Assembly: GCA_003427395.1 (NCBI GenBank)
Contig: BFEA01000041.1
Coordinates: 1,490,879-1,537,319 of the forward strand
Direction of reading: 5' to 3'
Origin: Chara braunii
Taxonomy: Eukaryota > Plantae > Charophyceae
Length of the DNA stretch: 46,441 nt
Part shown: positions 1-46,441 of the stretch, one piece after another
Layout of the letters: the number at the start of each line of letters is the position of its first letter
How positions within the stretch are numbered: the first letter of the stretch is position 1
Program-made: the position numbers and the translations under genes
The notes under the pieces: model-generated
Told to the model about the DNA's origin: nothing
What the model saw: the letters and a program-made list of their open reading frames with translations, nothing else
The model's database searches: none

Positions 1-235
1 CTCTCTCTCTCTGTGTGGGTGTGGGTGTGTGTTGTTGTGTGCGTTCTCCAGCGTCCCGTACACTCCCCGCATTGGCTGCAGCACGACATGCAAGTCGCAA
101 GAAAGCAGGAGTCAAGGGATGCGAAACGAAACTATGCGGCAAGGTAGGTACAAAGTCAGATTGAGGAAGCGGGACCTCTGGCACGGGGTGCCGCCGTGAT
201 TGCCTTTCTTGCTTGTCCCCCATTCATTCACGCGC

Positions 236-3200
236 TTAATAATATCCTCCCGTGCCGGCGCTAGTCATCTGCGATTGGTAATGCACTGTGGCAGGCGCTG
301 CACCCGCCTGTTGCACCGCCTGGCCCCCATAGCTTGGTAATGCCCCCGTAGCGGTCGCTCCTTGGTAAGAGGTACTTACGCCACCTACCCCGCTGTGCAT
401 CGTATCCCTCATGGTGCTTCCTGTACTCACTCCATATCCTCCCCCTCCTCCTGACCCTCCATAGCCTCCATCATTACCATAATGTAGCGCAGAGTTGGAC
501 GTCGCTGCGCCGGTCGTCATCGCCGATGACATTCCCATCTGATGTCCGTGGCCGTACGACTGCGCGACGGCCCGCTCCTCGTAGATTGAGTAAGGCTGCG
601 CCGCACTCTGAGTGACTGTCTGCTGGGATCCCAACCCACTACTCTGCCCCACTTGACTTCCCATTCCTGTTCCTCCCATACCTCCCCCCATGCCTGCACC
701 CATACCTCCTCCCATTACTCCTCCCATCCCCGTTCCTCCTATGCCCCCGGCTCCTCCCATACCTCCTCCTCCCCCGATGCCACCTCCTCCGATACCCGTT
801 CCGCCTCCCATACCACCGCCTGTCATACCTGCTCCCATACCTCCTCCCATACCTCCGACCATTGATCCGCCTCCCATTCCTCCCGCAGTGGTCCCGCCGA
901 TTGCGCCAGCACCTAGACCTCCTCCCATACCTCCCGCCGCTCCCATTCCCCCTCCGCTTATACTGCCTCCCATGCCTCCCCCGCCCATGCTGCCTCCCAT
1001 CGCTCCTCCTCCCATTCCTCCTCCCATCCCTCCGGACATGCCCATTCCTCCCCCACCCATAGTACCTCCTGCCATGCCCCCTCCCATACCTCCTCCCATT
1101 CCAGTGGCTCCCCCCATCCCTCCACCCATGTTTCCTCCCATTCCAGTCCCTCCTCCTCCCATTCCTCCCATTGCACCGCCGACGCCGCCACCTACAGCAC
1201 CCATTGCCCCACCACCCATGCTCCCCCCTCCGCCCATCCCGACCTGCGCACTATTCGCAACCCCGTAGTGTCCCGCAGTCGGCGCGGCGGTCACTCCCCC
1301 TTGATTTGCCGCTCCTGTCTGGGAGTATCCTCCTCCCGCTCCCGTCTGGGAGTATCCCCCTCCAGCTCCTGTCTGGGAGTATCCTCCTCCCGCTCCTGTC
1401 TGGGAGTATGCCCCTCCCGCTCCTGTCTGGGAGTACCCTCCTCCCGCTCCTGTCTGGGAGTACCCTCCTCCCGCTCCTGTCTGGGAGTACCCTCCTCCCG
1501 CTCCTGTCTGGGAGTACCCTCCCGCTCCTGTCTGGGAGTACCCTCCCGCCCCTGTCTGCGAGTACCCTCCCGCCCCTCCTCCCATGTGCCCTCCGTGCAT
1601 CACCTGGCTCGCGCCCGCCGCCGGTCGCATGCTGACTTCCTCCGCATAGATCCCTCCACCCCCGCCTGCACTATACGTCGCAGCCCCACCTCCTCCTCCT
1701 CCCCCTCCCGTCCCTAACGGGTTCATCTGTCCTCCCATCCCCGCGTGCTCCACCTGGCCATCCATTCTCGGCCTCATTCGCACCTGCTGATCCATGTGCA
1801 ATCCATCGTCCATAATCATGTACGGACGCTTCGCGCCGGCAATACCTGCGGCTCCACGGCCATCGTCTGCTACGTATTCACGCCCGACGCCGGCGGCGCC
1901 ATAGCTCCCCCCACCTCCCACGGAAGCTTGCCCATAAGGCCCGGCGGCGGCTCGCTCCCCCATTCTTGCCTGGTAACCGGCACGCTCATAGCCTGCATTC
2001 GCATCATACCTGGAGCCTGTAGCAGAGGCATAGCCATCGCCCATACCTCTTCCAGCAGGGGTGGGAACGCCGCGACCGCCATAGCCGGAGGCAGCAACAG
2101 GCATCATGGCCGCAGCACGGGGTGCGGCTACTCCTCGACCTCGAACACCGACAGCTCCCGCTCCTCCATCTCCATAGCCTCCACCTCCTCCTCCCATGGC
2201 TCCACCGCCTGCCATATCGTACCCTCCGTCCATTCTCCCATCACCGTAGTCGTCGTATCGGCGGTCGGCTCGGACACCCACGAAATCGCCGGCTCCCGCG
2301 CCTCTGCCGCGGCCGCCCACAGCCGTCGTTCCGGTTGCGTAGACCAAGCCGCCGACGGCGGGTCCGCCCGTCTGTCTGCCGCCCGTGGCCCCGGGTGCAG
2401 CCGCGCCTCTCACTGGCGCGCCCCATTCTGCAGCCCCGCGCCCCCGGCCTCCCGCCGCCGCGTAGGGATCCCGTTCACCATACCCATCGCTCAATCCCCC
2501 TCGGGCGTCGTATCGCGTATACGCTGTCGTCCCGCCGCGCGTCACAACCGCCGCCGCCACCGCGCCTCCCCCTCTTCCGCCTCCNCCCCCACCAATCGGC
2601 CCCCCCCCGTAACTCGTTCCGCCCCCGCGATACGCACCCCCGCCTCCCATCCCGATACTTCCCCCTCCACCACCCCCTCCTTCTCGCGGTCTTGCAGGCT
2701 TAGGCTTCAGGAAATCCGTCTCCAAGCTCTTCATATCTTGATGCGAAAGCCTCTCCATGATCTTCTCCAGCGCGTCCGCCGCCGCCATCTGCTTCGCCTT
2801 TCCCTTCGCTTTCGCCTTCCCTTGCCCCCTTGTCACGGGTACATTCGCCGGTGGCCCTCCCAACAATGCCGTCACTTCGAACGTCTGTGCCCCTCCGGCC
2901 GCTTCCCCGTCCGGCGTCGCCTTCGTCGTGAAATTGACCTCTGCGTTTACCCTAGACGCGTACTCGTGAAGAAGACTCAGGGGTGTCTTGTTACTCGAGA
3001 CTTTGTCTCCTTTGCGAAGGCTTTCCACTAGTCGATGCACTCGAGAGCTCCTGTGTTTCGACAACTCAGCGCCAGTTTCGCTTTCGAATCCGCACTTCAC
3101 GCATTCAAACGCGCTGCTCTCCTTCCACTTGTTCTCCGCCTTCTCCTTGTCCCCCTCTCCTCCTGGCAAAGCTGCGGCATTGCCAGCCTTACCCTCGCCA

Positions 3201-3479
3201 TCACCATCGGTCATCTCAGTGTCTCCGTTCTTCTTATTAGCTCCGTCACCACCGGCGGCAGTAGGTCGAGACTTGCTTGCACTTCCTGGTCCACCTTTGT
3301 CCCCACCTTTCTCCTCTTCTGCTTCCTCCTGCACTGCCTTCTCCCGTATGACTCTCACGAACTCCGCCATGCTCGACTCTTCCTCCCCTGCTCCCCTTTC
3401 ACGACCTCCGCCGCCGCGTCCTCCGCGACTTCCTCTCGCCCTTCCAAACCGGCTGCTTCTCGCGCCACCCCCCCTTCCG

Positions 3480-3511
<32 letters not shown>

Positions 3512-4651
3512 NCCCCCACTCCTCCCCCGGCCTCCTCTTCCTCCTCTTCCCGTTCTACCTGATGCTAACCTCGCCGCTCCCCCTTTCGTCCGCACTGGCG
3601 GCCTTGCTAGCATTGCCTCCACCCTCAGCTTCTTATCGTCATCCCCTATATCTTTACCATTTATCGCCTCTATACACCGGAGCGCCGCATCTCTCTCCAC
3701 GTAATTCACGAACCCGAAGTCCTTCCTTTTAGCAGACGTTAGGTTCCCGGCCACAACCACCTTCTCCACCTCTCCCCATTGAGAGAAGAACTCCTTCACC
3801 TTGTCTTCCGACCACGTGGGTGGCATCCCATTGATGAACACCGACTTCACCTGCGACATTGTCTCCTCGCCCGGCTCGTTCAGCGGCTGCGCAAAAGCTG
3901 CTTTCACTGGCCTCTCCCCTCCCATCATTATATCCCCTTTCTGAAGCCTCTTGAGAGCTCTGGCTGCATCCTTCCTCGTCGGGAACTCCAAGAAAGCAAA
4001 CCCTCGGTTCATGCCCTCGTTCTGAGCGTCTTTCATGAGAGTTAAATCGTCTAAGTTCTCGATGCCGTTTTTGTCCAGAGCTTCTTTCACCATCTGCCTC
4101 GTCCATGACTTCCCTAGGTTACCCAAAAAGACGGTATGGTTGTCTTCGCAAGGCAGCACGCCGACAGTCCGGTTAAGTACGTCGACCTTGGCAAGGTCAG
4201 ACAAGGCGGCCTTGGCGCCGGCGACGGTGGCATAGCGAACGAAGCAGTAGCCCTTGTTGCGACCGGTATTAGGATTCTGAATCAGGCGAATCTCAGAAAT
4301 TTCACCAACCTTTTGGAAGACGGAACGAATATCATCTTCCGTGGCCCAGGGATCGAGACCGCCGACAAAGACTTCCGCTCGCTTACGCAGTTTCCTGTCG
4401 AGGGCAGACTCGGCAGACTCCCCTCCCCCACCTTCCCCTCCACCTGCACCACCACCTTCGCCTTCTGCCCGTTCTTTCGCAGCACCCATCTCGTCCCCGT
4501 ACTTCGCCATAGCCTCCTCCTCCTCACCATCCCCCATCCCATGTATATCTTCGTCTTGTTCATCATCCTGTCCATCAATATCCAAACCCTCCCCTCCGTC
4601 GCTGATCTCGATATCCTCCCCAATTCCATCCTCTGCCTTCACATACTCTTC

Positions 4652-4654
<3 letters not shown>
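236..4654 (-). CDS. hnRNP Q/R-like RNA-binding protein (3 RRMs + RGG + C2H2 zinc finger + dsRBD + Gly-rich low-complexity C-terminus), single exon, ~1472 aa
   Basis: Uninterrupted ORF; first ATG at 4654 (MEEYVK), the upstream extension is only microsatellite. Acidic N-terminus; RRM1 (EVFVGGL...KGYCFVRY, ~4150-4378); RRM2 (TVFLGNL...RGFAFLEF, ~3885-4138); RRM3 (SVFINGM...KDFGFVNY, ~3600-3850); C-x2-C-x12-H-x5-H finger (~3033-3110); dsRBD (KTPLSLLHEY...KGKAKQMAAADALEKI, ~2758-2990). The KRPY..MDD motif and terminal GGYY resemble the plant family. Two N bases in poly-C runs (2585, 3512). Confidence 0.9.
1311..1570 (-). repeat. Coding minisatellite: 10 copies of (G)GG/A-YSQTGA, 24-27 bp unit
   Basis: Repeated gctcctgtctgggagta(c/t)cctcc(tcc)c on + strand; translates to ten YSQTGA units. 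Confidence 0.95.

Positions 4655-4731
<77 letters not shown>
4655..4731. repeat. Compound (CT)n(CA)n microsatellite abutting the start codon
   Basis: Direct sequence; reads (TG)n(AG)n then ATG on the minus strand. Confidence 0.95.
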
Positions 4732-4732
<1 letters not shown>

Positions 4733-5310
4733 GCAACTGCACAAAGACGGCGACGGAAAATGATGGCCTCGCCCCCCCTTCCCCGTATCTCTTGCAAACA
4801 CACAGACGCCCTAATACGCCACGCCGCCGCCACAACAAAAGAAAAGGACGAGAGCTTAGCTTTCCTTGTTTATCCCGAGCAGCACAACCTCTCGCTTCCT
4901 CAGATAGGGCAGCAGAAGCGGCAGCACTGCGCAGTCACGGGCGCGCGTGGCTTGCCGTCGCCGACTGAGGTCCAGATTCCGCCTCTGGGTTCCACTGGTA
5001 CATATTTGACCTAGCCCTAGCGGGGGCAGCCAAATTCGCTGGCCAGGCGGGAAAACGAAAACGGCCTCCCCACCCACCCGGAAGATGAGCGAAAAAGGAC
5101 GCAATTGCCACTTATCCTCCTCGAATAGCAATAGCAAGATGGCCACCGTCTTCTCCCTGCGCTGCCACTCACATTTCCCAAGAAGTCACCTCTGCCACCG
5201 ACGCCGGTTGCAGAGCTCGCTTGGCGTATAGCTTGATATCCGACCTCTGCGTCGTGCATTACATTCCAACGCAAAGGGCGAAAACCCAAGAGCAGAGAAA
5301 GGAGGGAGCC

Positions 5311-5332
5311 GGGGGGGGGGGGGGGGGGGGGG
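5311..5332. repeat. Poly-G tract (22 nt)
   Basis: Direct sequence. Confidence 0.9.
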
Positions 5333-5796
5333 CTTTCTTTCTCTTCTTTGGTTCTTTTTCCCTTATTATTCCGTAGACGTAGATAGACTCTGCATTACGT
5401 GTTCACCGATCGCTCAACGATACACTTGTATGCATGATCGGAGCATATGCTCACACGAGGTCTTTCCGAATGTACCTGACTGCCATTACCACCACCTGTC
5501 GATGCATCTAACGGCAATTGTGTCCAGAGGTCAGTCGGAAATGTCCTACAGTAGTGTGAACGTGCTCAGGGACGAGGACGTACTCACTACCATTCTTTTC
5601 ATTCATAGCCGTCGATCGCCAAGATGAACGGCCAGAAACGGAGAATCTGGAAATGCTGAGACCGATCCCTGCTAGATCTGAAGTACCGTTCGATACAAAA
5701 CAGTTACTTGTTTCTGGGCGTAGTGACCGTCAAATACAGCCAGGTGCGGTCGTAAATGCGGTCAGATGCATTTGAGTTAAGATAGTGCTACGGTAG

Positions 5797-6320
5797 TGTG
5801 AGTACGCCCCTGGGGTGGTCTCCTCGCCGTCTTCGCGCATGCCGTTCGAGCGAATCTACAGATGCCGGACCCTTCTTCACCCGAATAGACGCCCGGAAAT
5901 TATCTCGGTATCCGGACTGAAACAGGGGTTCTATTCGGGTCAAGATGGGTAGGCTGTCAGCGGTGGTAAGCCCCTGGGACCACAGCCCATCGAACGAAGA
6001 AGGGCGGACGTCGGCTGCCGCCCAAATTGCAATCCAACGGTGCAGGTCAGCAGTCACAGGCGATTTCTTCCTTTTTCAGTTTCCTTCTTATAGAAAGGGA
6101 ATTAGCCCCTACAATCCTCAGTTCCTGATGATCCGTTTATCAACAGCTACATGTATTTGCCATCCATCCAGAGGGTTGGATAAATGGCTCTCCACAGGCT
6201 GCCCCTACACGCCACCAGAACAGGACTAGCCCACGACCATCTTTGTACATTGGTCTGATTCAGGACGGACAGGACAGACACTCGTTTGAACCACCACTGC
6301 CCTCAACAGTCCCCCCCTAG
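5797..6320 (-). mobile_element. 3' LTR (5797-6308) of a truncated LTR retrotransposon with adjoining polypurine tract
   Basis: Minus strand reads AGGGGGGGAC (PPT, 6309-6318) immediately followed by TGTTGAG...CTCACA (TG...CA termini with short inverted repeat); TATA-like TATAAGAAGG at ~6083-6092 on minus strand. Confidence 0.6.
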
Positions 6321-7487
6321 AAGAAGAGCCTGAGGTCCTTCAGATTCTGGAGATCGACGACCAGAAATGAAAAACGCGATGCCCACTATGCTCAAAAGAC
6401 CAATGGCGGCCTACACGAACCACCATCAGGACCATCAAGCCGCAACTGCACCCTCCATGGCAGCAGTTCAATTTCACAGCTGTCTTTCTAATTTTTCACA
6501 GCCAACTGAAATGGGGTTGGCCCTTTTTCCACTGACGTTGGCCCTTTTTCTATTGAGGTTGGCCTTAGACACTGCTGTTACTCGAAGGGGTGCGGAAGAA
6601 GAAGAGAAAAGGGGGTGCAGCTACAGGCAAAAGGCTCACTCTTACCAACTGGCCTCCCTCAGTTGATACACCCGTGAACTGTTGAAATAAAGACCTGTGT
6701 TCGAATCCAGATTGAACCAGGTGAATAAAAAATAAACTCATTCTGAATTACCTGGAGCCCACCAGTTCGACAAGGATATTTCAAGGTCGCCCGGGTGCGC
6801 TTTTTAGAATCGCCAATACTTCTAAGGCACTTCTCTTTGACGTTGGAAACGCCCTCCGTGACAGCAAAAAAACAAACCGCCGTGGCCTCCTTTTGGTTGG
6901 CACCGCCAGCCCTTTTGCTTCACCAAGCCCTGAAAGTTGCGGCTCATGTACGTCAAGGGCCCATGGCCAATGTATGGGCCAAGTACTGGTGGTTTAAATG
7001 AAGGAGGTAAGAGAAAGGGAAAATTTGAGTGATACTCCTCGGAGTCCACACATATGCTGAAACGCTCCTAAAAGATGAGGGTACAGTGGAATGCCCTTTT
7101 GGCCTAAATTCTTTCTGGTATGTCCTTGTCAGGTCAGGCGCAAATTTGCAATCTACACCTCCTCGTCGGGGGTTGGGACTGCACCCTAATTTACCTGGTT
7201 TGCCCTCCCTACACAACGAACAACTTTGCATAATACCTAGGCCCTATGCGCGACAATCTAGGACTATGAATTCAAACTTTCGCACGTCACTCAACAACTT
7301 GTGCAGGTCATCCTAGTAAGTTCCTCCATCTCTCACCTCCTCCTCCCTTACCATTCCTCCACTGCCTTCTCCCTTTGTCAGTGTGTGTGTATGTGTGTGC
7401 GCGTGTATATGTATATGTGTGTGTATGAGAGAGAGATTGAGAATCAAAAAATAATTGTGACATCGGGTCTTGCTCTACTACTCACCA

Positions 7488-7812
7488 ATGTGCAAAATGA
7501 GAATGAAGTTGCCTCTATAACATTGGAATGGAATGGAACATATACCGCCGCAAATGTCTCCATACTTCTCCCTTTTATCTTTTGTTGATAAAAAATATGG
7601 TTGTGTATCTTCTCATGATACAACCAAAGACCCATTCTCATTCTACATGTCCTCTAACATATCCTCGATCTGGGTAGGTGGAAAGCATGCAAAATGAGAA
7701 TCGGTTAGAACATGAGAAGATACACCACAATATCACTTGCCTTTAATCAATTAAAAAAATGATTGTGTATGTTCCAATGTCCTAATGAATAATTCATTCT
7801 CATTTTGCACAT
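7488..7812. mobile_element. Fold-back MITE-like element
   Basis: Perfect 20-bp inverted repeat ATGTGCAAAATGAGAATGAA (7488-7507) / TTCATTCTCATTTTGCACAT (7793-7812), plus nested internal inverted repeat (GTGTATCTTCTCATG / CATGAGAAGATACAC). Confidence 0.6.
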
Positions 7813-8753
7813 CATTAACCTACCCCTGATCTCGATCCCAATAGGAAGACCAATTTGGCTGCTGATTGCTTAGACACAGTCACAACAAAGTGCCAATTGG
7901 CATCCCCTCTGACGCTTCTTGACAAGAAAGAAACCAAAAAGCGGAGGGTGCACAACGAAGTGAAGGGGGGACTTGAAAAGATGATGTAGGTCGGTAGGGG
8001 TAAAAGTTGAAAATCAATTGTACACTTTGAAAGTTGGAACGTACAGGCGTATTTAAAAAACTTCACCCAATACCCATGAGTTGTATATTGCAAAGATGGT
8101 CGTATTGGTCGGTCCGACCAACACGGATGGTATTTTGCAAAGATTTTTTATTCTCATAAGAATATTTAACTCTACCACCATTTGTAGGGGCATTTTGGCA
8201 TATCTCAACTTTGAGGGTTATAATGCAAATTTTTCTTGAAACCACCACTACATGTTCAAGTTGTAGGCCCATTTGGGAAAATGACCTCAAATTTAATGCG
8301 TCCGACGGAGGGTCGGTCTTTGTTTCCCAGGAAAAATAATAAATAAAAAAGTGGGACCCTATGAGCCCGCTCATCAAAACGGGAAAAAAAACAAACAAAC
8401 ACATGCACTTTCACAATGTCAGAGATGGTTATGGCATAGGTTGTACTCACACCACTACTGTGAGGAATGTATGTGGCCAAAATCAAGATAAAATCCATGG
8501 TGTGGTTTTATTTTGTTTTTTGCAAGTACTTTAATGATGTTGGAAAGGTCGTTTTCACACTAGTATTGTGAGGAATGTATTTGACCACTATCAGGGCTAA
8601 AGTTGGGTAGTGATTTTGGTTTCTTTTCATTTCTTTTCAATCTGAAGGCCCTGCCAGCGAGGCTCAACGTTTTCCACACTCTGCTAGAAACACCCTCACT
8701 AAGGACACACTCACTTTGGAATTGGTAAAATGGATCTAAACCCATATCACGAC

Positions 8754-8756
<3 letters not shown>

Positions 8757-8818
<62 letters not shown>
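8757..8818. repeat. (AT)n microsatellite
   Basis: Direct sequence. Confidence 0.95.
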
Positions 8819-8821
<3 letters not shown>

Positions 8822-11589
8822 TTATATTTTTTTTTTTTTCTTCTTTTGTTTTCACGGGCATGGGGAAGATCATTCTAACACTAGTATTATATATAACGTA
8901 CCTGACCACTAATCGCCTTGAAACAAGTTGAAGGTAGAGTCTGTGCTATGTAGAGATATATGAAGTGCTACTAGTATATGTATAATAAGCAACAACATGC
9001 TATGTAGTACGAGTCAAGCCGCGAATCAGGATCGACATCCCTCACAAAAGGAAGATGGTCCCTCAGGGTAACTGAGGTGCTCTAACGAGATTCATACCAC
9101 GATGGTTAAAAACGAAAAATGTAACCGAAATTTTATCATGATGGAGAACATCGAGCCCTTTAATCGGGCCACTACTCACTTTGAGATACTAAGATGCGTA
9201 TAATCGAGCCCTAAATCGATATTAATCAGTAAAAAAACTATTATCTATGTACAACAAACCAAAAATCAAGCAAACAAAGCTCACTGTGACGGCATAGCTA
9301 CATAAACCTACATGTCATGGCATTTCATTAAAACCCATAAAAGGGCGAGTCAAGTGACTCATTCAACTCCCATATAATCCACCACTTCCTCAATCACCCT
9401 AAGAGGTTGGCGATCCTTATGGATAATGGTTAGACCTTATAACCATCCTTTCATAAAGCATAGAGCCAACATTTTTCAATTCATATTAAAGCCGACATTA
9501 AAAAAATCATAACTCGTGAAAAGTCAAAATGTGGCTCAAAGCCCAACAACCACAATACCCAGAAAAAAATTAAGATATAAGCGTCATAATAGCAAACCAC
9601 TGGATGTCCTTATAAATGAGCAAAACACACGAACAACAAGCTCGAAGGTGAAGTAAAGGCTACCAATCTTCAATCAACCACCAACATATAGATCATTATG
9701 TGTGTATAGGCATGTGTATATGTACGCGTGTGCAGGAGTATGTGCAAGCATATGCATGCTTGAAGGTATGTGTGTTTGTGTATGCGCGTATATGTGCTTG
9801 CGTGACTGTGCATGAGTGCGTGCGCAAGATGCAGCCACTCCTATGATGCAAGGAATTATTGAGTGCGCCCAGGTCGCAGATCTCGATTGCAGGGCGGCTC
9901 CAACTCTCATATGTATATCAATGCATGAAAAACATAACCATGTATGGGAGCATTAATCTCTGTTGAATCAACAACCAGCACACATTGGTGACTTATCACT
10001 GTCCCATTGGTGTCCTCACAGATCGACATCAATAAAAACCAATCGAATGGCAAAGAGATGACCTACCACAATTTACATTTTTTTATGGTTGGCAAAAATC
10101 TACATTGGTTGGGTCCACTGATTGTTTGAACCATCAATACCTCCAAGATTTTTTATCCTAACTCGGATTTATGTTGCGCGTTGTCGTAGCAAACACCCTT
10201 ACAAGGGTGTTTCCTATTGTTTTTGAAGGACACCCTGGGTGCAACCTTGATAATACAAGCGCACTGATGGGACTAATCTCTTCCAAGGGCTCACCGCGGC
10301 AACCTCACCAATGGAATGCGTCCGAGCCAAGTACGAGCGAGTTAGAGAGGGTGTGAGGCACACATTATTGTGTAGCGCGGTAAAATGACTGTTAGTGATC
10401 GATAGTACCAGGTCGGCGAACGAAGGCCTCGTGCAAAGGCATGGGCAAGGGATAAGACTAACCAAACAGGTTGTGCACATGAAGCACGATTCATGGTACC
10501 AGGATAAAAATTGACAAGCGAACCCTCAACCAGTACAGGCTATACCCGAAGAAGGCTGGCGGCACGGGCCAAAGGCATAAGGCCCGGCTACCCACCTTCT
10601 GTAGGTTTTTTCTTTTTTTTGTTATAATTCTTTTTATTCTATAGTGTCTAGCTTTACTTCCTAAATCAACTCGACCTCTTGGTAGGGCCTATCGCGAAGG
10701 AGATACAAATATTTCTTTGCGCGTGCACGAAAAAATTGTGTTTTAACAACCCCATAGAAAGGCGCGACCTTTCAGCCCTCGCGTGGGGAAGTTGGGAGTT
10801 TTCAACAGTATATGAGATGTGCTCGACGACCAATGTACAAAATAGCTAGGGACTTAGACACGGACTACGTCGTGTGGCGGGCGTAAGTCTGGCCGGTAGG
10901 TCGAGGCGAAGGCTTGGTTATGTTGGTAAGTGCAGCCACGACACCGAATATGTTTTTATAAAATTTAGCGTCCACTTGGTTCAAACTTGGGCTTAGCCCT
11001 ATTGGTTACGGTACTGGAATTTCAAGCGATTGGTTTGGGGAACGAAGGTAGCAAGTGATTATGGAGTGAACGAGTGCGATCGACGTAGGCCGAGGGGTCG
11101 AGGGTCTTGTGGGACTAACCCCTTGGTTTTGTCGGACGGGCCTGGACGTGGGTCCGACTGGCAAGACGAAGGGGGGGCTAGTGGGTCCCCGTGCTTCTCC
11201 CCCTCCCCCTCAAGTTCCCCTAATTTTATTATTTTTATTTTTTATTTTATTTCTTATTTTACCTTGTTAGTAAGGCCTCATTTTTGGACCGGGCGCGATA
11301 CCGACGTCGGGACTGATGATGAAATCGACGGGCCTACCCCAGTTGGTACGTCCGAGGTTGTTGAATTACGGACGTTAGTCCAAATCCAGTCGGAACTTAC
11401 CTGAAGAAAACACATTCACGCCAATTACGTTGGAGGGACCGATAGCGAAGAAGTACTGCGAGAGAATGATGAAAAATAATTAAAAAAATAAATCAATAAG
11501 AGTGTTTGAAAATGCCAAGCGAGAAGTGGGTGAAGGAAAGTCGTGCACCCCGTTTGGGCAAGGTGGACCCCGACTTCGTTGTCGCCTCC

Positions 11590-12193
11590 TTATTAAACGT
11601 CGGGTGTCTGCCAGCATGGGCTCCTGTGACAGACAATGTAGTGGGGAGCGATTGAAACCTCCACTGGTGGTCGTCACGACAGTCAAAAGCTGGACGACGA
11701 CAATGGTGTCACCCCGCTTGTTGGATATGGGGTGTTCTGCGTGTTCAGGATGCTGACGAGATTCCTCCATCTTACCAGTCTTGAAACACGAACCGAGGGG
11801 GTTAATCTGCATGAGAGTTGTTGGATGTATAGCCCACAAGGCAAATGGAACTTGAGTGGCAAGGACCCCCTGAAGGTGCACTGTCTGCCAGCCATGATAT
11901 GCTATTGGAGGATTTGAGTGTGAGTAGGCCCGTAGTACCTGAAAGATGGTGAATTGTGCTTCGGCAAGGCAAGGCAAAAGGGAACTCAAGTGGGGGCTCG
12001 CAACGATACTGACGTGCGAATCGTTCGTCCGACCTGGGTAATGGGGCGAAAGACTACTCGAGTCGCCTAGTATTTGGTTCCCTCCGAACTGATATGCAAA
12101 TCGTTCGTCGGACTTGGGTATGAGGTTGAAAGACTAATTGAACCAAGTTAGTAGCTGGTGCCCCCTGAAGTTTCTCGCAGGCCAGTTGGAGCT
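11590..12193 (+). pseudogene. Degenerate fragment of nuclear LSU (25S/28S) rRNA, D2-D3 region, with internal ~80-bp tandem duplication
   Basis: Recognisable conserved LSU words in correct order: CAGGATGCTG, CAGTCTTGAAACACGAACCGAGG (cf. CCGTCTTGAAACACGGACCAAGG), CCTGAAAGATGGTGAATTGTGC, ACTGACGTGCGAATCGTTCGTC, GGGGCGAAAGACTA, TAGTAGCTGG, GAAGTTTCTCGCAGG...GGAGCT. Many substitutions; no flanking rDNA recognised. Left boundary approximate. Confidence 0.85.
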
Positions 12194-14329
12194 ATCGGGC
12201 CTCGATCCGACCTCCGTCCTACCGAAATTGCGCTAGGGAAAAGAGAGGAGGAAGAAGAAGAAAACGAAGACGATGGGGAAGAAAAAGAAAGAGCATGAGT
12301 GAAAAAAAGTCGTGTTCACCCGTTTCTTGGTGGAAACAGTTGAGGGACGAGCCAATCACATGGTTTTCGCCCTAGGTGGGTTTAGTGGCAAGCTTGTTTT
12401 GGTCATGAGAAGAGAGAGATGGGCAGCAAATGAAGGAGGTGTGAGGAAGGGTCGAGGAGAAAATAAGAGAGCGGGAGCATGAGTAAAAATTTTGTATCTC
12501 GCTCTTTTTTTAGTGAAAAGGAGTGGGAGAAGACTCTAACCGAAGGTTTTGACGCATTGTGAGAGGATTGGGCGCATTAGATTTTCAAATGAGGCATTCG
12601 TTTGGCTGGTATCCGTGTTGGGCCCTCCGCGAGGGCAACGAGGCATAGTGACGAAGTGGAAGGAAGCGAATTTCGGGCTTTCACGACGACACTTTTGTTA
12701 TTGAAGGAGCGATGGCTAACGGGCTAGTGGTAGGTGAGTGAGTTATAGGAGAGGAAAGGCAAGGAAAAGGTGATAGCTAGGGGGTTGACATGACACTTAC
12801 CTGACTGGTGTGTCCATGATCACTAAGGCGAATGAACTTGGACACCGGCCCTTGCCACATGCATGGGGAAAATAATAGTAATAAAACTTGTATTCGTCTA
12901 TGAACTAGGTTCACTCCCATTTTTGCAGATCCGACGATTGGTGGGACCGGGATCTTTTCGGAATGGCAGTGATTACCCCTGTGCTTGTCGTTGGTCTTCT
13001 TCACAGTCGCCTTCCTGATCGTGATTAAGCCCGCTGTCTACATGCTCGACATTCCTCTGAAGCCTAGTTATGCCTTCGCACCACTTCGGTAATAATCTTC
13101 ATTTTCAGTCGGGGTACCGAATGACAGAGGAGTAGGAAGTCGAGAGAGGGCAAACGTACAGAGAGGGAAGGGAAAGGTCGAGGGGGAACTACCTGCATCC
13201 AGTCAGTATCCCGAACAGGTACGTTCAAGGGAATCAACGAGAGAAAGTAGATTAAGGTAAGAGAGGCCGACAAATTGGAAGGGGGAGAATTACAGCAACG
13301 GGTCTCTACACGCGAGTGAAAGGTTGAGTAAGTTGGTGATGAATCTTTTCGGCTTGTAGTAGAAGATTCACTCTCATTACACATTGAAGAATGCTAAGTG
13401 CGGGTCGTAGTGTTGGTCGTGGCCATCTTCTCTCGTTTTGGTGGTCGGCGCCCGTGTCCATGTTGCTCATGATTGCACTAATATTTGTGATCAGGTTGCG
13501 CCTCGAGTACCTCATGCTATTTGTAGGGGTTGAGATCTAAGTGTTGTTGGACGTCATCGTCACCGTGAGCTCGTCCTCGATCGTGCTCATGCTATTCGTG
13601 AAATTCATTGTGGCGTCCCCCATATTTATTATGACGATGTACGTTTCCATGTTCTAGCGAAAGATTCATTCTCATTATTGCACATTAAATTAAATGAGTA
13701 ATAAAGTAAAGTTTGCAACCAAAGTCGTGCCTATCTATGTTATGTTTGTAATCCCGTACTTGTTCGTCATACCACACCTACATTAACATGTGTAGCACAA
13801 TTGTTTCCCTCACCACCGCTACCATCATACCAATTCATCTCGTGGCAATAACTTTCTTTGTCATAATCATGGTCATCATGTCCTGCCATTGAATTGCCTT
13901 TCCTCATAGTCGAGGTAGCCCATACTCGAAGTTGTATGCTTGATTCTATTCATTTGAAGTCACATTCGATCGTCGACTGATGGTGCCCACGACCCTCAGA
14001 TCTTAAAGTCTACATCGCGGTCTTTCCTATTGCTTATGGCATGGTCACTTTACGGGATCAGAATCTGATCATGAACTCAACCAGAGGAACGTTGTTTATT
14101 TGCAGTAATACTAAGTCCTGGCCAAGTGAGTGAGTGTGAGGCACCAAGAGGAGCATAGAGAGGAAGGAAACCAAAGCGCAAAGCAAAGGAGTAACGCATG
14201 TATCGAAACGTGGGATCGAGCGGGGGGAGAGAATGAGAAAACAAGGGAACGAAAGCGCTACAAGGAAGTAGGCGACATCGTAAAGGAGGCAGAGGGAAAA
14301 TGCTTACCAACTGGACATTGTAACTAGGA

Positions 14330-15530
14330 GTTGTTGGTCATTCGGGTTGCCTACGACTTTTTTTGAGGGGGCAGAATAACGGTGTCTCGAGATTAGTATA
14401 ACAGAGGTGAGTAACTGTGATTGGGAGGGAGTTGTTGTTGATCCGACAGCAACAAACTGTGCATCTTGCTGCCAATACCGCCGTACTTTGCTGCTATTTC
14501 ATACGAAAATAAGAACGCGTTGTTGCAACCTAGATTGTTACTACTGTTGGGGGACGAAGTTTGTTGTGTTTTCTGCTGGACCACTGTATCTCTTACTGCT
14601 GTTATTGTCTTTGGTGTTGTTGCTGCTACGAAGTTGGAGTGTAGTCGTTGCCGTATATTCAAGTATTATTGTTGACCTCAACAGGCCAGTACTGGCAGTT
14701 TCTTGTCGTGGCTATGCTCAAAGTGTAAGCGCTTCTATTGTTGTTGCTACAAGTGGTTGTTACTCAGGTTCAGCAGGGTGACCGTCGTTTATCTGCTGCA
14801 GCTTTGTTGACTAACGTGGCCACATTGCTAACTTCGTGGGCCTTGGACAACAGTAAGAAATATTGACCAACCCTTGACTATGTGAGCTACAGTCTGAGTC
14901 TTAGACCGTTTTGAGGAGACAAGTTTTATTACGAGTGTGGCAACCAGTTTACTTTCTGCAATTGAGTGAACTTGGATGCTTCATCATTAAGCAAACGGTT
15001 GAACTTGGGATCGTTGCCACCAACCATGTTGTTGGATGGGTTCGCTGGGTCGTTGACTGTGGGGATCTTCCTGCTCATTTACGCTCGCGTTCGAAAGCAC
15101 GCAAGGGGGTTGCTCTATTTGAACACAGGATATAGCGATTGTTTGGTAAGAGGTGGAAGCACACCGACTTGGAGAGGCGGTTAGGCTCCGCAAGGGGGTT
15201 GCTATTACAACTTGGAGGTCTCACAAAAGGTTGTTATTCATCGTTTCTGTTGTAGTTTGATCGTCTCCACCGTGCTCCTTGGCCACTATTGCGGGACCCT
15301 CCCTACGGGAGGCTGAGTGACCCCTCGGGAATCTTGAGAGACTGATACCCCTTCCTTTATCCTTCTTATTCTCCGTCTAGTCTAACATTCGGGAGAGGAA
15401 GGCGGCAGGTAGGATTGCAACCCATAAGACCCCGATGGGACCTTGTGGGAGGTCCACCCACCAATTGCGGGAGCTCTGCCGGATCCTAGGCTGGTCTCTG
15501 GAGGCAGGGAACTCAAGAGGTAGGCCGACA
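14330..15530 (-). mobile_element. Possible heavily decayed LTR retrotransposon 5' end (LTR-like segment plus Gln/Ala-rich gag-like sequence)
   Basis: Minus strand begins TGTGTC at 15530; downstream CAA/GCA-rich broken reading frames; no diagnostic motif intact. Confidence 0.3.
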
Positions 15531-15825
15531 CAAATCCATTTGAATCCCAATAAACCCTTACCTATACAAACCCGCGTATATTGTTTGGTTTTGACTTATA
15601 AATACATTTTGTTTTATTTTTCGGGACTTTAATTGAATCAAAAACGAAATCTACTATGTATGATTAATAATTCTTCTGCCTGTGGTGAAACTCATGATTT
15701 TTACATGTGATGATTTGAATGGGTTTGAATATGATGTCGTATCGACTGATCCGGACGCTTTGATTTTGTTGTTGCAAGGTCTAAATACTTTGTTGTTACA
15801 AGTTTCATCATTGTGTGCTGAACAG

Positions 15826-16308
15826 CCAAGCGTGTCACTTTATGTCACGGCCTTGGGAATACTTTGTTTGGACTGTGTGCTGAAAGGTTAGGCGTGTCAC
15901 TTTTTGGCACGACCTTGGGAATGCTTTGTTTGGACTGTGTGTTGGAAGGCCCGGCGTGTCACTTTGTAGCACAACCTTGGGAATGCTTTGCTTGGACTGT
16001 GTGATGAAACACCAGTCGTGGCAGGTGTGTTACTTTGTGGCACGGTCTTGGGAATGTTTTGTTTGGACTACTTGTTGAACAGTCAGGCGTGTCACTTTGT
16101 GGCACGACCTTAGGAATGCTAACTTTGGTTGCTTGTTGAAAGACCAAGCGTGTCACTTTGTGGCACGACCTTGGAAGTGCTAACTTCGTTTGCTTGTTGA
16201 ATGGCCAAGCGTGTCACTTTGTGGCACGACCTTGGGAGTGCTAACTTCATTTGCTTGCGGAGCGGCCAGACGTGTTACTTGTGGCACCGATCTTGAGAGT
16301 GTTTAACT
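15826..16308. repeat. Minisatellite, 8 units of ~61-62 bp, each with an 8-bp hairpin
   Basis: Core CGTGTCAC-TTT-GTGGCACG at 15831, 15893, 15955, 16026, 16088, 16149, 16210, 16271. Confidence 0.9.
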
Positions 16309-18392
16309 ATATATACATGTTGAAATAAAAACGAACTAGGAAAGTTAGGATTTGTTAATGAATAAGATACAAGACTCATGTTTAGTTAAGAGAGTGAGGT
16401 ATGATCAAGACAAAGCAAAAGGTGAAAACTTTGGTGGAACAACCCCCTTGGTTTGCAATGGTTGAATAAGTTGTTGTTCACATGACATGTTTGCTGGCAA
16501 TGCCTTGTCCTTTGTTCACAACTCTGTATGTCTCTACTTTAGTAGGGTAATATGTTAGTGTTCGCCTTATGCTTGAGCGATAGGCAAGTAGTTGTCTACC
16601 TTTTGCTGGTTCCACATCATCTTTGTGCATAATAGCTTTAGTAAGATCTTGACTAGCTTACGAGTTTAGAATAAATTATGGGAGCTTCCTTCCTTACGGG
16701 GAGGAGCAGTCGAAAATTTTGCTGAAATGTCAACGTTAGTTAAAGTCTTGGGACGTCATTTGGGTTATAATTAATTTTAATATTTGGGGTTGGTAAAAAA
16801 TTATGAAAATTTTCCTTGCTAAAGGAAGTGTTGCCGAAATTTATACTAAAACCAAAGAGTTAATTTATGTTTAGATAGTTTTTAAATTTTGAGTTTTCTT
16901 CTTGGGCTAAATATTATTTGAGCACACTTCCCTAAACGAAGTGTTGCCAAATTTTTAATTATTCTTATATCGATTACCGGATGCCGCCGCTAAGTAGGTT
17001 ATAATGCGATACAAAGTCGATTTTTGTTAACTTGACAGGCGGTGTCTGCCTTGATTTTTTGTGACACAGGTCACCGTTAACTCTCGGAGGTCTTCAACTT
17101 AATGAACTTTTACTATCGAATTGATAGCAGGTCGGTTTGCGACTCAATTCCTACCCACCATGATACCCCGTTCAAAAGTTTGTGACGCCGTGGGCGAAAG
17201 ACGTTTCCTTGTAAATGAAATTCCTACTCTTGAAACCTATCTTGATCGACCATGCAAAAGTTGTATGAATAGAACGAGAGGGTATGCCTTTGTTGACGGG
17301 GATCGAAAAAGGGGGTGAGAAATATAAATTTCAGAACAAATGGGTTGACCACATTTGTGACACTTGCGTGTGGATTTTCGTTGGGCTTCATGTGTGTGCA
17401 TGTACGTATAGGAAGAAGGATTTGCCCCTAGATTGAGAAAGATATGGGTGAATGATTGCAGGGTGCGAGTGACAAAATTCTATTGTGGTTATGAAAACGG
17501 CTATCCCCGATACTTTTTTTTTTTTTTTTCCATTTTTTCTTGCCACCCGCATTTAGCGAAGAGGGCAAGAATAGTCAAGCGCAAAGTTTAGCGCTCGACT
17601 CCCGACTGAAATGAAACTCGGTTTGGGTACGACAAATTGCTCGCTTATCCATACCTACCTTTTTCATGCGTGAAAGAAACGAGTTGACCCCACCTTGAAG
17701 GGTTTTGCTTTTACTTTTTGTCGAACGTTGGTTTTGAACCCGAAATTCAAGGTTCTTGTCCATAACATTATAGGTTTTAGTCCAGCACAAAAGGGTTTCC
17801 CCCATGTGCTGAACTCTCACCCCTTGTTAACTGCCTCCCATTGCCTAAAAGCCAAGAGCGCCACAAGGGTTGAACGACTTATCCTTCAACCGTTTTATAT
17901 CGTGATGGAGTTTCTTTCACGAGATTTCACTTTTGACACTTGAGTGTCATACGCAACCATAAAAACCCATGAGAGGTTGCGCGGTTGAGGGTAACGCATG
18001 AAGTGTCGTCATGACAATCGATCAAGTGAGTACACATGATTGAGTGTTATATCTCTCTCGTGCGTGCATTATTTTTATGCAACTTTGCAGGGGCCTCATC
18101 CAGATGCTCTACCGTCTTTGGAGTTATGCGCCGGAACGTTTGAAAAAGGGATGAGGCATATATGCATGTAAGAGTTACTAATATTATTTTGTTGTGTGAC
18201 GCACGGTTCGGTTATGATGCCCTAATCGACTGATGCAGAATCGCGTGTGGGAGATGAGCGCCTCACGCAACGGTTCGCATGCGGGTCTGATCTAGGTGTG
18301 GACTGCACATACCCCCTCTTCTACAACGTACGAGAAACGCCCTTGGTTGGGCCACCTCCGAGATTGCATTAAAAACTTCCACGTGTGGCTAA

Positions 18393-18790
18393 GTAGCTTA
18401 GCGGGGATACGCCCACCCAAGAAATGGTGACAACTCACGCAGATGGAGGTAAGTTGTACCTCGTGAGACCCTATCCTGTCGTAGGGGCGTGATTCAGGTA
18501 TAGCTGGCGCACTCGGCCAGAGCCACTCCGCTGATTCCCTTCATGTGATGCAACTCGCAAACATGCCAATCCTGCGTAATGCGACCGGAAAGGTCCTCTC
18601 TAAGGGTAGCTCAGTGGGGATACGCCCACCCAAGGGATGGTGACAACTCCCGCAGCGAGACCCTATCCTATCATACGGAGGTACAACGGTGCAATCGGCT
18701 AGAGCGGCTCCGCTGGTTCCCTTTACGTGATGCAACTTGCAAATATGCCAATCCTGCGTGATGCGACCGAAAAGGTCCCCTCCGCGGGGA
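18393..18790. repeat. Diverged head-to-tail dimer, period 213 bp
   Basis: GTAGCT(T/C)AG(C/T)GGGGATACGCCCACCCAAG at 18393 and 18606; shared tail ...TGCCAATCCTGCGT(A/G)ATGCGACCG(G/A)AAAGGTCC. Confidence 0.85.
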
Positions 18791-19542
18791 CCGTGCACTC
18801 AACAACGTCAATGCAAACAAACCAGTGCCAACATGTATTTTCCTGATGTTTCACATTTTGTTTAAACTTGGTCGGGAGTACACACGGGTTCCTGTTATTC
18901 CACCTTAATCGGTTACGGCATAATGTTACCACATTGAAAAACACTCGAAAGGAAAACCAAAACTCAATTAGTGAGCCTCAACCTTATATTCGCAACCCTT
19001 AAACATGTCGTACAACATGATGTGTCATCTGTACTCACAAGTCACTTTTTATTGTTTGAATAATCACTACTACGTGGATTCTATAGGAGTTACATATGTT
19101 TGAGTTTTCAAACTATATGTTAAGAATGGTTATTATTCAAACTACATACATTGTAAAAAAAATGATTGTTCTCGAAAAATATTTTGAAGGTAAAAACAAA
19201 GGTTTAGGCTAAGCGGGGGAAAAGGGGGGGAGGTATGCAAAATTTTGATTATGCCAACTGACGAGTGGATATACCTTGCCCACTGCGTAGAAGCATATAA
19301 CAGTTCGAAATTCGTTGTCTCACAACTCCTAACCATACATATAAAAAAAAAAACTTAACATTGATCAATCCTACGAGTCAATCACAGAAAGTGGTTTCTC
19401 TTTTTCTTTTTGTCTCATTGATGAAGAGATCAAGATGTATTTCACAAAAATTTATAGAATCTCAGTAAGCTTTGTCGTTGGCCAAGGACCGTTGACATTA
19501 TTCTCATTTACTGTTTTTTTGCTTACCGAACATTGTTTATGC

Positions 19543-19625
19543 CTGTATAGCACGGCGAAAGTGTTCACGCCCCTCCACATTCGCATGAACAGCTCGCGTA
19601 CATGTTCGGACAAACATTTTTTTGT
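19543..19625 (+). mobile_element. Truncated end of MITE family A
   Basis: CTGTATAGCACGGCGAAAGTGTTCACGCCCC matches the terminus of copies at 26771 and 44751. Confidence 0.7.
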
Positions 19626-19684
19626 CTTATATGAATATATAACGTTGCCAAGCCGAACGTACGGAGGCTCCTAAGTTTATCCAA

Positions 19685-19982
19685 AATGTTCGGGTCCCCG
19701 TACGCATCTCAAACCCAAAAGGGTTCGAACCCCACAAAAACATATTTTGATACCTAAATATAATTATTATTTTCTGATTTTTTTTAGGCGGGTTCTTCGT
19801 AATGAAATGTATCTTCCTCTTAATTTTTCAGTTGACCCCGAACGTTCAGGTCCCCGTAAGCATCTCGAACCCAAAGAGGTTCGAACCCCACAAAACATAT
19901 TTTGATACCTAAATATGATTATTATTTTCAATTTTTTTTAGGCGAGTTCTTCGTAATGAAAAATATCTTCCTCTTAATTTTG
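19685..19982. repeat. Tandem duplication, period ~156 bp
   Basis: Two copies of GTTC(G/A)GGTCCCCGTA...GGTTCGAACCCCACAAAA...TATCTTCCTCTTAATTT. Confidence 0.85.
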
Positions 19983-19989
19983 AAGGCAT

Positions 19990-20470
19990 TCTATTTAGCC
20001 AAAAAAAAAAAAAAAATCGAAAAAGATGGTGGTGTCAAAACTTGTTTGCCCACGTAGTAATTTGTTTTTTCTCACTTTCCACTTTTTGTTTTTCCTTCCT
20101 TTCTGAGCATGAAAAAAAATATTATTTTTTTCAAACCTTATTTGTAGGTTCTCAATTATGTAAGATACACATATATAAATTTTCATGAAATTTGTCAAAG
20201 CCAAAAACAATGAAAAATTGACAAAGATGGCGGTATCAAAAACGTGCTCGCCCACTTAATAATTTTATTATCATTTTTTATTATTATTTTTTTACTTATA
20301 TTTGTTATTTTTTCAAATTTGGTAAAGAATTTGAATGTAACGTTGAAGCAAATATTATTCAATTTATTCTTCTGCATAACTTTTTTTTTTGTCTGCGAAC
20401 GAACGAACGCGCCGAGAGAGGGTCCCGAATGTTCAGGCGTTCGACTCATCCCGAATATCGGTCGATTGAG
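19990..20470 (-). mobile_element. MITE family C fragment (hAT-like)
   Basis: Reverse-complement similarity to 21551-21950; AAGATGGCGGTGTCAAAA motifs; subterminal CCGAACG repeats. Confidence 0.6.
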
Positions 20471-20906
20471 GCAAAGTGGCGCAGTATTTGCAACTGTGAA
20501 TCCAAAGGCCCTAACTGAAATGTAATGCGCATAATCCGCAGAAAACCAATCATTGTGACAAGTTTTTCTAAAAAATTGTACAACACTATTTATATCTACA
20601 TAGCAACGAGTTCACGTTCGAAGGTGAACGCGAACATGTTCGCCTGAACACGAACAAGCGCCCCAAAACCTCCGAACGCGAACATAAAAAATATTTAAAA
20701 AAAAATAAAAATCTCAAAAAAATATGAAAAAAATATAAGTTACGTAGAATAACAATACAAGCAAATTTTTCCTTGGAGTCATGTTCAAATTCGTAGCCAA
20801 TCATGAGTAAAAATTTAAAAACCAAATATATATATATATATATATCGTTACAAACAGAACTGTCCGATAAACCGTAGGCAGAGAGAGAGAAGAGGACAAT
20901 AAACAA

Positions 20907-20974
20907 GGGGCTGTTTCGTCGGAGTTTCACCGACTCATCAGGAGGCTGAACCCTCAACGGTCTACAAAATCCCC
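20907..20974 (-). ncRNA. Type III hammerhead ribozyme, copy 1
   Basis: Minus strand: ...AGACCGUU^GAGG-GUUCAG-CCUC-CUGAUGA-GUCGG-UGAAACU-CCGAC-GAAAC-AG...; intact CUGAUGA and GAAAC boxes, paired stems I and II; stem III partly lost. Confidence 0.85.
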
Positions 20975-21318
20975 TCACTGATTACACTGTAAATGATAAT
21001 CTACCTTAACCAAAATCAAAGTAGACTATCACTCACCCACACCAAATGAAAAACTCTACAGACTGTCGGTTCACACCCCATCACAAGCCAGCAAAACATC
21101 CACGAAACAAAGAAAGGTCTGTCACAGCCAAAAAATACACTCCAGATACGTCGCTGGCACAAGAGGCACAACATGGCCGCCTAGTAACGGCCCCGACCGC
21201 TGCCGCTCGACCTGACCGAAAAAACCGTAGCAGGAAGCTAGCGAAGTCGTAGCATATATCGTCACAATCAGAACTGCCCGGTAAACCGTAGGCAGAGAGA
21301 GAAGAGGACAACATACGA

Positions 21319-21396
21319 GGGGCTATGACAAACTGTTTCGTCGAAGTTTCACCGACTCATCAGGAGGTTGAACCCTCAATAATCTGCAGAATCCCC
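21319..21396 (-). ncRNA. Type III hammerhead ribozyme, copy 2
   Basis: Minus strand: ...GCAGAUUAUU^GAGG-GUUCAA-CCUC-CUGAUGA-GUCGG-UGAAACU-UCGAC-GAAAC-AGUUUGU...; core intact; A.C mismatch next to the cleavage triplet. Confidence 0.8.
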
Positions 21397-21550
21397 TCAC
21401 TGATTACACTGTAAATGATAATCTACCTTATATATATATTTTACGGAAAAAAATTATGTTCGCTCGAACATGTTCGCGAGAACGCGCTCGTGCGAGCGTG
21501 AAGGGGTGTGTGCGAAAACGTTTGCCGTGCTACGCATATGTATATATATG

Positions 21551-21652
21551 CACGTTAATCAACGATCGGGACGGGCCGAACGGCCAAACCCGAACGCCCG
21601 AACGTTTGGGACCCCCTCTCGACGCGTTCAGACGTTCAGCCGAACGCGGAAC

Positions 21653-21701
<49 letters not shown>

Positions 21702-21950
21702 AAAAATGTTGAAAACAAAATATGTCATGCAAAAGAATAAACTAAACAACATTTGCCTTAACAGTACAGCCAAATTCCTTACCAAATTTGAAATAAAAAT
21801 CAAATATAAAAAATAAATAATATTAATGAAAATAAGCAAAAATAAAACGAGAATGAAATTATTGCGTGGGCGAGCAAGTTTTTGACACCGCCATCTTTGG
21901 CGATTTTTCATTCCCACAAAACTAAACGCTAAACACTTCATTGGTAATTA
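21551..21950 (+). mobile_element. MITE family C fragment (hAT-like)
   Basis: Degenerate terminus, CCGAACG subterminal repeats, poly-A, shared AT-rich core, TTTTGACACCGCCATCTT motif. Confidence 0.6.
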
Positions 21951-22086
21951 TGTGTTTCTTTTACACCTATTTGCCTAGCTCGAACTAAAGCTAAACAAGA
22001 AAATTAACCGACAAATTTAAGCAAAATACAAGATTTACGACCCAAAAATTCCGAAAAAAAAAGGTATGCAAACTAAGCGTTGTCCC

Positions 22087-22125
<39 letters not shown>

Positions 22126-22742
22126 ACTATTAAGCTTATAAAGCAATATCCGTATTAAATTAAAAAAAAAAAAAATGTTAAAAAAAAAACTTAGGTAATA
22201 AAATATTATGTGTGCCAAGGTCACTAACCCATACGTACGGAGGTTCCAAGATCGACCTCCGTATGTACGAGCGTTCGGGGTTCGAAACCGACGACATTGG
22301 GCCCCCGCAAAAAAAATAAATTTAGGGCTTAAAACTGAGTTTTTTTTAGGGCTTAATTTTGAGGTCATTTTGCTAAGCCAAAAAACGAACAAAATCGCCA
22401 AAGATGGCGGTGTCAAAAAATGCTCGCACAATCACAATTGTTTTTTTTCATTTTTTACTTTTGTTTTCACTTTATTGCGGGGCCTAAGAAATTGAATTAT
22501 TTTTTGAAACAGTTATCTAATATGAAGTACACATCTATATATTTTTAGGGTATTTCGCTGTGTCAAAAAACAATGAAAAATCGCCAAAGATAGCGGTGTC
22601 GAAAACGTGCTCGTTCACTTGCTAATTTTTTAAAATTTTTAATATTATTTAAAAAAAAAAACTAACCTATATTATCTCTCAAAATACCTACTTACATCTT
22701 AGCAACTGCGAATGTCAGCATCTTAGGATATTTATCTGAGAC

Positions 22743-23014
22743 CTAGGCTACCAGCCGGGCCGCCCGGGTCACCCTATTTTCCCGGGCGGCCCGACCGTGC
22801 AAGGATTAAGAAAGGCCCCAACCAAAAAAAAAAAAAAAAAAAAAAAAATCAAAAAAAACTATGTTATGCAGAAAAACAAATTCAACAACTTTTGCCTCAA
22901 GGTCACATCGAAATTCGTTACGAAATTTAAAATAAAAATTACAATTCGAAAACTATTTTTTATATTTTTTTAGCTCGGCCGGACAAGTGGACCCCGACCA
23001 CTCTGGTAACCTCG
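22743..23014 (+). mobile_element. hAT-like MITE family B
   Basis: TIRs CTAGGCTACCAG / CTGGTAACCTCG; perfect 8-bp TSD TCTGAGAC (22735-22742, 23015-23022). Confidence 0.9.
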
Positions 23015-23029
23015 TCTGAGACAGTCTGC

Positions 23030-23266
23030 GACAAACTCCTAAATCTCTCTACTCTACACGGGGAGTAGCACCCAAGCTGCTAGCACCTAGCGTGAGCTGG
23101 AAAGCCATTGGCTCCCAACCAACCAGGGGACTCAAACCAGTCACGTCAACTGGAGAACCCGAAGCGCATCACATGGGGCCGTGGGGATGAAACGGATGAC
23201 GTGAGGAATCGAAACCACGACCTCCTACAAACCACTTTCGTGCTCAAACCAACTGAGATACCCCGC
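23030..23266 (-). mobile_element. tRNA-derived SINE, copy 1
   Basis: Minus strand head GGGGTATCTCAGTTGGTTTGAGCAC (A-box-like) ... GGTTTCGATTCC (B-box-like); body homologous to 29660-29903. Confidence 0.75.
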
Positions 23267-25219
23267 TTTATTTCAAATTTGGTAAGGAATTTGAATGTCA
23301 TACTCAAGCAAATGTTGTTTACTTTATTTTTCTTCATAACATATCATTTTTTTAAATTTTTGTATTGTTTCATTTAATTTATTTCTTTATTTTTTCCACG
23401 TTCGGCCCTAAGGCGTCCCTCACGTTCGGGCGTTCGACCAATCCCGAACGCCGGTTACCCTGACTTGTGCTAAATTGAGAGTTAAAATTTTGAGCATCCC
23501 GCCTTTAAGAATTTTTGTTATGATTTCCAACATAAGAGATTATGTACCATATAAGAATGTAGATAATTATCTAACATGTTAGCACCGACGTTAGCATTAA
23601 GTGATGCATGGGGAAAAACTGACAGAGGATTGTTAAGTAGTGATAGTAATAATAGTATAGCTCGCCAAATATATGGTGTCTAAATAGTTGAAGCGATGTG
23701 CCGGATTACGGCTCAAAGGCGAGCACGAGGTAGAACTCCAAAAAAACATTATCGTCTCCCTCCCTACAGCTAGTCTCAGTGGCAAAAAAACAGTGCTCCT
23801 CGATTGACGACGGGAACAATTAACGAATCAGTTGTTGTCTCTGCTATGTACGAGATACGTTAACGACCACGAGTTTTTTTTACGTTGAAACTTTTATTCA
23901 AAAAGTAAATCCACATAGCGATTGCCAACGCAGAAATACGACACTAAAAACACGAGCGCTGAAGGTTTCAATGACGAAGGTGCAACCTCTTTCACAAGTG
24001 TCGTGTAGAACTTCCCCGTCCAACAAAAAAAAAAAAAATCATATTAAACATTGGTGTTCCCAGGAAGAGGGGAAAACTTCAATAACTTTCTGCTTTAGTT
24101 TTTTTTGGAGCAAAAGCATGAAAACATTAAAAATATTATGAATGGAACGTACTATCATTATTACTTTATGAGCGCTAATCATCCTTCATGTACAACCATA
24201 AACTAATTGAATGGGAAGATGATAGCGTATCTTCATTTTTTGTATTAAACTCTACTTGGTGGATGCTCACAATCATTTTATTTTATTTTTTCAACATTCG
24301 TGATGTTTCTATAGTTTCCTTCATAATCAAAATTGAAAATAAAAATTTATTCATGTGGGGTACATGCTACAATATAAATGAAATAATATAAACATATATT
24401 GTAATGATTCCCTAATATTTCGCCCTTTAAGAAATTATGGTGCAAATAAAATGTATATAGCTACTGCTGCCAGACATAACCCTAGTAATAGTTTGGTAGT
24501 TCAAGAACAAACAAACTCAAACATAGAAACTATAGTTCGAGAAAAAGTAGTCGTTTAAAGCCAAGAGTGGTTAAGAAGAACCCCCACTTACAAATTTTGA
24601 CTAACGGGTCCAACTTGAATTTAGGGTTAAAGGTTCTTTTTCATTTGCTTATGTGCTGAATTTAGTATTATTCAGGCCATTGTAATTTTTTCTGTTGAGA
24701 TTTCTAAGATCTCTGAAGTTTAATGAAAGTGCATTTTTGTCTCCTTGTTTTATAGTTTGTATAGTTTTTTTTTCAATTTTATTTAAGTAGTTCCTACGGT
24801 CTCCACTCTGTGAATTGGTGGCAAATTTGGTCAAAATAACGTTTGGTTTTTGTTATACATGGCACGAGGAGTTATCTGAAACTTGAGGCCTTCATTCTTC
24901 GCCTCTCTTTAGTCACCACTTCTGGCCCTATTTCTCTTAAACCACTAGTCCCCCCTCAAGCAGAAATTCGGGGGCGACAGGTAACAAAGGTTTGAGAGGG
25001 TTACCAGTGGCAGAGTGAAAAAAAATATGAGTGGCAAAAATGAAAAATGCATCCAATTGCCTCTGCGATTTATTTTGTGGCCTACCAAGTTTTTTTATTT
25101 TTTTAAATATTTTTCATAACAAGAGACGACGTCTTAATGTACGGACCCTTCAATTTTTTATAATTTTTTTTTGTTTTAAAGTTGTGTTCTTCTCTAAATT
25201 TCACCTCACACTACCTACC

Positions 25220-25303
25220 TTAAGAAATTTGAAAATTGAAGAGTCCAAATAGTAGGTTCTAATAGGCCAATCGTTAGGATCCTTCAATTTTCAAATTTCT
25301 TAA
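25220..25303. repeat. 84-bp palindrome (micro-MITE-like hairpin)
   Basis: Perfect 22-bp arms TTAAGAAATTTGAAAATTGAAG / CTTCAATTTTCAAATTTCTTAA; interior imperfectly self-complementary. Confidence 0.85.
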
Positions 25304-25408
25304 CATAATCATTTTATCGTGCAAAATCATTAAAGTTGAGTTACTCTTCCCGTTGGCCCACATGTGGTAGAACGACAAAAAGAGAAAATGAAATAAATCA
25401 ACGCAACA

Positions 25409-25449
25409 CTAGGCTACCAGAGTGGCCCGGGTACACTTCCCGAACGAAN

Positions 25450-25481
<32 letters not shown>

Positions 25482-25671
25482 AAAATTTGGTAAGGAATTT
25501 TGATGTAACCCTGAAGCAAAAGTTATTCAGTTTATTTTGCTGCATAATATGTTTTTTTTTTGCATTGTTTTGATTTTTATTTATTTTTTTGGTTAGGACT
25601 TTCCCTAACCCTTGCACGACGAAGCCGCCCAGGAAAATAGGGTGACCCGAGTGGCCTGACTGGTAACCTAG
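25409..25671 (-). mobile_element. hAT-like MITE family B (opposite orientation)
   Basis: TIRs CTAGGCTACCAG / CTGGTAACCTAG; TSD ACGCAACA / ATGCAACA (7/8). Confidence 0.9.
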
Positions 25672-26512
25672 ATGCAACATTTATTTCTCTATTCATATAT
25701 TATATTAAAAAAAACATTTTGACAAAACCAAGACCAAATCCTCAAACCCTCTGAATTTTAAACTTTATGAGACATTATTTCGAGCGCAAAAAATCGTGGA
25801 GGTTGAGGTACGTTTTCCGAAGCCCTCACGTGGTAAAGTGGCAAAAATGAAAAATGTGAGGAGTCGACGCGACATTTCGTTCACATTACAATTTTATTTA
25901 TTTATTGATTTCTTGCATTTTCCTTCAAAAAAACACAATCTGATCTACAAAAACTCAAAAATTTTAACTATTCATTAATTATTTTGAGCGCAAAAAATCG
26001 CCACCAAAGTTGACGCTTGAAAATTATCGGATTGGACCCGCCTGGACTTGTTGGTCGCCACTCCCCTAAGAACCTGGTCCGTTAGACCAAGAAGGCCAAA
26101 TTCAAACATGCAGGTGGAGTGGTGGTTTGAATCGTTAGTACACAACCCCAACCTTACGAAGAAAAAAACTCATCACTTATATTTTTCAAGGAAAATATGA
26201 AAAAAATATGACATACAACCACAAAATAAATCTCATAATAAAGTGGCATTTTCTTATTAACTTTTGCCAGAATGAGAATACCAATAGGCTAAGTAAAGCA
26301 CTGATATTAATCCCTCGAACAAAATCGCATCGTGATAAGTAGTGATTTAATATTGCGGGCAATAATAATGTATAATCGTGAGTCATTCTTATAATTAATA
26401 TCAAAGTCATCGAAAAATCGACTTATATAACTCAAAAGGGTGCACAAAATTATAAGTATCATAACTTAAAAAAAAATTAATACTATCGTTTGTTGACAAA
26501 AACTTATAAAAA

Positions 26513-26622
26513 ACTGAGTGTTTTGTATTCGGTTTGCAATCATGTTCGTGAACTTGCAATCGATATACACGTCGTAATACTGAGTGTTTTGTATTCGGTT
26601 TGCAATCATGTACGTGAGCTTT
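26513..26622. repeat. Short direct duplication, period 66 bp
   Basis: ACTGAGTGTTTTGTATTCGGTTTGCAATCATGT twice. Confidence 0.85.
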
Positions 26623-26770
26623 CTTGTGCAATGTTATGTTGTGTCAAGATTTGATCTCATCTCATATTAGTTATACCTATTATACTTGAAGGGTAAACGT
26701 CGATGTATCACAAGACGACAAATATTGCATCCATAAAAAAATATGATTGGTCATCAATATAAGTTTAATC

Positions 26771-27081
26771 CTGTGTAGCACGGCGAACGTGTTCGCACGT
26801 TCGCGCGAACAACTAGCGAACATGTTCAAGCAAACACAATTTTTTTTCAAAAAAAAAATATATATATACATATATATATTTTTTAATTTTTTATTTGTTA
26901 GGAATTTCAACATGATTCCAAGGCAAAAATTGCTTGTATTATTGTTTTACATAACATATATTTTTCCCAGATTTGTCTGAGAACGTTTTTTATTTTATTT
27001 TAATATTTTCTATTTTCGCGTGCGGAGGGTTTCCGACTCTTGTTCGCGTTCGCCTCCGAACGCGAACACAGTGCTACGTAG
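26771..27081 (+). mobile_element. hAT-like MITE family A
   Basis: TIRs CTGTGTAGCAC / GTGCTACGTAG; TSD GTTTAATC / GTTTGGTC (6/8); GTTCGC/GCGAAC subterminal repeats; internal (AT)n. Confidence 0.85.
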
Positions 27082-27230
27082 GTTTGGTCGTTAAAACGAC
27101 ACTGATGTAAAACCAATGCATTTGTAACTTAACATTGGCATAACCTAGTCTGCCTAACATTTTCATCCAAACATATTCAAGTCAATATAATTTTTTTATT
27201 AAACATATAGGTTCCACAATGGTGGTTTAG

Positions 27231-27512
27231 CTAGGCTACCAGTCGGGCCGCCCGGATCCCGAATGGCCAGCCCGTGCAAGGACAAAGGAAGGTCCCTCCC
27301 CACAAACAAAATATCATTAAAAAAAAAATAATAATAATATTATGCAAAAAACTAAACTGAACAACTTTTCCCTCCGAGATATATCGAAATTCCTTACCAA
27401 AATTAACATATAAAATAAAACTTATTATTTATTTATTTTTAATTTTTAATATTTTTTATTATTATTTTTGTTCCCCCCGGGCAAGTGACCCCAGACCACT
27501 CTGGTAGCCTAG
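27231..27512 (+). mobile_element. hAT-like MITE family B
   Basis: Perfect TIRs CTAGGCTACCAG / CTGGTAGCCTAG; TSD TGGTTTAG / TGGTTTAA (7/8). Confidence 0.9.
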
Positions 27513-27520
27513 TGGTTTAA

Positions 27521-27546
27521 GGGGGGGGGGGGGGGGGGGGGGGGGG
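27521..27546. repeat. Poly-G tract
   Basis: Direct sequence. Confidence 0.9.
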
Positions 27547-29031
27547 AATCGATTCATGTTTGTCATCTTTATGCACGTACCATGCTATAAAAAAAAAAAA
27601 GCCTTATCCTTTATACCACGACCACCTCTCTCAATGATAGAAAGAAACAGAAATCCAATTTATTCCAAATTTATCATACGCCCTGAGAAGGCTCAACCAG
27701 AAGAAAATGTTTGGCCTTATTGGCCCATTTGTAAATAAAAAGATAAACAAAAGGAAGAAAGTGATGTGAAAGAAGATGTTGAGGAAGGTCATTAACAACT
27801 TTCTGCTCACAACAATAATTTGAATAATGCATATTACTATTTAGAAAAGTTATAAATTTTGTTATACTTGTTTTATTTCTCTTTTCCTGTTTTGGTTCCA
27901 ATGATCTTCCGATAAGGCAAGGCACATTCTTAGAGATGTTGACGTTGTCTCTCCGGGCGCATTTACACTAAGTACTTATGATAATGTATCTAGCAATTTT
28001 TTTGACATAAGGAAAGTTTTTTTCTTCTTCTTTTTCGATAGCTTTTGAAATTCACTACATCGTTGTGATAGTGTCACCGAGGGCACTCTCAAATAAGTGT
28101 TTAAATACATGAATCTATCTCGTATCACATTGAAATGGTTGTTTTAATTGTTTTTTTTTTCCTTTTTTCCATGCATTTCACTAAGGCAATTTTTTTTTAT
28201 AAAGGTTACACTGCGTTTTTTTTTTTTCTCTTCATATTACCCCCTCACCCAAAGTGGGACCCACGCTCGGGAGAGCTCAACACACAGTGAAAATCAAGCG
28301 TAAAAAATATACAAGATGAGATAAGAATAATGCCTTAAGAATTGTTATTTGCAACTATCTCCAACTTATAAGTATTTTCTTAAGTCGAAGTGAAACTTTT
28401 GTTTAAATGCCTTACCGAAAACGTAAAAATGATTTAGCTAAGCCTTACCATTTATTTACTTATTCTTATATATGATAAATTTAAATCTATCAATAAAAAT
28501 GAGCACATTGACAATAATACAATAGACTATAATAAATTTGAAAGATGATGGATTAACTGATGAAAACTCAAACGTGGTAGATAAAAGAAAAAATATGATG
28601 GTTGGGAAGTTGGTTTGACAACAAACGTCACTTCCAAAAGTCTAATTAAGTACATATAACATACCCTACACCCCAACCTTCGTGGTTGAATAGTATTACC
28701 ATATACAATTGATAAATAAATATGAGGTGAATCCTTAATAACGTAAAATCAATTATCTCATAATTATCTTAGATTAATCGGTTTCACGATCGCGACTCCA
28801 AGCTATTATCCTCTTCGAAGGATTGCTCTTCAAAAACGAAGCACGAAAACTTATATGGGATGCATCGTAAAAACTTTAAAATCACAACCACTTATTTGAA
28901 AATTGTAAGGGAATTCACGAACAAACTTAAAATTTTAATATAGATTTTTTGTCAGGTAGCGAAACCATACTGCAAATTCAATATATGATGCAGTCTGATT
29001 CACTTAAATACAATTTTTTATTTTCTTACAA

Positions 29032-29170
29032 TCATTAGGTTGCTATAACATACTACAAATGCAATTTGTAATGTAATATAATTCGCTGAGATATAAGTTT
29101 TCATCAGGTTGCTATAACATACTACAAATGCAATTTGTAATGCAATATAATTCGCTGAGATATAAGTTTT
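29032..29170. repeat. Tandem duplication, period 69 bp
   Basis: TCAT(T/C)AGGTTGCTATAACATACTACAAATGCAATTTG...GATATAAGTTT twice. Confidence 0.9.
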
Positions 29171-29659
29171 TATTTTCTTAGAATCATAATAAACTCTAAC
29201 CTACCTTACATCATACCCTGAAAGCGAAACTGATAGAAATGCAACGAACAAGAAAACAACATACCATAAAAATCACAACAATATTTAGAAAAGTCATAGA
29301 GTTTTTAGATATTTTTACATGTACCTCTCAACATCCTAAGAAATACTTGAGAAAAAACACTATAGATACCCTACACGGAACCCTATCACATCATTAGACA
29401 CGTTTCTCTCGACAACCTTAAGCTTCAAATAATCACGGAATGTGATTGTGACAACTGCTTCCTAAGCAAAAATAGACAAGAGTTTTCTAATAAATTTAGT
29501 ATTGGATTGGTTCCAGAATAACACGACAGGTTCTCTTTGAAAAAAGAAGGGTTGAGGGTTTTTTCTTTTTAATTAACTTATATTATTCTCTCGATATATC
29601 TCCCTTTACCTACCTACCTAGACGCAAGCTCAGCAATGCACTACAACGTTCACGGGAAG

Positions 29660-29903
29660 AAAACTCTCCTAAGTTAACAGGAAACAACTAATCTCAACTC
29701 TATGCGGGGAGCAACACCCAAGCTTCTAACACCAGGCGCAAGCTGGAATCGCTCCCCAGCTAGCCAAGAGGCCAAAGCCAATTATCTCCGCTGGAGAGTC
29801 CGAAGCGCATCACATGAGGCTGTGGGGATAGAATGGACGACGTAGGGAATAAAACCTATAACCTTCCGCAAACCACTTCCGTGCTCAAACCAACTGAGCT
29901 AGC
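29660..29903 (-). mobile_element. tRNA-derived SINE, copy 2 (5' end runs into the assembly gap)
   Basis: Minus strand GCTAGCTCAGTTGGTTTGAGCAC...GGTTTTATTCC; shares CCGAAGCGCATCACATG and GTGCTCAAACCAACTGAG with copy 1. Confidence 0.75.
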
Positions 29904-30089
29904 NNNNNNNNNNNNNNNNNNNNNNNNNNNNNNNNNNNNNNNNNNNNNNNNNNNNNNNNNNNNNNNNNNNNNNNNNNNNNNNNNNNNNNNNNNNNNNNNN
30001 NNNNNNNNNNNNNNNNNNNNNNNNNNNNNNNNNNNNNNNNNNNNNNNNNNNNNNNNNNNNNNNNNNNNNNNNNNNNNNNNNNNNNNNNN
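29904..30089. other. Assembly gap (N run)
   Basis: Run of N. Confidence 1.
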
Positions 30090-30272
30090 TCCCCTCTCCC
30101 CCTTCCCCTCCTCCCCTTCCCCTCCCCCCCAAAAAAGACACATTTTAAATCTATTGTACAATGCTGAAGGGCTTAAAGTCTTGAAAGTCTACTCCCTATA
30201 TAGGGTCTGCGACATTGATGAAACAATAAATATGTCAATTCTTAGTGATTTTCTGTGCTAAATGTTCTTAAC

Positions 30273-30400
30273 CAGGGTAAGCGGCGTTCGGGATGGGCCG
30301 AACGCCCGAAGGTATGGAACCCCTTGGGGATGCGTTCGGCCGTTCGGGCCGAACGCGGACAAAAAAAAAATAAAAAAAAAAAAATCTGAAAAAAATATAT
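30273..30400 (+). mobile_element. Truncated terminus of MITE family C
   Basis: CAGGGTAAGCGGCGTTCGGGATGGGCCGAACGCCCGAA is the near reverse complement of 23425-23462. Confidence 0.7.
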
Positions 30401-30409
30401 ACCCCATGC

Positions 30410-31066
30410 ATCTTCGTCACAATGTGTTCGCCGTCAGGATCATCAACCTCCACCTCCCTCGGTTCGTCTTCGACCTCTGCCTCCCATTCATCTTCGTCGC
30501 CCTTTCTCTTCACTCCATTCTGGCCGTCCTTACCTCCTCATCCTTCGTCCTCTCCTCACCATGTGCTCATCATCATGATCGTCAACCTTCGCCTCCCTCC
30601 GTCATCATCATCAACATGATCATCATTATCCACCTTCCATTTATCTTCATGGTGCCGTTCTCGCTCCCCCTCCTCGATGTTTCATCGTTATCCCCATCCA
30701 TCTTCATCGCCCCTACTCTTTCCTCCATCCTTATTGTTCCTTCGCACTCCCTCCTCCTTCCTCCTCTCCTCACCATGTTGTTCATCGTTGCGATCATCGA
30801 CCTCCGCCTCCCTCCATGCCATTATCATCATCATCATCATCACCATGTTCTTCATGGTCGTGTTTCTTTACTTGTGGTATGCAAGCCTATGTGGTGTTTA
30901 GCCCCTTACATGCTTGACGTCGCAAAGGCATATGTTATGGGAGAGCAATACTGTCAACCAAGAAGGTGTGAGGGTGGAGTGCAAGAAGAGTATCGTTAAG
31001 AAGAGAAAGTCGGAGGTGCAGAAAGGGAGGGAACAACGAGTGTTATGTTTTCGCCCATCCTCCACG

Positions 31067-31104
<38 letters not shown>

Positions 31105-31530
31105 GCCTCACCATGCTATCAATTATGGTCATCATCAACTTTTCCCTTCCTACTCCTTCCTCGTTCCTCTTCTCACCATGCTCTTCATCGTCGTCATCGT
31201 GAACCTTCCAGACATCATCATCATCATCATCATTATCATCATCAACATCATCATTATCATTCTCCTACCAACTCTCCTCACCATGCTATTCATCGTGCTC
31301 ATCTACAACCTCCACCTCGCTCCATGTCATCATCATCATTATCATTCTCCCCTATTCCATTTTGACTCGGCGTCACAATGCTCTTCATCATCGTTAGTGT
31401 GAACCTCCACCTCTCTCCATGTAATTATCATTATCATTATCATTGCCCTTCCTACTCTCCTCACCATGCAATTCGTCATGGTCATCGCCTACCTTTCCCT
31501 TACTACTCCCTCCTTTCTCTCATCACCATG
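30410..31530. repeat. Degenerate (CAT)n/(CCT)n-rich satellite with recurring CTCCTCACCATG(C/T)T units
   Basis: Direct sequence; pure (CAT)n runs at ~31068-31103 and ~31214-31260. Confidence 0.8.
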
Positions 31531-34500
31531 ATAAAAGTGATGTCTAGGAGACTGAAGCTAAGTGCTTGAAAGGCGTCGAACCATGGTTCGAGTCCTTCGC
31601 CCTTGCGCACAACACAGGCAATGATTTCGTAGTGTGAGCGATGGTGCGAGATCATACTAGGGTTCCCAGAGAAGACAAAAAGTGGAGAGAAAACAAAAGG
31701 TAGAGAGGCGATAGTGCTTCATTAAGGATGGAAGGGGTGTACACCAGGAAGATCGGAGGGGCACTTAGATTCCTGCGCCCACAATCCGCCGCCGACGATG
31801 CCAACGAATTCCAAAAGTAGCTCCCCAAGCCATGCAAATTGCTCCTGGAAGCTCTGCACTAACTCAGTACCCCACCTTCCTAGATAGTTGCCCACATTTG
31901 TCGGGCGAACGAAGCAAGTTATAGGAGATAACTGGAGAAGACAACGATGGCCATACCGTTACTGTTACCACAAACCGATAATCGTAAGGACACCGAAATC
32001 TCCGCCAAGATGGTGGAACCACCTAAACCTGCAGTTGCATGGATCTCAATAGCTGTGTAGAATTCCTGACTGCTAACGAATTGCCCGAGACGAAGGAGAT
32101 CAGGAGTGATGCACGGATGTCGGACTTGCCGGAAAATGTATCCCCTCCTGGGCTGCATGAACCACGCGTGTACGATGTGCTCGGTGACAAAGCTCATGGC
32201 AATGGCGTAGGGGAGAGAGGTACAAAAGAGAGATTAGAAAAGATTGGAGAGATGGGAGAATCAAATTGATCACTGCTCTCATTGAAGGAGAGGGCTAAAC
32301 TGAGATCTAGAGGAGGTAGAGGGTAGAGGACGAAGATACAAAACATGGCGGATGTTCGGGGCGAGCTGATCGACTCCCAAAGACATCAAGGGAGAGGCGC
32401 ACTGTGTTAACGCCGTTTGGACCAAACTCGATCACACTACACCTAGCAAAGAATCGTGGCACAATCTTACCTTGATCAGCATATTTCCCCACCTGCACGA
32501 TGTCCCCCAATTTATATTGGTCGGGGTCGTTCGGCTGGACCGTCGAATATTCGAACAAGTAATCTGCTTCTAAGAATATTTACCTTCATGAATAGAAAGA
32601 AACGTGCATATTATTAATGTGTTTAATTGATTGACTGACATATTTACTTGTAGACTGCTCTCTTCAGTTGAGAAACATAATAACATAGAAAGATTGTTCT
32701 TTGACGTAGTTGCAACAGTTTTAGACTCCTAAACAAAAAACCTAGTGGTTACATCATCATACATGCGATCACTTTGATAATGCCACATAAAAGTGGAAAA
32801 ACATGCTTTTTGCTCATTCCTCTCTATAATATGAAAAGAAAACTGAAAAGTACGAGTTTTCTGCTTGGGTCTAAACAAAATCAAACCTAATGCCAACGTA
32901 GCAAATTTACGTATCGTGAAATGAAAAAATTGCATACTTCTACACGACCGATCTTCTAGTTTGAAAGTTCAAGTTTTCATCATAGTAGTTGCTTATTACA
33001 TGGATCACACCATGTGGGCCGGGCCGGTGCAACCCAGGGAAAGAAATAAACACAAACAAAACAAAAAATGCCAAACCAACGTGGATGAAGGGTAGACTCA
33101 TTAAGCCACCATTACTTGGCACCGCTATTCAGCTTTCGTCCGGGGTGTAAGCGCGATGCGTTTTTGGGGCTCGGGTACCAAAGCACAATGGCTGGGGCGC
33201 GATCCAAAAGAAAGTTGCACCAATTTGTCTTTCTTTGGCATGCACGACATTCCCATCATCGGAGAAAAGTGCGTCGGAAGTACTGGGGTTAATTGTTGCT
33301 AGAGAGACCACTTGGAATTCAACTAAGGTCATTTTAACCTTTTGGACGATGCTATACCTTGACTCAGGAATGAATCTTCCGCTACAACATGGAAAGGTGC
33401 ATGCTGTAGTTAATGTAATTTTTGTCTTGTGTGCATGTGTTTCCATCCAAATTTATGTCAACTTAACCCATTACACGCTTGTATTCAACCCCTGAAGGGC
33501 GTCTTCCACGCGGATTCCAGTCCCGGGTGTGGTTGCCAACAATGCACCAAAGCAAAACAAAACAACGTGCGATGGTATATTCCCTCAGCTTCAAGCTTGT
33601 ACAGTGTTTGAGCTCATGGCCATGTTCAAAACGTTTGCCTCCCCTTCAAGAAAATCAGTTATGGGCCCCGCACAAGGATGATGCACATAGATCGAGAAGT
33701 GGCCCATTTCAAAAAAGAAAAAGAAAACAGAAGTCGTTCTTAAAAAAAAACAAAAAAAAACAATTGGGGCCTCACTCCACCACTCACCAAATCTGCAAAC
33801 TGAGAACGAATCTTCCGTTGCAACATGGACAGACGCACCACCACGAAAAACAAAAACCAGAAGTGGCCCTTAAACCGGTTGTGTGTCTGGGGCCTCGCGA
33901 CACCGCTCACCAAAGGCGCAAAATGGGAACGACTCTTCCAGTGCAACATGAACAGATGCACCGCGAGCTTAATCTTGTTCCTTGGTTCATGTGTCTTTCT
34001 GTCCACCTGCTATGCACTTGTATTTCAACAAACCCTTTAACCACCAGTACTTGGCCCGGCTATCGGCCATGGACAAAAATAGAGTAGAAACGTTTCTAGT
34101 TGGATGAATTTGGGCGCTCCTGTAGTGGCCTGTACGATTCCTAAAATTCTGGCTTGTTAACAGGCACAATTTTAGGAAGCACTGGTGGTTTAAGAGGCCA
34201 AGAAAAAAAAACTATGCGCGGGAAACGAAATGTCGCGGGTGAAATGAGGGGTCCGGATCAGTGTGCCAAATTGGACTGGTCCTTGCACCTTAACTAGATT
34301 GTCAGGTCTAGAGAAAACCAACTAGCCTGAGAACAATAACAAAAAGATAGTGCACTTTCCAATACTGGGCCAAATACTTTTTGCTGGCTCTTATCCACCC
34401 TGGGATGGTGTCGTGGAATATAAAGTAGCTTCTTAAAAAGGAAAAGAAATGGCGGAGCCCTCAAATGCTAAACGGACAGAAAAACGTTAAAAAACCCCTT

Positions 34501-35865
34501 CACAACAACAGAAGGATGATAACATATTGATATGATCTGGCAGGTTGGGCTTATCTGCAGTGTTTGGCTGTTCCTTCCAAAGGCCAGTGCAATACACTTA
34601 GGGTTGGGCTGGACTATGCACGAAACCTGAAAAAATTAGTGCATCTTCACACAGAAGGTGACAAGATACAGCCCCGCTATTCAGAGTGCTGTATCTAACT
34701 GTTCACCCCTTCTACGCGACGATGGCCTCACCACTTTCCATGTCCGATGGGATTAGCGTGGTAAGGTCCTTAGGTAACAGACAGACCCACTAAGTTGGAA
34801 CTCCATCCATTGAAGGAAGTGCTTATGTGAGTGAAATTACAGTCCAGTTGCCGCCACCCCTGAGGGCTGGCCAGACAATCTATTCTCCTCTGTGCTAAGG
34901 CTACTCTCTTCACCCAATAGAATGCCTGGTCATCACCGTTGTATCGTCAGACTGTACATATACTGAAAATACGGCTATCATGACCGGCCGTTCTCTTCGG
35001 GTGAAGATGGTGGCGCATTCATGGGCATCGATATGTCTGCCTTGTCATGCAAGCAGCTCCAGTGCATCAGTTCTTTACTGGAGGTCACCCCTGAGAGCTG
35101 GTCACACCCTTCATGCTCTGCTGCATCAACATCAGTGCAAACATTGGCATGGATATTGGAACAACATCCACACAGAAGAGAAAGGATGCGCTTACCAGAT
35201 TCTATTTGGCCTTCTTTTGTAACTCTGCCCCTATTTTGCTCATCCCTGTTCGATGAACACCTCCAGACTAGTGTCTGGAAAAATGGATGTGCTCTACAAT
35301 TCTGTTTTTCGCCTCCTTGTTCCCTGCTCTACTTTGCTCATTCTTGCTTGCCCTGTGCTCATCTTCAAACCAGTGTACATCCTCGCAACAGATCAAGCAC
35401 GGGTACCATGCCAGCGTGTTCAACAGGCATATAACCCCCCAGGGAGAGAATACTGAGAGATACGTGTAGAGCTACGTTCTTCCCCCAAACGTACCGCCCA
35501 GTTGCAAAAAAGAAGAAAAACAGTGGGCATCCTTGTTTTCGTTTCAAGTCTGTTGACCACTGCGTGGTTTATGCTGGATCCTCAAGAGCATTTAATAACG
35601 AATGCGTCAGTGCGGACGATCAGCAGGGCGTCGGAAATCGTATGTGCCAGGACATTGAGGAAACCAAGCCAGTGAGGCCACCAGTACATCACTTGGCACT
35701 TGCAGTTTTTTTGCGAGTGCAACTTCAAGTTCCAGCTGCAGGTTCCAGTTGCAGGTCCCAGCTTCACATTCCCATACAGGACGAGCCACATCTGTGATCT
35801 GTTGGGGGAAAAATCAGTTCCTTGGTTCTGAGTTCACAACTTGGTCGGTTGTGCAGTTTAGTTTC

Positions 35866-35870
<5 letters not shown>

Positions 35871-35919
<49 letters not shown>
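35871..35919. repeat. (TG)n microsatellite
   Basis: Direct sequence. Confidence 0.95.
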
Positions 35920-35922
<3 letters not shown>

Positions 35923-38606
35923 GAAAAAACATCGACAACGGGTGTAGAAGGTGCTGATATGAGCAGCCACCCATTCTACAGATCCTGCTATTAGATGGCT
36001 CTGTTGAGTCTGCTCCATTTGCGGGGAGTGGCACCTGCTGGAAACCAGGTAGGATGATGGTTGTTTAGTGTACAATGGACGATGAAGGCGTTGGGCACGA
36101 TTCAAGAAAAATGTGGTCGTTTATTCAGGTACACAGTGAGAGAAAGTTCTTCCTAGAGCGATTTTGTGAATGTTGCAGCTTGAGAATAACATTCAATAAC
36201 TAGTGTATTCATCAGAAACTTTTTTCATCTGCTAACTATAAAATCTAGACATTTATCTCTCTCTGAGTTGTACGTGATCTTGAGAATAACTCCTTTGGAC
36301 CATTTTTTGATTTAGGCGTGTCATCTTTTCTTTTTTTGGGTCTTTTTTTTAAAGGTTTTATTTTTTTAATCTTCTTTTCTTTTCATGTAAAAGCCCAGGT
36401 TGTTGTAGAGGCTAGCCACCAGGCATATATGACAGTCCCTTCAGCAGTTGGCCATTTGATCATCCAGATGATTTTCTATACAGCCCACCTATGAGACTCC
36501 CTCCCACCCTTACTCGTCATTACTGTCGTGGCGCTAGGCGTTGCGTAGGGGCCATGCTAAACTTCTCTGTATTGTTTCGATTTTACAGGTTCAAATTTCA
36601 AACAAAACGAGTACAATGGTCCTGGTGTTTCAGGAAACCAGAGGAGATCATTTTGGAGAACACCTTGGCGCAACACAGGCAGCTAATACATTTGGGGGAA
36701 GATGGTCGCATGAACTTGGCCTCTACGATTGCACCACGCTCACAGATAAGCACAATTACAGTCACCCGTGCAGTGGTTAAGGCGATTCCTAGATCAAATT
36801 TCTAAATATGGGCATGTGTCCTGCAGGCAGACCACATGCATGTGCAAACAGCATACAACCACGGAGCCTTATTCACACACACAGAATGCCACAGTTCCTT
36901 GATTCGGGCACTTACCTTGGCTTTCACAAACAAGAAGGTTAGGCGGGTGTAGGGCCGTTGTCTGCGAGCGCAGCTTCAAAGTTCAATTTCAGCTTCATGT
37001 TCACCAAATCCTGCCGATACAGTGCTCCTCCTCCCTCTTCTCTACAGCACCTGATCCTGGACAATCATTTCCATCGCTTGTAAGATTTTCCTGGTGGCAC
37101 AGCCACTTCTTCGGATTCCTATTCGACAACCTTTTCAGACCAGACCACACCATGCTTGCAAACGCCACCGAGGTCAGCAAGCACCATGTAACACTTGGCC
37201 ATGCATGCAATCCACCGCAATCACCCTCCCTTGTATCTTCTCCAGTTCCCTAGCGATATCTTCTTCACACGGGCTCAAGCCTCCAGGGTACGTACCGCTT
37301 CCCTCTCTGCAAGAGAGACCATGATAACTCGTCAGCATCATTCCAACCACCAAGAAGCAGTAATTCATACCTCATCTTCCTTCATAATTGGTTGCTTCTA
37401 AACTCAGTGAAGTGCACCTTCTGTCACTCATATGCAAGGCATGAGGCCCTCGGCCAAGGTCGGAAAGGGCCTGCGCCCGCTGGAAACTGTCTGCGCCCGC
37501 TGGAAACTGTCTGCGACCGCCGTAAGTGAAGGCGGGACTGAAAAATTCGATAGACCTATTTTGAGGGGATGCGAGCAGAAAGGGCCTTGTGGGTTGGTTG
37601 CTGCGCGCAGCATGTAAAGGGCCTCGTGGGTTGGTTGCTGCACGCAGCATGTCCAACCGGCCGGTAGGCCCGATCGGTTGAAGCTGCTGCGCCCAGCAAA
37701 GATGCTGAGGCCCACCGTACTTACAGTTGAGCCCCAGGCACATTCTGGAAGGGCCCTGGATGCGCTATTGGGACAGATGCTGAGCGTCCAGAGCCTGCCT
37801 CACCCAGACAACCAATGCACAAAAGGAAGTGAGGGCACTCATTTCTCAACATTCTGGCTGGCTGGATGGCGGCAGCACTGCTGGAGTACTGGCTTGCTGC
37901 ACGAAAGTCGGGCACAGTGCGGAAGGGTGCTGGCGTGGCCCGGGGAAGAAACTGTGTGGGTGCAGCCTGAGCGCAGCAGCCATAGCCGGGCTGCTGGTGC
38001 CATAGCCTGGGAGGTTGAGCGGAGGTCCTTGGGGGAGGGACAGTGTGGGGAAGATGAGGGATGAGTGATGCATGTTGAGTGGGCCGCTACAGGCGGAGTC
38101 TTCATTCGCCCTCGGGCTGCTGAACTTCATGATGAAGACCTGTTGTTGTCATTTTAGAGTCTAAGGTTGATAGGTGCTCTCTGATGGTAATCTGGGAGCG
38201 GAGCACCATTTGGGAGAGCGACACTGTGCACATTGATGTTGGCGGCGAGAAGAGGGCATTCATTGTCAATCGACTTCGGTGTTCTGCTCTTCCTTATTTG
38301 GTGTATTTCGTGGTGCAATCTGCTTTCAGTTTGTGCACATGGTTATCTGGATTTCTATGGAATGATGCAATTTGGCTCCCGTCATTCGCATTGCTCATTT
38401 TCCATGCACATAACTCATAACTCAATGCATGCTGACACAAGGACTACTCAATTGAGCTCCGGGCCTAATTGTGGTCATATCTGGTCCTAATTGCAGTCAG
38501 ATACGTCCAGGAAACCCGGAATGTGTCATGGGCGTCCGACTTTGAAGGAAAAGCAAAAGAAAGTCTGTCACTCCATTACACACTGTTGCCATGTGAAATG
38601 AACTTC

Positions 38607-38762
38607 GAGCTGGTGGAATTCAGCAATGCATGAGAGTCACAGTCTGATACAGGAGGTTGAGCTGGTGGAATTCAGCAATGCATGAGAGTCACAGTCTGAT
38701 ACAGAAGGTTGAGCTGGTGGAATTCAGCAATGCATGAGAGTCACAGTCTGATACAGGAGGTT
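38607..38762. repeat. Three near-identical 52-bp tandem repeats
   Basis: GAGCTGGTGGAATTCAGCAATGCATGAGAGTCACAGTCTGATACAG(G/A)AGGTT at 38607, 38659, 38711. Confidence 0.95.
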
Positions 38763-38865
38763 ATCTGACCACAACGCACCGGGTCTTGCACTGCCCCGTA
38801 AGGAGGATGCTATATTCACTAGCTCGGCCCCCACAGAAACACGACAGACGCAAACCGGACCCCTA

Positions 38866-39700
38866 ATGCCACTAGACGAATGCATGGCCAAGGTAGCTCG
38901 AGAGAAACAGGCAATGGCGAACAGAAAATAAAAGTTGCTGGAGTAGATGGAGAAGCTGGAGGGGGCAGAGACAAAGTTAGACCAGAAAACAAAAGTTCTC
39001 ACAAACCAAAAATTCGCATCTTCCAATGTAAAGACTCAGCTAACCGCTAAAGAAACTCCTGACCCAATGATAGTTGTCGTTGTAACAGTGGACACTGATA
39101 GCAGTCCAGAGGAGGCACTGGCCCTGATTGCAGATCTCAAGAAAGTGCAGGCGGCATATCAAGAAAAGGCGAATGGCACCCTCCAAGCAATAGGCCAAGG
39201 GCTAGAGAATGAGATAAACCAACCTGCCGGGAGCATGAAGAACTCCATCCTTCGAACTGTTGGGGAAGAACAGTATAAGTTTAGGAGTGGAGATGGAGAG
39301 GGTGACAGTTGAGGTGAAGGTAATTTCAACAGCAATGGAAATGGAGATAGAAAGCACCCGAGGGGAGAAGATGGGTAAAGACCCCAAGACTGGCCATGCT
39401 ACAGGGACCGCGTTCCAATGACGCTACCTGACTCCTACTTTGGCAAAGAGGAAGAGGATATCGTCAGATGGGTAGCAGAAATCAGAACCATTATGATTGT
39501 TCAGCGCGCACCTAACAGAGGATCACGTGGTGATAGCTACAATGAGTCCGAAGCGTGATGCGAAGGCCTGGGTGATGAGTCCGGTGCACGCTGTTGGATA
39601 CGAGTCCCGCACCGACAAGTATTATGAAACGCTGCCCTTGGGCGAGTTTCTTGAAGGACACTTGATTGATGTAGGGACAAGAGTAAGGGGATGAAAGCAG
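38866..39700 (+). pseudogene. Decayed Ty3/gypsy gag-like region
   Basis: Coiled-coil-like N-terminal frames with stops, then LPDSYFGKEEEDIVRWVAEI (~39425-39485) and, after a frameshift, EDHVVIATMSPKRDAKAW, resembling the P.F.G...W and A..W motifs of retrotransposon gag. Confidence 0.55.
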
Positions 39701-41200
39701 GAGAAAATCATGAGCATCCATCGTCCCCCCTTATGTAGAGTTGATGCACTCACTAGGACAATGAATTACTTTGACTGCAGTAACTAGGGCATGGAGTGAT
39801 CGATGACCAAGCCTTGTGACAGTTAGCCCAGGCCATGGTCCAGGCAATGAGGAACAACTTAGCTCCAAACCTCCAGGAGCAAGGGATGACCCACCAGCGC
39901 AGGTTGACCTTCCATCTATTGTAAGCTGGAGAAAGAAGGGATGTGGGAGGATAAGAAGATCATTAAGAACGTAGCAATGAAAGGCCACATATTTGTCATC
40001 TTAGACAGGTGGAGAGGTCGAGTCAGTGCCCTATGAAGAGAGAGAGAGAGAGATGGATTGCAATTGCGCGTATCTGGGAGGGAGCTACACAGCTCTTGCG
40101 GCCCAAAAGGGGGGGTCCCGGTTAACCACTTGTGCCCCAATGAGGTGGTGGAAGGAGATTCTCACCACAGAACAGGAGCGGCAGAAGTCGGCATCTACCA
40201 GCGAAGGTGTGGCTGGCAATTTCCCCACAGCAAGGAGGTGGAATTTCCACCTCGTGACCCAAGAAGGTATCCACCACAACCCAGGGATGGAGCAAGGAGA
40301 GCTCTGGAAGCACATGAACTTGTTAGAGTCGCAATGGCAATAGCGCAGGGACTTTCGCTAGCGCTTGAAGTTCGGCAAGAAGGGTCGCACCATTCCCTAC
40401 GGCCCCCAGTGGCAGCAGCAGCGGCAGATATAACAGCCGCCAAAAGAGAATAGCACATATCAGTTTCGACGGCTTCTACTGGGCCGCGAGTGCGAGTAGC
40501 AGTGTGCAGCCGGAGGAGGCACTCGCTGGCCTCTGACGCAGAGGTTGCCTCAACCACCTGCTCAGATAGTGGCTCAAAGATCACTTGTTCTAGAGTCTCC
40601 AGGACTGGTTCCCTTAAAGGTGTTGGCAAGAAACTAATCACTCTTCAGGCTGAGATGAAGAAGAAGACAGGAACATTAGTTATAGCCATATTTGCGGCTC
40701 ACGTGTGTGGTGCGGTGTGGTGGCCCACACAGTGTGCGGATCGCTGATGCCCTCGCACCGCGCGCGCAGGTGCAATGTGCAACGCTGCATGGAAATGCAC
40801 CTTGTATGCATACACAAGTTCAAGGTGTTTTTTTCCCTTTTTTTGCTATGTGAGTGTGTGCATGTGTGGGAGAGAGCCAGAGAGAGAACAAGAAAGGCAC
40901 TGCCAAAGAGACGAAGAACTCACGGATTTCAAAAACGAAAAAAAGAAGAAGAAAGAACAGTCGAAACCCTCATCATGACTCCTGAAAGGTCAGGCTCATA
41001 GGTTGAAGTGATTCCAAAAGATTCCAAAGAGAAGGATAACAGCTGCTTCAAGAGCTCTGCAATTCCTGAAGTGGCGGCCACGGGTCTCTCCCTTTGCGAA
41101 AGTATAGTCATGATCAGGGTGTGTCACATACCCCGATGGTGAAACAAAATTGAACGCCCAGCAATACCAACGTCAGTAGTACCGTGAGAAATTGCAGGTG

Positions 41201-41348
41201 TCCAGAGCACAAAGCACCCTCAGGGCACACTCACACTCGGACGTCTTGGAATCTTGTGGACGTGATTGCAGTCAGATGCATCCAGAGCACAAAGCACCCT
41301 CAGGGCACACTCACACTAGGACGTCTTGGACTCATCTGTGGACGTGAT
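41201..41348. repeat. Direct duplication, period 80 bp
   Basis: TCCAGAGCACAAAGCACCCTCAGGGCACACTCACACT at 41201 and 41281. Confidence 0.9.
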
Positions 41349-41758
41349 AACGGACCAGAAAGATAGCTTGCATACATACAGATACCGGAATAGAGAGGTA
41401 AAGGCGGCTCGATTTGTGAAAAATCTGCTATTATTAGCAAAAAACAAAAGACGACGCGCAAAGTAAAACGGGACTGTCAGATCTACTCAATGCAACAACA
41501 CACGCCACACTCATAAATGAATGTATCATGTGCGAAAGATCATTTGTATACAATCAAATTGAATCAATGTGATGCAGCACCCGTAGAACACACACACACA
41601 TATTTTTTGGAGACGCTGCTGAGTGCCAACCCAATTTCTTTCTCCTTCGTCAACTTGCATTTTATGCAGGGCAGGGTGGTGTGTGCTAACATCCCACCTC
41701 TCCCTCGTTTCTCCTTTGTCCCTATTTTTGGTTGTGTGCCGACATGCGCCGCATGCGT

Positions 41759-41879
41759 GCTGATGTGCGCACGAGATGTGCTGCAAGTATGGTTATAGCA
41801 GACGCTGAAATTAGTCAGTGCTGATGTGCGCACGAGATGTGCTGCAAGTATGGTTATAGCAGACGTTGAAATTAGTCAG
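41759..41879. repeat. Tandem duplication, period 61 bp
   Basis: GCTGATGTGCGCACGAGATGTGCTGCAAGTATGGTTATAGCAGACG twice. Confidence 0.9.
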
Positions 41880-43925
41880 GTGGGCTTCCGGTTGATATCA
41901 CGATGCTTGTGGGCTGGGCTTCATCCAGGTTGGTGTCTGTCTGAATTCCCACTGAGGGGTCGACTGGGGCGTGAGTCTGGGGAAGGGCTTCTAGGTAGGG
42001 TGTCATCTGAGGCAAGAGGGGGAGGGTTGTCGCATTGATGTAGAAGGGTGGCTTAGCCACCCATAGAATCTGCACGATGTGATACAGGGGGGGGGAAACC
42101 GTGTATATCCGCGACCCCTCCTGTATCCGGGTCGTCCCTCGAGATTCGGGGTGTCCCTATGGTAGCGCCCAGGGGGAAGTGTCTACGACCCCTCGGAAGG
42201 CGCGGGTTGGTGTAGGTCTAGGTCTAGATAGAGAGGTCTGGGTCGCACCGCTGTAGACCTCGACTTGAGATAAAGATTAGGATATAACAGGTCACGAATG
42301 ACAACCCTTGGGGTTGTCACAAGCCATCCGATCCCCTCACTGGTTGAGTACGGCGCCAGTCACCTCCCGAGGACTTTATCCACCCTCTACCACGACATGG
42401 ACCTGTTTTTTTAATTAAAAAGAATGAGTAGACCTAGAATAGGTGCATTGGTAGATAGTCGGTCAACAAGGAGTTTCATTTCTCGTAAAGCAATCAAGAA
42501 GTTCCACGTGGGAATTGAAGTGCGAATTCTGGAAGAGCTCACATCCTCAAGGATGGTGAAAGTAAGCCAATCAGCGTTAGTCAATACATAGAGGGCATCA
42601 AAGGATACATATTACTTACAGTTGAAGTGTACAGGGAAGACATAAAAGGTATTGCACTCTCAGAGCCTCTTGGTGAAAGAGTCTTTTATATGCTGCTGGG
42701 CACAGATTCAGAAAGGTATTGCACTGTCGAAGGATCTTAGTGAAAGAGAGTCTTTGATAGTCGGTCGACAAGGAGTTACATTTCACGTAGAGCAATCAAG
42801 AAGTTAGACGTGGGAATGGAAGTGCAAATTCTGGATGAGCTCATATCCTCAAGGATGGTGAAAGTAAGCCAATCAGCATTAGTCAATACATATAGCGCAT
42901 CAAAGGATACGTACAACTTACGGTTGAAGTGTAGAGGGAAGACAAAAAATGTATTGCACTCTCGGAGAGACTTTGATATGGTGGTGGGCACAAATTCGGA
43001 AAAATGACCAAAGCAGAGCTGAAGTTGGGAGAGCAAGAATGTTGGCTACCAAGCCGAGAGGGGAACAAGAGAAAAAACTCGCCTGATACACGAGTCAGGG
43101 CAGAGATCCTCACTTTCCGTGTGTTGCACGAGTGGCCCTACATTTTCAAGGCATATAGTGACGAAACAGATGCTAGATAAGCCAGTGTTTCGTCCATTAC
43201 ACCAGAGAGACGATTGAAGGACAAGGAAGATAACCCAATAGAGGAAGTCGACAAGCCACCATCCCTATTCAAACCATTGTTAAAAGAGCTCTCGCTGATT
43301 TAGAAAAGGAACCCAAACGAGAAGTAGAAAGGAAAGTCAAAGTATCATACAGAGATAGACCAAGGGAGCAAGATCCGAATGGTCCAAATGCACAGGATGG
43401 CTCCACGGGAATAATGAGGAGCTGCACAAACACATAGACGAGTCGGTGGACAAGGGGTGGATCAAGCCAAGTTCATCAGCATATGTTGCACCCGTTCGAT
43501 TTGTCCCAAAGAAGGAGAACCACGACTATGTGTCCATTATAAAGGGTTCAATGCCATTACATATTGAAGACGCGTTGGACCAAGTGCAAGGATGTAAGCA
43601 CGTCTCGAAGATAGGGTATCATCCAATAGAAGTATCTAAAGAAGATCGACTCAAAATTGTTTTCCAAACAAGTTACAAACATTATGAATTTGATGTGATA
43701 CCTCTTGGACTGCCGAATGCCCCTATGACTTTCTACGTCTGTATGAACGATATGCTTAGAGACTAGCTTGACATTTTTTTGTAGTCTACCTCGATGACAT
43801 CTCAATGTCTTGTAAGACGTTAGAAAAATGCCAAGAGCACCTGCGGAAGGTCTTGTTTGAAGCTTAGAGAGTAAGTTTACAGTGAACTCAAAAAACTGTG
43901 AATGGCAAATGCTGTATTTCGGCAA

Positions 43926-44095
43926 TATGGATGTTCCTGGTAATCACTAATTCCTATGGATGTTCCTGGTAATCACTAGTTCCTATGGATATTCCTGGTA
44001 ATCACTAATTCCTATAAGAAAAATGTGTAGTCCTGGTGATCACTAATTCCTATAGGAAAAATGTGTAGTCCTGGTAATCACTAATTCCTATAGAA
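43926..44095. repeat. Minisatellite (3 x 29 bp + 2 x 38 bp) within the RT remnant
   Basis: TCCTGGT(A/G)ATCACTA(A/G)TTCCTAT five times. Confidence 0.9.
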
Positions 44096-44413
44096 AAAAT
44101 TGTAGGGAACTTCACTACAATCGCAGTGCCACTACATAAAAAAAGAAACTTCGTCGCTACAGGACAAATAATGCACCTCATTGTTTCAAAAGTTGAAGCA
44201 AGCATTGATAGAGTACCCAGTCTTGAAAATTGCATACCCTTTCCTACTATTCGTCATGATAGGTACTCAGTATGGGATAGGGGTAGAACTACAACAGGAT
44301 GAAAAAAAAAATGTCGCCCTATAGAGTTAATATGATCCGAAAGCGAAGTAGCAGACTCGACCCACAAAAAGGAGCTATACACATTGTAAGGCGCATTGCA
44401 AACTTGGTGAAAT

Positions 44414-44751
44414 CGACGTAGCACCGTGTTCGCGTTCGGAGGCGAACGCGAACATGTTCGCCCGAACGCGAACAAGCGCCAAAAACCCTCCGAACGCGAA
44501 CATAAAAAATATTAAATAATAAAAAAAAAAGTTCTCGAAAAAATCTGAAAAAAATGTATGTTATGTAAAATAATAATATAAGCAACTTTTGCAGTGGAGT
44601 CGTGTTCAAATTCGTAGCCAATCACGAGTTAAAAATCAAAAACCAAACAATAAATTTCTTCTTTTTTTTTTTTACGAAAAAAAAATTATGTTCGCCCGAA
44701 CATATTCGCGCGAACGTGAAGGGGCGCAAACACGTTCGCCGTGCTACGCAG
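44414..44751 (-). mobile_element. hAT-like MITE family A inserted in the gypsy pol remnant
   Basis: TIRs CGACGTAGCAC / GTGCTACGCAG; perfect 8-bp TSD GGTGAAAT (44406-44413, 44752-44759). Confidence 0.9.
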
Positions 44752-46349
44752 GGTGAAATCATCTTCTCGATAGGCATATCAAGGTGTCCTCAAATCACGA
44801 GACCCTATGCTGGTTAAAGACGGAGTCTAGAATGTCGACAAGTTGGCCATATGGGCACAAAAGATTGATGAGTTCAACTTTGAGCTTAAACTAGTCAAGG
44901 GAAGCACAATGGGTCATAGATGCTTTGTCGAGAAGCCTGGACTGCTTTCGTGTAACCATTGACTTATCTAAGGGCAAGACAATAATTGTAGGGGAATATT
45001 AGGGATGTGTATGCAAAAGATAGCATCCTTAGGTTGAATATAAGAAAAGCCTCACGAATTGCGAAAGTATAGGATAGCCACTCGATTATTATTGCTCACA
45101 TTGACAGAGAAGATACACTTTGGATGCTGATTAGTGAAGAGATTTATGACATCATACTTGGTAACGGTCACACCGTTTAAGGACATTTTGGATGGAGGAA
45201 GATATACACTAATCTACTTCGCTCCTACACTTGCACAAGGATGAAGCCGAACTGCATCAGATACATCAAGGGGTGTAAGGTTTGTCAAAGGAATAACACA
45301 AGCGCCCCTAGGACTGGTGGAACCACTACCTATCCCTTCAGCACCTGGACAATTAGTTTCCATAGACTTCAATGATACCGAAGTCAAAAGCAGAAGAGGG
45401 AACGGTCAAGTTATGGTCATAGCAGATCACTTCAGAAAGAACATACAATTTGTTTGCTCGCCAGTGCAAGCAAAGTCAGACCTAGTTATTCATGAGTTCT
45501 TCTCACACTGGGTCAAAGAGAATGGGCATCCTTTGGCCATAGCGATAAATAGATTCCTATGTGAGCAGGGCAACAACCAATGAAAGTCGACAAATCGTTG
45601 TACATCATTGGGTAGGCATCATGACAAAGTGTTCTCATATCATATTGGTGTGCATCCCGCATGAAAGCCTTGTGTGATCAAGCATGAAGTTGTGATATTG
45701 TGAGAAACAAAGTGAAATCGCGGGATCGTTGCATAGCCTTGAAGTGGATAAAACAGAGAGTGTATGCGTGTCTAAAACTTTGAAACATGCACAAATGCAT
45801 TGTATAGCATTGAAGATTGCGGCTACATGCCCAGGGCTGACTATAGCATCCTCCTTATTGGCCAATGATGCTCGTTCATTTAGGATTAGAATAGTGTTAA
45901 ACCAGGCTGATGCAAATGAAGGTAGACTAGTCCAAAACATGTTTTCAGTGGGTTTGACCAAAAGGAATTGCGTCTTCTTATTTTCTCTATATATGGTTCA
46001 GAACTTAATATGACACGAAGAAAACTGGACTAGTTCAGTACATGTTTTCAACGTCTTCCACTTCAGAGACTTGCGTCTTCCACCTATGAGAGACTGCTTT
46101 CAATGCTACAAACGGTGCCCACTGCAGCTCCACCAATGCGGGTGAGAGAGGTGCGAGCATTAGCCAGGTCAGGGGAAGTGTGGCGGATCAGGAATGAGCA
46201 TGGTGGGGAAGAGTGGATAGAGAATGCAGCGAGAGACATGGTCAGACAAGAGGAGTGGGGAAGGAACGACGGGAAAGCGGGATTGCAAATGGGGTTGTGA
46301 GAGGAGCAAAGAGAGAATAGGAGTGCCCACATCCAATGAAATGCACGAT

Positions 46350-46352
<3 letters not shown>

Positions 46353-46441
<89 letters not shown>
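46353..46441. repeat. (AG)n microsatellite running to the window end
   Basis: Direct sequence. Confidence 0.95.

What the first reader, a model, noticed from the sequence alone, without database searches (positions are those of the whole stretch)
20840..21430. Retrozyme-like element: two type III hammerhead ribozymes 422 nt apart in direct repeats
Seen: two ~170-bp direct repeats. On the minus strand each folds as NUH^-stem I (GAGG/CCUC, 6-nt loop)-CUGAUGA-stem II (GUCGG/CCGAC, 7-nt loop)-GAAAC-open stem III. Predicted cleavage is at 20956/20955 and 21378/21377, releasing a 422-nt monomer, so the insert is a ~1.4-mer. There is no convincing ORF, TG..CA termini, tRNA primer-binding site or polypurine tract. 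Established: plant retrozymes carry type III hammerheads in LTRs and accumulate as circular RNAs; Penelope-like elements and metazoan non-LTR retrozymes carry (mostly type I) hammerheads in partial-tandem repeats. Inference: a type III ribozyme in a short non-LTR partial-tandem unit, in a probable charophyte, mixes the two architectures and may be an undescribed family of self-cleaving, circRNA-forming mobile RNAs.
Basis: partly seen in the sequence, partly recalled or inferred. Interest (0 to 1): 0.92.

Follow-up and report, generated by a model that had tools for sequence, protein, structure and literature searches.

The report
Decayed hammerhead retroelement copies in (TA)n
The two hammerhead ribozyme motifs are real, but they are worn-out copies of a very abundant short retroelement that inserts into (TA)n repeats in what is probably the alga Chara braunii, most likely the non-coding tail of the Penelope-like elements already described there.

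Summary
Two direct repeats (20846-21008 and 21260-21430, minus strand) each carry a type III hammerhead. Rfam Hammerhead_3 scores are 35.1 and 33.4 bits, below the 48.5 gathering score, with whole-window E-values of 6e-4 and 2e-3.

The 585-nt block is a discrete insertion into a (TA)n tract of another repeat, shown by two empty-site paralogs in the window.

Public reads show an enormous, transcribed family. Its majority sequence folds as a canonical hammerhead with a 9-bp stem III and probably a GUC site. Both window copies are eroded:
- Copy A has AUU and an A.C mismatch at 16.2/15.2.
- Copy B has lost the 3' strand of stem III through a 10-nt deletion.

The 422-nt spacing is not a family unit. 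In other copies the tail ends at ...GTGACG followed by (TA)n. Many copies are 5'-truncated, some starting at or near the cleavage site. The 245-nt middle behaves as a separate module.

There are no LTR features, no ORF and no evidence of circles. The best reading is stacked, decayed copies of a Penelope-like (Chlamys) derived, hammerhead-bearing non-autonomous retroelement. Such elements were reported for C. braunii in 2021.

The scan has noted this family many times on other DNA of the same genome. I could not test the sequence link to an RT-encoding element.

The parts
21260..21430 (-). Hammerhead unit A (171 nt). It starts at TAAGGTAG directly after (TA)n and ends at ...GTGACG.
   Evidence: Repeat families D5, D6 and D8; alignment A1; sharp rise in read and contig depth at 21424.
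21330..21385 (-). Type III hammerhead motif A. Predicted cleavage after U21378 at an AUU site, with an A.C mismatch at 16.2/15.2 and a G.U closing pair in stem II.
   Evidence: Rfam RF00008 at 33.4 bits, below the 48.5 gathering score. The hammerhead fold is -10.8 kcal/mol against a minimum-energy fold of -14.0.
21254..21259 (.). (TA)3 spacer between the 3' end of unit A and the middle module.
   Evidence: Sequence. Loose ends 'before 21254' are (TA)n in 597 and 1122 RNA reads.
21009..21253 (-). Middle module (245 nt). It is non-coding and as abundant in DNA as the hammerhead units. It has no significant similarity to them and has its own boundaries.
   Evidence: No ORF. Local alignment scores fall within the shuffle range. 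Listed contig pieces are confined to 21011/21012-21224, and several continue with unmatched sequence beyond 21012.
20846..21008 (-). Hammerhead unit B (163 nt). It starts at the same TAAGGTAG as unit A and ends at ...GTAACG followed by (TA)n.
   Evidence: depth boundary at 20852.
20908..20963 (-). Type III hammerhead motif B. Predicted cleavage after U20956 at a GUU site. A 10-nt deletion after GAAACAG removes the 3' strand of stem III.
   Evidence: Rfam RF00008 at 35.1 bits, below the 48.5 gathering score. Alignment A1 shows the 10-nt gap. The hammerhead fold is -5.3 kcal/mol against a minimum-energy fold of -16.6.
20826..20845 (.). (TA)n microsatellite at the 3' side of the insertion, part of the target.
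   Evidence: Sequence; empty-site alignment A2.
21431..21441 (.). (TA)n microsatellite at the 5' side of the insertion, part of the target.
   Evidence: Sequence; empty-site alignment A2.
20594..20825 (+). Left part of the host repeat (GAACG-rich) that was interrupted by the insertion.
   Evidence: 84.7% identity to 44412-44647 and 78% to 26858-27051 in reverse complement.
21442..21536 (+). Right part of the host repeat.
   Evidence: Matches 44670-44750 and 26772-26864 in reverse complement.
44412..44750 (+). Empty-site paralog of the host repeat. Only about 23 nt of T/A-rich sequence lies where the 585-nt block sits in the finding.

Best explanation
The locus is a head-to-tail stack of old, decayed non-coding retroelement copies in one (TA)n microsatellite: hammerhead unit A, a short (TA)3 spacer, an unrelated abundant middle module, then hammerhead unit B. 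The hammerhead unit belongs to an extremely abundant, transcribed family of what is probably the Chara braunii genome. Its majority sequence encodes a canonical type III hammerhead about 118 nt upstream of a fixed 3' terminus (...GTGACG). That terminus always abuts (TA)n. Inferred mechanism: the element RNA is copied by target-primed reverse transcription at nicked (TA)n, using the RT and endonuclease of an autonomous Penelope-like (Chlamys-type) element whose 3' region it shares. The ribozyme trims the template RNA upstream, so many copies begin at or just after the cleavage site. Incomplete synthesis gives other 5' truncations, and repeated hits or template switches in the same microsatellite give stacks. 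In this locus both ribozymes have mutated away from the active consensus. The 422-nt interval is an accident of stacking, not a functional monomer. Shown here: the repeats, the motifs, the insertion, the family abundance, the transcription, the family-level canonical ribozyme, the fixed 3' end in (TA)n and the 5' truncation. Inferred: the Penelope-like partner, the reverse-transcription mechanism and in vivo cleavage.
For: Discrete insertion into (TA)n: two paralogs of the flanking repeat lack the block. Abundance: summed contig depth is 4e5-1.2e6 across 20852-21423, against 2e3-8e3 in the repeated flanks and 2.5 at 21512-21555. Fixed 3' end: loose ends before 21254 read (TA)n in 597 and 1122 RNA reads. 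5' truncation: TA-rich loose ends lie behind 21349 and 21367. DNA-contig joints run from 20947, 20950, 20954 and 20955 to 21254 with T, ATAT or ATATAT between them. These are copies starting at or within 8 nt of the cleavage site, directly after another copy's 3' end. Family ribozyme: majority letters restore G16.2 (21380), C16.4 (21382), U16.3 (20959) and the stem II C-G pair (21344). Loose-end consensus reads ..CAGACUGUC|GA.. upstream and GAAACAG-UCUGUCACAG downstream. The edited sequence has the canonical hammerhead as its minimum-energy fold at -24.3 kcal/mol. Window copies are eroded. Transcripts are mostly of one polarity, and RNA depth falls several-fold upstream of the cleavage site while DNA depth does not. 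Literature: Chlamys-2_cBra has a canonical 3' hammerhead. PLE-X families in C. braunii also have hammerheads. Copy number is very high in C. braunii. Non-autonomous Chlamys elements in Chlamydomonas form head-to-tail insertions and share 3' ends with autonomous families. Insertion is biased toward microsatellites (PMC8557442). Vertebrate non-LTR retrozymes have been argued to be PLE derivatives (bioRxiv 10.64898/2026.07.22.740005).
Against: No RT- or GIY-YIG-encoding copy carrying this tail could be fetched, so the Penelope-like link rests on literature and architecture. Published PLE hammerheads are type I (PMC4209133), whereas this one is type III. Craig et al. report (CA)n and (C)n bias for Chlamys and (TA)n for Naiads, so the (TA)n preference does not match exactly. 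Units A and B start at the same nucleotide, which suggests a defined 5' end (a SINE-like unit) rather than random truncation of a long element. The middle module has the same DNA abundance as the hammerhead unit and abuts unit B without (TA)n, so the two could belong to one composite element. The module boundaries rest on a small listed subset of contig pieces. C17 in the family rests on loose-end consensus with only 0.45-0.55 agreement. The read tool found no pile-up of molecule ends at the cleavage sites. The species name comes from earlier scan notes, and I did not verify it.
Confidence: 0.68

Rival explanations
1. The block is a single-event partial tandem (pseudo-LTR) of one element. The middle plus unit B is a 5'-truncated copy of a longer Penelope-like or non-autonomous element. 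Unit A is the upstream partial copy made in the same retrotransposition by template jumping, as is typical of PLEs.
For: PLE insertions are typically partial tandems with an upstream truncated copy (PMC8557442). The middle and the hammerhead unit have similar DNA abundance and the same transcript polarity. The middle abuts unit B with no (TA)n between them.
Against: A (TA)3 spacer lies between unit A and the middle. In the family the tail is followed by (TA)n, not by the middle. Listed contig pieces stop at 21011/21012 and several continue into sequence unlike unit B. A and B differ by 10-15% and by a 10-nt indel. A starts exactly at the middle/B boundary, which would be a coincidence for a random truncation.
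Confidence: 0.2
2. The block is a genuine retrozyme-like 1.4-mer. Transcripts are cut at both hammerheads, releasing a 422-nt RNA that is ligated into a circle and serves as the template for new copies.
For: Two co-oriented hammerhead motifs lie in direct repeats. The family is transcribed. Tandem hammerhead repeats and circular RNAs are known in plants and animals (PMC4918200, PMC7229834).
Against: Both motifs fall below the Rfam gathering score and have defective stem III. The A-to-middle junction is not conserved in the family. Other first-reader notes on the same genome report spacings of 143 and 318 nt (unchecked), so there is no fixed unit. No circle-specific joints were seen. There are no LTR features, no PBS, and the TSD is not discernible.
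Confidence: 0.07
3. The motifs are chance matches to the hammerhead consensus in a duplicated sequence.
For: Scores are below the gathering threshold. The two matches are not independent because they lie in repeats. Neither copy folds as a hammerhead at minimum energy.
Against: The full 11-nt core plus two closed helices is present in both copies. The family majority restores a perfect stem III and the minimum-energy hammerhead fold. Retro-copies begin at the predicted cleavage site.
Confidence: 0.02

Closest known systems
Chlamys-type Penelope-like elements of Chara braunii with a 3' hammerhead (Chlamys-2_cBra; PLE-X families), and non-autonomous Chlamys derivatives such as MRC1 of Chlamydomonas (Craig et al. 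2021, PMC8557442)
   Same: Probably the same host. Shared features are a hammerhead near the 3' end, very high copy number, frequent 5' truncation, head-to-tail or partial-tandem insertions and insertion into microsatellites. Non-coding derivatives share only the 3' end with autonomous elements.
   Different: No RT or GIY-YIG ORF lies nearby, and sequence identity to the published consensus was not testable here. The target here is (TA)n, whereas the paper names (CA)n and (C)n for Chlamys. The short unit seems to have a defined 5' end. The ribozyme topology is type III.
Metazoan non-LTR retrozymes (Cervera & de la Pena 2020, PMC7229834; PLE-derived according to bioRxiv 10.64898/2026.07.22.740005)
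   Same: Short non-coding hammerhead-bearing repeats of 150-450 bp with no LTR, PBS or PPT, a likely PLE origin, and high copy number and expression.
   Different: The metazoan elements are true tandem arrays of one unit with type I hammerheads that often act as dimers, and they yield circular RNAs. Here the hammerhead is type III with a long open stem III, the copies are dispersed or stacked with (TA)n between them, there is no conserved tandem junction, and no circles are shown.
Plant LTR retrozymes (Cervera et al. 2016, PMC4918200)
   Same: Type III hammerheads in two direct repeats flanking a non-coding centre, within the green lineage.
   Different: Retrozymes have LTRs of 300-400 bp, 4-bp TSDs, a tRNA-Met PBS and a PPT borrowed from Ty3-gypsy elements, and they form 600-1000-nt circles. 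None of these features is present here.
Hammerhead ribozyme type III, Rfam RF00008
   Same: The core is CUGAUGA...GAAA, helices I and II are loop-closed and helix III is open. Loop 2 (UGAAACU) matches the family consensus. An identical stem II and loop 2 occurs in a phage-like metagenomic hammerhead scoring 53.6 bits.
   Different: The window copies score 33-35 bits, below the gathering score, and helix I has only 4 bp. Activity is untested.

Membership tests
Hammerhead ribozyme type III (RF00008) | Conserved core CUGANGA ... GAAA with helices I and II closed by loops and helix III open | tested here: met
   Both copies align full-length to the model (positions 1-54) with an intact core.
Hammerhead ribozyme type III (RF00008) | Score at or above Rfam's gathering threshold (48.5 bits) | tested here: not met
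   35.1 and 33.4 bits; absent from the gathering-level scan.
Hammerhead ribozyme type III (RF00008) | NUH cleavage triplet with 16.2 paired to 15.2 and a stable helix III | tested here: not met
   Copy A has AUU with an A.C mismatch at 16.2/15.2. Copy B has GUU with only 2 contiguous helix III pairs after a 10-nt deletion. The family-majority sequence meets the feature with a probable GUC and 9 bp.
Hammerhead ribozyme type III (RF00008) | Self-cleavage at the predicted site | not testable with these tools
   Only indirect hints: retro-copies start at 20954/20955 and RNA depth drops upstream of 21378, but there is no pile-up of read ends.
Plant LTR retrozyme | LTRs of about 300-400 bp carrying the hammerhead and flanked by 4-bp TSDs | tested here: not met
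   The repeats are 163 and 171 nt. The insertion lies in (TA)n and no TSD can be discerned.
Plant LTR retrozyme | tRNA-Met primer-binding site and polypurine tract next to the LTRs | tested here: not met
   No PBS-like match within 2 mismatches near the element. No purine run is visible at the repeat borders on reading the sequence.
Plant LTR retrozyme / non-LTR retrozyme | Monomer-length circular RNA | tested here: inconclusive
   Oligo-dT RNA reads show no circle-specific joints. The 'goes back' joints fit cross-mapping between the two repeats. These libraries are poorly suited to detecting circles.
Non-LTR retrozyme (metazoan type) | Tandem array of one unit with a conserved unit-to-unit junction | tested here: not met
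   The family tail is followed by (TA)n, not by the middle. No listed contig piece crosses 21253/21254 or 21008-21012.
Non-LTR retrozyme (metazoan type) | Type I hammerhead | tested here: not met
   The topology is type III.
Penelope-like element (Chlamys) tail or non-autonomous derivative | Sequence identity of the 3' region to an RT/GIY-YIG-encoding element | not testable with these tools
   There is no PLE ORF in the window. Protein look-ups meant to reach other loci of this genome found nothing. The paper's supplementary consensus files are not held.
Penelope-like element (Chlamys) tail or non-autonomous derivative | 5' truncation, head-to-tail or partial-tandem copies, microsatellite target, hammerhead in the repeated 3' part | tested here: met
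   compared with the description in PMC8557442.

The most novel reading that the evidence does not exclude
The roughly 165-175-nt hammerhead unit is not just random debris of a long Penelope-like element. It would be a discrete SINE-like retroelement with a defined 5' end (TAAGGTAG...), a stand-alone type III hammerhead with a long helix III (unlike the type I or minimal motifs of published PLEs) and strict (TA)n targeting. It would be amplified to perhaps 1e4-1e5 copies and abundantly transcribed in a charophyte. That would make it a ribozyme-processed non-autonomous family, not explicitly described, that links plant type III retrozyme ribozymes to PLE-type mobilisation.
Probability: 0.3. Interest if true: 0.55.

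Novelty: new member of a known kind. Interest (0 to 1): 0.28.

Why it matters
The finding shows that the streptophyte alga's genome is saturated with a hammerhead-bearing short retroelement whose consensus ribozyme is canonical type III. This topology is otherwise associated with plant LTR retrozymes and viroid-like RNAs, whereas published Penelope-like elements carry type I motifs. If the unit is confirmed as a PLE-mobilised family, it would be a useful data point for the proposed evolutionary path from Penelope-like elements to retrozymes to infectious circular RNAs. It would also be a natural case in which retro-copy 5' ends record ribozyme cleavage in vivo. The particular locus itself is decayed and has no special significance.

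Tried and rejected
- Rfam at the gathering threshold gave no hammerhead. Hits appear only in E-value mode.
- The metagenome scan with the 29-nt core pattern returned two phage-like contigs (L001, L002). They carry an unrelated but bona fide type III hammerhead of 53.6 bits with the same stem II and loop 2, and no copies of the algal family.
- Scans of genome contigs and viral contigs with the conserved 33-nt leader gave 0 hits.
- I tried to reach other loci of this genome through proteins. One query was the spurious ORF through hammerhead B. The other was a degenerate gypsy RT ORF at 43446-43763. Both found nothing, so more family copies, covariation statistics and the link to an RT-encoding element could not be obtained.
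- Local alignment of the middle module against the hammerhead units, in both orientations, scored within the shuffle range.
- No other copy of either module exists in the window.
- Sequence look-up in the scan's own notes was blank.
- The supplementary consensus files of Craig et al. 2021 are not held.
- The 'goes back 415' and 'skips 425' joints were considered as circle or tandem evidence. I rejected them because they fit family variants cross-mapping between repeats A and B.

Full report
**1. Observation**

On the minus strand the region contains two direct repeats, unit A (21260-21430) and unit B (20846-21008). They are separated by a (TA)3 spacer (21254-21259) and a 245-nt middle (21009-21253). 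The hammerhead-containing part is 93% identical over 98 nt with an offset of 422. The tails are 90-92% identical with offsets of 412-414. The offsets differ because A has 10 extra nt after GAAACAG and B has 2 extra nt in a CT run. BLAST gives 85.5% identity over 179 nt.

Each repeat has GAGG/CCUC with a 6-nt loop, CUGAUGA, GUCGG-UGAAACU-(C/U)CGAC and GAAAC. The 29-nt core pattern occurs twice against 0 expected. Rfam Hammerhead_3 aligns full-length to 20908-20963 (35.1 bits) and 21330-21385 (33.4 bits). E-values are 1.7e-5 and 5.3e-5 on 1.3 kb and 6e-4 and 1.9e-3 on the whole window. Both scores are below the curated gathering score of 48.5, so the default scan lists neither. There is no ORF and no PBS-like site.

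**2. Quality of the two ribozymes**

- Copy A has the triplet AUU, an A.C mismatch at the 16.2/15.2 pair next to the core, and a G.U closing pair in stem II.
- Copy B has GUU. The 10-nt deletion removes the 3' strand of helix III, leaving two contiguous pairs.

The hammerhead fold costs -10.8 kcal/mol against a minimum-energy fold of -14.0 for A, and -5.3 against -16.6 for B. Efficient cleavage at both sites of this locus is therefore doubtful. That conclusion is an inference from established hammerhead rules, not a test.

**3. It is a discrete insertion**

The flanks (20594-20826 and 21439-21536) belong to another repeat. That repeat has two further copies in the window, at 44412-44750 and 26772-27051 in reverse complement. 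Where the 585-nt block sits, those paralogs have only a short T/A-rich or (TA)n stretch. The block is bordered by (TA)n on both sides, so no target-site duplication can be read.

**4. Family-level evidence from public reads**

I laid two raw oligo-dT RNA runs, one DNA contig set and one further contig set of the same organism on 20500-21800, with a threshold of 88% likeness.

(a) Abundance. Summed contig depth is 4e5-1.2e6 across 20852-21423. It is 2e3-8e3 in the flanks, which are themselves repeated, and 2.5 at 21512-21555. The boundaries are sharp and the family is enormous.

(b) Fixed 3' end. The commonest loose end lies 'before 21254' (597 and 1122 RNA reads) and reads (TA)n. In other copies the tail therefore ends at ...GTGACG and is followed by (TA)n, not by the middle.

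(c) 5' truncation. TA-rich loose ends lie 'behind' 21349 and 21367. DNA-contig joints run from 20947, 20950, 20954 and 20955 to 21254 with T, ATAT or ATATAT between them. These show head-to-tail stacks in which the downstream copy starts at or within 8 nt of the predicted cleavage site (20955 is the first nucleotide after cleavage).

(d) Module boundaries. None of the listed contig pieces crosses 21253/21254 or 21008-21012. Five pieces begin at 21011/21012, and four of them carry 40-123 further letters that do not match unit B. Units A and B both begin at the same TAAGGTAG. I read this as evidence that the hammerhead unit has a defined 5' end and that the middle is a separate module. This rests on a small listed subset of pieces and is only moderately supported.

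(e) Family ribozyme. Majority letters differ from the window exactly where the window ribozymes are defective:
- Sense 21380 A>G restores G16.2.
- Sense 21382 U>C gives C16.4.
- Sense 20959 C>U restores U16.3.
- Sense 21344 U>C restores the C-G pair of stem II.

Loose-end consensus reads ..CAGACUGUC|GA.. or ..CAGAUUGUC|GAGG.. upstream of the site and GAAACAG-UCUGUCACAG downstream. I edited copy A at seven such positions. The result has the canonical hammerhead as its minimum-energy fold: helix III 9 bp, helix I 4 bp, helix II 5 bp, at -24.3 kcal/mol, with 16 of 500 shuffles as low. C at position 17 rests only on loose-end consensus with 0.45-0.55 agreement.

(f) Transcription. RNA reads are strongly biased to one mate orientation over the tail and the middle (4-8:1), which indicates transcripts mostly of one polarity. 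RNA depth falls 10-12-fold between 21336-21379 and 21380-21423, while DNA depth does not fall. After pooling the two identical leaders the depletion is about 6-fold. This fits cleavage with loss of the 5' fragment. It also fits preferential transcription of 5'-truncated copies. The tool found no pile-up of molecule ends, so in vivo cleavage is not shown.

(g) Circles. No joints are specific for circles. The 'goes back 415' and 'skips 425' joints fit family variants cross-mapping between A and B.

**5. Interpretation**

The 422-nt interval is not a conserved unit. The locus is a stack of decayed copies in one microsatellite. The following features together match Penelope-like elements and their non-autonomous derivatives:
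- a fixed 3' end in (TA)n;
- variable 5' ends;
- head-to-tail stacks;
- absence of coding capacity;
- a ribozyme near the 3' end;
- huge copy number.

Craig et al. 2021 (PMC8557442) report three Chlamys types for Chara braunii. One has a canonical 3' hammerhead (Chlamys-2_cBra), and another group (PLE-X) also has canonical hammerheads. They report very high copy numbers in C. braunii and microsatellite insertion bias. In Chlamydomonas they describe non-autonomous Chlamys elements that share 3' ends with autonomous families and form multicopy head-to-tail insertions. A 2026 preprint argues that animal non-LTR retrozymes are PLE derivatives.

Earlier notes of this scan name the genome as C. braunii, and I did not verify this independently. 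One follow-up on another piece (s1-527501) reached the same reading, including 'two very abundant non-coding retroelements' in (TA)n. The scan holds 67 first-reader notes on hammerheads in this genome, including spacings of 143 and 318 nt (unchecked). That again argues against a fixed monomer.

**6. What remains open**

I could not fetch any RT-encoding copy or further family copies, and the paper's consensus files are not held. The link to a particular autonomous element is therefore an inference. Three details do not fit the published description exactly. The topology is type III, whereas published PLE hammerheads are type I or minimal (PMC4209133). The target is (TA)n, whereas Craig et al. 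name (CA)n and (C)n for Chlamys and (TA)n for Naiads. The unit appears to have a defined 5' end. Together these leave room for a distinct SINE-like ribozyme family; I give this reading a probability of 0.3.

**7. Comparison with known families**

- Plant LTR retrozymes (PMC4918200): LTR size, TSD, PBS and PPT are not met.
- Metazoan non-LTR retrozymes (PMC7229834): the tandem unit junction and the type I motif are not met.
- Hammerhead type III: the architecture is met, but the curated score and helix III are not met by these two copies. The family majority meets them.

**8. Verdict**

It holds decayed copies of an abundant hammerhead retroelement in a system already described for this alga. 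Interest is 0.28. Novelty class: new member of a known kind.

Noticed in passing
L001:8190-8244 (-) and L002:3441-3495 (+): Two near-identical metagenomic contigs (Ga0114902_1000484, Ga0114903_1000585) with phage-like small ORFs carry an intergenic type III hammerhead scoring 53.6 bits, above the gathering score. Its stem II and loop 2 (GUCGG-UGAAACU-CCGAC) are identical to those of the algal family. This is probably convergence on the consensus loop, not shared ancestry.
   Followed up: partly
window 20594-20826 + 21439-21650; 44412-44750; 26772-27051: A GAACG/GTTCG-rich repeat family has three copies in the window. Each has an internal A-rich or (TA)n stretch that serves as the landing site. 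The copy hosting the finding ends in a roughly 47-nt poly(A) run at 21650-21698, which suggests a poly(A)-tailed retroposon on the + strand.
   Followed up: partly
window 20209-20393 and 21711-21912: A long imperfect inverted repeat (about 185-200 nt arms, 75-80% complementary) brackets the whole region. Related pieces lie at 22377-22650, 22850-22955, 23267-23395 and 25480-25590, including a perfect 29-nt inverted pair at 21879-21907 / 22391-22419.
   Followed up: no
window 21009-21253 (-): The middle module is as abundant in DNA contigs as the hammerhead unit. It is transcribed in the same polarity, is non-coding, and has no detectable similarity to the unit. Its identity is unknown: a second (TA)n-targeting family, or the body of a composite element.
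   Followed up: partly
window 11375-12077 (+): Diverged fragments of large-subunit rRNA (116 and 41 bits) lie in non-rDNA context. Earlier scan notes attribute such pieces to retrotransposon LTRs in this genome.
   Followed up: no
window 36541-36609 (-): A U6 snRNA 5' part (model positions 1-68 of 105) scores 44.8 bits, just above the gathering score of 44, and has a mispaired 5' stem. It is probably a retro-copy or pseudogene.
   Followed up: no
window 43446-43766 (+): A 106-aa ORF has Ty3/gypsy-type reverse-transcriptase motifs by eye (..PVRFVPKK....YHPIEV....LGLPNAPMTF..). It looks like a degenerate fragment. A protein search limited to similar lengths found nothing.
   Followed up: partly
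window 236-4801 (-): A GC-rich (63%) long ORF has three RRM domains (Pfam RRM_1, E 2.9e-44). It stands out from the AT-rich, repeat-filled rest of the window.
   Followed up: no
window about 29900-30100: An assembly gap (a run of N, seen as X in ORF translations).
   Followed up: no
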